Assembly: GCA_036867785.1 (NCBI GenBank)
Contig: CP145411.1
Coordinates: 310,001-374,000, forward strand
Length of the DNA: 64,000 nucleotides
Origin: Plasmodiophora brassicae
Taxonomy: Eukaryota
Reading direction: 5' to 3'
Below the pieces are notes generated by a model that searched no databases, had not been told where the DNA came from, and saw nothing but the letters and a program-made list of their open reading frames with translations. The position numbers and the translations under genes are program-made. Below, piece after piece: positions 1 through 64,000 of the stretch (its first letter is position 1; every line of letters begins with the position of its first letter).

Positions 1-3000
1 TTCCCAGTGCGCGATCCGTTCTTCCACATGCTTCGACGGTCCCTTCAGAATTTCATGAACGCGCTGACTGGCCCGGATTACACAATGTAGTGATGACGTT
101 GCCGGTGACGTTGCCGGAGAACGTTCTGACGGTGACGCTCGCGCGCAGGTATCCGTTCTCGACTTCGCACGTCGAAGATTTCGGCAACCTTCTCAGCGTG
201 TACTGTGACGCCGTTTTTAATCCGCTTCTGACATACAACGACTTTCGACAGGAAGGTCTGTCTGCGTACAGCTGTTTGCGGTACATCGTTCTGTACTTAG
301 GCACATGCAATGAACAGGGCACCGTCTGGAACACGAAATCTGGCACAGCCCGGAGTCGCCAGTTCAGATCAAGGGTATCGTGTACAACGAGATGAAAGGG
401 GCTATGTCCGATCCAGGTGCCTTCTGCTATGCCATGTGAACAACAGTATCTGATGTACGCGGCTCTAGCATCCGTCTTGCATCAGGAACTATGTTCCCGA
501 ATGTTCCCCCATTCGGCTTACCGATTCAATTCCGGTGGCGAACCGCATGCAATTACGTCCTTAACGCATGAAGAGTTAGTCGAGTTCCACCGGCGACATT
601 ACCACCCCAGCAACGCCCGCTTCTTTTCGTAATGTCGCATGGCCCTCGTCCATATCCGCCGCTTATTGTGTCAATAGGTACGGCGACCTTCCTCCTCAGC
701 TGCGGTACCTCAACGAAACCGTTCTATCGCGGTTCGAACGATGTGACGTAAACACGGAAGTTAGCTTGCAGTTCCCGTTCGACAAGGCCCCTGCTCCTTA
801 CCGTTTCAAGGGTCCACCGGATTCAATGGTTCAGTACTGATATAGCGGACCCTACTAGCTTGCAGAGCGACTGAATAATGTGTCCATCCAGGTCATTGAC
901 CCACAGAAGCAGACTACTGTCACCAAGTCGTTCCTCTGCATGGACATCCCGTCAGCAGATCCGGTTGACGTGACCGCCTTTTCATTGATATCTAATCTCC
1001 TGCTTCACGGATCTGATTCTCCAATGCACCGGGCGTTGATAGCACCCAACATCGGCTCCGGGTTCTCCTCAGTAACGGGCTTGATGCCAATGCGGCAGTT
1101 AGTCTGGTCGGTTGGCTTGCAAGGCGTTGCCTCTAGTGATGTCGACAAGGTTGCCGATATCATCAGGTCGACCATACGCGATTGTATGCTGAGCGGATTT
1201 GAGTCTAAGCGCGTAGACGCGATTCTTCACCGATATCGTCTGAGCCAACAGGAAATTCGGACGCAGTTTGGCCTCAACATTTTAAATCGAGTTATGCCAC
1301 GATGGCTTCACGGAAAGCCACCACTTCCTGCTATGCAGCTAGAAGCCCATCTGAAGGAGATTTCGACTCGAATGTCCCGTGGTCCATATCTGGAACAGCT
1401 TATGCGACGGCATCTCTTCGATAACAGTGAGAACCGGTGCTCTTTATGTCGATACGCTATCTGATGTCTGCTGAAGCTCACCAGCTTACTCTGGTGATGG
1501 AGGCGGACCCCGACTATATCTCCAACAAGATTGCCGCTGAGGACGAGAAGTTGAAGAGCACGCCGATCCCTGAACACATTGTGGAAGAAGCGCAAGCACT
1601 TGGGGAGGCGCAGGAGAAACCACAGGATACGCGCTGTTTACCGACATTGCATACCTCTGACATTCCTCCTGAGAACCCAAATGAGTGCACCGATATTACT
1701 GTCGACGTCCCTCGCCGTCGGAAATGTGAATGCTGGCATACGCCACGCTGGGCCTCACAGTATGTGTATAGGAGATATCAAATCCTTCTTTGTCCATCAG
1801 CCTACGAATGGCCTGGTTTACACAGACCTGCTGTTCGAGACTGAGAACGTCCCTACCCACCTGCGCCATCTGCTTCCTCTCTTCTGCAGGTGAGCCTGCG
1901 TTGAAGTCTGATATGGCCATTCCTTATTCATTTGGCACAGCGTCGTGGCTTCCCTGGGTGCTGCTGGGAAATCGTATGAGGAAATGTCCCATCTTCGATC
2001 ACTGTACACTGGTGGGGTATCCGCGTCGCTGCATCTGTTTAGCCCTATCTACAGTCTGTCAACCCATTCCGAGGTACCTGCATGAATAATACGCGCGAAG
2101 GGTCTCCTTATGAGTGTTAGTCCATCACGTTCCGTACGTCGTGTCTGAAGGAAAACTCGGAGGCAGCCTTGTCTTTACTCGGCGATATTGCAACGTCAGC
2201 GGATTTCAACGACAAGGGCCGCTTGCGTCAGCTGATCACTGATATTGCCGCGTCACTTTCTGCTGACATTGTACGTTCGTTTGAGGCATCCGCGTCTCGA
2301 TGCTATATGCTGACCAGCCTGAAGGTGGAGAGTGGACACGTTTATGCGAGAATGCATGCCGCCGCGCGCTGGTCGCCGTGCTTATCTGCGAAAGAGCGTT
2401 TCAGTGGCCTGACCAACGCGTCGCTCATGAACACGTTGGCAGCCAAGTGGGTGGGCAATTGCGCATTCCCTTCGTGTGAGCTAATCGTGATATCAGGATA
2501 AGCTCGGAATCAACGAGCGTCGCAACGCTCGATCAGTTATCCCACGACCTGTCGACAATCGCTTCCAGCATACACTTGCGTCGTAGTAACGTTGTTTCCG
2601 ATCCGGCTTTGATTACTGAAGTTGCTCCTCAAGTGTACAAGTGCCTCGACAGGTTTGTCCCTGGCACAGCAAGGGCAACTGGGTATAGATTGGCTTTGTT
2701 TATCAATGCCATGCATGGATAACGCTTTCTTCAGGGATATCGACAGCGCCTGGCAATTCTTGCCGCCGAACGAGGATCTGAGGCACTTCGTTGGCATTCC
2801 ATTGGAAGTGAACAACGTCGCCATGGCTGTCCCGTGCTGCGTTCCTTACGGTCACGAAGACAGTGCACCGCTTCGCACTGTCATGCGTATCATGTCCACC
2901 GAATACATGCATCGCGAGCTTCGGGAGAAAGGCGGAGCGTACGGCGGCGGGGCATCCTGGTCTTCAGACGGCGCACTGACGTTCTTCTCCTATCGGGACC

Positions 3001-3418
3001 CGAACCTTGACGAAACACTTCAGGCCTTCCTGTCTGCTTGCGTCTGGTAATACGCTGCTATCATTTTAACTGGTCAGGGTTACTGATATCGATCTGAGGT
3101 GCTGCGACGAAGCGAACATAACGGAAGAACGCGTCGAGCAAGCTATTCTGTCCATCTTCTCATCGCTTGATGCGCCGATCCATCCAGCGTCTCAGGGCCG
3201 TCTCGAGTTTATTGAGGGTATTACCCGTGAGCAACGTTTGGAGCATCGCTCTCGTCTGTTGAGGTGGGCGATCCTATACTCTTCCCGCTATTCGCCTTGT
3301 TGAGATTACTGACAGGTTGACGCCGAAAATCGTCTTGGACGCTGCCAACCGCCACCTTGCCAACATTTCTCTAGCAGATGCAGCAGTGACTGTGGTTGGC
3401 AACGAAAGCACCGAGTAG
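1..3418 (+). CDS. Presequence protease / pitrilysin-family M16C metallopeptidase (PreP/Cym1/PITRM1-like), 5'-truncated, multi-exon
   Basis: Spliced translation gives [80 protein letters not shown] and ELREKGGAYGGGA...FFSYRDPN, all typical M16C motifs. The last exon ends ...VTVVGNESTE* (TAG 3416-3418). Confidence 0.92.
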
Positions 3419-3713
3419 GCACTTCGAATACTGCATGTTGCGACGTTCTCTGAGACGTCTCTAGCCCGGCTGCTATTCGAAAGTTCGACCATCCCTGGAA
3501 AATTTCCCGGCTTGCTGAATGGTCCGCTGATTCCAAGGATCGTCAGCAAGACGACGCTCCTGAAGACAAAGTCGAATCGCAGGTGCCGTAAAACGAATGG
3601 GTAACCCCAGATGGCCTGCCCCCACTGTGATAAATCCACATCCTGTGTACCATGGACTGAACCGTACACGTTCGCTCGTGGACCGGCCACGTACATGACA
3701 ATGAGGCAGTATA

Positions 3714-5781
3714 TTACCGGGCTCTACCGCTTTCAAGCTCGTCGAAAGGTAACCGGCCCAATACCTGAACCTGAGGCGCGACATTCTCGTTGGCATCCGC
3801 AGCATCGTCAGCACGTCTCCGGGAGGCCCCTCTGCTGGCCGATTTAGGCGTGGATTTAGCCGTTGACTGCCGCGAGGGCGACGGTTGTCGACCGCGAAGG
3901 GCGACAATCTCCGCCCTCAACGATTCGATGAGCCTGTCCTTCTCGGCCACTGCAACCTTATACCGGAGTAACTGTGAAGACTCGAGGCGACGACGTGCTG
4001 GCCCGAGGTCAACAAGCTTGCAGCGCTGGGCGAACCGCAGCGTACTCAACCCCTCTTGTTCTCCGCAAGGGCTCACGTGGACCAGAGTTGCAACCTTTGC
4101 GCTTGGGCTCAGAAAATCCTGAAGCAGGAAGGTCAAACGCGAATCCCTGAACGGAACGTGTTGATCTCCGTCCGACAGAGCTCTTATAACCTGAAAGCAG
4201 CGGTAAGAGCCGAGTACAACCGGTGTACAGTGGCAATCAGACCTTGGAGAGCGTGCTTAGCGATTTGTTGATGGCCTGCGACTCCCGTAAGCGGTCCCCG
4301 ACAGCACCAGACATTCGCAAGCGCTCACTGCCCGCAAGGTCGACAAGAGCGAGGCGTCCCGTTAACCGGGCACCCGACCGCTTGTCGACACTAACGGCAG
4401 TGAGGCATACAACCAAATGCGATCGCGAGCTCCGCTCGTTGCATAACGTGGCACCCGTGCTGCGTGAGCGAACAGCGCGCATGATCAGGGACCAAGCGTG
4501 CCGAACAGACTCCAGCGTTGTCCAAGTCAGGTTCGTTACACGCCCACCAGTCATGACATCCAACGGGAGCTCTGGCGCATCCGAAGGGACGAGAAGATCG
4601 CGTAACGTCTCGTTATAGATCTCGACGACGCTGGCAGCGAACGTAACGGAGCACACCGCAGAGCGTTCCTCGCGCAGGTCGAACATGTGCTGCAGAGCTC
4701 TGAACGTCACACCTCGATCATCAGGCGGACCTTCCATTGAGAACGTCTTCCCGCTATTCGTTGCACCTGTCAACACCACCTTCGACTTAGTGCCGGTTCA
4801 AGCCATGCGACCAATATCTAACTACACCATAGCTAAAGACGGAACCTGGACAATTGTGTCAATACACAGTTTGCTATGTGGACGGGCTGCGATCACGTTA
4901 CATGTGAAGCCGTCGAGGCACGACCTAAACAGGTCGCGAACTTCGCCGAACACGTCGGCCTGCGTCGCGTCTGGACCCAGCACGCGATCGAACGTGTACA
5001 GTTTGTCGCCAAGGCAGAGGGACGTGTCATCGGCGAAGTCGATATCGGCGTCGTCGCAACCGGCATCGGACTCGAGGCGAGGTCGAACTCTGACGATGAC
5101 CCGTACCTTGCCCCGGAGGTCTCCAATCTCGCCCAGAAGCGCACGACGAGTACTGCTGTCGACCTGGCAGCTCTGTCGCAGGTCAGCCACCTCCTGGCGT
5201 TGAGCTGTCAGACGGACGAGCAGGTCGTCGATCTGGACCTGAGATCCATCCAAGGCCTTCTTGGCCAGCGCGGCCGCTTCTGTTCGTAGTGTTGCCAGCG
5301 CGCAGCGCATGCTGTCCACAGACTGCTTCGCTTGGACCAAGGCGTCGTGCGATCGCATGCGAGTACGCGATAATTGCTGTCGAAGGTCCTCGATCTCCGC
5401 CTCGACATTGTCCAGCGCGCGTCGATTGGACGCGCGCTCCAGACGGTCGTGAATGTCGGACAGGCGCCGGTTGAGAGCGTCGCCGTCATCCGTGATGCAA
5501 ACAACGGGTTCGGTCTGGTGCTTCCCACGCAGCCGTACGGTCCGCTTCGGTGACCAGGTCGGCGTTGCGCCCAGGACGACGTACGCGTACTGGAAGTCGA
5601 CGGCGGGGACGTCCACCTGGCAACGCCACGTCGCCGCCGCCGCCGACTCCAGCGGCACCGCCCGCGACAGATCCCACCCGCCCAGCTGCTCGATCGACCC
5701 GGACAGCACCAGGCGGTCGGCGTCGCCCGCCGCGTACCGCACCTGGTACAGCAGGCGGACCAACGGCGGCGGCGACGACAT
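3714..5781 (-). CDS. Kinesin-14-type motor with N-terminal CBM20 (starch/glycogen-binding) domain and coiled coil
   Basis: Neck RRALLGEIGDLRGKVRVIVRVRP, P-loop GATNSGKT, switch I NERSSRSH, switch II LVDLAGSER, INKSLSTL and STLRFAQR. The N-terminus LVLSGSIEQLGGWDLSRAVPL...W..QVDVP..FQYAY...W resembles CBM20. ATG at 5779-5781. Confidence 0.88.
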
Positions 5782-5998
5782 CGAGGCCACCTCGCCGTCG
5801 ACCCAAAATGACTCCGCCAGCCGGGCCTGGCGACTGGCGACTGGCGAGTGAGTGGGTCGACTGTCGAGCCACTGTGCAGCCCCGAACACGCGCCAAAACG
5901 CGGCTTGTCTGCACAGACAAGCAGCCAGACGTCGAGATGTCGGACGCGATGCCGATGCGGGAACGAAAATGTACTCTGGTTTGTGCAACAAAACGCGG

Positions 5999-6439
5999 TC
6001 AGACGACGACGATGGCGCTTAGGGCCGCCAGAGCTACGAGGGACATCGGTGGCAGGGCGGGCTTGTTGCTGGTGCTGGACGACAGGGTGGAAGCGCTCTT
6101 GACTGGCTGGAGCGTGATGAACGCAGCGGGTGGCGGGCTTGCTGGCGGACGCGGCGCGTCCGTCGTAGGGCGAGCTGGCGGCGTGGTCGCTGTCGGCAGT
6201 GGTGTTACTGGATCCCGGTTCCTGGTTCAGGTCGGTGGGTCGAACCGGGCCGACACTGCATCGTGATGGTGGGCGTACCGGGGGAAGCAGACGAAACAGG
6301 CGTGCGGACAGCGGAACTCGAACTCCTGGCAGCGCTGGTGGCACTCTCTGCAATCCACACGATGCCGCCAACGAGCCTGTACTCCGAATATCAGGGCGGC
6401 GATCACGACGGCACAGTATACGCGCGACACGGTGCCCAT
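5999..6439 (-). CDS. Small secreted Cys-rich protein with Pro/Thr stalk and GPI-like hydrophobic C-terminus (2 exons)
   Basis: Signal-like MGTVSRVYCAVVIAALIFGVQA, then the 6-Cys module CRECHQRCQEFEFRCPHACFVC. A GT-AG intron at 6222-6278 joins in frame to NRDPVTPLPTATTPPARPTT...AFITLQP...MSLVALAALSAIVVV*. Confidence 0.72.
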
Positions 6440-6621
6440 GGCGACCCTCGCCACGCCGTTGCACTACCCAAAACCCATGCAGAAGGTTCTAGAATTGGCT
6501 CAGGCTGGGTGCCCAACTCGAGCGTTTCTGCGATACATGGACGTGCCGCATCAGCCAGGCAGTAAATGTGTGAATGCGGTTGGACTCCTCGACAACGAAC
6601 ATCAGTGCGATGTATTTCGGT

Positions 6622-7111
6622 TTACTGATGGAACGCGCATATGGCGAGGAGCAGCGGCAGCAGGGAGACGGGAGGTGGAGAATAACCGGGCGACGCTCTC
6701 GCAAGAGACGCCTTTGATGCTGATGCCGGCGGTTGGAGCGTGACGAAAACTGCACGTGGGGGAGATGATGACGACGACTTGTGTGCAGGCGATGACAGAC
6801 GCTTTGTCGAGATCGCGGGTGCACTGGACCTAATCGGGAATCTGGTTGTTTCGTTCCGCGCCCGGATCTTGGTCGTGATCGACTGAGCGTTGCAGAATTG
6901 CACCCTGCGGCCCGAACGGGTCAGGACCACGCGGGCACAACTCGGGCGACATACGTGGGCATTACCCTATGCCACAGTACCCGAACCGGCTGCAGCAGAG
7001 CCCAGGTCGGCATGGCCATGTGGCGCTGCATGTCCCATTCCCTGCACTTGGCAACTGCTGTGCCGCATGGGCAGTCACTGCCATCATCATGATCCCCAGC
7101 ACCAGCCGCAT
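6622..7111 (-). CDS. Secreted hevein-type (CBM18) chitin-binding protein with Ser/Pro stalk and GPI-like tail (2 exons)
   Basis: Signal-like MRLVLGIMMMAVTAHA. The hevein motif CSATWPCRPGLCCSRFGYCGIGVQFC is completed across the intron at 6905-6965. C-terminus VSLLPLLLAICAFHQ*. Confidence 0.85.
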
Positions 7112-7509
7112 AGCACGCTTCAGCACTGCCCTCAAACGCGTGCCCGCATCTGGGTTCTCGAACCCACTTGACGGGACGTTCGCGAATCGCCGAGGGATTC
7201 GAGTCACAAAGCTCCAGACTTTGGCAGGAAATCGAATGGTACGTTTAGACCTTAATGGTGATCCTGGAGAGGGGGCACGCCGCTGGCCAGTACTCTACCA
7301 ACTCGTGGCGAAGCTATTGATCACTGACCTGCCGCGTTCCGGCCAACGTTACGTATCAGGGCATTCGGCCTTGATTCGATTCGCCAATCGTCATTGTGCT
7401 CACAGCGGTTGCCCGGGGCAGTCACAGAGATCCTTCGAATCGCCGGGGCGCCTCGATATCGTCGGCACTGGGCTACCTACCTACCTACCGGTAGGTGGAC
7501 AGGTCTACG

Positions 7510-8067
7510 ATGAGCCGGCGGACATCGCTAGAGGAGGGGGACGGTGCCGCGTTCCCCTTCCTCGCCGGGATGCTCAACCTGGCGCCTCTGGTGCGCGGAC
7601 GCACGCCCGACGACCTGCGAACCATAGCCGCCCGACAGTTCGCCGACAAGTACCAAAAGTACTTGGTCAGTCGTGCCGAAGGTACCGATTCCCGCGCGCG
7701 TCTTCACACCGAAACCCTCACGCCTGTGCAGCCATCTGCAATTCCGGTCGGCGATGGTCACTCACGTACGTGTGGTTCGGTGCGGTTCTCGACCTGCATT
7801 CATTGACGATAGTGGGCGGTCTCATTCGCCACTGACGCTCGACGACGTTCGTAATGCCATGACGGAGCACATGCCCGACGATACCAAGGTACGGGGACGC
7901 CCGTCGTCAGGTGTCGTTGATGAAGTTGGCTGACACCGATGCGATCGCAGGATGTCTTGACCCTGCGCCGGTCCTCAGCAGAGTTCGAGCCCGACCTGGG
8001 ATCCATATCTGAAACCGGTATTGGGACGAGCGGGTCGGCAGGAACCATGTCGCGATTGGGGTTCTGA
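7510..8067 (+). CDS. Hypothetical protein (about 3 exons)
   Basis: ORF segments MSRRTSLEEG..., SHSPLTLDDVRNAMTEHMPDDTK and DVLTLRRSSAEF...MSRLGF* are separated by GT-AG intron-like gaps. No recognisable domain. Confidence 0.5.
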
Positions 8068-8741
8068 CCCGTTGACGGTAGATCCGGTGTCGCAGCATTT
8101 CGAGGAGGACATGATCGCATTCGACTGAGACGCACGATATAAACATGGAGATCGCCTCTAATGAACAAGCAACTATCCAACTTACTACCTTGAGGCGCGC
8201 ATGCGAACCGCACGTTAATAGCACACCTGGCAGTTCGAGACGACGAACGGGATTCATTTTACCACGTTTCGTTGGACGTATTGCCCCACAATGGTAAAGT
8301 GGGTGCGAGTTGTCGCGCCCGGTTGGTTGCCGTGCATCGTTAAGGCATTGCACTGGCCAGTGGCGTGGCCAGTGCCCCGTGAATCGGCGAGGGGCAATGT
8401 CGTCCCAGTGGTATTTGGTTTATTTTCAGAAGACGCCTGCAAACAGAACCCATATGTAGATAAGCAATGCAAAGAATATGCGAGGAGGTGCCTCTACGGT
8501 AGGTTGGTAGTACGGTCTACCTATCGGCGATCGGGTAGGTACGGCTGCGCCGCGCGCGTTGTTGCGTTCTAAAAGTGTGACGGGTGCGGCACGTTTTTGC
8601 TTTTTTTGGGTGCGGACCCAGCGGGTCGATCAGAGCGATAATCGGAGGTCACAGGGGCGGCGTCAGACAGAGTCGTGCGCGCGAGTTTGGGCGTCGGATC
8701 CGGAGGGGCCTGAGGCGGAACCGCGTCCCAATCGTCCGGCC

Positions 8742-9529
<788 letters not shown>

Positions 9530-9674
9530 TCGATCTAATATTTCACCCATCATTGAAGTACCCTTTGTCTGTCGCTGGTCCCTTTCTTCCTAATACAACT
9601 GCGAATGTCCGCATTCTTCACTTCGTAGATCATCGTACATAGGCAGTTCCTGTCGCTTTATCACTCGATCGTCG

Positions 9675-11553
9675 TTAGCCGTCGAACGGCAGGCTGTCGC
9701 CCAGCCTCATATCCACAACTGGTGTGTCCTGATCCACCCAGCCAGCGCGAGGTTCCCAGCGCTGCCTGCAGCGAGACGTGAAGTTTTTGTACTTCATGAG
9801 CTCGAGCCCTGCGAACTTCATGTAGTCCTGCAATGGTCGCACCTGGGGTTTGCCCAGTTAGGGCCCGGCATGTTTAAGCACTGGCCCATCCCGTACCGTG
9901 CCGACGCCGAGATGCTCAATCTCGGACCGATCGAAATCGACCTCATCATCAATGCGCGAGTTCAGGATATGACGAGCTCGCGCTAGGCATATCAGGTAAA
10001 ATCAGCGGGCGTATACATGGATAGTATACGGCAGTGTCGGCGCCTGACCTTCGGAAGCGCGGCATATTGGTACCCAGTTCTGCGATTCGACCTAACGCGC
10101 GGTCAGCAGCAATCCACCAGACAAGCGCTGACGTGTGACCCTCCTACATGGACGTTCTTGGTTCTTCCTCCGTACACATGACTGACAATGTTCACAATCG
10201 GGGTATACATGTCCCACCCGCTGGTCCATATTCTGGCTGCGATCAGAACCTCCTCGCCATGGAATATGTACCTAGGAGATACCGTCATCTCCTGACCGGC
10301 GAGCTGTGAGGTCTCCAGAGCCTACGGCAGGTATCGATCGAACGGCGCGTCGTAGAGGACGTGACTCTCAGCAGCGAAGAACCCGCCGCCCATAAACGGG
10401 CTCAGGCATGTCGTACGTTCGCCTGCCGCCGACAACGCTATCCCGGGCGACATATTCGCCTGCCGGCAGACGTCTAGCCGAACAGGAGCGTGTCACAGTC
10501 GAGTCCGTTCTCCTGTAGGTAACCGCCTTACCTTGGCCCTGGGTGAAGAGCCCTGCCGGAGCCTACGACAAAGTGCATAACTCACTGGCCGGCACGAAAC
10601 GTCAAGCATGGCTTCTGACCTGTTCGTGGTCGTTGGCAACACAGATCCAGGTGACGTCCGGCTTGCCGAGTTCGTCTTCCCGGCCGGGCGGGTAATGGGT
10701 GATTGCGCTTCGGCTTGGGTTCGGCAGTTGTCGCAAGTTGCTGATCAGCTGGTCGTCCCAGCCGACCATGAAATGTGAGTGCGCGTCGATCTGCATGAAG
10801 TACTGCTCGCCGTCCCACAGCTTCGACGCCATGTACCGGGCGTGCGTTGGCCCGCGTGCCATGTTCGATGGAATGCGCACCAGGCGGACGCGCTGGCGCT
10901 CCTCACCCGTCAGCATCGATTCGCAAGGCACATCGTCACTGTCCTCAGCCGCCAACTTCGTCTGGTCCACGAGGCCGACGAACACCCGTTTAGGCTGGGC
11001 ACTTCGTCAGACGCGCGGGCAATGACGATGAAATAGCAGAACTGACCGACACCGCCTTGTCGAACATTTCACGAAGCGTCAGGACGCAGGCGTTGTCGCG
11101 ATAGCTGGCAATGGACACGAAGATCGTCCCCTTGCGAACGTGGCGGAACTGTTCAGTCAACCGTGCCCGGTACGCAGGCACACTAGACCCGATAGTTCAA
11201 TGCGTTCGTTGCCCAAACGCGCGCGAAATGCAACGCGTCACCTTTCGTTGAAGTACGGCGCGTTGTCATGCGTGTATGTCATTCTGCAGAAGCGTGAGGC
11301 AGCGTCTGTGAAACGATTTACTTCCCGATACGACGTACTTGTCGACAGAGAGGATTGCGTTGGAGGAAGCGTAGCCCAAACGAGTTGTCGCGCGGCTGAT
11401 CAGGAAGATGATGGAAGACAGGAAGAGGGCGGAAACGCCGGCCAAGACAACAATGGCGGCAATCTGCTGCTTTCGGGTGGTCCTCGCCAGGACCTTCTCG
11501 AACCACGACTTCTCTTCGCTGCGTTGCGACGACAGCAGCGGCCGAGCCAGCAT
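9675..11553 (-). CDS. GT60-family polypeptide alpha-N-acetylglucosaminyltransferase, type II membrane protein
   Basis: IFVSIASYRD, ARGPTHARY, YFMQIDAHSHF..GWD, PFDRYLPYIFHGEE..IAARIWTSGWD.YTP. N-terminal TM IAAIVVLAGVSALFLSSIIFLI. Multi-exon, ending ...DSLPFDG*. Confidence 0.88.
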
Positions 11554-11780
11554 CGCTACGGCTGGAGGTTGCTCTCGCGAAGACAATAGAATGACACTCA
11601 TCGGGGCACGCACCCCCTCCAGTCACAAGGTATATCTCGCCGCCTACATTCCGGAACCAATGTCTCGATAATCGCTAACGCGCATTCGACGCAATGCATC
11701 ACGGGGACGACGTTGTCAGGCAACCGGTGGAGTGTCCCCCAGACTCGCAGCATTCGTTGGCGTGGATATGGTGTGTGTAC

Positions 11781-12701
11781 TTAGACGAATCGCTCGAGAT
11801 TGACCCGGGAGCGTTTGAAGGCGCGCTCAGCGTCGGCCGTAGTGGACGGGTTGACCCAGGCGGCACGACAATAGACGCAGCTGACCGGTTCGCCTCGCTG
11901 GCGGCGCTGCGCGGCCCACCTGGTGAAACACTCAACGTGGACGCTGCGACGACACGACGCCCGGCAGAAGTCGAGTTCGTCGTCTTCCGCGATCGCCTCG
12001 AAACAGATCGGGCACTCATCGCCCTGCTCAAGCGGGCGACGTTCGACGTCCGCAAGCTCGGCGCCGGTATTATCCGACAAATCGTTGCCCGTGATCGCAA
12101 CGAACGCGTTGCAGACCGCGGATGGCGCCATGGCTTCGCAGCTGGTGCCACGAGATTCGGCATAAATGCTTTCGAGCTCAGACGCGGATATTCGAGCGTC
12201 TCCCCGCGCCACAACCGGATGATCGCTTCGGACCTGCACGCAACGTTGGATGGATCGAGCATCATCGCATGGTGCATCAGACGACTACTACCGTACCTTG
12301 AGGACGCGAATAAGAATGAACAGAAGATGCTTGCACAGACCTTTCCGGCAGCGCTGATCGATGCACGTGCAGGCGGTCTTGTTCGGTATTCGACTCAGCG
12401 TCGGGTAGTAGACATTACCGGTGGTGCCCAGCACGATGAACGTGAGGGACCCCTCAGCGAGATCCGCGTCGGTATCGCGACGCCCGACTAGATACAGGCG
12501 ATCCGTGACCGCCCGACGCCGACGCCCGGCATTGCCAGCCGGCGTCGCCTGCCGCGCCGGCTTGGCCCTCGTGAGCCCCGGCCCCGCTTCCGACTTCGAC
12601 GCACGCTTCGTGCGCGCCCGCCCAGCTGGCTCCGCGTTCTCGTCCTGCTGCCGCTTTGCCTGCGCCTGCTTGGCCGCTGCTACCCGCGCCGACCGACGCA
12701 T
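11781..12701 (-). CDS. SWIM zinc finger + RING finger protein (ZSWIM2/MEKK1-N-like), putative E3 ligase
   Basis: VLGTTGNVY...CTCIDQRCRKGLCKHLLFILIRVL (SWIM CxCx(n)CxH) and CPICFE...C...C...H..C...CVYCRAAW (RING). One intron near 12240-12295. Confidence 0.85.
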
Positions 12702-12811
12702 TTGACCAAATCAGGGTGACACTGACAGCGGCACCTCCGAAGTATTCAGTGGAAAACCGCGCGCTCCGCGCCATCTGTGACATGCTGAAACGCGATGCCC
12801 GCGACGTGTGG

Positions 12812-13501
12812 GCGTCTCATTATTTCCCGCACCGCGCCGTACCTTCCAAAAAATACCCCAGTAGTTTTGGCGAGATACGACGTTCTTTTTCGGTCCCGCC
12901 GCGCGGATACCCGCATCCATCGCAAAATTAATGGTCAAATCCGAGTGAGATTGCACACGTCGCGTTTTCTATATGCCCGCAAATCGTCCAGCAACCATGT
13001 CAGAGAATGACATAATATACAAGAGGCCAAAGCATTGTAATTGCGCCATTCGCACCGGAGGCGTCTGCGTGTACGCATAGTGTATAACTTCACGCTCCTG
13101 TTAATTGATTTGTCGTCAGATGGTTCGTCCGTGCCAGATTATCAAGAGGTTGCTACGGCCACGTGATGCATATAGCCTCGACTTTCGTTCATTCAAGCCC
13201 CGGATATGACGTCTACATCACGCTCCGGTGGGGTGCACGAGGAATCCTCTGATCTGTACCTGCCGTCCGCCTAGCTAACGCGAGTACTAATCGGCGTCAG
13301 GAGAATGTAGCTACTGCAAACCATCCAGGTGTGCGATTCGTATATACAGGTCGTCCTTGAGACTACATATTCCGGTCGATAACCACCTATGTCGAAGGCG
13401 TCGACAAATCGCAAGTCCCAACTGACTGCTCAAGTTGCTTGACAAAAACTACTGGGGTATTTTTTGGAGGGTACGGCGCGGTGCGGGAAATAATGAGACG
13501 C
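12812..13501. mobile_element. Non-autonomous TIR DNA transposon (Mutator/MULE-like), 690 bp
   Basis: 57-bp terminal inverted repeats (12812-12868 and 13445-13501, one mismatch) flanked by the exact 9-bp direct repeat GACGTGTGG (12803-12811 and 13502-13510). Confidence 0.85.
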
Positions 13502-13535
13502 GACGTGTGGCGCCTGCCCAAAGACATTCTCGGCG

Positions 13536-14009
13536 CAATTTGGCCAGCTGAACGGCCGCCGCTTCCGCAAGGATGGCTCGTTTTCACAGGTCTGGGTCGG
13601 TCGGCGGTCTGGAGAACTAGTGCATGTCGCGCGCTCCTACGACGTTGGTGCTGACCACCAGAAGGCCCGCCCGTATCAGAAGCCTTCGTGCAGGTTAACC
13701 ACGGCCTGCAGCCCACGAATTATAATGAAAGGTCTGGCCGAGGGCGGCGTCCACGTTGAGTGTCATGACAGTCTCGCTGTGACGTACTGGCACGCGATGC
13801 CCGCGACGTACCTCGGCCAGACCTTCCATGATGATTATCGACCTGCAGGGTGTTGTTAACTTACGAAGCCTTTTGGTATGGGTGGGCCTTCTCGTTGTCA
13901 GCGCCAAAGTCGTATGGTAGGAGCGCGCGACATGCGACCGCCGACAGAGCCAGACCTGCGAAAACGATCAATCCTTGCGGAAGCGACAGCCGTTCAGCTG
14001 GCCGAATTG
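13536..14009. repeat. Long imperfect inverted repeat (foldback), ~200-bp arms
   Basis: 13536-13743 aligns to the reverse complement of 13811-14009 (shared blocks GGCCAGCTGAACGGC, CGCTTCCGCAAGGAT, GCATGTCGCGCGCTCCTAC, AAGGTCTGGCCGAGG), with a ~67-bp loop. Confidence 0.85.
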
Positions 14010-14570
14010 GGCTTTGTCTGTCCTGCATAACGACTCCGGGTACGAGAATGACGCCTTTCTATCACCGGATGCGCCTGTCGTCACCTTTCAGCATTCTTGT
14101 ACACAGCAGGCAGGACACGGGATCCTGGACACCATGCGGATTGAGATGTCGAGTAAGGCGCTTCTTCTGCACCGAGACTGCCGTAGTGAAGACGCCACAC
14201 GTCGCAGGCATCGCGTTTAAACATGACACCGCCAGCGGATGCGGCATTCGACTGTTCGGGATGCGCAGCGCGATGCCGGACATTTTCGCCAGTGTTGTCA
14301 CTTGTCAGTGCCCTAATATACGTCGGCCCGTTCCGTGGCGCGCTGCCCCGCAGCTCCGTGACGTGTAGTTCGTTCGCAGAGATCGCCGCATGACAAGGAT
14401 GCGATCTCTGCCCTGCAGAGCCGCGTCAACGCGAACGACCTACACGTCACGGAGCTGCACGACATCGTCCGGAACCTGGCCGAAGAACGCGGTATTCTGG
14501 ATCGCTATTCGTCAAGTGTCTACTGGCCGATGTCGAATCACTCCGCTCTGTGCAGGGCGAGTGCCTGCGG

Positions 14571-15769
14571 GTGACAATACTGGCTGGAAGAAGTCAATTG
14601 CTTCGCAGTCATCTGCAGGCCGTGAGACTGAACTTTGGCCTCATCTACATGGGTTTCCGGGAAAGCGATGACTCTGAGGGTCTGATGCTGTGCATTGAGA
14701 AACGCTGCAGGGGGAGCCGCTGTATCTGCCTGCACTTTCCGTGCCTCCTGCCTACCGCAAATTCTTTCTCATGTTGCCTCGCAACAACAACCGGTTGACC
14801 AGTCTTCTGGGAATTTCCGAGATTGCACTTTTTTATCATCTTCGTTAGGTGAAGACCGACTGTGGTCTGCTTCGCCAAGAAATTCTGAAATGGTACGATG
14901 ACGACACTTGCTGTGAGGACTTTATCGCGAAAGCATGCCCATCCGCATGCTTGCTAAACTGGCGCTGGCTGTACTGAGCATCGTCATCAATACTGCTACC
15001 TGCGAGCGTTTATTTAGCGACATGGCATTGGTCCATAATGAACGGGAGATCATTACTGGCGACCTTGCTCCCCATGGTTGCCAGTACTAATGATCTCCCG
15101 TTTACTCGCGTCAACAATTCTATGGCAGGACCTTTCAACTGAAGCCCCCCTCCCCCTGCCTTGCATCTCGAGGCGTAACTCGTCTTGGTCCTTTTTCTGA
15201 ACGGCGCCGTTGAGACAACACTCACTTTCTGGACCTTCTCCGGATGTAGGTTCTTAGCGTTATGGACCAATGCCATGTCGCTAAATAAACGCTCGCAGGT
15301 AGCAGTATTGATGACGATGCTCAGTACAGCCAGCGCCAGTTTAGCAAGCATGCGGATGGGCATGCTTTCGCGATAAAGTCCCCATCGGCAGAGGAAACGA
15401 AATGGGTGGGAGACACGCCTCACAGCAAGTGTCGTCATCGTACCATTTCAGAATTTCTTGGCGAAGCAGACCACAGTCGGTCTCCACCCAAACGAAGATG
15501 ATAAAAAAGTGCAATCTCGGAAATTCCCAGAAGACTGGTCAACCGGTTGTCGCGAGGCAACATGAGAAAGAATTTGCGGTAGGCAAGATGCACGAACAGT
15601 GCAAGCAGATACAGCGGCTGCTCGCTGTCCCCGCAGCGTTCTCGATGCACAGCATAAGACGCTCAGAGTCATCGCTTTCCCGGAAACCCATGTAGATGAG
15701 GCCAAAGTTCAGTTTCACGGCCTGCAGATGACTGCGAAGCAATTGACTTCTTCCAACTAGTATTGTTAC
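14571..15769. pseudogene. Degenerate hAT-family transposase fragment present as an inverted duplication
   Basis: LAKLALAVLSIVINTATCERLFSDMALVH resembles the hAT C-terminal dimerisation motif. IE(K/N)...EQPLYLLALFVHLAY also appears, with frameshifts and stops. 14571-15038 (+) is a near-identical reverse complement of 15260-15769. Confidence 0.78.
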
Positions 15770-16230
15770 GAACGGATTGAAGACAGGCTACGGCAGGAAC
15801 AAATGAGAGCGACGTTATCGCCGTCCTGCAACTCGACAACGTCCGTCCTTGTCTTCGTCGGATGAAAGGCATGATTGCACAATCATCCGACGACGTAAAG
15901 TGATGGTCGTTATCGAGTTGCAGGACGGCGATATCGCCGCTCCTGCTCTGGTTTGAAGTTTAATCCCAAGCTGATCGCTGAAAGTTCGTCGAGTCACGTC
16001 GTCCGATTCGTCTCCGTCCCACTGGCGTCCAGACGTATCATTAACCCCGCTCTGTCTGTCGCGTACAAGACGGTAGATGCTACCCGACGGAATCTGTGCC
16101 GGTAACGGACGCCCAACGTCATGCTTGAAAGGCCAGGGATGCGTCCTCCGGCTGTTAACGCGGAGCGTAATACAAGCCGAAGCAGTGTAGTGGATACCCC
16201 AGGAATCTTAGAATGCATGTTAATGAGCGT

Positions 16231-16525
16231 TCAGACTGCGCCGAGGGCAGGGCCAGCGTCGGCAGCAACGATCATGCCGTCAACGATTCGTTTGATGCGC
16301 TTCTGGCGCTGGCGGTACGCGTACGCGATGGCGACGCCGACGCCGACGGCAACGAAGATCGCCGTCCCGACGATGAGGATCGTGGTGACTGTATCGATGG
16401 TGCTCTTGAGTACGTTCTGAAGGCGACGGTTACGTAAGGTATTGGATTAGATACGGGACGCTGACCTCCTGGGCCATGATCACGGGCAGCACCGCAACCA
16501 GGACCAGAAACGTCGTCACCTTCAT
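16231..16525 (-). CDS. 81-aa type I membrane microprotein (2 exons; absent from ORF track)
   Basis: MKVTTFLVLVAVLPVIMAQE | intron 16417-16465 (GTCAGC..TTCAG) | NVLKSTIDTVTTILIVGTAIFVAVGVGVAIAYAYRQRQKRIKRIVDGMIVAADAGPALGAV*. Confidence 0.7.
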
Positions 16526-16899
16526 CGTCGTTCTAGGTACTGCCAGATATTATGCGACGGCACGAGCCTCTAACGAATACCAACAGAATCGTGCCTACTA
16601 TTAGTAGGCCCCCAAACACACCAGTCGCGACGCGCGTGCCTGTGATGGGAAACCGCAGCGGGCGAGCGGGGCAGCGCTGGCACCCTCCCCGTCCACCTCC
16701 GCCTCGTACGTTTCGTATTTCTGAAACGACTCGCGTCAACGTTTAGTCTGCTACTGTTAGTCGTTTACAGGAGATGAGTCGTGTGCAATAGCGTTGGCAG
16801 TCGTCAGTCGTACTCGAAGGCATGGGCGAGATACGTCAAGGATCAAGGTACTGGTGGGCGCGTGCTCAGATTGACAGGGCACATCGACGTATCTACTGG

Positions 16900-17347
16900 A
16901 TGCGTTCCTCGCTGGCTGCTGGCGTCAGCGTCTGGATCGCCTGCCTCAACCAAGTACAATACCCACATTTCCAACTGCGCTCTGTTGGACGCGCACACGC
17001 TAACGACGGTTCGTCAGGTATCGGGTATCCCATGGAAGGCAGTCGCCTCAGAAATAGAGTCCCAAGAAAGCAGTATGAGTCAGTGACGCGTTCGAACCAC
17101 CAACGTGCGAGCGTCGTCCCTAATGCATGCATCTGTAGCCGTGTTGTCATGGGGTATATTCGCCGGCGGTCTCCTCTTCGTCATCGTTGTCCTCGTCGCC
17201 GCCCGCATCGCCTACCTACGCCACAAGGCTAAGCTCCGCCTGCGACGCGACTTCGAGAACGCGCTGCGCGTCGAGCGCGAACACGGCGACGTCGTCAAGG
17301 CTGAAATCCAGCAGCCCTCCTTGATCAAAGTCCAGGATCAAGTCTGA
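16900..17347 (+). CDS. ~107-aa type I membrane microprotein (3 exons predicted)
   Basis: MRSSLAAGVSVWIACLNQ | VSGIPWKAVASEIESQESSM | TVLSWGIFAGGLLFVIVVLVAARIAYLRHKAKLRLRR...VQDQV*. Both introns have CTAAY-like branch points. Confidence 0.62.
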
Positions 17348-17638
17348 TGGCGGCCCTGTTATTACACACCACACACTGCCTATACGATGTTGACCGCGCC
17401 GCGTCCACCGCCGCCTCCAGCGTCAGGGAACCGCGCCACCGCCGTGCATGAGTCACGCTGCGTGCCTTCCGACGGCGGTCGAGGCCGTCGCTCGGCCGGG
17501 TTCATTCCGGGACAGGTTCGTTGGCAACGACGACGACGTTGCCGGGACCGTCGCAGCCGGACCATCCAAACCGGAACGCATTCAATCCCCCATCCCCAAA
17601 CCGAACGTCCGGGAGGCGCGCGCTCCTAGCGTCGGGCC

Positions 17639-18817
17639 ATGCCGCAGACCTGGTTCACGCACTGCTTCGACGGGATCCGCTCGGCTCGGCAGGCGGCCGA
17701 CCCGAGCGCCTCGCTGCGGCACTTCCGCGAGGCCGCCCGCCTGTCCCCGGCGTCCGTCGCCGCCCGCGTCTGCCTCGGCATCCGCCTGCAGGCCGAAGGC
17801 GACCTGGACGGCGCCCGGCACCACCTCGACGTCGCCGTCCACCTGTCGTCGTCGTCCCCGTCGGCGTTCCTCGCGTCGCGCGCCCTACGCTGCCGGGCGC
17901 TGCTGCGGTACGCCACGCAGGACCTGGCGGACGCGGTCGCAGACCTGAACGCGGCCCTGAGACTGGACCCGGCGTTCGCCGAGGCGCTCTACCTGCGCGG
18001 CATGATCGCCATGGACCTGGACGACGCCGACGCCTGCATCGGGGACATGTCCGCCTGCCTGGCGATCGCGCCGACCGCCGGCCACGCGTACGCCATGCGG
18101 GGGACGGCGCGTGCCGCCCGGCACGATCGGGCCGGCGCCCTGCACGACCTGGGACGCGCGCTCGACCACGACCTGAACGACGCCGACCGCGCCGCGTTGC
18201 TCTTCTCCAGGGCGCATCTCCATGGCGACGACGACCCGGACGCGGCCATGGACGACCTGTCGGCGTCGATCGCGCTGCGCCCGCACCCGAGGTCGCTGAT
18301 GGCGCGCGCCGACCTGCACGACCGCCTGGGGGACGCGCGCCACGCCATCGCCGACCTCGAGCACGCCGTTCGGATCGGGGGCGGGCGGGAGCGACGCGAC
18401 GCCCGGCACCGCCTGGCGCGATCCCATTTCAGCGCCCGGCGCTATCGCGACGCCCTGCAGCAGTACGAGGAGATCGTCGGGAGCCATGACGGCGACGACG
18501 ACGACGAGGCGCTGCTGGGCCGGGCGCGATGCCTGGCACGGCTGGCGAGGTTCCGTCGCGCCGTCCACGACTTCAGCACGGTGCTGGGGCGGCGCCCGGG
18601 TGCCGCCCACGTTCGCGGCGAACGCGGCCTGGCGTTGTACGCCCTGCGACAGTACCGGCGGGCGCGTCCCGACCTGGCCGCCGCCGTGTCGCACGACCCG
18701 GGCAACGACGCCGTTCGCTGGGCGTGGACGCAGGTCGAGAACGCGCTGGCGTCGTCGTCGTCGTCGGTCGATCGCCGACCACCGACGATCAGACGCACGA
18801 CGTCGCTGCCGACCTAG
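17639..18817 (+). CDS. Tetratricopeptide-repeat protein
   Basis: Single 392-aa ORF with repeated TPR-like units (AVADLNAALRLDPAFAEALYLRG; AVHDFSTVLGRRPGAAHVRGERG). Confidence 0.85.
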   Translation: MPQTWFTHCFDGIRSARQAADPSASLRHFREAARLSPASVAARVCLGIRLQAEGDLDGARHHLDVAVHLSSSSPSAFLASRALRCRALLRYATQDLADAVADLNAALRLDPAFAEALYLRGMIAMDLDDADACIGDMSACLAIAPTAGHAYAMRGTARAARHDRAGALHDLGRALDHDLNDADRAALLFSRAHLHGDDDPDAAMDDLSASIALRPHPRSLMARADLHDRLGDARHAIADLEHAVRIGGGRERRDARHRLARSHFSARRYRDALQQYEEIVGSHDGDDDDEALLGRARCLARLARFRRAVHDFSTVLGRRPGAAHVRGERGLALYALRQYRRARPDLAAAVSHDPGNDAVRWAWTQVENALASSSSSVDRRPPTIRRTTSLPT

Positions 18818-18867
18818 ATGATATACATTCGTTAACGCGTTCGCGTGTTCATTGATGGGGTCGGGGA

Positions 18868-19071
18868 TCAGGCCGACGACGCGCTGGCGGGCGGCGTGTC
18901 GCTGACAGGCGCGTCGTCGTCGTCGTCGGCGTCCATGCTGACGACGAAGGCAACGGGGCGCTTGCGTCCTTGCTCGTACGTGCCCTGCGCTTCCTGCATC
19001 GTCGGCAGCCGGTCGTTGGCGTCGAGGAACGCGCCCAGCTTGCTGGCGTCCAGGTGCGTCGGCTGGGGCAT
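18868..19071 (-). CDS. Possible small acidic hypothetical protein
   Basis: MPQPTHLDASKLGAFLDANDRLPTMQEAQGTYEQGRKRPVAFVVSMDADDDDD... has coding-like composition, but no domain is recognisable and the start is uncertain. Confidence 0.35.
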   Translation of the reverse strand: MPQPTHLDASKLGAFLDANDRLPTMQEAQGTYEQGRKRPVAFVVSMDADDDDDAPVSDTPPASASSA

Positions 19072-19242
19072 CCCCCTGTCCAGGCGTATAGTCACGATAA
19101 GAATATAAGGTTATGACCGACCACAGCCCAGCAGGGCCGAGTCACCCGGCAGAGGGCGCGTTGACGTCATGGACGGGTCACCACGACGACGGCGCTGAAT
19201 GACACGAGCGGCTCAGCGCCCTGTGGTGTCCATCTTGGTGGA

Positions 19243-19261
19243 GGGGGGGGGGGGGGGGGGG
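19243..19261 (+). repeat. Poly-G tract (19 G)
   Basis: Directly visible, intergenic. Confidence 0.95.
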
Positions 19262-19316
19262 CGGGGAGGCGCAGTCACTCTGTGAATGGTCCACGAGGCG
19301 CCGACGACGTCGAACG

Positions 19317-20369
19317 ATGGTGGCGCCCGACGTCGACAGCGGCAGGCCTGACCCGAACGCGACCGTGTCGTCGCTGGCCGGCGACGTGCACGTCGAGATC
19401 CGCGCCGACCACGTGACGGTCGACGCCACCGGCGGCGCCGTCCTCGTCGACGTCGTCGTCGGCGTCATGACGATGGCGCTCGTCTCGTCGTTCCTGATAG
19501 GTAGGCCGGGCTGGCTGGCGTCCTCGACGCTCTGATCGCTGACGCCGTCGTCGTCGTTGCCCAATGCAGCGTGGCGAGCGTCGCGTGACCTGCCGCTGGG
19601 GAAGGCCATACGGAAGTGGCTACGATCGCGCCATGCCAAGGCGGTCTCGCTGAAACGGAAGAGCAGCACGCTGCTGAAGGAGATGACGTCCGTCGAGCCG
19701 ATCGCCAGCCTGTCGCCGAGGCGCCCGTCGTCGTCCTTCAAGTCCAGCATCATCAGCGGCGGCGACGTCGACGACCTGGTGGCCTGGCTGCCCATGCAGT
19801 ACCACGGGCGCCCCTGGCAGATGACGTTCAGCACGGCCCGAGACGGCCACTCACTGCGAACGTTCTACGCCAACACGTCCGCCCTGCCGATGCAGGCGGC
19901 CGTCGTCCTCCTCGTCAAGGACGCCCTCGGCGCCGTCTTTGGCGTGTTCTGCACCGAACCCTGGGTGCGAAGTCGAACGCACATTGGCAACGGTACGATG
20001 GCGGCCATCGATGCGTTCGTCGGGGGAACCCGTGCCTGACACTGTGGCCGCCAGGCGAATCGTTCGTGTTCACGCTGCACCCGGTTCGCGCGCTCTACTC
20101 CTGGTCGGCACAGTTAGGCGCGTCGCAGCGAGGCCGCCGTTCGCTGACCTTGTTCGTGCCCCGGCAGGACGCGGCGGAATTCCTTCTTCGTCGTCGGACA
20201 GACCGACTTCATCGCCGCGGGCGGTGGCTCGCATTTCGCCATCTGGATCGACGCGTCGTTCGACCGCGGCTCGTCCCTGCCGTCCGAGACGTTCGGCAAC
20301 CCGACGCTGAGCAGCGCGCCCGACTTCGTCTGCAACCTCGTCGAACTCTGGTCTGTGTCGCCGTTCTAA
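19317..20369 (+). CDS. TLDc-domain protein (OXR1/NCOA7 family) with N-terminal hydrophobic segment
   Basis: W..TFSTARDGHSLRTFY, LVKD..GAVFGVF..EPW, GNGESFVF, GGGSHFAIWIDASFDRGSS.PSETFGNPTLS...ELW. Three introns. Confidence 0.88.
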
Positions 20370-20402
20370 AACGCGCGCGCGCGCGCCCTCTCGATTCGTG
20401 TA

Positions 20403-23400
20403 TTACGTCGCCAACGATAGCAGCAGGGCAGTGCCCCGTTTGGTCCAGTACGTGGGGTCCTTGGCCCCCGACTTCAGGTCGACGTTGATCATGAAGGACG
20501 GGCGCTCCCGGGTGCCCGTCCGCACCGGGTACATGTAGAGCGGGCACGCGTACAGGCCCTTGCCCTGGCGGCCGCGCTTGTTGTCCACCGGCTTGAAGTG
20601 CACGATCGGCATCCGGCACTCGAGCTCCATGGGGCCGGCGTCGGCCAGCGTCATCTTGTCCATGTCCCAGCGGGCGCCCTCCAGGAACATGCCCTTGATG
20701 TACGCGCCGTCCTTCGGCATCGTCGTGACGGCCACCTCGTCCAGGTCGACGGGCGTGAACTCCCACGACAGGTCGTCGATGGCGACCCCGTTCCTCCTGG
20801 CCGTCGATTGCAGCAGGGCCGTCAGGAACCCGGTCGGGAACGTCAGGCCCGACAGCCAGAACACCTTCGGGGGGCCGTCCGCCGCCCACTTCGCCATCTG
20901 CTCGATGCGCAGGACGAGGTCGCGAACCCAGGGCCCCAGCGCCTTCAGCGACGGGTACGCCGTCTTCCACATGTCGGGCACCTGCCCGCCGTACAGCGCG
21001 TCGTACACCTGCTCCAGGGCCGGCGAGATCACGACCAGGCCCTTGATGCCGCGTCGCAGGTTTACCAGCGACGATCGCACGCGGCCCAGCAGCTGATTGT
21101 ACCGCCCGACCTCCTGGCACACACACACACACATCAGACGTCGTCGTTGCCCACCCACAGACACACACGCGCGCGACCGTCAACGGGGGGCCCTCACCTG
21201 CAGCAGGACGATACGGAGCGGGTTCGGGTCGCCGGCATTGCTTTGGTCGCCGCCGATCGGTGCCGGGACCTGCTCCAGCAGGGAGTCGATCAGCGCCAGC
21301 GTCGTGTCCTCGCGGGACAGGCCGCCCGCGTCCGCCGTTCGCGGCTGCAGCGACAGCAACGTCGACAGCAGCGTCGTCGTCTCCGCCATCTGCGACGAGA
21401 TGTCGGCGTTGGCGTGCTGGCCGAACGCCTCGGGCGGGTCCGCCGTCGACGGCAACGACTTGATGTAGGTGACGACGGCGGCCGTGTCGTTGTCGTCGGG
21501 GATGTAGTACGTGTCGAGCGGGGACAGCCGGGCGGCCTTCTTGGCCAGCAGCGCCTCGCTGAAGAACTGGTCGACGTACACGATCAGCAGGCGCCGGTCG
21601 CGGTCGTCGGTGACGCGCCCGCCGTAGTTGGCCTCGGCGATCAGGTACTTGAGCGCCTCCCACGGCGTCTCCTCGTACTCGTCGAGGTACAGGCGCAGGA
21701 TGCTCTCGCAGACGGCGAAGTCGCTGTCGTTGAACCCGTACGGGATGTTCCAGCCCAGCGACCCGAACTTGCGCCGCTCGAGCAGGACGGCGTGGAACCA
21801 GCACAGGGAGAACACGAGCTTCCTGTACTTGAGCGGGCGCAGGGCGGACGCGAACCGGTCCGGCTTCAGGCCGGCGTACAGGCGGAGGAGGTTGGCGCGC
21901 AGGCCCTTGGGCGGCTCCGTCGTGATCTTCAGGCCCCGCTGCAGGATCGGGATGGGGAACGCCGGGTGCGGGTCGCTGGACAGCCAGAGGCGGAACTGGG
22001 CGTGCGGCGCCGCCGGCTCCCCGTTGCAGTACGCGTCGACGAGCGCCTCCAGCTCGGGCATCCACGAGATCGACAGGTGGCAGTTGGCGAAGAAGACCCA
22101 GAAGCCGGTCTTCAGGCCCTGGGCCAGCAGGCGGCGCGCCGGCGCCTCCTGGCCCTGGCCCAGCGAGATCTCCTCGACCGTCGTGCCCGACGACGCGGCC
22201 AGGTCGCGCAGCATCGCAGACGGGTCGACGCCGGGCGACAGCACGAAGATGACGGGCGTGTACGGCGTCGAGTCGGCGTAGACCTGCGCCAGGTCCATCG
22301 GCGGCGGCTCGACGAACGTCGGGCCCAGGTTCTTGGCCACGAAGCGCCGCGCGGCGAACACGACCCGATCGGGGCGGAACACGCGCAGCAGCACCATCCG
22401 TTGCAGGTCGTCGATCCTGGTCTGCCATTCGCCCGGCAGCGTCGCCGTCTCCGGGCACTCGCTGCGGGCCCAGGCGCGCCACGCCCGGTTGTTCTGCTCC
22501 AGGCTGCCCTCGAGGCTCTTGAACCCGGCGACCTTGCCCAGCAGGGTGGCCTGCTCCCATTGCGCCTGCGGTGGACAGTAGCAACGTTCAGGTATTCGCA
22601 GGACCAGACGCATCGTCCCAGGGGGCACGGCACCTCCGAGATCCAGTCGGCGGACGGGTTGGCCGGCGGGGCCGACTCCCGGTCGACGACGATGCCGCCG
22701 CGTAGCAGGAACAGGTAGTCGTCGGCGTTGACCTTGCCCTCCGACTGCATCTTCTTGACGCACATCTGGAACGAGAACAGGAGCTTGTGCTTCTCGAACA
22801 GGCCGCGGCACGTGTTCTTGTAGACGGCGTCGGTGTGGTACAGGTTCAGCGCCCGGTTGCGCTCCTTGACGTCCAGCGTGCCCTTCGGCTTGCGCGACTT
22901 GTCGATCGACATGCGGAACATGTCAAAGTAGGCGTCCAGCGAGAACTGGTACATGGGGTCGATGCCGGCCAGGTCGTTCAGGACGAAGAAGAGCAGGGAG
23001 GCGCGCACGGCCGACGGCCGGTACGCGTCGCGCGCCGCGTCGATCTGCTTCTCCGTCTCCTGCGACACGCGCAGGTCCTCCGACACCTGCTCCGACGTCT
23101 GCTTCGACGCCTGCAGCGTGTTGATCAGGCCCTCGTCGTCCAGCAGCGACCCGGACGCCGTCTTCAGCAGCGACAGGATCAGGTTCTCCAGGTCGACCAG
23201 TTTGCGTTTGTTGGCGGCGACGGCGATGACGAGCGCGCTCTTGTCCTCCTCGAGCTTGGGCTGCTCGAGGCGGACCAGGAACCCGAGCAGCTGATCCTCG
23301 AGGCCCTTCTCCTTGACGGCGAAGTTCACGACGGTGCACTTGGCGCACACCTCGGGCGGGTAGTGCGGGTTCGGCAGCCGCGTCGTCATCCAGAACAGGA

Positions 23401-26400
23401 ACCGGTCGTTGTAGTCCAGCTTCTTGTCGCCCAGCTTCAGGTACTTGCGGCCGTTCTCCGTGATGATCGCCTTCAGCAGGATCGGGTCCAGGCTCGGGTC
23501 GATCTCGGCGCCCACATCCTGCAGCGGCACAGCGGGCAGGGGGTCAGCCAACGCTCGAGGACATCGGCGACGGCGCCCCTACCTGTAGCAGGACGGGCGT
23601 GCCGAACTGGACGGCGTTCTCGAGGACGCGGGCCGTGTCCGGCGCCTTCGTGTCGATGACGCGCAGCGCCCGGCCGTGGTAGGCCTTGGCCCATTTGTTG
23701 GCCTGGCCCTGCGGGTCGACCATCAGCGGCCACCGGTTGCCACGGGTGACCAGCAGGCCGTTCTCGGTCGAGAACTCGTCGGTCGGCAGGCCCTGGATGT
23801 TCCAGTCGCGGACGTCGGTCGGTACCGCCAGGAACCGGGCGAAGTTGAAATCGGGGCTGGCGGGCACCTCGAGCTTGCGGACCGCCTGCAGGCACGTCTT
23901 GACCAGCTCCTGCCTGTAGTGGCCGACGAAGGCGCCCGCGTACGACAGGAAGGCGGCGGCGACGGCGCAGTCGCCGACCAGGAACGACAGCTGACCGTCC
24001 AGCTCGGCGATCGAGTCCTGCCAGCGGGAGCGCTCGCTCGACAGGCCCGACACGAGCTTGTCGGCCCGCGACAGCTTCGTCTCGAGCAGCTCGGCCGCCT
24101 TCCGCAGCGAGTTCTTCTCGTTCTCGCTGCTCTCGTAGCGCTGCTCGAGGGCGGCGACCTGCTCCTTGACGCGGGCCAGGCGCTCCTGCATGACCTTCAG
24201 CTGCTTCTGCTTGATCTCCAGCGAGCTCGTGGCGTCCTTCAGGGCGGCGCGCTTCGGGGCCACCGTACGGAACGTCATGGCGTAGACCTCGATGGCGACG
24301 ACCCAGTCGCAGAGGGCGGCGGCCGCCACGCTCTTCTTCACGACCTGCTCGGCGGTGAAGTCCTTCACCGCCGTGTACTTGTTGATCTTCTTCAGCGTCG
24401 CCGACGAGATGTTGTCCTTGTCGAACGTTTTCAACCGCATCAGGAAGTTGGCGTCGCTCAGCTCCTTCTTCGCGGTCGCCCAGGACGCCTCCTTACCGAG
24501 GACGACCATCACCGCCGACATGACACGGGCGACGATCGGCGGCGGCTTCGTATAGCTCTTGATTTCCGTCACCGCGTTCTTGTCCAGCTTCTCCAGGGCG
24601 CTGACGGCTCGTTCCAGCGCGGGCAGCGCCCGGTCCAGGTCGGCCTGCGCCGATTCGGCAATGGACTGGCACTCCTTCTCCTCGGTGCTCGTCTTCTGCG
24701 CCTCAATTTCGACCTGCTTACGCTGCTCGTCGGCCGACCGCTGCTGGGACACGATCTCCACCAGCAGCTTCTCACAGTCCATCTTCTTCGCCGCAACGAT
24801 CTTCCGCTTCTCCTCGAGCTCGACCTACGAGCAACGCATGTCATCGAACCAGGCGGCGCCAGCACGGTGACAACGGGAAGGCCCACCGTCATCTCGGCGA
24901 CCTGCGTCTTGGACTCGTCGAGTTTGCTGAGACCGTTGCGGAGCTTGTCGGCGGCGTCGCCCAGTTGGATACGCTTCTCGATGAGGAGCTTGCGGTAGCC
25001 GCTGACCAGGTCCAGGTAGTTGGTCGGCGTCACGTACGTGAACCGCAGGAGTTCCTGGGCCATCCGGACCGCACAGGCCTGCACCTCGAGGTGGGCCGTG
25101 CAGAACACGCCCGCCAGGCGCTTCGGCAGCGACTCGTCGGTGGTGCCAAAGTCGACGTCGCACAGGAACTTGGCGGCGACCTCGCGCAGGGCCCTGTCGG
25201 GCCACTCGGCGAACAGGTCGATCGACGTGTTGTTGACGAGCGCCGGGTACATTCGAATGCGGTCGCGGAACGTCGCCCCGACCGGGCTCATGCACAGGAC
25301 GACGTTGACGTTCTGCCGCACACGGTTGATGAAGAACGCGTACAGGCCGTCGTCTGTGTGCGAGGGAACGCCCTGAGAACGCGTTTCAGATCATCACGAT
25401 TCGTACTGCGCTGCGAGTTGCGTCGTACCGCTTCGGCCGCCTGCGGGCGGATCGCGTCCAGGACGGTGGCGAGCTCGTCGGGCGGGAACAGGTTCGGGAT
25501 CTCGCCGCTCGACAGGATGCTGTTCAGGTCCTCGATGAAACTCGGATGGATGAGCTGCGTGTCGGTGATCAGGAAGACGCAGCGCTGCTGGCCGACGCCC
25601 GCCATCTGGTAGACGGCCTTCAGGTCGTCGCGGAAGTCGGCCGCCCGGTACGACTTGCTGATCTCGATCTGCTTGACGGGGACCTCGGCAATGTATGCCG
25701 CCAGCCGCGTCAGGCTCTGTCGGCCGCTGCCGCCGACGCCGATCAGCAGGGCGTTGCCGCGCGGCTGCGATATGATCCGGAAGATCCGGCAGACGTGCTC
25801 GACGGCGTCGTCGAACAGGACGAGTTGCATGGCGGCGTTTCCCGGGAACATATTGTAGAACTCGAGCTTCTCGGTGACGAACGCCTTGACGGCGGCCCTG
25901 TCCGCCATCTCCTGGTACGGCTCGGAGTCCTGGTCGTCCAGTGAGCCCTCCGACAGGAACGTCCCGAACAACGGGTCGGCGTCGAGCGTGCCGAACAGCG
26001 ATTCCCAGGACGTTGCGAACAGTGTGTCGAGCTGGGCGGCGACGAGCCCCTTGAACGCTTGCCGGTCGTCCCGGTTGACGAGCCTGTCTTGGAACACGCG
26101 CATGCACTCGTGGGCCCAGAGCCGGATGAAGTTGTCGCGCGTGTCGAACAGGTTGTGGTCGGCCAGCAGCAGGCCGGCCGTCACCTTGGCCATGTCGCGT
26201 AGGTTGAAGATGTAGTGCGACCTCGACGGCGTCGGCAGGAACGCCTCGATGACGTGCTTGTACAGGTCCAGGGTGGCGTCCGTGCAGACGGCGGCCAGCG
26301 GCTTCACCTGCTCGTCGAAGTTCGCCAGGTGCGCCGTCAGGATCGTCCCGAAGATGCGCTTGATCTGGGCGTCGCTCGGGAACGTCATGTGCACCAGGTT

Positions 26401-29400
26401 GAACTTGGACTGGAACCGGGACGAGATCGGCGTGCGGGCACCCCCGGGGGCGCCCATCGCCGCCAGCACCTGCATGTCGATGATCACCTTCATCGTCTGG
26501 CGCTGCCGGTCGTACCACCCGCCGTAGTCGATCCACTGTCGCAGGAGCTCGTTCGGCGGCTGCGTCCCGAACTCGTCCGGCGCCGGCATGTTCAGGTCGT
26601 CGATGAACACGACCAGACGCTGCCGCCCGTTGGCAGGGCCGAAGCTGTTCCGCTGCCGTTTCTCCATCCTCGACTCCAGCATCGCCTGCGTCACCGCCGA
26701 CGACGTCGCCGACGAGAAGTTCATCGTCATCGTCATGGTCTTGCTGTCGGCGTCCTCCATGGCGGACAGCAACGACGACGCCAGGACGGTCTTGCCCGTC
26801 CCGGTCACGCCGACCAGCAGCACCGGGTGGCGCTGCGCCAACAGCGCCGACACGATGAACGCGTTGCGAACCGTGTCGACGGTCGGCACCACCAGGCTGT
26901 ACATGGGCACGTGCGGAGGGGGCGCCCACGTGTTCGGCACCCGCTCTTCCCACGTTATCCACTGCGACACACACAGACACAATCGTCAGCGACGGCCGGC
27001 TCAGGTTCGGATGGCGCCTCGCCCCGTCGCACCTCCTTCTTGTTGGCGTCGACGACGTAGTCGTAGACGGTGTTCAGGCCGGGGAACGACGCCTGCGCCT
27101 CGCGCAGGAACTCGTCGATCTTCAGGCGCCCGGGTTCGTCGACGGCGGCGCCGACCGACCAGACGACGCAGAACATGAACCACTGTTCGATCAGGCGGGC
27201 GCGAGGGCTCGATGCGAACTCGTTGACGGCCGCCTCCTTGTCCTTCGCCGACATGGCCGCCGCCGCCGCCGCCGACACGACCGGCGCCGCGTCGACACCG
27301 TTCGACGGCGTCGCGAGCGAGTCGTACAGACGCGTTAGCGATTGGACGGCGTTGAACGCCGTGATCGGGATCAGCTCGCGACACCCGGACGACGCCTTGA
27401 ACGCGAGCAGCGGCTCGACGAACCGGTCGAACAGCGCCCGCAACAGGTCCGCTTGGTCCGGGTCCTTCTTCGCCAGCCAGCTCGTCACGAACGGCGCCCA
27501 CCCCAGGCCGTTCCTGGACCGCGGTCAGATACGACGATGGGGAACGCACGCGGGCGGACAGACGGACGTACTTGTCAAGGTAGACCATGCCGGCACGGGA
27601 GACCGTTGCCGGCGACGCCTGGGCGAGGTTCTGCACCTCGAAGAGCAGGGAGATCTGCGGGGTCAGCGCGATCCGGTCGCCGTTGATCAGCGTCAGGACC
27701 TTGTTGTCGTCCAGGACCGTGTTCATCGACTCGATCCAGAGCGTGTCGACGGGGCCGTCCAGGACGACCCACTTCTCGTTCGTGTTCTCGCTGCTGCAGC
27801 AGCGGCGAAGGACGGCGGCGATGATCCCGTCGGACCATTCGCGCGTGTTCAGGTCGTACGACCCGTACAGCTCGTTGTTGTCCACCGTCTTCGGGTTGAT
27901 CACGAACGACTCGACGCGCCGCACCCGGTCATCGGTCGACGTCGCCGCCATCGTCGACAGCGTCTTCGCCAGGATGCGCCAGGCGGTCGACTTGCCGGAC
28001 AGCGCCTCGCCGACGACCATGTTCCCATGACGGGTGCGCTTCGACTCGTACAGCTGGACGATCTTCTGGATCAGCGATGCGTTCGGCTGCAGGCCTTCGG
28101 CGCTCAGCTCGCTCTGCACATCAGCAATGTCAGCCATCCCGACGCCCTGCGGATCATCGGGCACTTGCCTTGATGACGTCTTCCATGGCGGCCGTGTTCG
28201 GTGGCGGCACCTCCAGACTCGGGAACAGGTCCTGCATCAGGCCAGCGAACAGGACGGCGTCGTCGGCGACGAACTTGGGCAGGTTCATGTCGCGAAGCGC
28301 GCGCACGAGAACGACATCTTCGGGCAGGTCCGAGCTCTCGCGATAGATCGCCCCGGCCCGGTTCAGCACCGACTTCACCGCTCGCAGACCTGCCGGGCGC
28401 GCCGGTCAGAAACGCACACGCGCCCGCCGTCCCCCGACGCAGGGCCGAATCGTTCGTTACCAAAGTCGTAGTGCTCCTGCTTCGAGAACTGCTGCTCCAT
28501 CAGGTTGTACAGCGTCACGATCTTCTGCGCCAGGACGCGGGCGTCCTTCAGCCCCTCCGACTGCAGCATGATCTCGGCGATCAGCGCAAAGTCGGGCACC
28601 ATCATGGCCACCGGCCTGAACAGCGACTTGAGGTTGTCGGGCAGTTCCGTTCGCCCAGCGTACCCCTGGGACGAAACGCCCCGCCATCAATCAGCAATCA
28701 GCCCGACCCGCGCTGGGCCCCCCATCGTGTCGCCACCTACCGGGTTCATCGTGATGAAGATGCCGACGGCCCGGTTCAGCTTGATGTTGACGCCCTCGAA
28801 CATCATGTAGTCGCGTTTCTCGGCGACGGCCGTGAAGATCGACGCGATCTGCTGGGCGACGACGGACAGCACCTCGATCCGGATGCGGTTGAACTCGTCG
28901 AAGCACCCCCAGGCGCCCGTCTGCGCCAGGCCCGAGTACAGCGTCCCCAGCGACTTGTAGTCCATGGCGTCGCTGCAGTTGAAGACGATGACGAAGTTGC
29001 CCATCGCCTTGCCGAGGTCCTTGACCGTCTCCGTTTTACCCGTCCCGGCGGGTCCCTGTGGCGACCCGCCCAGGTGCAGGTGCAGGGCGGTCGTCAGCGT
29101 CAGGTAGCACCGATCGGTGAGCGGCGTGACGACCAGGCGCCCGTTGTTGCCCTGGTACTCGTAGCCGTACGCGAACGACGTGTTCGTCTGGCGCACCTGG
29201 CACTCGCCATAGTCGCCCTCGCTGCGGTCGTAGTAGAACCTCAGCTGCGACGTCCACTGGAAGTCGTCGACGGCCGTCGCCCCGTGCTTCAGCATGCGTT
29301 CGATGACATCGCGGGCGTGCACCTCGATGGTGATCAGCGCGACGAGTTTCAGGCGTTCGATCGCGGACAGGTCGCCCCGGATCAGGACGGTCAGGCGCTC

Positions 29401-32400
29401 CAGGTACCGGTACCATCGGTTCCGGGTCTGCTTCAGCGCCTTTCTGGCCTTCTGCGGGTCGGCCAGGGCGCGCGTGCACTCGCTCGTCCAGGCGACCTGC
29501 CCGGACGTGATCAGCATCTGCCCGATCGTCGACCGGATCCAGTTCTCCCGCTTCGACATGGACTTCTGCACGGTGGCCACCGCCTCCTGCATGTGCTTGC
29601 GCAGCGTCTCCCGCATCGACTTCTCGACCTTGATCAGCCAGACCTCCACCGGGCCCTGCGTCGCGATCCCATACAGGAAGCGGACCTTCTCACCGTCCTC
29701 GGCGACCATGCCGATCACCTCCCAGCTGCGAGCGCCGCCGGCGCCCGCACCCGACGACGACGTCGACGGGTCGCCGCGCTCCTTGGCCTGGATCTCGAGT
29801 CTGTGGATCCCGGCGAAGCACTTCTTCACGTGGCGCTGCACCTGGGTCGGGTCGCGCGTCTGCCCCAGCACCTCCAGCAGGTCGTCGTCCGACAGGAAGT
29901 AGAACCTCGGGAAGATCTGCCGCTTCTTCTCCAGGTACTGGTCCAGCGATTTCTGGATCTTCTCCAGCGTCGCCTTCATGCGGTTCAGGCGATCCAGCAG
30001 GCCGTCCTCGTCGACGCAGCGCTGCGCGTTGCGGGTCGCGTTCCATCGGTCGAGGATCTCGACCCACGACCCGTTGACGTTCTCGAACAGGGCGGATTCA
30101 ACGGGCAGCTGCTTGCGGATGTCCTCGCTGCCGACGAAGATCGACTCCAGGTACATCCACTGGCGCTGCACGACCAGGACCGACTCGATGCACTCGGCGA
30201 TGTCGTTCAGCCGGCGGATCCACAGGTTGATCTGCTCCTCGAACGTGATGTAGTGCGGCGAGTTCTTCATCGTCGACAGCGACACGTGGTGGTCCTCCAG
30301 CGTCTGGAACAGGTCGTCGGTCGACACCACCTTCCGGTACCGCTCCTTGTACGGGACGACCTCGACGTTCATCGTCCGCCAGCGCTCCTCGATCTCCAGC
30401 AGCGTCTGCTCGATGCTGTACTCGCGCGACGCGATCGCCGACAGCGCGTTGATCGTCTCCGCGTGCTGATGGATGCCCAGGTCGAACAGCTTGCCGAGCG
30501 TGAACGCGTCGTCGTGCGGGTCGAACTGGTGGTCCTGGACCTCCTCCTTCAGTTCCGCCCAGTGCCGCTCGCGCATCGCCGGGTTCTTCAGGTCCTTGAT
30601 CAGGGGCATCATCGTCCGGAAGTGCTCGATGCGCTCCCGGGCGGCGTTCCAGACCGGCCACTTCTTCATGACCTTGGCCAGCTTCAGCAGGCGCGTCTGC
30701 ACGTCGGTGGCCTGCGCGTCCATCTCCTCCGGGTTCAGCTGCCGGAAGATGGCCGTCTTCCAGCTCTGCCAGTTCGCATGCCATGCGCTGGTCAGCTCCC
30801 AGATCGCCTGCAGAGCGGCCAGGTCCCGCTCGGTGTCCTCCAGGTCCTTGTACGTCGGCTGGGCCACCCCGAAGATGTCCAGACCCGGTTTCATGGCCGC
30901 CGCCGCGCCGCGAGACTCCTGCACCCGTTTCCGCCACGAATCCACGAGGACGAGCGCCACGTCGATGCCGGTGCCGTCGTCGGCGGCCGCTTTGAAGACG
31001 TCGGACGCCAGGAAGGCGCGCCGGTTCTCGCTGACGGCTTCGTTGAACGCGTCGAGGCTCATCTCCAGCCCTCGCTTCATGGACTGCTTGACCTGCGTCA
31101 GCATGACGTCGACCTCCTTCAGCGTCGTCAGGTACTGCGACCAGGACGGGCGCAGGTCGTCCAGCTGCTCCTTCTCCTCGTCCGTGATCACGACGCCGAA
31201 CTTCGCCAACGTCCGGAACATGTCGTCCAGCGGTTCGAATCGCGACTCGATGACGGGCGCCTCCTTCTTCATCTTGGACAGCAGGTTCAGGCTGGCGCCC
31301 AGCTGCTCCAGGTCCTTCGGCTCCCGACGAAGCTCCAGCGACGTCGACGCGATCAGGTCGCGCAGCGCCTGCAACTCGCTGGACGCGTTCGAATGCAACA
31401 GGGTCGTCAGGCGCGCCTGCCAGTCCAGGCAGTGGGCCACGAGCGACGCCTTCAGCTGCGTGCAATCGATACGAATGAACCGGACGGACCGGCTCGGGTC
31501 CTCGCTCTGCACGTCCTCCTGCATCGACTTGTACCGGGTGATGTCCATGTCGTACGACGACAGCGGGCGCTTCGTGTTGGCGTACCGCCGCATGTAGGCG
31601 TCCTTGTCGAGGTCCCACGTGGACTTGTACGCGTCCTTCCAGTAGGCGACCAGGTCGTTGATGTCGGTCGTCACGTTGCGCATGCCCTGGATGATGGTCA
31701 CGAACGTCTTCAGCACGTCCTCGTCGTTCGCGATGGCGTCGTAGAAGTTCTGCAGGTCGGAGTCGCCGGGTAGGCCACCGGGCGCTACTGGCCTAGGCCC
31801 TCTGGGCGACGCGGGCGCCACACCCGCCGCCGCCAGCGCCGCCGGGGCCTGCGAATCCACAACGGTGACGTTGTTGCGCTTCTTGCGTTTGTACTCCAGC
31901 AGGTCCTGCGACCACCACGTTGGACGAACGTCGCAATTGCAATGTTCGGAACGTACCGTCAGGCGTGGGACGACCTTCACCGTGTTCATCAGCTTGCGCG
32001 AGATGTCGTTGACGAGGTTGGTCAGGTCGGACATGTTGGGCCGGAACGCCACCGTCGACGTCTGCGCGCCCGACCCTTCGTCGAGGACCATGTCGACCTT
32101 GAACAAGGCCTGCGTCTCGTTCTTCGCGTCGCCTGCAATGGCCTTGGACAACTCCATGAGCGACTTCTTGACCATGTGACGCAGGGCGGCCTCGATCTGT
32201 CGGTCGATCCGGCGAATGTAGGCGGCCCAGGCGCGTTGGACGTCGGACGGCGCCTCGCGGAAGATGTCGTAGGACTTGTTCATGCTGGCGACAATCTCGG
32301 CGTGCATGGCGGCCAGGCCCTGCTGGACCCGGACGCGATGCCGCGATTGCGCCTCGTCGAACATGACGTCGGTGTACACCGTGCTCTTCTCGATGACGAC

Positions 32401-35155
32401 CAGGCCGGTCGCCGCGATCTTCCTGCACGTCGCCACGATGAACTGGTGCTGATGATGGAACTGCCCGATCAGGGCCTGCACTTCATGGCACTGCTCCCTG
32501 CAGATCTTGACGAAGAACTCCTTGACGTGCTTCTTCGACCAGGTCAGCTTGGTCAGCCCCGGGTTGATCCTCCGGTCCACTTTCCGCATGTGGTCGGCGA
32601 ACAGCTGTCGTTCGTCCGGCGACAGCGCGTCCAGCACCGCGTTGTACTCGCGCACGACCAGCATCACGTTCTGGTACAGGACCCTCTGCGCGTCGTGCAA
32701 CTTCGACATCTCATACGCCACGTACGGGATGGCGAACTCCGATCCCTGACCGCCAGACCGTTAATCGCCCGCATCGCGACAGACGACCTGTGCCTACCTG
32801 GAACTGCTGCCAGTACACGACCTCGTCGAACAGGCGCAGCAGGGCTTTGTCGAAGTTGGCCTGCAGGTGTTTCGACGAGCGGCGGTCGGCGCTGGCACCG
32901 GCAGGAGCGTCGCCGGCGTCGTCGGCGGCGGGGCCGTCGACGTTCGCCTCCCCAGGCGCATCGGCCCCGCCTCGAAGGAGGAGCGGGAGCTCCAGGCGCT
33001 CGATCAACGGCTGCGCTTCGTTCAGGGCCTCGACCTCGGCGACCCATTCGGTGTACATTTGCGTCTGGTAGGCGACCAGCACGCTCTCGACCTGTTCCAT
33101 GGCGAACCGCGCCTCGCGCCCTTCCCGGCTGGTGTCGTTCGCCAGGCAGGCGGCCCCGTCGATGATCGCGCGTTGCGATGCGATGCGCTTGGCGAGGCCA
33201 TGCGCCCACAGGGCCCTGCCAGCGTACTTCGGCTGGCACGGCGGCAACGGCGGCGCCTCGTGGTGCCGGTCAAAGTCGCGCTTGATCCAGAGCACTTCCG
33301 ATTTCAGCATGGTGAACACGTCGGCGATCTTCCGGTTCAGGATCGTCTTCATCGACACGCGCTTCGCAAGGATGGCGAACGCCTCGAGCAATTCGACGCC
33401 GCTCGCCACGGTCGACACCGAGTCGAACGCCGACGAGATGACGTTCGTCATCATGACCTCGAGGTCCTTGACGCCGTTCTTGAAGAAGTTGTAGTCGTCG
33501 TGCCAGTCGGTGGCCTTGACGTCCAGGATGTTGTAGTCCAGGCCTCGCAGGCGCTCGATGTGCTTCTCGAACGCGTCCTCGATGTCGTGCAGCGCCTTCT
33601 CGGTCTCGGCGCCTCGCGACCCGCCGAACGTCGGCAGCGGCGTCTTCCCGTGCGACTCGGTGGACGACTTCCTGGCGAATTGCACCTGGCCCTCGCAGAC
33701 CTCCAGCAGCTCCCGGCAGCGCTGCACGAAGGCCTCGATCTGCGCGAAGATCGACGACGGGTCAAAGTTCCAGGCCGCCTGCGACGACGACGATCGGCGG
33801 ACGGCCTCGACGGTCCGCTCGTAGATTCGTCGCCATTCGACGCCGCAGCTGATCGATTCGCGCAGGTGCACCATGCTGGCGTGGACGTCGCCGTTGAAGA
33901 TCTCGTTCAGGTCGATGGCCTTCGTGCACTGCTTGATGATCTGCGACGACACCTTGCGGAGCAGGCCCGTCAGGCGCTCCTGCGTGTTGTAGAACTTGGA
34001 CAGCGTCCAGATCATGCGGATCAGGTTGAGGATGTCGACCAGCAGCGGCGGGATCTGGTTCGGCGCGGCACCCTTCAGCTTGTTGCACGGCTCGTGCAAC
34101 GTCTCCAGGAACCGGAGGTTGTCGTTGGCCTCGTCGGACCCCGACTGGATCATGCCTTTCAATGTTTCGAACGGGCGAAGGTATGACGACCCGACGATCT
34201 GCAGGACGCGAACGATGTCGACGACGATCGGGCGCTCGAGTTGCCGGCGAATGCCCAGCAGGTCGACGGTCCGCGATCGCCAGAACTCGATCTCCTCGAG
34301 CGGGCCGGATTCCTCGACGTGCTGGGACGTGTCCTGGTTGGTGACCACCTCCTTGATCTGACGCGTCCAGTGGATCAGCGTCGACTCCAGGCGCTGGATC
34401 AGGTCCTTGTCGGCGACGGCCGCCTCCACGTCCGACAGGTCCTCATCCGGCATGTACAGGATCGTGCTGCCCTTCGAATGGTTCACCGTCTCCGTCAGGT
34501 TCGCCATGAACTTGTGCAACTGGCCGCTGAAGTCCTTCCGGACGCTGGCCGGCCACGACGAGTTGTTCAGGAACGTGGGGACGTACAGGTTCGTCATGAC
34601 AGCGAAAATGTTGTCGAGAGCAGGGCCGGAAACGATCCCATACTGGACGGCGTCACGAGCATCGGCAATGGACAGCAGCGTCTTGCCGTTGTCTTTGATG
34701 AAGTACTGGAGCTGGGGGACACCCGTCGGCATCGAATCCGTGTGCAGAACGACACGATGGTTGTCGGTGTCGACGACGACGGTCAGGCGGGTGATGCTGG
34801 GCGACACCAGGAAATCGGCAATGATGAAACTGTGTTCGTCGCGCCACATTTCCGGCTGGAACCCATCGAGGCGGATTCGGGCCCAGATCCATGCGATCGC
34901 CTCGTCGTCCGGGATCTGCTCGCTGGCGTCCAGGTTATCGTCGGGGCCGATCGATGAGAACCCTGATGATCTGCCAGGCGCGCCGAGGACGCTGGTGCGA
35001 CTGGGGCCGCCGGGTTTCGTTGAGGGTCCGGTTATGGAGGATCGTTTCGATGTGGATGCAGGTAGGACGATGGAGGGAGCGACTTTATCGCTGGCCTCGG
35101 CCTCGTTGACGTCGTCGTCGACAGGCAGGGCGGATGAAGCGCCCTCCGTCTCCAT
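20403..35155 (-). CDS. DNAH2: Axonemal dynein heavy chain, inner-arm I1/f beta type (DNAH2-like)
   Basis: N-terminal [15 protein letters not shown]...[13 protein letters not shown]-loops [24 protein letters not shown] and GVGGSGRQS, plus CFDEFNR and the stalk coiled coil. C-terminus [14 protein letters not shown]. Roughly a dozen short introns. Confidence 0.93.
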
Positions 35156-35282
35156 CGAGGACAGCGCCTCGCTCCAGGAGGACCAGCAATAATGTCAGAC
35201 AGTGCACCGGTCACAGATCGCAGGTTGCAGATCGTCACATGAAGGCCATGTGTTTACTTACCTGCACGTACATAGTATATAC

Positions 35283-36092
35283 TCATGGGTGAACGGCTGG
35301 TAGACGAGGTCGCCATTCGGTCATGCCGGTCCCGTTGACGTTGACCTGCGTGAGGGCGTTGCAGGCCGTCAGTGCGGTTAGGTCGGTGAAGCTGGTGCAG
35401 CACAGATCCAGATGACGCAGAGCGGGGCAGTGGCGCAACGGGCGCAGGTCGCGAATGTTCGTCGCGCTCAAGTTCAACCGGCACAGGCGCTTGCAGCCGA
35501 CCAGGGGCCAAACGTCCACGATCCTCGAGTAACTGATGTCCAGGTGCTCCCTACAATTGATGTCACATGCCAAACCAATCGAGGGATGGTCCCCGAGTTA
35601 CAGCTGTGGGCAGCGAGTGAACGATGGGAGATGCAGGGCGCGAGCACCAGTCACGTCGAGGTACCGCAGGTCATGGCAGGATGATATGGGGCCAAGGTCG
35701 ATGACGTTCACGCATCGGAACAGTTTCAGGTGGCGGAGCAATCGGAATCGGGTCAGGAAGCTGAGGTCATCAACGGCCGTCTTGGACAGGTTCAACGATG
35801 TAAGTGCACCGCCCGAGAAGGAATGCAGAATCGCATCCATTTGAATCCGGGTGGCTGGCAGTGTTGCTAGCGACAGGGTTTGTAGGCAACGCGTCCGTCG
35901 AAGCACGGCGATGATTCTTAAAGGGGTGTCTAGACCCATGGCAGGAGCATTGATGTCGCGCAGGTGACGAAAGTACGCGCGGTACATGGGCGTCGAGACG
36001 AGCATCATGCGGCGCGCGTCCGCCGGTGATAGGAGATCCCAGATGGCTATAGACGGGGGACCAAACACAACCATAATCCTATACAAATCCAT
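35283..36092 (-). CDS. Leucine-rich repeat protein (possible F-box-like N-terminus)
   Basis: Repeated LxxLxL units (LTSLNLSKTAVDDLSFL, LRHLKL, LRYLDV, LCRLNLSATNIRDLRPL, LRHLDL). One intron near 35555-35600. Confidence 0.8.
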
Positions 36093-36206
36093 CGTCAGTA
36101 GCCTCTGCAGATTACTAAATGGGCGCATGTGGGGGAATCGAGAACATGATGAGACATATTGTTCTCGAACGGACCCATCGTTGGGACATGATTCAGGCCG
36201 ATCACT

Positions 36207-37560
36207 TTATTCCTCGTCGGTGTCCGGTGGCAATGGGACCGCTTCTCGCAACGGTTTAGAAGGGTCATGGCCCAGCCAGCTGACTGGCAGGAACGATGTG
36301 TCAATCTCCCGTCCCTTCATAGCCATGGCTTCTTTAATTGTGTTACACATCTGTGCAGCAAACGTCATTAGGAGAACAGAGTCACAACAAGAACGATCGG
36401 TCGCATACCGCTTGGGCAATAAAACCGACTGAATACAGATTGTCATCATTGCAGGGAATCGGGTAGGCGATGTTCGTGGGGTCGCAATCGGTATCGACGA
36501 CGCCAATCAGCGGAACGTTTCCCTGCATCGATTCGCGAATAGCCTGGAACGCATGGAACGTTACAAACAACGGACAAGAGCAGACAGAAATCGTGAACGT
36601 AAAATACCCCAGGGCATTCTCTGGTGTTGAATAGGAAGACAACATCCGGTGGTTGGTCAAGGTTCTCAAGGCCAGCGATACGTCGTCTGAGACGCTTTTT
36701 CTTCTTGTACAGGTTCGGGTTCTCATTCAGCGCCTCGATGTGTTGCTGGGTGGACTCGAACACGACGTCAAAGTTCGTGATGAGGCCAGGCACCCACTTA
36801 TCAACCAGGTACGGTTGCCCACATAGAACCGCCGTCTGCAACGCCAACGGGTTCATTAGCTGCCGCGACGAGAAGAACAGGACGCATCCATCGTTCAGGA
36901 TCACACCCTGGCCTAACGCGTTACAAGTCACATCCCAATGCACAGCTGAGTCGGCCTGACCTGAGCAATGCGAAGAGCGCGAATCAGGGCAGCGCGCGTC
37001 TCTTCGAGGTCGATGATATGGGAACCGTCGCGATGGCCAATGATGTAACGCGACTACGAAGTTATGTGAGAACCCCATGCGAGCACGAAGACACGAAGAT
37101 CGAGTGTTCGCCCACCATTTTGGGATTCCATTGCCTTGTCTGATGCCCTGCAGGCGCTCAGTACAAGTCAACGCATCCTACGCGCGAGCGTGCCTACCCT
37201 GATGAGCTTTCGCCATGTACAGTTGTTCAACGGTGACGCGCTCCTCGGGAGGCGTCAACGATTCCAGCATGTGCAGCAGCTCCTGGTTCCTGGGCGGCTG
37301 CGTCGGGTTCAGGTAATCCTTCAACGACACGTGCACCGATTCTCCCTTCTCGACCGGGCGCTTGGGCCCGGGCGTATACCATGGCGTCTACAGTGATCCC
37401 GGTCAGCTTCGCCGGGCCCCGCCTGCGATCGCCGACTTACAGGAACATGGCCGCGCTTCATGGCGATCTTCACGATCTCCTCATAGTCTGCGGGTTCGGT
37501 TGCGAACCGTCTGCCAACGGGTCGGACGGCGAGCGCGCGACGGGCCCCGCTCCACCACAT
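36207..37560 (-). CDS. Nucleus-encoded mitochondrial ribosomal protein S2 (uS2m)
   Basis: KWVPGLITNF, GLENLDQPPDVVFLFN, AIRES...VPLIGVVDTDCDP..IAYPIPCNDD. The Arg-rich N-terminus MWWSGARRALAVRPVGRRFAT resembles a mitochondrial transit peptide. Confidence 0.88.
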
Positions 37561-37689
37561 CGCGAACGATGACACCCGCAACGACGCCGTAGCCTCCAAC
37601 AATAACCGCTTCTCATGCTACACGATTTCCACAGACAGGTGGAAACGCGGACGCTAATTGCGAGGCTTTAGTAGAAGCAGGCAACCTGA

Positions 37690-39404
37690 CTAGCTGTCGT
37701 AGACGCCAGGCCATTCGCTATCCGTCTTGCACGACCCATCGGCAGAGCAGGCCGCCAGGCACTCGTCGGCGGTCACGAACTTGTACCCGCGCTCCTCGCG
37801 GAAGTAGGTCGCGTATCTGGACAGGCGGTTGGTTTGGTACGGCCACACGACAACGTTGCGTTCACGCGCGACGTACTTTTCAAGGATGCCGCGCGTGCCG
37901 TCTCGCGTGTAGACCGCGTCGTGATGAAGGATCAAGGCGGATCCCCCATGTGGAACCTGTTTGAAACCCGCAATGGACCGCTCGAAGATCGTGTCAGCGT
38001 CGCCTCCTTGCCAATCGTTCGAATCGATGTTCCACCTATTCAGTATTCCTTTGTCAGCGGATTTTGAAATCACGCAACTGAGAGGCGTACGTGGAGATTG
38101 TGAAGCCGAGGGAGTTGACCTGACGGGCCGTCTCATAGTTCAGGTCGCCGTACGGCGGTCGGAAGAGAATGCGGTTCGGCTGCGATGGACCTCGGCAATC
38201 GCGGTACCACTGGCGCCATCGCGACAGCTCATTGCGGATCTCGTCCGACGAAATCTGCAGGAAGCTGGGATGGGTCATTGAGTCTAAGTCGCCATAGGTC
38301 AGGGTGGGCGATAACGGCAACCCGATTCAGCACTGTACGGGAGTGTACGCCATGGCCGTCACGAATCATCTCGTGCAGCAGGTCGCATTGCTCGTCGTCC
38401 AAGGATCGCCCGGCGGCCAATGGCGCTAGGAAGAAGGAGGCCTTCATGTTCAGGCGACGGAGATCGGCCAGAAGCTGACGCGTCGATTCAGGGTACACAA
38501 CTGCCAGAGACAGCATTGGTTCAGATCCACAAGATCCTGCCCTACGCATCCACTTCACCTGGGCCGTCGTCGAACTGAAAGCGAAATCGAATCAGCAACC
38601 ATGAGAAACGGGCTAGGGGCGACGTCAGGCCGTTACCGAAAGTACAACGAGTTTCCTGTGGCCACACCAGTTGAAGGCGGTGTTGACAAGGTTTCCACCA
38701 TGGGGAATATCCTATCGTATGAAACTCCTATCAGTTGCGTCGGCATGGGGCATGGAGGCGAGTCCAGCGAACCGAGTCCGAGTCCGGTTCATCGGTGGGC
38801 ACTGGTGTCTTCTCCGGGCGACGGGGCCCACCCGACCCATCGCTACGGCAGATGGATTTCGCATTGCAATGGTCGGGACTTTTGCCACACCACCCGGCCT
38901 ACAGAGAAACGTTGGCATCCCGGTTTCGTGAACGTATGCTTCGCAGACATACCGAAGAGCAGCACTCTCCGGCTTCGCAACCAGCGCTGCCGAACCTTGG
39001 ACCACAGCGGCCGTCCTCTCGAGGCCTGTCCCAGCACATGGAGTCGGGCTTTCGAGGTTTCTTCGTGCGTCGGGGCTTGCTGGGTTTGGCAGGCGTCTCA
39101 GGAACAGGCTCGGGTTGCACTTCAGGGTCAGGCAGCGGTGAGGCAGGGCAGCGAGATCGCTCGTTGCAGAACCTCGACGAGCTCCCGCAGGTTCCAGCCT
39201 AGATCGCAGGTCAATACCAGCGGGCGACTGCACGTGCGCCGACGAACGTACGAACGAACAGCAATCACCCGGTAAGCAACTGGCCCGGCCGTACTTGATT
39301 CCACACCGTCCATCGGGTCTCGGTTTGCGGGTGCACTGCGATCGCTGGCCGGCGACGCCCGCTACCGCAACCGCCAGAAGGAACAGAACCCACACGACCT
39401 TCAT
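37690..39404 (-). CDS. Secreted chitin/polysaccharide deacetylase (CE4 NodB) with two CBM18 domains
   Basis: Signal-like MKVVWVLFLLAVAVAGVAG and two hevein domains (GRCGIKYGRASCLPGDCCS, GRCGPRFGSAGCEAGECCS..GWCG). CE4 motifs SFDDGP, HSMTH, FRPPYG, DSNDW and LHHD are assembled across introns. Confidence 0.9.
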
Positions 39405-39944
39405 CGCTTTGCACTATGACAACCCACCAGCTAGGCCGCCACCTTCCACTCTACTGCCGTTGCCGTTGGCGCTGCTAGATTCAACTCGGAACTGGCAACT
39501 GCTGCCAGTCGTTGGCTTGAAACGTGTCTCCGGCACTGTTACTTGTACATACAGATTCGTCCACCGTGCTTGGCACCAACTGGATTCAAACCGAAACGCA
39601 GAGCATCCATGCCGTCGTGGACCACTGCCGCATGGGGCAGCAACGCCTTTTCAGGCGACCAACCACAATAACACTCGCCCGCCTAAGCGGCATCGATATC
39701 AGGCCTGGGAAGTTGGCCACCACCTGCGAGTCCGCATACGTATCGAGAACCGGCGGTGCGTTATCGTTCCCGTTTGCGTACAACAGGGCGAACGCCGCTT
39801 CGTATTAGGCACACCGGGAAGTGTCCGTGCGCAGTCGGAAGGTCAAGGGCGAGGTGAGCCCTGAGCAGACAGTCAGCGCCGGAACTCGGTCGCAACGAGG
39901 TCAGTGCTGGCCCAGCGAGGCCCGACGTCGTCCGCGCAACCGCG

Positions 39945-40636
39945 ATGAGTGCATCGGACACCTGTGCGCTCTACGTCGGCAACATTTCGTTCAAGACGAC
40001 GGATGAGTCGCTGGCGGAGCTGTTCGCTGGCATGGGCATCGTCAGCGCCGAGGTGATCAAATCGCGCACGGGGCGCTCCCGCGGGTTCGGAATCGTCAAG
40101 TTCCACACGGCCGATGAGGTCGGCTTCGGACCAGGCCAACCTCCCCTGCACCGTTTCGGCTCACTGGTGTCTCTAGGCCGACGCAGCGATTTCGAAAGTT
40201 GACCAGACCGAATTCGAAGGCAGGAAAGTGTTCGTCAGGCACGACCAAAAACCGGACGCCAAGCCCATCGTAGAGAGCGGGAACGAGGATGCATCTAGCG
40301 TGTATCTCGGGAACCTGCCGTACGCTGCCACCTCCGAAAGGTTCACGCCTGTGTACTCGTCGGCTCTGCCATGGCACTGACGTGTCTCGCAGCCTCGAAG
40401 AATTGCTCGGCAACGAGCCGGGCTTCAAGTCTGTGGAGGTGATCATTGAACGCCGAACGAACCGTTCGCGAGGGTTCGCCATCGCGTCATTCGACAGCGC
40501 CGAGCACGCCAAAGCGGCCATCGACAAATACGACCAGTCGGAACTTGATGGGCGCACGATCCAGGCTCGTATTGACCATGGTCGTCGTCGTCGTCATGGA
40601 CGCGATGGGCCTGGTGAACATGAGGAAGGCGAGTAG
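39945..40636 (+). CDS. Two-RRM RNA-binding protein
   Basis: RNP2/RNP1 pairs LYVGNI / RGFGIVKF and VYLGNL / RGFAIASF. Two introns. Confidence 0.88.
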
Positions 40637-40778
40637 TTGCTGGCACCCGACGGCCAGGGCTCTGTGATGATGAACGTCAGCAGTCCATCGTTGAAGTTAC
40701 GAATACAGCATTGTCCCGTATGGTGGGCTGCGTTGGTAGCGAGGCCAGATACTGCCTTCTGTGTCACTGGCAGCGACT

Positions 40779-41348
40779 ACGATGGTGCTAGACGATATTG
40801 ACGATTACCTGATCCCGCGAGCGCCGTCGGCACCTCCGCCATGGCAGGAGCCGCCGCCACCTGCGCCAAAGGTTCCCAATTCCCAGACGCGTGCCGCCGA
40901 TCCACCATCCGGTCCATCTTCTCGATGGCCTCAAGCGGCTGCGGGCGTCGCTCGGGACTTGGACAACCTGCAGATGCAGATCGATGCACTGGCGAAGAGA
41001 CTGGCAGGTTCGATGGCCATGTCGCCGCCAGTTAAACAGCGCCCACGATCAAGGTCGACAACACCATGCCGCACACACCGACCAAAGGCGTCCGCTGGTA
41101 CTTCAGAAGGCGTTCTGAAATCACAACTGGAGGAGGCCCTGAGACGCTGCCGAATGCTGGAAGAATCTCTTCAACGACAGACCGAGCTGATCTCGTCGTT
41201 GAAAGCAGTGAACTCTGCATTAAGGCAAGAACTCGCCGCTGTCCGAAGGGCACCGAGTCCAGGGAAACCAAGGAGAAAGGGCGCAGCGAAACCCAAGTCG
41301 GCAAACGGTTCAACGACACGGCGTCTGAAATCGTCCACGCTTCGGTGA
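40779..41348 (+). CDS. Hypothetical Pro-rich / coiled-coil protein
   Basis: Single ORF with heptad-like segments (LKSQLEEALRRCRMLEESLQRQTELISSLKAVNSALRQEL). Confidence 0.55.
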   Translation, partial: TMVLDDIDDYLIPRAPSAPPPWQEPPPPAPKVPNSQTRAADPPSGPSSRWPQAAAGVARDLDNLQMQIDALAKRLAGSMAMSPPVKQRPRSRSTTPCRTHRPKASAGTSEGVLKSQLEEALRRCRMLEESLQRQTELISSLKAVNSALRQELAAVRRAPSPGKPRRKGAAKPKSANGSTTRRLKSSTLR

Positions 41349-41438
41349 AGCGATCACCATACAGTCACTGCCGTGTGCCACACCTGGATCGCCCAAAGGT
41401 ACAAAGTATAGCGCCAGTAGTACTGGTCGATGTGATCA

Positions 41439-43756
41439 ATGCCGAGTTCAACGGCGCTGGCCTGTGCACGTGAACTGCTGGCCACTGAGAAAACGTACGC
41501 GGCCGGCCTGAAATGCTTTCTGGACAACTTTGTCTACAAACTACCGAAGGCAGATGCGGCGGTCGATCGCATGTCGCGAAATATCAATGGCGTCCTCACC
41601 GTGCACGAGTACGACATGTTGATATTGTCGAGTGTATGCTGGCCTGTGATAGAAACTGTGCACATACAGGTCGCTAGGGCTCGCCAATGACAAACTAGCC
41701 GCACAGATCGTGCAAGAGCCGTGCACTGCGATCGTAGCCGTTGCTGAATCCATCTCGAAAGCCGACTTCGTTCAGCCATATGCCACATGCATTAACGACC
41801 TTGAAACGATGGAGCGTGAAGTTGCTCGTCTAAGGAAGGGGCGTCTGCATGGCGATATTGCGGTAGCAAGTCTCGAGGCGCCACCAGCTGAATGTATGAC
41901 ATATGACAATGGAATAGGCCTTAGAGCGAAATCTGCCATTGCAATCTGTATCCGCATATCTGATTATGCCCGTCCAAAGAATACCGAGGTTGATCATGAT
42001 GATGGCAACGATCGAGAAGGGGCTAACGACAGACGATATCTGCGAACACCCGGACGTCAAGTCCCAAGTCGATCACGCGCTTCAGTCATTGTCGGATTGT
42101 GCATCCCTTCTGAACGAAGCCAAACGATCTAAGGAGGTTAGTAAGGAGCTCCCAAGCAGGAATTGCGCCTAATTGCACCGTTCAGATTCACGATCTCCTC
42201 ACGTCTGTAGTCGAGAACTCACCCGATATACAGTTTAATCCATTAGCCGGGCGGCGCCTCCTAAAGCATAGCGGTGTCCAGAGGGACCATAAAAGGTAGA
42301 CTTGAGCGTATCTGCCAGAACCGCGTTTCACCAACGGCAAATTGGTGCAGGTCAGGACTGACTGCCCCGACGGCATCCCATTGCCTATTGTTCGACGACC
42401 GCGTTTGCGTCGTCAATCGAAAATTCCAGCTAAAGAGCGACGTCGTCCTGGCCGGCACCAACGTCACCGTCACGCAGTACGACAGCCCACCAGGTCGCCA
42501 TCACACCTGGCGATACGGGCTCATGTTCCAGCAAGGAACGTCGCGGCCAAAGTAAGCCAAAAGATATGTGTACCTACACCTCTCACCGGTATACAACTCT
42601 GACAACAGGTCGCCACTATCCGGTCTGAGGCAGCGGCTGTCACCAAGGGGTGCCGCAGAATCAGACGACCAGGTCGCGATCTTGTTCGAGACAGACGCGG
42701 AACGCTCCGAGTGGATTGCGATAGTCCGTTCCCAGCTGCATCTCACTGTGCTCGAGCCAGGGCGTTCCTCGACACCCTCTGACGGGGATAGCTTGAGCCG
42801 CCACTCGATAATCTCAAATGATAGCAACTGCGATGAACCAGTTCCTCGTAGCGATTCTGTTGTGGTCCTGTCCGTGCCGATTTGGCGTCCCGAACCCCAT
42901 GATGAGACCTGTGGAAAGCACGTGGTGTACGTAGCACACGTTCGATGTGGTTCGTAAGCCTGACTGAGCTTGATGTGCGCAGCAGCGAACCTCTGCAAGT
43001 CATTTCTCCCGCAATTGCTTTCGTACACTGGTCAGTCCAGGTCTCAATCGTGCCTCCCGACACAGTCGACGTCCACAGTGGGCTCAAAGCGTTCGAAGAA
43101 TGGGTACGAAATGTATATTTTCATAACGGCTGTCATTGACATGGCAACAACAACAGGTCTGCGGCGGAGATCATGGGATGACGGTCATTCTGTTTAACAC
43201 ACTAGTCCGAACCGACGAACCGCCCGTCATCGACATCTCCGTCATCGCCATCGTTAAGCCATCAGCAGGACACTCGTCAAGGGACATCATTGCACCTACA
43301 CTCGCCACCCAATTCGAAAAATTTATCACCAGCTGCCATCCTGCTGCTCAACCATCGTACCTGACTTTGTGTCCAATAAACATACCCGCCTGATCCACTG
43401 GCCTCGTCGACCTAGTTAAGATACCAGCACCAGGTTGCGACAGCGTCTAATGCAGCGGCACCGGGTAATCAGAGTGATCTTCTATAATAGAAGTACATTT
43501 AGAATAAGAAGCCGTTGCGGCCTCACACGGCACCCCAATATTCTTGTCGGGACCTTGCCCCGTATGCCAGAAGAGCTTAGCCGCCCTGACAGCGTTTGCA
43601 GGCACGTTTGGCAAGTGCATAAACGGCATGGGTTTGTTACAGGTCGTCTCTGCCATCGGCTGTTCTGTCGCCAATCTGCATTGGATGCCCCACCCTGAGA
43701 AGGCATATACGAGGCATAAGAGCCTTTCTCAGCGCAAAGACGCCGTTAAGAAGTAA
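41439..43756 (+). CDS. RhoGEF (DH)-PH domain protein, multi-exon
   Basis: DH-like ARELLATEKTYAAGLKCFL and SAYLIMPVQRIPRL, and PH-like HCLLFDD... and FETDAERSEWI. The 3' exon structure and end are uncertain. Confidence 0.72.
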
Positions 43757-43834
43757 AGACAGGTGCACCCTTCATCACCGTTCGACTCATTGTGCGACCA
43801 GTTGTTGTTATTGAAATTGTGCCATCATATTTAC

Positions 43835-44772
43835 CTAACTCGCTACAAGGCCGGAGCAGCTCATCGCTCTCTGTAGTCGGAACAGCCTTGTTGTTGCCGA
43901 TGACGACGGGCGGCCAGCCGCAGGAGGTCGTATATCGATAGCGGTGGAACGTTCGCTACCACTTCGTCGCATGGAGGATGTAGCCCCGAAAGAAGAGATC
44001 GACGGTTCCCAGATGTCGTTCCAACGCAGCCTGATTGGGGCTTGTCGGCCACCGCCCGGTGGCAATGACGCCACAGGAGACAACATAAACGTCAACCGAG
44101 GGACGATGCTTTCAAGGAATTGCTCCAAGGTCAGGTCATCGGTGTCGACGATGACTCTATGCAGACGCTGCAGAATTGCCCGCAACGTGTGTCGCCTAAG
44201 ACGAGCATCGCCCCCTGCTCGACATCGATGTCATCAAGGAAATCAGAACGGAATCCCTGATGAATTACCCAATGATATGGCAAATAACGAATGCCGCACG
44301 ACATGGACGGCTGCAGGCCACCCGTTAAGAAGTTTCATAAGGGCAACGCTTAACGCTCGGCACTTGTCGGCACTAAGACACTGATCGCTCGGGCTGGCCA
44401 CCAGCGCGAACCACAGGTCATCAACCACGGCTTTGTTTCGCGGTGAACGCCTGTTTCCATCGAATTAGCTATTCGATTCGAATCCTTCATATGATCGCAC
44501 CCTTTCGCCGATAGCCGGTGTCCTTCTCGCGTTCTACAACAGATTGCAGTGTCCTTGCCTGGCTGGCTCCCAGGAGACGGTGGCAATCGTCGTGGTTGTG
44601 GACCCGGCACCAATCGAGATGTTGACATTGACGATAACGGCCGACTGGTTCGTCGTTGTCGCCTGGTATTGGGAGAAGGTTCTGCCACCTCTTCAGCAGG
44701 TTGCGGGATCTCGATGGGCGTTGGCGCCGAACGCTGTCGACGCTGTCGTAGACCGCGCACATGGAGCGACAT
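43835..44772 (-). CDS. Hypothetical protein, multi-exon
   Basis: Consecutive minus-strand coding-like segments (MSLHVRGLRQRR..., VDDLWFALVASPSDQCLS..., LRAILQRLHRVIVDTDDLTLEQFLESIVPRL). No recognised domain. Confidence 0.45.
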
Positions 44773-45253
44773 TACTGCCAAGTACGTTAACGTCGATCGG
44801 CCTGTACGCTGCTTACACCGATCGTACTGGGGCGAATCACCTCCGTGTCTCTGGACAGAACTGTCGGCCAGTATGAGAACGTCGATTCGATGTCGTTACG
44901 GCTTAGGGGATTCTAACTGAATGGCAGACGGGCTTGCCTCGTTCCTGCTCACCATGAAATTAGGAAGAACTCGCGATGCGTGCATTTCGCTATTCGAGTG
45001 TACGTTGACGGGTCTTCATTTGTCATGCAGGGCTACCTGACGAGTTGTCCCTTCCTTTCTAGCGAGCGCCTGGCAACGCATCTACATTTCCAGAGATGGG
45101 ACGGCAACTAAATGGTCGAAAATGTCATATCTTTGGCACTCGTTTGCCAGATATGGTACTGATACGCTTTCCGAACCGAAAATTCCGCATCGCGTCCACC
45201 GGCAAACGGAGACCGCAGACGGCAGAGCGAGTCAACCGATTGTGATTGTCGTA

Positions 45254-46668
45254 ATGAGGTGGTCGTGGTTTCGGCGTATGTCAGCGCCCGTCGCCGTGGC
45301 GACTACGGGTCGGAATGCTGCAGCAGGGGACGAGGGCGCTGGGGAGCGGGATGTGCCTCGAACAAGCGACCTGACGCTGCGATCCGTTCAAGTTATCTTC
45401 CGCCACGGTGGCTGTCGATTCACGTATGGCGCTCGTGACAATGATGCTTACGAGTGGGTACCAGGTGCAAGAACGCCGATTACCGGGTTGTACGGTCATG
45501 ACGTTGATTTCCCGACGCCGCCGGGAATGGAATTCCGATGCCGAGGACCAACGTCGCCGTTATTCTTCACCGAGGCTCGACGGCTATACCATCGGCATTA
45601 TACGACAAGTGTTAGGCACTATGAGCCTATTGTACGAGGGCCGGTATTAGCCGGATGGTGTCGTCCAGGGCAGCTGACAGTTCAGGGGCGACGCGACTTG
45701 GCCGCTGTTGGCACTAAGCTACGTAAACGTTACGTTGACGAGTTGAAGTTCCTGTCTCCGGAATACGTTCCTGAAGAAGTACTGGTACGCTCTACTGACG
45801 TGGAACGGACGCTGGAATCAGCGGTATCGCTACTGGAAGCTTTGTTTCCGGCGAATGATCTAACGCCGGCGGTCAATATTCGTGCTCTCAAAGAACATGA
45901 CGAGAACATGTTCGTATTGGCGGTCATATTGAATTTCTCCGGCTAACTTCTCGTTGTAGGTATCCCAGGTCATCATGCAGGGCCTTGCAGGCCCTGAAGT
46001 CGGCAGCGATGCAATCGACTGCTGCAGATCGTGCCAAGCAACGGGAAGCTCTGACTGCCGATGTCCAGGATTGGATAAACTCGAAGTCGAGAGGAGAGCC
46101 CATCCGACGTTTCGAAGGCATTCACAACACGACGCAATGCTACATTGCCAACAATGTCCCGCTACCCCATCACTTGCCGCGTGCACTGCAAATCCGCATC
46201 GAAGACGAAGCCGTGTATGAGATGAACACTAAATACGGGTCCTTCAAGGCCGCCCGGCTTGGAATCGGTCGGTTCGTTGGCGACCTCCTGCATGACTTGA
46301 GGTCTTCAGCAAGTTCGCCGTCGCCAGTTCGCCTTCGGCTGTATTCGGGACACGACAGTACAGTCGGTCCGTTAGCCATTGCGTTACAGACTGACTCAGC
46401 GGGGCAGATGATTGGTCACCTGAAGGAGTTCCCTGCATTCGCATCCCATATCATCGTCGAGCTATACGAGCAGAAGTCTTCAGGCAAGATGTGGGTGCGC
46501 GCCATGTACTCGGGTCAGCGCATCGTCGAGGATCTCGATCTCCCGGGATCTATCGTCAACGACGACGGCCACGCCCTCGTCGAACTCGAAGACCTTGCCA
46601 CACGACTCGCTCCCATTATTCCTGATCCCCTCGCGTACGACGACGAATGCAAGTCGCCCAGAAAGTGA
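45254..46668 (+). CDS. Histidine acid phosphatase (ACP6-like)
   Basis: Catalytic VQVIFRHG|ARTP (RHGxRxP split by an intron), GQLTVQG, VRSTDVERTLESA and LYSGHDST. Confidence 0.9.
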
Positions 46669-46884
46669 ACCACCGACCCTGATAAACCTTTCATAAGGCT
46701 TGCTTAAACAGGAAATGATAGCATGTCTCTTCGTCCGCCTTAATGCTCATCGTTTGGCCGGAACCTTCATCGTCAGCGTGGCTGCATCGTTTTGTTCCAA
46801 TGGCCGTGTTTCCAAAATTAGTCGGCACAGTCGGTCGGGGGGTAACGCCATCGTGCGGCAACGACGCATCGCTCGAAGCATTTG

Positions 46885-49420
46885 ATGGCGTTGCCAGAAA
46901 AGCCCAGTGGTGCCGACTTGGCCAAGGCAACAGAAGATCTGCAGCGAGCTCTTGACTGGCATTCTAGCGATGCTGTACGGGACCATGAGCGGCGGTGCAC
47001 CGATTTTCTGGCCCGGCACCCCATCTTTCGTAACCGGCATTACGTGGTGCGAACTTGATAATCCCTTGGGTGTGATGAATTGACTGGGTTTAACGGCTTG
47101 TATGCGTTAGGGGATGAGTCTTCGTGAAGCTCGTGATCTGGTGATGGAGCAGGTGCGAGTCTTCACACAGGAGTCAGGCCTGTTCCAGTTCTCCGATTTC
47201 GTTCACGATCCGGAGCGCTGGGCGGCAACGCTTGGCCCTGTCACGCTCGTTTCCGGCAATATGGTCGCACCGATTACCTAGGATCACTTGCGCACATCTG
47301 ACCTGATGCTGCACAGGCGACACTAATGTCTGTCATATTTGGATTGTAGATATCGCCTCTTCACGACGCTTGCGACATATTTATACCTGACGCTTCTCTT
47401 TAGGTTCGGCGCAACCGTCATGCTCGTGGGAACTGAATATCATCACAAGACGTACCGTTAGATTTCTTCGCTAGACATTTGCTCATGTCGTATCGTTGAC
47501 TTTGGACTGTCTCAGAAGACGAAATTCAGTCTTTGAAAGTCAAAGGATGCTTTTGTCTGACGGAACTCGGCCATGGGTCCAACGTGAAATCTGTATTGCT
47601 CTCTCTCCCGTTGTGCCACCACTCTGTTAGCGTAATGACGCGGGGATATGTAGCTGGAGACAACAGCGCACTTTGACGCGGTCAATGGAGAGTTCGTTAT
47701 CAACACTCCCTCCGATTCTGCTCAGAAATACTGGATTGGTAAATCGCTGTCGATTGTACAATAGCATTTCACTGAGTTTCGTTGCTGCAGGCGGGCTTGC
47801 TCAGCATTGCACCCATGCAGTCGTATTCGCCCAGTTGTTCGCGGACGGGGCCGACCGCGGTGTTCATGCATTCGTCGTGCAAATCAGGTCCCAGACGGAC
47901 GGATCACTGATGCCGGGTGTTCATGTCATGGATATTGGATACAAAACGGGTAACGGCTCTGAAACGGTCTCAGGACTTGGCTGATTGTCACCAGGTGTAC
48001 ACGGTGTCGATAATGGGCGCCTGTGGCTGACGAACGTGCGCGTTGGAAGGCGAGCCCTACTCGACCGTTTCTGCAAAGTCGATGAGGTTGGACGATATCA
48101 TTCAGAAATTAAGTCCAATAACGCACGGTTCACCAAGATGTTTGGCCAACTCATTATCGGGCGCATTGGTAAGCACCAATCGGCAGACTTTGAAAGGCGC
48201 TGACTAGTTTGAGACAGGAGTAGCAATGGGTGCGATTTTGCTTTCCAAGCTGGGGTTGGACATTGCTGTTCGGTATTCGCTCTCAAGGAGACAGTTCGCA
48301 CCCTCACCTGGCATGCCCGAGTCGCTTCTCCTCGACTATTCGTCGCACCAGATCCGCCTGCTGCCCCTAATCGCTAAGGCGTATGCATTGGACATTGCCG
48401 CAAATTCCTTCCGCAAGGTACCGCGTGCTTCTTTCTAGCCCTGCTTCTGCTAGATACCAACTCGGTATGTAGGATGTTTACGCGAATATTTTAAGAACCG
48501 GGCAGTCCCTGTCTTCCTACTTGGACTCTATCCAGACTGAGTTCCACATATTTGCTTCGGGTCTCAAACCTTTGGCAACCTGGAGTCGTCAGCGAACTTT
48601 ACAGACTTGCCGCGAATGCTGCGGTGGACAAGGTCTCCTGGCAGCCAATATAATCGGGCGCCTAATGACCGACAACGAAATCGACACGACATGGGAAGGT
48701 ACGCGATGCCTAGGTATTATATATCAACCACAAGTAAGGACTGAAGCATGGCCAGGGGACAACACGGTCCTCTTGCAACAGGTCTCCGGATACTTGTTGA
48801 AAGACTTCGCTCGTCGTATGAAATCAACGAACCGATTTGAACTTCTCCTTCAGCATATCACGAACCAGTACGTCATGCCCATGACCGCCTTTCGTCGTTC
48901 GAACATCGAGAGCATTGACATGTACATCGACGCGTTACGTTATCGTCGGGAGCTTCTGTTGGTCAAGATCGCCATGACGTTGAATCAGACCCAGAGCAAG
49001 AAGACAGCAGAGGAGCGTTTCGAAGTCTGGAACCTGGCGCTCCCGACCATGTTGGAGCTGGGACTGGCACAGGCCGAACTGGAGGTGCTTACCCGATTCT
49101 CGGTGGCGGTGAAGCCGACAGATGCGCGTATCCTGCACCGTCTCTGCCTTCTGTTCGCAGCTTGCACAATCGAGCAGCACGTGGCATTCTATCTGCAGGA
49201 AGGGTTCCTAACATCAGGGACGGCTCGCGACATATCCGCCCTGATCCGCAAACTTTGCTGGGAATTACGTCCATACGCTGCCGCCCTCGTTGACGCGTTC
49301 GCCATTGATCCACGTCTCGCCGATGCGCCCATTGCTCACGACTGGCTTTTGGCCAACTCCCGAGAATCCATCCCAGGCGTGTCTGGCCCGTCGTACCTCA
49401 CGCGTGTTAGCAAACTCTAA
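46885..49420 (+). CDS. Peroxisomal acyl-CoA oxidase
   Basis: GCFCLTELGHGSNV, LETTA.FD..NGEFVINTP..SAQKYWIG, GVHGVDNG, IAVRYSLSRRQF, CRECCGGQG, TWEGDNTVLLQQ. Ends in PTS1 -SKL*. Confidence 0.93.
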
Positions 49421-49634
49421 CAGCTGGTCACCTCTGCCATTACCTACGACATCGATGTCGAGAGAGTGTCATAAACTTAGTCCGTCTGCGGTTCGGCAGC
49501 ATCTGCGAAACCCGCGCCAACTCAGTGGACAGAACTGGTTCAACAAACACGAATCAACAGTGGCGACCGACAGTGTCTGAATTGTATTGTATTGAACGCG
49601 GCATCGTTGGCGACGCTAGCAGCCGTGCGGGACG

Positions 49635-50132
49635 TCACATCTCGGTGACACGGTCATCGTTCTGGACCAGGCTAAGGCGGACGTGGGCGCTCATCGCCGA
49701 GATGGCTTCGTGACCGAAATCGCCCCCAGTGCACTTGATCAGGTCTTCGGCGCACTGGCGACGGTCGCTAGTGCTGTGGGAGTTCACCACGCAAGCGGCT
49801 TGAGTTCCAAAGCAGGACGCGCATTCGGGCGATAGGTCCGTCTCCTGTTTCATGCAGTCGTCGATACAGGCCTCAATCTTGTCGGCAGACATCCATTGTG
49901 AGAGGCACACCTTGAACGAGCAGTCAGCCTGAGCAAGAATCGCGATGTGTCAGTTCCCGGTCGTTGATCAAGAAATCCGCAGACGAACGAGATGGTCAAA
50001 GACTTCCTCCTTGTGTGAGATAATGTCGGCGTCCGCCTTGCTGTCGCACTTGGAATCGGAGGTACCGAACCCCGTTGCCAAGGCCACCAGCAGAATCGTC
50101 ACCAGCGAAGCTGCCAAGATATCCGTCTGCAT
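49635..50132 (-). CDS. Small secreted cysteine-rich protein (2 exons)
   Basis: Signal-like MQTDILAASLVTILLVALATG. About 10 Cys in the mature part, including CIDDCMKQETDLSPECASCFGTQAAC. Intron about 49929-49990. Confidence 0.72.
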
Positions 50133-50208
50133 CTTTCAGAGCACGCGCTATTGACAAATGATGAGGCGCAACTCGCAACGGACATGCAGCCGCCGCTGGA
50201 CGGTCGGC

Positions 50209-50231
50209 GGGGGGGGGGGGGGGAGGGGGGG
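50209..50231 (+). repeat. Poly-G tract (G15-A-G7), followed by TCATCA-containing short repeats at ~50251-50298
   Basis: Directly visible, intergenic. Confidence 0.95.
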
Positions 50232-51365
50232 CAAATCTGGCTCCTCTCCAGTCACCAGTCATCACTCATCACTCATCAGTCATCACTCGTCAGTCACCGT
50301 GGGGTGTCGAAATACGGGCCCTTTTTCCAGGGTCGGACGCAGTCATCAATGGACAATAGATGACACTTCGCTGAGGCGCCCTCTGGCCTCTAGAGCGCAG
50401 CAACCAGACACTATGATTGTAGTGGTGGTCGCGGTTGCTCGGTTGGTTGGTTGGTTTGGTTTTATTTGTTTTTCGCGCTTTTTCTTTTCACGCAGGCGCC
50501 TCGGTCTCGAGTCCGAGGATCGAAGGATCAGCAGCAGAACGCCAACATCCCCCGGCCTGGCAGTGCCGGCCCGTCACCTTTGTACTGGGTTCATCGCGCC
50601 TTGGACGATATCGGAACGGGACGTGATTCGCTCGGACTTGTCGACTGCACTCTTGTCGGACCTCTTTCGCCATACCGCCTATGCCGGGGAGCCGACATAC
50701 ACTTGTTACGGGCCGTTCCTTTACCTCCCAGACGCTCAAGCGAGACCCCTAATTGCTCTGGCACTTTGGGCTGCCTGATCAGTAAACACCCCTTCAACAT
50801 TTACGGCTGTTGGTCACCGGGACTTTTTTGGGGGAGTTCGTGCCTCGAACTGGGGACCTTGCGGTCCCGCGACTGCTTGCTGACCTGTTGCTAGTACTCC
50901 TGACCAGCTAGGCCACTGGGGCAGCGCCCCCGCGGTTGCTCGATCCGACGGACCATACAATACAGGTCGGAGTCGTACGTGGTTTCAAGGGCAAGTGACA
51001 GTGGATACGTTCATAGGCGATAGTAGCTGCGCGTTGCCCAGCCCGATCATCGCGGTGCTCACCCACAGGCAAATTCAAAGGTGCTGTATGCCTCAGTGCC
51101 AACTGGACGTTTTGGTGGCATACACCTTGTCATTGACAATGGGGCGATGACCTGGACCCTTTTCCAGAAATGACAGCAGTCATCAAGACTTTCCGTTGAG
51201 AGCCTCCTCTGGTGAAGAGTTCAATGACTGTGTGCTCGCCGCCATAAGCTCAACGGATTCAGGCTGGTCTACGAAACCGGAAGGACACGGTCGACTTCAC
51301 AACAAAGTTGATCAACAATATTTCATCAAATTGTTTGGTTTCCGGCGATTGGCATTGCATGAACC

Positions 51366-52363
51366 TCATTTCTTGGCGACGCCGTTGGGGCGGTATGCGC
51401 CAACGACAACGGCGTGGTCACGCTCGTAAGGTTCCAGAGTCAGCTGCTCCTCCGGCTTGAAACTCATCTCTTGCAGTTTGGCCACTTCCGACGCGAAGAC
51501 GGCAGCGGGCTCCGACGTCGAGTCAATGCAGTTGGCCTTGATTGAGATCACGAAATTGCCACCGTTCTTCAGGAAGTACTGGGCGTTGAGGCCAACGATC
51601 CGAGCCTGGTCGGGCTGGGCGACATCGGAGAAGATCGTGTCGACCATGCCGATCAGCATGCGGTACTTGTGCGGGTGCCTGGCATCCTCGATGATCGGGA
51701 TGATGTTCGTGCGCTTCTTGGCGACGTTGATCAAATCACGACCGGACCGGTGCGAGAACTCAACAGCGTACACGAGACCCTCCGGGCCGACAATGTCGGA
51801 GCAGTGCGAGACGGATGTACCCGACGCGGCACCCAGGTACAGGAGCTTCGTGCCCGGCCGAATGTAGATGTTGTCAATGCCGCCGAGGATGGCAGCCGCC
51901 AACTTCGACCGGAACGGGTTCCAGACGCGGTACTCGACTTTGACGCCATCGACACCTTCAACGCTGATACGCTTCTCGCCGTAAACAGCCTCACCCGGGA
52001 CCATGTTCTTCGTGACCAACGCATCTTCCTTTGACCGGGCGATGAAGACACCCTCGTGACGGTGCGGAGTAACGACGACCTTGGCGCCTCCTCTCATGCC
52101 ACCTCTGGCGCCGCCACGACCGCCCCCGCGTGAAGAACCGCGTCCCCGAGCGCCACCACGGCCAACGCCACGCCCGCGTGCACCACCACGGCCGCCGCCG
52201 CGTCCACCGCGATCTTCGGAACGAGTAAGTACATCACTCGTACAAGGACACGGTTGCGCGGTGACTCCATACCACTGAAGCCACCGCCGCGGCCGCCGCG
52301 GAAACCACCACCGCCACGACCGCCTCGGAAGGCACCGCGCCCACGTCCGCCATCGAACCCCAT
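51366..52363 (-). CDS. NOP1: Fibrillarin (box C/D rRNA 2'-O-methyltransferase)
   Basis: RGG-rich N-terminus, [60 protein letters not shown]. Confidence 0.97.
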
Positions 52364-52709
52364 TCTCTGCACGTGAACGCTGCGTGCAGTTCACCCGTCT
52401 GAGCTGCGTCTGACGCAGCAGCCGCGGAGTCCGTGGCGGACCCACGGACTCCGCCAAGTTCTGCGCCGCACGAATTTGCCATGTGAGTGACTCGTGTCCG
52501 CCGCGGCGCCATTCACCGGCGTTCCCTTGTGATGAATGATGAGTGTGTGAGTGATGAACAATGTCGCAGCTGACGACCAAGACCGACCATGGTCTAATTA
52601 GCTTGGTCATCATCGGGGATTGTGAATACAGACATAGTGATTTTGGTTTAGAGATCGTACGTGCTTAGACGCCGGTGACGACCAGTGGCCACCTACCAGA
52701 TGGCTCTGA

Positions 52710-52731
52710 GGGGGGGGGGGGGGGGGGGGGG
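52710..52731 (+). repeat. Poly-G tract (22 G)
   Basis: Directly visible, intergenic. Confidence 0.95.
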
Positions 52732-53085
52732 ATGTCCCGAAACGAGCTCGATTATCGCGACAGGCAGCCGGCGCTATGAGCCACAGGCCACGCCGCTGGC
52801 GGCTGCTCAGGGCACGCCGCCCGGGCTCGCAACAGTGCGATCATAGTGGAATCCGGGAAGTCGTTCTGGAAGGCGCTCCCGTCCATCTACCAGATTTCGA
52901 CGAGGACGGCAGCCAGCGTTGACGGCGACTGTGAACGAGCTGCTGATGGATACGAACCTGGGCAAATCTGCCACCGGCTGGTATCACACTTGGCCAGTCC
53001 ACAACAGAGCCCGGATGCAGAACTGTGGCGCGTTGCCTCGGACTGTGCCAACATTTATTGACATAGATAGTATTCTTGCAGGTCT

Positions 53086-54604
53086 TTACTCCTGTTCCCC
53101 GGCGGGGATGACAGTTTTCTTAGTTCCTGGTACGGATCGTGGCTTAAACATGGCCACTCTGAAGGCACTGTCCATAGCACGGCCGATGTAGCACAGTGAG
53201 AAGCATGTCGTCCATCCAGTAGGCGTATACATGAAGGTTGGCGATGCAGCCATTAGCATTGTACCAATGCAAAAGAAGAACATTGACAGAGACATACCAA
53301 GGGCGCATCGGCTTAGTCGTCGAAGGATTGCGTCCATTCCTTTACCTTGCCCGACAGCCTTTGTCGCTTTTGAATGAACAGTGCGAACTGTCCAATAATA
53401 CTGCATAACGCCTAGGAGAACGTGCAGGCCCACGGTCAACTGGAGCAGGAAGTTAACCGCCGATGCGATGGTCGAAAACGTGGGGGCGTTATAATACATC
53501 GAAAGCAGGGTACTGATAGTGGTGTCCAAGGCAACTGGAATCGCGATGAGGAGAATGAACAAAGTTGGGTAGTCGCCTCGTACGATTCGTGTCAACACTG
53601 ATCGCGATTCGATCAGACGCGACAGATGGCGAACCCAAACCGATGCGGACAACAGCGACGACGCGAAACTCCAGCCGTCGAGAGCGGTGACGAAATATTC
53701 GACAACAGGGAACGGAAGGTTTGGCGTGCTGTAGAATCCACCGACAGCGATAACAATACCTGGTAGGGTTGCAGTGAACATCTCGTTGACCAGGACGGCA
53801 TGTGGTAGGCCCACCGACTTGAAGACGAACTTCACCCATCTTGGCAGCGATCGACGAGACTCTGGAGTAGTGCTTTTGTATTCCGCATTGATAATACTCA
53901 TATGGAACGAGAAGTACACAGTAGCCGTTAGGCCCGATACAATCATGAGTAGACTCGGTAGGAAACGAATGAATAGCTGATAGTACCATGATGCGAACGT
54001 TGTTTGCCACACGTTTAGGTCTGGTGATACAGTGGCATTCATTCCCGACGCGTTGGCAACGAGCTGTTTAAACAAGTTCGTGCTGGGACCAATACGCAGA
54101 AAGAGCATAGTTAGATGACGAGTACGGGCACCCCTGGAACCGTCACTCGCGTACATCCCGAGACCTGGGACCTGGTCCACAGCTGCCCCTGAGTGACAGT
54201 TCACGAGTAATGTTAGCTATTCATTGGAGTATACGTTCCATGAATGCACACTAACAAATGGCAGCCGCGGCACCGGTAGCATATATTGTGAGGTACCGAT
54301 TCTCGTAGGAGCATGGTGCGTTCCCATTGGTGATGAGGATGATGCTACCCGGAACGTGCATAGGTATTGGCTCACAGATGTCTCCTGTAAACAACACCAC
54401 AGGGCCTGTCCGGACAGTCGGAATTGGGTCCTCGGGCTGCGGACCCACAAAGGAAGTTAACGTGGTTGCGTACAAATCTAACCCAGCTAGGGGACTGCCG
54501 ACGGATGACGAAGAGAAGGTCATTGAACTGTCAGTACACGCAATGTTGATGATCAAGTAGATCGCCAGGCTTAGCGACGTCATCCACGGCGACGACTTAG
54601 TCAT
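53086..54604 (-). CDS. Signal peptide + PA-like ectodomain + seven-transmembrane (GPCR-like) protein
   Basis: An intron at 54189-54253 joins ...GAAAAI-W-AAVDQVPG. The ectodomain GDICEP...GSIILI..GNAPCSYENR...GAAA resembles a protease-associated domain, and seven hydrophobic segments follow. Confidence 0.7.
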
Positions 54605-55135
54605 CGTGGCTCACGTGTCTCCGTCACCTATTTGGGGTACGGTATGTATTAGATGTACCTAACACCTAACCGAATATTGGTACCAGCGTCGTTTTCGATC
54701 AGAGGTGACAGGCGCCAGTGCCTATGGGGTTTAGAATCCCCCTAACCCTTCTCGGAGCGTTAAAGGTGCAGTCGCCAACGCAGCAAAGACGAAGCGAAGT
54801 TGCTGTCGCTTTGGTGCGGCGGTCTGTGCCGAACCTCAGACCCGACCCTGGTATCCATGAAGGAGAGTCGAGGTGGCCAAGTGCGTCATCTGTGTCCAGA
54901 CTTGGTTGTTGACGCAGGTTGTCGAAAGTCGGAACCCGGTTCCGGCGGTGTACAGGTGCCGTCGCCGAGTCACCGCTAGCAATGAATGCCATACGAAATA
55001 CAGATATAGCGACCAGATCCAGTGCAGGGCGAGGACGTTGAATCGCAACGGTCCTCACCTGCATCAGCGCGATTGAGCAGCCGCTGCAGCAGCCAGCGGC
55101 TCCCGAAATATCGTCGCGAGCGTCGCTCCGCGTTG

Positions 55136-56407
55136 ATGTTGCAGGGCGGGCGCAGATGCGCCGTCAGGCTGGTCAGCCGGCGCAACGCCCCCGCCCTGCT
55201 CTCAACCACAAGCGCAGAGGGCCCCGCGTTCATCGGCACCGGAGAGGCGGGCGACGAGTACCTGAACAGGTGGATCAACCGCAAAGTCCCACTCGACTAT
55301 GACAGGCAAACGCCCCAGTACATGAACTATCACGAGTTCCTGGAGAGGCCGTCGACGTCATCTGCGGTCCACGCCCTGAAGCACGAAACTGATCCCGATC
55401 GGGGATGGAGCATCTTTGAGAAGGTGCTGTCGTCCGGTGGGCCCATCCGCATGAACGTGTTCAACGTCATGCTGCAATTCTGTAAACGAATCGTGCCGTC
55501 CAAGGCCCCCGACGTCCTGGACGCGGCCGTATCCCGCGATGTCACAGTCACCGACGTCCTGTTCACGTCGTTCCTCAGTGCATGCTCTGCTGCGAGCCCG
55601 CCCCTGGTCCAAGCGGCGCTCGAGCACTACGCCAAGGTGGGCCCAAAGACCCGGACGACGATCTACAACGTGGCCCACCTTTGCCTACAGGCGAGCCAGC
55701 CCGGGTTGGCTCTTGCGCTGTTCAATGACGCCACTGTGAACGACGTGGGCGTCACCTGGAGGCTGCTGTCGCTGTTCGCCACGTGCTGTGCCCTGGATCG
55801 GTCTGTGCTGGCGGCGACGACCGCCCAGCGTCTTCTGGGCCTCATCCGCACCGGCCGCGTTGAATCCCATCCCGATGTCGGCGTGTTCCGCAATCTGGTC
55901 GCCGCCATGCTGGCACAGAACCAGTTCGATGCCGCTCTCGACGCCATGTCGTACGTGGAATCCGTCCCTGTGCAGATCGACGAGACCATCTATGAGCTCG
56001 TTATCGCGGCGCTCGCGAAGGCCGATCGCCTGGCCCATGCGATGACGCTGCTGAAGGCGGCAGTGAAACGCAAGGTTCGCATTGACAAGTGCCTGATGTC
56101 GATCCTGTGCGCCTGCAAGGAGGACTCGGATCTGCCCGTCGTCGACTGCCTGTATCGGTACGCGAGCGGCAAGGGCATGCTGGAAGATGACGCTGTGTGC
56201 CGCGGGTTCGTGGCCGCGTTCGACAGGTGCAACGACCTGGACGCTGCCGAGCGAGCATTCCAGGAGCGCTGCTCGATATCGACGCCACGCGCCGAGACGT
56301 TCAACGCTATGGTCGCCGCGTATGCGCACCATGGCAGGCGAGACAAGGCGACCGAGACCCTGCAACGGGGCAGGGACCATGGATTACATGTCTGTATGCG
56401 CCTGTAA
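55136..56407 (+). CDS. Pentatricopeptide-repeat-like protein, probably mitochondrial
   Basis: ~35-aa helical repeats (VFNVMLQFC, LFTSFLSACS, VFRNLVAAML, IYELVIAALAK, TFNAMVAAYAHHG) and an Arg-rich N-terminus. Confidence 0.82.
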   Translation: MLQGGRRCAVRLVSRRNAPALLSTTSAEGPAFIGTGEAGDEYLNRWINRKVPLDYDRQTPQYMNYHEFLERPSTSSAVHALKHETDPDRGWSIFEKVLSSGGPIRMNVFNVMLQFCKRIVPSKAPDVLDAAVSRDVTVTDVLFTSFLSACSAASPPLVQAALEHYAKVGPKTRTTIYNVAHLCLQASQPGLALALFNDATVNDVGVTWRLLSLFATCCALDRSVLAATTAQRLLGLIRTGRVESHPDVGVFRNLVAAMLAQNQFDAALDAMSYVESVPVQIDETIYELVIAALAKADRLAHAMTLLKAAVKRKVRIDKCLMSILCACKEDSDLPVVDCLYRYASGKGMLEDDAVCRGFVAAFDRCNDLDAAERAFQERCSISTPRAETFNAMVAAYAHHGRRDKATETLQRGRDHGLHVCMRL

Positions 56408-56519
56408 ACGTATTATCGGCCCACACCGTCGTTTGCTCTCGTCGGTCTAATGGGGTGCCAGTCATTCGTGGCTGTTAGCGCTGGCCGAACGCAAAGCCGA
56501 CTCTCCATCAGGCCTTGCT

Positions 56520-59500
56520 TTATTGCATTGACTGATCCAGGGATCGGAGCTCGTCCAAGATCTCGTCCTGTACGATGACAAATAGATCACATTAGCCAGG
56601 CACCGACGGTGCGGCGCGAATCGTTTGTCACTACTCACCTTCCGCCTGCGAAGACGTTCGGCAGTGTCGACGTCGTTGGCTTGGACGGCCTGTTGCAGGC
56701 GCTGTACGATGCCAACGAGCTCCTCGTTGAGGTCGTCGACAAGGTCGTCGCGGTTCTGGATTCGGTCGTCCCCATCCGCCTGCGCCTGGATCGTACTGGC
56801 TGCGTCGAACGCGTCGACGGCGCTCAGGTACTGAGCGAACGACGACGTTGCTGCTGACAGCTGGTACCGATCCAGACGCGCCGCCGCATCATAGTCTTTC
56901 TGCACCGCCGTCACGCTCGACAGGACGGCCTGCTCCGCCATGATCGACGTCGCCGCCGCTAGCGTCGACGTGAACGCCACCTTCCGCCGGTCCCATTCCC
57001 CGCTGATCACGTGACTGGCGGCATGCAGGACGACGACGACGAACACACCACCTCGGTCGCCGCCGGCCAGGTCCTCGCTGACGGCAATGCAACGTCCCGC
57101 TGCATCGTAGGCGAAGGAGTGCCCCATGGCACAATGCGGATACACGGTCGCCGCCAGCGCTGCGACGCCGCTCGACAGTGCCACCTTGATCGGCGCCGTT
57201 CCTGGAGCCAGACGCGTCACCAGCCGGCGGACCAGGGCGTTGCCCCAGGCCAGAACAGCACTCGTCGACGCGGAGCCATGGCCAGCAGGGCCCTTCCCGA
57301 CCGGCGCTAGATCCTGCACGAGCGTGTCGGCCCACCAGCACTCCCCAGCGTCTCCTTCAGCGACGCCGCCGGGCCGTTGCTCCTTCACGAAACGATCGTG
57401 CAGGTCCAGAATCCGTCGAATCAGCATCTCGTCGGCGTTCGTGGACGTAACGGGCACGGCAACGTCCTCGCCTGGAGCTTCGTCTTGCTTGGCGCCGACG
57501 TCCGCCTTTACTGGCGACGCGCCGTCCGCCATCACGTCGTCGTCGGTCGCAACGGTGCACGACTCCAGGAGCATCCGTCGTCGGCTTTGCAGAAGAGCAG
57601 CGCAATGACGACGCCGCTCCAGGGCCAGCGCCGCCTCGAACAGCGCCAGGTCGGCATCATGGCCGCCTGCGTCGCCATCGCGCTCCTCCAGTTCCGCCCG
57701 TTTCAGTTCGACCTTCGACACGTCGCGCTTCTCGGCCATGGCCATGAACATGGCCTCCAGCTGGGCCAGCGGCAGCAGGTCCACCCCGTTCGTCATCAGG
57801 ACCGCTTGCACGACGTCATCGTCCTGCATCGCTGCCAGGCAGGTCGAGTGCACACGTTGCGCGCCGTCCAGGTGTCGTCGTGCCAGGGCGCGCAGGACGA
57901 TAGCGTCCGTATCGGCGACGGCGTGCCCGATCATGAAGTGGCCACGGTCGAGGACCTGGCACCCGAACGCGTGCAGCGATTCGCGATCGTGCCGATGCGC
58001 CATCAGCTGGGCGACGCCCTGCCGCGTCGTGGCCGGCGTCGGCACCAGCCCCAACTCGGCCTGCAACTCCACAGCCCGGACCCCATTGTCGACAGCGTCT
58101 TCGTACAGGTCCATCGTCAGCCTAGCAGCGTCCAGGAAGCGTTGGCGCAACGGGCTCCAGCGGCCCTCCTTCGGGAGGCACTCCCTGAGAACGGCCTCGT
58201 CGAAGGCGATCATGACCGCCTTCAGCGGCACGTCGCTGTTGTCGTCGGCCAGGGCCGCGTCCCGTCTCGATTTCGCACTGGCGAACGCGTCCACTCGTCG
58301 TGCCAGTTCCTGGCGACGTTGCTGATGGCGAGCACAGACCTCCTGCGCTGCCAGACGCAGGCGCGCCGACGCGTCGTCGATCGCCCTTGCCGTGATGTCG
58401 TGTACCCGCGTGGCCATGTTCGCATCCTTGACGTGCGCCAGCGCCTGGTCTTGGGCGGCAAGGCACCTGTGTAGCAGGGCGACCATGTCGTCCGACAGCT
58501 TGACGACGTCCGCGTCCGTCTGGTCGTCGGTAGCGCTTGCCGACAGGAACCTGTGCACGAACTCGTCGAAAACGTCAATGGCGGCCCGCTCACGATGACG
58601 TCCTTCCGCATCCGTCAGCGCCATGCTGTCCGACAGCGCCACGTTCCGTTCTTGCTGCATCTGTGGCAACGACGGTCATCGTTTCCTGCACAGACGGCAT
58701 CACTAGACGTGGTCGTACCCGCCCCCACTGTTCCTGGAACAACGTGTTCTGCGCCTGGCGCTGTCGTTGCTGCTCAGACAAGGTGGAGCGCATGGCGCCC
58801 TGGACGAGGCTGTACTCGTGGCGGCACTGTCTCCTGGCCAGAAACACGGCGTGCATTGCCTCCGACCAGGGTGGCACCCGGGCACTGAGATCGCGTCCGA
58901 GCCAGGCCAGGTGCACGACCCGCACCTGGCATTCGTCGTGGACTGCTTGGCGGACGTGAGCGGGCGCGTTCGCGAAACACGACTCCAGCCATTTGACGAT
59001 GACGGCGATCGATGGGTGCTGCGACAGGACGCTGCCAGGTGAAACGGTTGGAACGGATGCCTGTGGCGGTGGTGGTGGTGCCGCCGCCGCCGGTTTCGAT
59101 GCGATTGTCGCCAGCAGCTGGTCGACCTGGGGTCTCGACATGCCGCTGCCTTCGGCGACGTCCTGCTTCTTCTCGTCCTCCTTCTGGCGTTTCGCCTCGT
59201 CTTGGACCTGCCGTTCGGCGAGCAACGCCTGGACGCGTTCCTCGATGCCGACCTCAATCATGACCTGGTATGCCCTGTCCCTGGAGACGCGACCTTCGGC
59301 GACCTTGGGCAGCAACGTCCCCATCGACGAAGACGACGCCGCCAGCAACGCCGACATGTCTTTGACGAGGCCGAGCAAGTCCCTTTCGTACTTGGACGTC
59401 GCTGATGCCAATCCTAAGGCCAATGCGGTCAGTACAGAAACGTCGTCGAGTGGTGACAGACCACCGCACCTTTCTGGTTGTGGACCTCTTCCAGAACGGC

Positions 59501-62500
59501 CTTCCGCCTGCTGAACTGGTCCTGGAGGTCGCGAACGGCACTGACGAGTCCCACGACGCGTCGGTGCAGGTCGGCGATGGCGCTGGCAAGGGCTAGGTGG
59601 ACCTGGCGGGCGTCCACGTCCAACCCGTTTAGGCGATCCAGGATGTCGTATCCGATGAGGGGGAGGTGCGCCGTCAGGCCCTCACGACGCCCCGTCTCGG
59701 CTTCGAAATCGGCCGTCCAGGACAACAGCGCATCGCACAGCGCTCGAAGCAATGGCCGCAGCGTCGTGAACGTAACCTGTTCAGCGTTCACCCACGACGA
59801 TCGCGAATCTGGCTGCATCGGTTACCTCCTTCAGGCACGCTATCTCGTTCTGGACGTCGGCAATCGTTCGCTGGATGTCGTCTTCGCGCAGCCCCTGTTG
59901 CTTCTCGTAGAGGCGTCGGGCCGACAGCTCGCCTTTGACGAGCTTCCCGACGACCAACGAGAAGTCGTCGGCGCTGACGCATTTCTCCTGCACGATCGCT
60001 GTCAGCGAACGGCCTCCACCACCACCACTGCCAGCTCAGGGGACAAGCAACGACCTCGTCATGCAGTTTGATGGCCAGCAGCGATTTGAGCTGGTCGGTA
60101 TCGCGAAGCACGCGATCGGCGAACGCGTGCATGTCGACCGTCTGCGTCAGCATCGCCTTGTCGACGTGCTCGCCGTGTGTCTGGAGCTCGCGCTGGATGG
60201 CCTGGAAGTCGAACTGCTCGACCGTGTCGATCGGGTCGACCTCGGCCAGGACATGGTCATCGGGACCGACGGGGCCCGCCTCCGCCAGCGCCCCCGCCGC
60301 CGTGTCCTTCGTCACGATCGACCCTTTGCTGCCAATGTTGAACACGTCGACGTCGTTCCCGGCGGCCGTCGCCTTGTACGTGGCCGCTCGTTCCCGCAGG
60401 CCTCCCCATTTGCTGCCTGATACGTGGGACGCACCGGCAAGCACGCTGACGAACAGGACAATGCCAACGCCGACGAGCACGCCAATCAGCGTCCAGTCGG
60501 GCGTCAGCAGCACGTTCGGGTTGCGCTGGATGCCGAGCGCCACCTGGGGAACGCTCAGCGCGCTTGACGGCGACCCGTGCGGGAGCAGTACCAGGTTGCT
60601 GGTCGTGAGCGGGGCGATCCGGCCGCCCAGCGGGCACAGCGTGTTCTCGGGCACCACGCGGACGATCATGACCTGGTCCGGGCGCGTACTCGACGCGAAC
60701 ACGTACACGCCAGCGACGTCGAATGTGAACGCGAACGCGCCCTGCGAAGCAGAAAGCGCCTTCCACAGCCCCGAATCAGACGCCCGATGGCAACCGGTCA
60801 ACGTCGTGTGCCGTACCGAATTGGCCAACGCCCGGAACGCGCCGTAATCGAAGTCAGGGTTCGTGTTGAGAAGGTTGTCCTGCACGGTTGGGGTTGGTTA
60901 TGGCCAGTCAGACAACGGGGCGGCAAGCCACCTTTTGGTACACTGGATAGCTGGTCCCGTTGATCTGGAACATGATCCCGTCGTGCAGGTTGAGGCAGAC
61001 GGCGGCCGGGTTGATCAGGATCTGCTGGTTCGTCGAGCCGCCGGACGACTGGAGCAGGCGACGACGCACCACCGTCGTGCTCGTCGCCGAGGACGACATC
61101 GTGATCGCGCCGCTCAACCCGTTCCCCACGTTGACCGGCGCCATATGACAGCACTGCCCCGCTGGGCATTTGATCGACGTCGACAGCGCCACCGTCGACG
61201 TGGACCCATCCGCGTTATGAATCGTGACCTGGTTGCCTCGTCCACAGAGCGTCGCTTGCTGGGCCTGCAGAGCCCGGTCGGTCGCACCACCAGGGTGACC
61301 GTCGATGCTGCCCCTACCTGGCATGTGGCGTTGCATATCGTCGAGAGTTCCTTGGCATTGCAACTGCAGATGCCAATGGCGGAGACGTACGTCCCACCAG
61401 CAGGTCCACACGTGGCCGTACAGTCCAATGTTCTCGTCGACGCGCAGGACCCGGAGCTCGACAGGCTGCTGCCCTGCTGGCACCGGTCGTATACCACCGG
61501 GTAGCAATTCTTCGGGCTGTCCTGCTCGCCGATGTCGTCGAAGCCATCCGTAGACGAGTACCCAGAGCTAGACGGGTGAGCGCATTCAGACCGTTGCCAG
61601 GCGCGTACGCGTCGAACGCACCTGCAAATGCAGGAACTGTCTGACGCCTGAAACGTTCGGTATGCACCGATGCAGGTGCACGCGGTCGCTCCGGTGGTAC
61701 TTGTCGCGCTCGCTGGACATGGGAGGCACCCGCTGCTGCCAGTCGTCGCAGCGAACGATCCCGGGGCACAGGGCCAGCAGTCGTCGATGGAAGCGCCGCC
61801 GGGATCGGATCGGAACGTTCCGGTGGGGCATGGGATCTCACTTGTCGTTCCAGCTGGGCAGTAGTGCCCTGGTGCACACGGGCGCCCCCCAGCCGATGAC
61901 ACGGACGCTGGCGTGGACGACGCCGCTCCCGATATGCACAGGTACCCAGCCGTACATGTCGAGCAGGACATACTCGTCGGTTGATCCTGATACCGACCTG
62001 CCGGGCAAGGCGGGCACGACGTCGTCACATTCGTGCGGTTGTACACGTCGGCGGTGAACGTTCCCAACGGGCACGGCATTGGCAACGTCGTCTTGACAGG
62101 ACAGTACCCGGTCGAACATCGAACCGGCAATGTCGCGTTCGCCGGGCAGTAACTCCCAGCGGGACAGTCGATCGGCTGTGGCGAATTCGGTAGGCAGAAC
62201 GTGCCACCACTGCATGGGATTGGCCATGCGGAACTCGCTGGACAGTACGACCCGCCAGGGCAGGCGATCTGCGACGGCGACCCTGGCGTGCGAGAGTCAG
62301 AGAAACGAACCGTGACAGGGCGTGGGGCCGGCGACCTGGCGGGCAGTACGTCCCCGGCTGACATGACGTGCAATCGCGCGTCATGTCGCATCCGGACGGC
62401 AACGAACGATAGGTGCCCCCAGGGCAAGGAACAGGCGCTGGCGTACCCGCTATGAGCGCACGGGAGATCAGCGAACCGGGTCGCACGCGAGGACGACCCT

Positions 62501-64000
62501 GGGCATACCCGGGCAGACGTATCCCAATGCGCATGGTCGCTGTGTGGGGTCCACCGTCGCGTTCGCACCGCAGAGAGAGCCGCATGCGCATGGCAGGCAG
62601 GCCGCGCTTGACGTCGCACCAGGCAGGGCATTGTACGTTCCCGCCGGACAGGGCAGTGGACCCGATTGCATCGGGCAGTAATGTCCTGCGGGACCTATCC
62701 GCGTATATCAGTCAGGGGAGGGCCCGTTGTTCCACAGGCGACATACACGGGTACAACGTCGGGTCCCCCGATCGGCAGGTCGACCCAGCTGGACACCTGC
62801 ACGACTCTGAGCGATACAATCCCCGCCAACGTGCGCGAGGGAACCAACGGCAGGCAATCGGAAAGGAGACTGGCGCCAGCAGTGCTTCGGTAGGTGTTTG
62901 CAGGGCAGGCGGCAGGTGTTACGCCACCCAAGCAGTAATATCCCGGCATGCAAGGCGCACCGCCATCGGTGGACAGGACCAGGGGCGTTGGCGTCGAGCA
63001 TCCCTGTTGTACCGGACGACGGTTACTTCTGCGGTTGCAGAGGAGACAACCGAGCGTTCCCCCTTACGCCGACACAGTAGTACCCGGGAGCGACCGAACC
63101 TCCAATCAGCCCGCCGATACAGAACGACAAGGCCGGGCAAATGTCGCACTCGCTGGCATCCGTCAGGTTCGGTCGAGCACCGTAACGACCCGCAGGACAC
63201 GAGCTGGGTATAACGGCGCCCGCCTACGACGAGCCTCGTTCGGCGACGCCAGCGACATGGATCATGTAAACGATATCGTTACCTGGGCGTACGTCCCAAT
63301 CGGTGCAGGAACGGGCACGATCGCACCCTGCGAACAGGTGCTTCCAGCGGGGCATGGGATGCAGGACCTGCAAATGTACCCGTCAGAACGGCTGACACGT
63401 TCGGTTTTGACTCGATCGCTCCGACGTTGATCCCGGGTCGGGTTGATAGGTCCCTCCAGCGCATGGCACAGCGTTGGCGTTGCCGGATCTCGCACACGAG
63501 TGGCCCTTTGGGCAGACGACCTGCGGAATGGCCGACATGTCAGGAACGAAACGGGTCGGCAGGCACGCATGACCAGCAAACCTGCTGTGGGCTACTGGAT
63601 CCCGCTGGGCAGAAATACCCAGGCTGGCACGAACCCGACACCGCTGTGGCACCGACGCTGCTGCAGAACGACGACGGCGTGCATGCCAGGCAGCTCGTGA
63701 TATCGGACGCGCCGAAATTCGGATTGAACATGCCCACTGGGCAGGCGACCGGGGCCGTTGCTCCCTGGAACGCCCGAACCAGTTCATCCTGTGGAACGAC
63801 GGATCGACGCGATTACCCGACGCACCTGTGGGCAATAGGCACCTCGGGGGCAGAGCGTCGTCGAAGGCGACGAACTTCCCGATGCACAGAAGTGCCCCGG
63901 CGCGCAAGGCCCAGATGGGCTGACCAGGCCGGTACCTATAGGGCCATCCCGAACATTGGTGTCATGTGCAACCGAACCCGGACGACAGCTGACCGTTGCA
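56520..64000 (-). CDS. Giant single-pass protein: Cys-rich CPxGxYCP (GCC2/GCC3, ephrin-receptor-like) repeats, TM, long helical cytoplasmic region; 5' end outside window
   Basis: Many CPAGSYCP/CAPGHYCPAG repeats (61100-64000), RRRLL, YPVYQK|DNLLNTNPDFDYGAF, TM WTLIGVLVGVGIVLFVSVLAGA and coiled-coil-like exons. The last exon is DEILDELRSLDQSMQ*. Confidence 0.82.

Follow-up and report, generated by a model that had tools for sequence, protein, structure and literature searches.

Does the Plasmodiophora brassicae locus PBRA_005211 encode a single protein in which a carbohydrate-binding module of the starch/glycogen-binding family CBM20 is joined to a kinesin-14 motor, and, if so, what might such a motor hold or move? 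The gene lies on the minus strand at positions 3714-5781 of the window (the whole 64-kb stretch of DNA analyzed here), and its product is deposited as a 632-aa "kinesin-like protein". An earlier note, made from the sequence letters, had read the order CBM20, coiled coil, kinesin-14 neck, and motor; this reading is supported by Pfam, by an AlphaFold2 (AF2) model, and by the 12 best matches among solved structures.

One spliced gene, one transcript

On the minus strand, a frame runs from 6018 to 4822 without a stop codon. Its first ATG is at 5781, and none occurs in any frame of this strand in the 237 nt upstream (5782-6018). This single open frame covers the CBM20-like module, the long helix that follows, the neck of the kinesin-14, and roughly 70 residues at the start of the motor; the junction between CBM20 and motor therefore falls inside one exon. 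The earlier note had followed the frame from 5781 to about 4880; its placement of the junction within one exon holds, while its end point does not, as exon 1 ends at 4902. PBRA_005211 has four exons, one of them an 18-nt micro-exon that encodes the strand immediately ahead of the P-loop (Table 1), and the four joined exons translate to a sequence identical to the deposited protein. The micro-exon was missing from the earlier account, which the deposited protein and the contigs correct; the same two lines of evidence rule out a three-exon model that uses 4896 as donor and 4780 as acceptor. Exon 4 carries the end of the motor (to about residue 535), a post-motor helix (546-575), and a disordered tail (577-632).

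Table 1. Features of PBRA_005211 and the evidence for each (window coordinates)
Feature	Position	Strand	Evidence
5' UTR, minimum extent	5782..5961	-	spliced contigs reach 5794, 5872, 5925, 5961; ATG-free
Exon 1, residues 1-293 plus 1 nt: CBM20, linker, stalk helix, neck, motor start	4902..5781	-	ORF, CDS match, contigs unbroken
CBM20 beta-sandwich, residues 7-98	5488..5763	-	Pfam PF00686, AF2 model, Foldseek, residue alignment
Linker, residues 99-124	5410..5487	-	low confidence in AF2 model
Stalk, one continuous predicted helix, residues 125-220 (96 residues)	5122..5409	-	full-length AF2 model
Neck (RGKVRV) and first motor part, residues 221-293	4902..5121	-	Pfam, KIFC3 alignment, motif block
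Intron 1, 56 nt, GT..AG	4846..4901	-	contigs and CDS check
Micro-exon, 18 nt, part of residues 294-300	4828..4845	-	deposited protein, contigs, CDS check
Intron 2, 61 nt, GT..AG	4767..4827	-	contigs and CDS check
Exon 3, residues 300-474: P-loop GATNSGKT, switch I NERSSRSH, switch II LVDLAGSER	4243..4766	-	PF00225 161.4 bits, motif blocks, KIFC3 alignment
Intron 3, 52 nt, GT..AG	4191..4242	-	skipped in contigs of 4/4 runs; CDS check
Exon 4, residues 475-632, and TAA stop at 3714-3716	3714..4190	-	PF00225 55.1 bits, AF2 model

Contigs from four of four sequencing runs, each from a different study, lack the 52-nt intron. The contigs of the same four runs hold the micro-exon letters between 4767 and 4900, and in every run the 15 letters between the two sides of the joint are the reverse complement of the micro-exon. 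Because introns are missing from them, we take these contigs to be RNA-derived, this origin being deduced in that way as none of the runs is recorded as RNA; contig depth cannot be used to rank expression level. The contigs are continuous from the 3' end into the 5' UTR and consequently cover both the CBM20 region and the motor, which answers the call in the earlier note for transcripts across the junction. PBRA_005211 is a genuine spliced gene that is transcribed as one mRNA. Its convergent neighbor, at approximately 2121-3418 on the plus strand, encodes a PreP/M16C peptidase. The window contains 96 frames of at least 170 aa; the 63 outside the kinesin region (short overlaps excluded) were scanned, and no glucan-related family was found among them at E<=1e-6.

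A CBM20 module at the far end of a kinesin-14 stalk

The Pfam CBM_20 profile (PF00686) scores 31.7 bits (E 1.4e-7), above its gathering cut-off of 23.3, with residues 21-73 placed on profile positions 15-72 of 97; a precomputed PF00686 match is also attached to the deposited protein. An AF2 model of residues 1-110, built from a 14-row alignment, has a pLDDT of 84.3 and a pTM of 0.77, with strands modeled at 7-15, 23-28, 51-59, 63-70, 80-82, and 93-98. When this model was searched with Foldseek, 58 matches were returned at E<=0.001; those listed are CBM20-bearing entries with query TM scores of 0.63-0.77, including glucoamylase (E 2.4e-7, TM 0.77), CGTases, STBD1 with maltotetraose, beta-amylase, GDE5, and laforin. 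The nearest clusters in the ESM Atlas are also CBM_20 (score 0.96), and a homologue search limited to residues 1-110 returned solely the PBRA_005211 protein. The Pfam profiles and the AlphaFold model that the earlier note had proposed as checks (CBM_20 and Kinesin, PF00225, both matched) bear out its reading. By profile and predicted fold, the N-terminus of PBRA_005211 is a true CBM20.

Whether the module could still bind glucan depends on its residues, which give a mixed picture. W36, W52, and W76 fall at the positions of tryptophans that stack against ligand in glucoamylase and CGTase modules; in the alignment, W36 is the LGDW tryptophan of 1ac0 and W76 is the TW(E) tryptophan of CGTase. The site-1 stacking pair (W543 and W590 in Aspergillus glucoamylase numbering) is accordingly present as W36 and W76, as the earlier note had also suggested. 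Among 11 kinesin-linked CBM20 proteins, W52 and W76 never vary and W36 hardly does. The site-1 lysine (the K of FEYKF/Y) is replaced by Ala66, a substitution already noticed from the letters and found in the closest relative too; the lysine is retained in Galdieria (FQYKY) and in a cyanidiophyte-like protein (FDYKY), and cryptophyte-type rows have Gln. At site 2, whose aromatics are Y527, Y556, and W563 in glucoamylase numbering, the tryptophan survives as W52, Asp20 stands in place of Y527, and the loop with Y556 is missing, leaving a four-residue gap relative to 1ac0. Because the site-1 lysine has become Ala66 and the site-2 tyrosines are missing, affinity may be weak or specificity altered.

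In the motor, Pfam Microtub_bd (PF16796) covers residues 209-293 and PF00225 residues 259-294, and across the exon pieces PF00225 scores 17.3, 161.4, and 55.1 bits. Of the solved structures, KIFC3 (5wde) is the best match (227 bits, E 3.9e-66, residues 223-536), KCBP motors are second and third, and Kar3, KIFC1, and Ncd are also near. All of the top 12 are kinesin-14s, with the first non-kinesin-14, KIF15, at rank 13. The named nearest neighbors in the motor tree are annotated "kinesin family protein C2/C3", and CH-domain KIN-14I/J proteins are present among the homologue matches. Judged by these comparisons, the motor is of the kinesin-14 type and KIFC2/C3-like. Both switches are present, and the P-loop fits GxxxxGK[ST] but departs from GQTGSGKT. 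The neck-motor junction of kinesin-14s is conserved as G-N; it reads RGKVRV in P. brassicae and RGKIRV in its closest relative, while the other five of the seven aligned CBM20-kinesins have (K/T)GNIRV. Because both the G-K neck and the P-loop deviate, minus-end direction and ATPase activity are treated here as assumptions. Approximately 100 residues follow the motor, which is therefore not strictly C-terminal; these comprise the AF2-predicted helix and a tail of low pLDDT.

Between the two domains, the stalk has weak coiled-coil-type Pfam matches, and its predicted helix runs into the neck, ending seven residues before the first motor strand at residue 227. A two-copy complex prediction of residues 95-235 (score 0.10, mark 0.32) has no bearing either way on dimerization. 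The earlier note had seen no signal peptide, and a crude hydropathy test agrees, with neither a signal peptide nor a membrane segment seen and a highest 19-residue Kyte-Doolittle mean of 1.11. The product is a cytosolic motor protein with a CBM20 at the far end of its stalk.

Distribution and relatives of the pairing

The closest relative, a phytomyxid-like protein with 45% identity, has the same layout of CBM20, stalk, and motor. Identity between the two is 49% in the CBM20, 54% in residues 86-124, 26% in the stalk, 65% in the motor, and 63% in residues 536-576. As the CBM20 is at 49% where the stalk is at 26%, the module appears to be under constraint rather than a decaying remnant. The pairing of CBM20 and kinesin is also found in five red-algal genera (Galdieria, Cyanidium, Cyanidiococcus, Cyanidioschyzon, and Porphyridium) and in the cryptophyte Hanusia. 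These red algae and the cryptophyte keep starch outside the plastid stroma. Our homologue set consisted of the best 150 of 1232 matches; one of the search queries had a wrong last residue, read into intron 1. Within this set, CBM_20 accompanied the kinesin in 6 of the first 42 representatives (Pfam, E<=1e-5) and in none of the next 56 (E<=1e-6); for the remaining 52, a custom CBM20 HMM, the only profile used there and run over all 162 proteins, found no further CBM20.

The pairing is auto-annotated in databases, and our literature searches found no description of a CBM20-kinesin, in line with the statement in the earlier note that it knew of no characterized example. That note had named a widespread and already described architecture as the outcome that would count against novelty. 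The first part is borne out to some extent by the red algae, the cryptophyte, and the second phytomyxid-like protein; for the second part, no paper was found. The CBM20-kinesin pairing is not unique to P. brassicae, yet we found no paper describing it.

In the motor tree (69 rows), the phytomyxid pair (support 99) stands apart from a red-algal pair (99) on an unresolved backbone, and forcing all five CBM20-kinesins together costs 1.68 lnL (AU p 0.486). In the CBM tree (39 segments), the cryptophyte modules nest with those of Galdieria and Porphyridium (support 90), and the phytomyxid pair is again apart. That support of 90 hints at a transfer from red alga to cryptophyte. A common origin of the phytomyxid and red-algal proteins is neither shown nor rejected by these trees.

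The red-algal CBM20-kinesins have the same order of parts as PBRA_005211, namely CBM20, coiled coil, kinesin-14 motor, and post-motor helix. Examples are Cyanidioschyzon merolae XP_005539149.1, annotated "kinesin-related protein, C-terminal motor subfamily", and a Porphyridium purpureum protein annotated "KIN-14S". They differ in being about twice as long (986-1417 aa), some with an extra PLAT domain, and, in aligned rows with an intact motor, in having the canonical GN neck and GQTGSGKT P-loop. KIFC3 and KIFC2, the animal kinesin-14B motors, likewise carry the motor C-terminal to a coiled-coil stalk; unlike PBRA_005211, with its G-K neck and GATNSGKT P-loop, KIFC3 is without a carbohydrate-binding module. 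A lineage-specific N-terminal targeting domain on a kinesin-14 motor is familiar from KCBP (MyTH4-FERM), KCH (CH domain), and the malectin-domain kinesin-14s of plants, the last being analogous to the CBM20-kinesin. However, these plant accessory domains bind proteins, actin, or cell-wall-type glycans, and none is a CBM20.

Two further proteins resemble the CBM20 half. STBD1, the animal glycogen receptor of glycophagy (CBM20 structure 8x8k), ranks with the best fold matches (E 1.5e-6) and is a non-enzymatic CBM20 protein that ties glycogen to a trafficking machine. According to the accessible part of the source, STBD1 is membrane-anchored and passes glycogen to Atg8-family proteins, whereas in PBRA_005211 the CBM20 and a motor are parts of one polypeptide. 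Laforin (4rkk; fold match rank 19), a CBM20 with a dual-specificity phosphatase, is a cytosolic fusion protein of eukaryotes in which the CBM20 directs an activity to glycogen or starch, but it is an enzyme and PBRA_005211 a motor protein.

A possible motor or tether for alpha-glucan

Our preferred reading, which we hold tentatively and at slightly less than an even chance, is that PBRA_005211 acts on alpha-glucan particles as a minus-end motor or as a tether. If the stalk dimerizes as in other kinesin-14s, two CBM20 heads would be presented, and these could attach through W36 and W76 to the surface of alpha-1,4-glucan, whether glycogen-like particles or starch-like material, in the parasite cytoplasm. 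The motor would then walk toward microtubule minus ends or hold near them, so that microtubules could serve to gather, position, or partition glucan particles with no need for a membrane or adaptor protein. The red-algal and cryptophyte CBM20-kinesins would work along the same lines. A broader version, in which CBM20-kinesins are a distinct and so far undescribed motor class that directly grips a naked polysaccharide particle as cargo, and the P. brassicae motor collects or partitions alpha-glucan made from host-starch carbon as part of carbon hoarding during gall growth and spore formation, we consider unlikely on present evidence.

The CBM20 could instead be a regulatory or protein-binding module that, on binding glucan or some other ligand or partner, switches, anchors, or localizes an ordinary kinesin-14B, or a module that has lost sugar binding. 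Glycogen-binding modules tune AMPK, which offers a parallel. We regard this reading as doubtful, though as a serious contender. The loss of the site-1 lysine and of the site-2 tyrosines, seen in both phytomyxid-type proteins, would fit it, and residues 86-124 are as conserved as the fold itself (54% versus 49%), which hints at a second interaction surface. Against this, the three ligand-stacking tryptophans are kept across kinesin-linked CBM20s, and the pairing recurs in lineages with extra-plastidial starch, a pattern more easily explained by sugar binding than by a generic protein contact. The source of glucan also bears on this choice: "starch" and "glucan" have no occurrences in the main text of the genome paper as accessible (PMC4471660), and among the papers listed for Plasmodiophora glycogen none is on that topic by its title or abstract. 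To this extent, no cytosolic alpha-glucan of the parasite was found, which favors the regulatory reading.

It is improbable that PBRA_005211 serves mainly in mitosis or in the flagellar apparatus, as a kinesin-14 cross-linking and focusing microtubules, with the CBM20 as a lineage-specific tail of little functional consequence in place of a microtubule-binding tail. Such a role would agree with the spindle motors Kar3, KIFC1, and Ncd being near matches and with the motor being the best-conserved part. However, KIFC3 and KCBP, not spindle-type 14A motors, head the list of matches, and the named neighbors are C2/C3. The CBM20 is also far better conserved than the stalk and has persisted in two phytomyxid-type proteins as well as in many algae.

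Host starch itself is a still less promising cargo. Plasmodia of P. brassicae surround, ingest, and internalize host starch grains, as the accessible part of one report describes (PMC10953367), and starch use with strong expression of amylases is reported in the accessible part of a preprint (10.1101/2023.04.28.538786). A protein delivered into the host cell, or one pulling in amyloplast starch at a phagocytic cup, would be in keeping with these observations. We nonetheless think it very improbable: no signal peptide or membrane segment was found by the crude hydropathy test, engulfed starch lies behind a parasite membrane and is therefore out of reach of a cytosolic CBM20, and homologues are also present in algae that live freely and do not feed on starch. 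A reading as a secreted effector was rejected on the same grounds. Finally, an annotation or assembly artefact merging two genes, which the earlier note had argued against, is next to impossible, as the junction sits in one exon and frame, single spliced contigs span it in four of four runs, the joined exons reproduce the deposited protein, and an independent relative has the same layout.

To our knowledge, textbook kinesin cargoes are all membranes, complexes of protein or RNA, or further microtubules, engaged through protein tails or adaptors. If the preferred reading of a glucan motor or tether is true, a CBM20-tailed motor would be the first direct link of a storage polysaccharide to microtubule transport. 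As far as we know, the positioning and inheritance of glycogen or starch granules in cells with cytosolic glucan stores are largely unstudied, and the soluble module (residues 1-125) would make the question of granule positioning testable. The red algae, the cryptophyte, and the phytomyxids form a comparative set for asking whether the fusion had one origin or several. For P. brassicae, a glucan-linked motor would be a candidate part of its carbon economy, because the parasite, according to the accessible part of the report, channels carbon of the host into starch in the root, on which it feeds (PMC10953367).

Gene model and genomic surroundings

In the clubroot parasite Plasmodiophora brassicae (Rhizaria, Phytomyxea), the gene PBRA_005211 begins in a stop-free minus-strand frame running from 6018 to 4822, in which the first ATG is at 5781; no ATG was present in any frame of the 237 nt upstream. 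When joined by script, the four-exon coding sequence gives a translation identical to the deposited protein, a 632-aa “Kinesin-like protein [Plasmodiophora brassicae]” (UniRef A0A0G4IN55; database match 100% identical), for which precomputed Pfam annotation includes PF00225, PF16796, and PF00686. A three-exon model without the micro-exon was contradicted by the deposited protein just before the P-loop. The micro-exon codes for the strand preceding the kinesin P-loop, and the codon for the first glycine of that loop is split at its 3' junction. Exons of this size are easily overlooked by gene finders; here the deposited model and the contigs agree.

The stretch was found in 20 public runs (11 studies), and contigs were examined from four runs of four studies. 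In each of the four, one contig skipped the 52-nt intron, and the 15 letters standing between 4767 and 4900 were the reverse complement of the micro-exon. Because introns are missing, we infer that the contigs come from spliced RNA, the classing of the runs as RNA being a guess; contig depth is no measure of expression level. The contigs were continuous through the CBM20 region to 5794, 5872, 5925, and 5961, and all four runs cross the CBM20–motor junction, which answers the call in the earlier note for transcripts across it. The earlier note had described the fusion as lying within one open frame and lacking a signal peptide. The junction does fall inside exon 1, and a crude hydropathy test (19-residue maximum 1.11) revealed neither a hydrophobic N-terminus nor a membrane-like segment. 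The product is a cytosolic protein, encoded by one mRNA, with a CBM20 and a kinesin-14-type motor at opposite ends of a long helix.

The stop codons of the kinesin and PreP/M16C genes are ~300 nt apart. In two of the four runs, one contig each continues from the kinesin transcript past 3600 toward the PreP/M16C gene, a pattern to be expected when 3' ends overlap and assemblies are unstranded. Of 96 window frames of at least 170 aa, 63 were scanned against Pfam, and none of these matched a family linked to glucans (threshold E≤1e-6). Among the Pfam matches of the dynein gene are DHC_N1, DHC_N2, the DYH2-5-8 coiled coil, AAA_6/7/8/9, the MT stalk, Dynein_heavy, and AAA_lid_11, a set from which the heavy chain looks axonemal-type; the high G+C of this region leaves extended stop-free frames on each strand of the gene.

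Features of the kinesin gene, its modeled protein, and the neighboring genes
Feature	Position	Strand	Remarks
Exon 1	5781-4902	(-)	corrected model
Intron 1	between exon 1 and micro-exon	(-)	56 nt, GT..AG
Micro-exon	4845-4828	(-)	18 nt; deposited protein and contigs
Intron 2	between micro-exon and exon 3	(-)	61 nt, GT..AG
Exon 3	4766-4243	(-)	corrected model
Intron 3	between exons 3 and 4	(-)	52 nt, GT..AG
Exon 4	4190-3714	(-)	corrected model; stop TAA 3716-3714
CBM20 strands	residues 7-98		full-length model
Linker, low confidence	up to residue 124		full-length model
Single continuous helix	residues 125-220		full-length model
Motor	begins at strand 227		full-length model
Post-motor helix	residues 546-575		full-length model
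Disordered tail	residues 577-632		full-length model
PreP/M16C presequence-peptidase-like gene	about 2121-3418	(+)	convergent with kinesin gene
TPR-repeat protein	17630-18814	(+)	Pfam
Dynein heavy chain, very large	about 21183-35194	(-)	Pfam
Ribosomal protein S2	36449-37177	(-)	Pfam
Branch-2 histidine phosphatase	45041-46665	(+)	Pfam
Acyl-CoA oxidase, C-terminal part	48473-49417	(+)	Pfam
Fibrillarin	51369-52664	(-)	Pfam

The CBM20 module and the kinesin-14 motor

Four independent lines concur that the N-terminal module is a CBM20. In Pfam scores taken from pieces of the three-exon model, CBM_20 (PF00686) scored 31.7 bits over residues 21-73 (E 1.4e-7), above its curated cut-off of 23.3, Microtub_bd (PF16796) gave 52.3 and 35.1 bits, and Kinesin (PF00225) matched in three consecutive stretches of its profile: 40-76 (17.3 bits), 82-263 (161.4 bits), and 265-326 (55.1 bits). 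The closest ESM Atlas clusters for residues 1-110 were CBM_20 (score 0.96), and the AlphaFold2 model of these residues (14-row alignment) is a beta-sandwich with pLDDT 84.3 and pTM 0.77. Foldseek returned 58 PDB matches at E≤0.001, and those listed were CBM20-bearing entries, including Hypocrea glucoamylase (E 2.4e-7, TM 0.77), cyclodextrin glycosyltransferases (CGTases), the STBD1 CBM20 with maltotetraose, the Bacillus beta-amylase starch-binding domain, the GDE5 CBM20, and laforin. Both profile matches and the fold match that the earlier note had named as checks were recovered.

Sequence-only comparison with the PDB was weak (best match the glucoamylase starch-binding domain 1ac0, E 0.024), and residue correspondences were taken from alignment. 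In glucoamylase numbering, the site-1 residues W543 and W590 correspond to W36 (1ac0) and W76 (through CGTase), and K578, the FEYKF lysine, to Ala66, in line with the first reading of two kept tryptophans and an alanine for the FEYKY lysine. Site 2 retains its tryptophan alone (W563, here W52); in the 1ac0 alignment, Y527 is replaced by Asp20 and the Y556 loop is deleted. The module is a CBM20 without one canonical site-1 residue.

The full-length model was built from an 11-row alignment (mean pLDDT 68.8). Among solved structures, the top 12 matches were all kinesin-14s, led by KIFC3 (227 bits, E 3.9e-66) and including two KCBPs, Kar3, KIFC1, and Ncd; the first member of another family, KIF15, ranked 13th. 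The motor, as had been proposed, is a kinesin-14, closest to KIFC3 and KCBP. The canonical sequences are present at switch I (NERSSRSH) and switch II (LVDLAGSER), whereas the P-loop reads GATNSGKT against GQTGSGKT in related proteins, and the neck–motor junction is G-K against G-N in five of seven aligned relatives. Both deviations recur in the closest relative (P0006) and so are conserved rather than erroneous; they also make ATPase activity and travel direction assumptions. A post-motor helix is common to the phytomyxid and red-algal proteins, and many kinesin-14s also have one.

Distribution, constraint, and origin

Residues 1-295 served as the query in an exhaustive HMMER search, and the best 150 of its 1232 hits (E≤0.001) were considered. 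P0006, a phytomyxid-type protein of 688 aa, aligned over residues 4-295 (45% identity, 213 bits) and has the same layout of CBM_20, Microtub_bd, and Kinesin. Among the 98 Pfam-scanned proteins of these best 150, six combine CBM_20 with kinesin-type domains: P0006, P0024 (Galdieria partita), P0058, P0062 (the cryptophyte Hanusia phi), P0113, and P0132. Our own HMM of kinesin-linked CBM20 segments, run over 162 proteins, found eight CBM20-only proteins and no further CBM20-kinesins among the best 150 of 1232. A profile search with seven CBM20-kinesins gave at least 120 proteins, and among the 120 listed, five carry PF00686 with kinesin domains: P0058, P0167 (a cluster containing Cyanidiococcus yangmingshanensis), P0168 (a cluster containing a 1160-aa Cyanidioschyzon merolae “kinesin-related protein, C-terminal motor subfamily”), P0169 (Cyanidium caldarium), and P0170 (Porphyridium purpureum “KIN-14S”). 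The pairing is patchy but recurrent, occurring in red algae (five genera), one cryptophyte, and phytomyxid-type proteins. In the Galdieria partita and Porphyridium purpureum proteins, an extra PLAT/LH2 domain stands at the N-terminus. Such modules associate with lipids or membranes, which suggests that these two proteins might link membranes in addition to glucan.

Between P. brassicae and P0006, identity is 49% in the CBM20, 26% in the stalk helix, 65% in the motor, 63% in the post-motor helix, and 39% in the tail; the CBM20 module is kept under constraint. Residues 86-124 (window 5410-5526, minus strand), just past the CBM20 core, are modeled with low confidence, yet at 54% identity they are conserved like the fold and far above the stalk; they may form a second functional surface.

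In the motor tree (69 rows), the P. brassicae protein has P0006 as its sister (support 99, 64% identity), and the pair is joined by a long-branched diplonemid protein without CBM20 (support 97), where long-branch attraction is possible. Two red-algal proteins are paired (support 99), and the backbone is without resolution. Forcing five CBM20-kinesins into one clade cost 1.68 log-likelihood units (AU p 0.486), so that a single origin is compatible with the tree, being not rejected but also not shown. In the CBM20 tree (39 segments, a small set selected for resemblance to the query), the phytomyxid pair stands apart on a weak backbone, and the modules of Hanusia phi and two relatives fall among those of Galdieria and Porphyridium (support 90). 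The placement hints at a red-algal ancestry of the cryptophyte modules, as would be expected had they come from the red-algal endosymbiont.

A possible glucan-associated motor

The stalk would dimerize, the CBM20 heads would grip alpha-1,4-glucan surfaces through site 1, and the motor would carry or anchor glucan particles toward microtubule minus ends. To this dimeric motor or anchor, taken as a whole, we give not quite an even chance. Its main weaknesses are the lysine-to-alanine change, a site 2 that keeps only its tryptophan, the departures in neck and P-loop, and the cytosolic alpha-glucan, for which no evidence was found in this parasite: among the matches listed, no paper was on point for glycogen in Plasmodiophora by title or abstract, and the main text of the genome paper (PMC4471660) discusses trehalose and gave no match for starch or glucan. 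A CBM20 serving as a regulatory or protein-binding module is unlikely, if still a serious contender, and a kinesin-14 of chiefly mitotic function, its CBM20 tail being incidental, is improbable. Plasmodia are described as surrounding and taking in host starch grains (PMC10953367), and a secreted parasite amylase as highly expressed (preprint 10.1101/2023.04.28.538786). Host-starch uptake is a suggestive setting for the CBM20-kinesin but a topologically awkward one, because engulfed starch sits behind the parasite's own membrane; for the same reason, direct action on host starch is very improbable. The chance of an artefact is negligible, given a junction within one exon and contigs continuous across it.

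The earlier note knew of no characterized CBM20-kinesin, and our full-text searches of openly available literature likewise found no description of one, as judged by title and abstract. No paper was found for P. brassicae with CBM20 or for kinesin-14 with carbohydrate-binding module; kinesin with floridean starch gave unrelated papers only, and kinesin with starch-binding gave none on point by title. For kinesin with starch binding domain or CBM20, the sole text with both among the matches listed was a glycophagy review. Automatic database annotation shows the combination, which is not unique to the P. brassicae genome. CBM20-kinesins appear uncharacterized and conceptually fresh, their function being putative. 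In functional terms the closest parallel is STBD1: this CBM20 protein passes glycogen to a trafficking system, whereas in the phytomyxid protein the CBM20 would couple directly to a motor.
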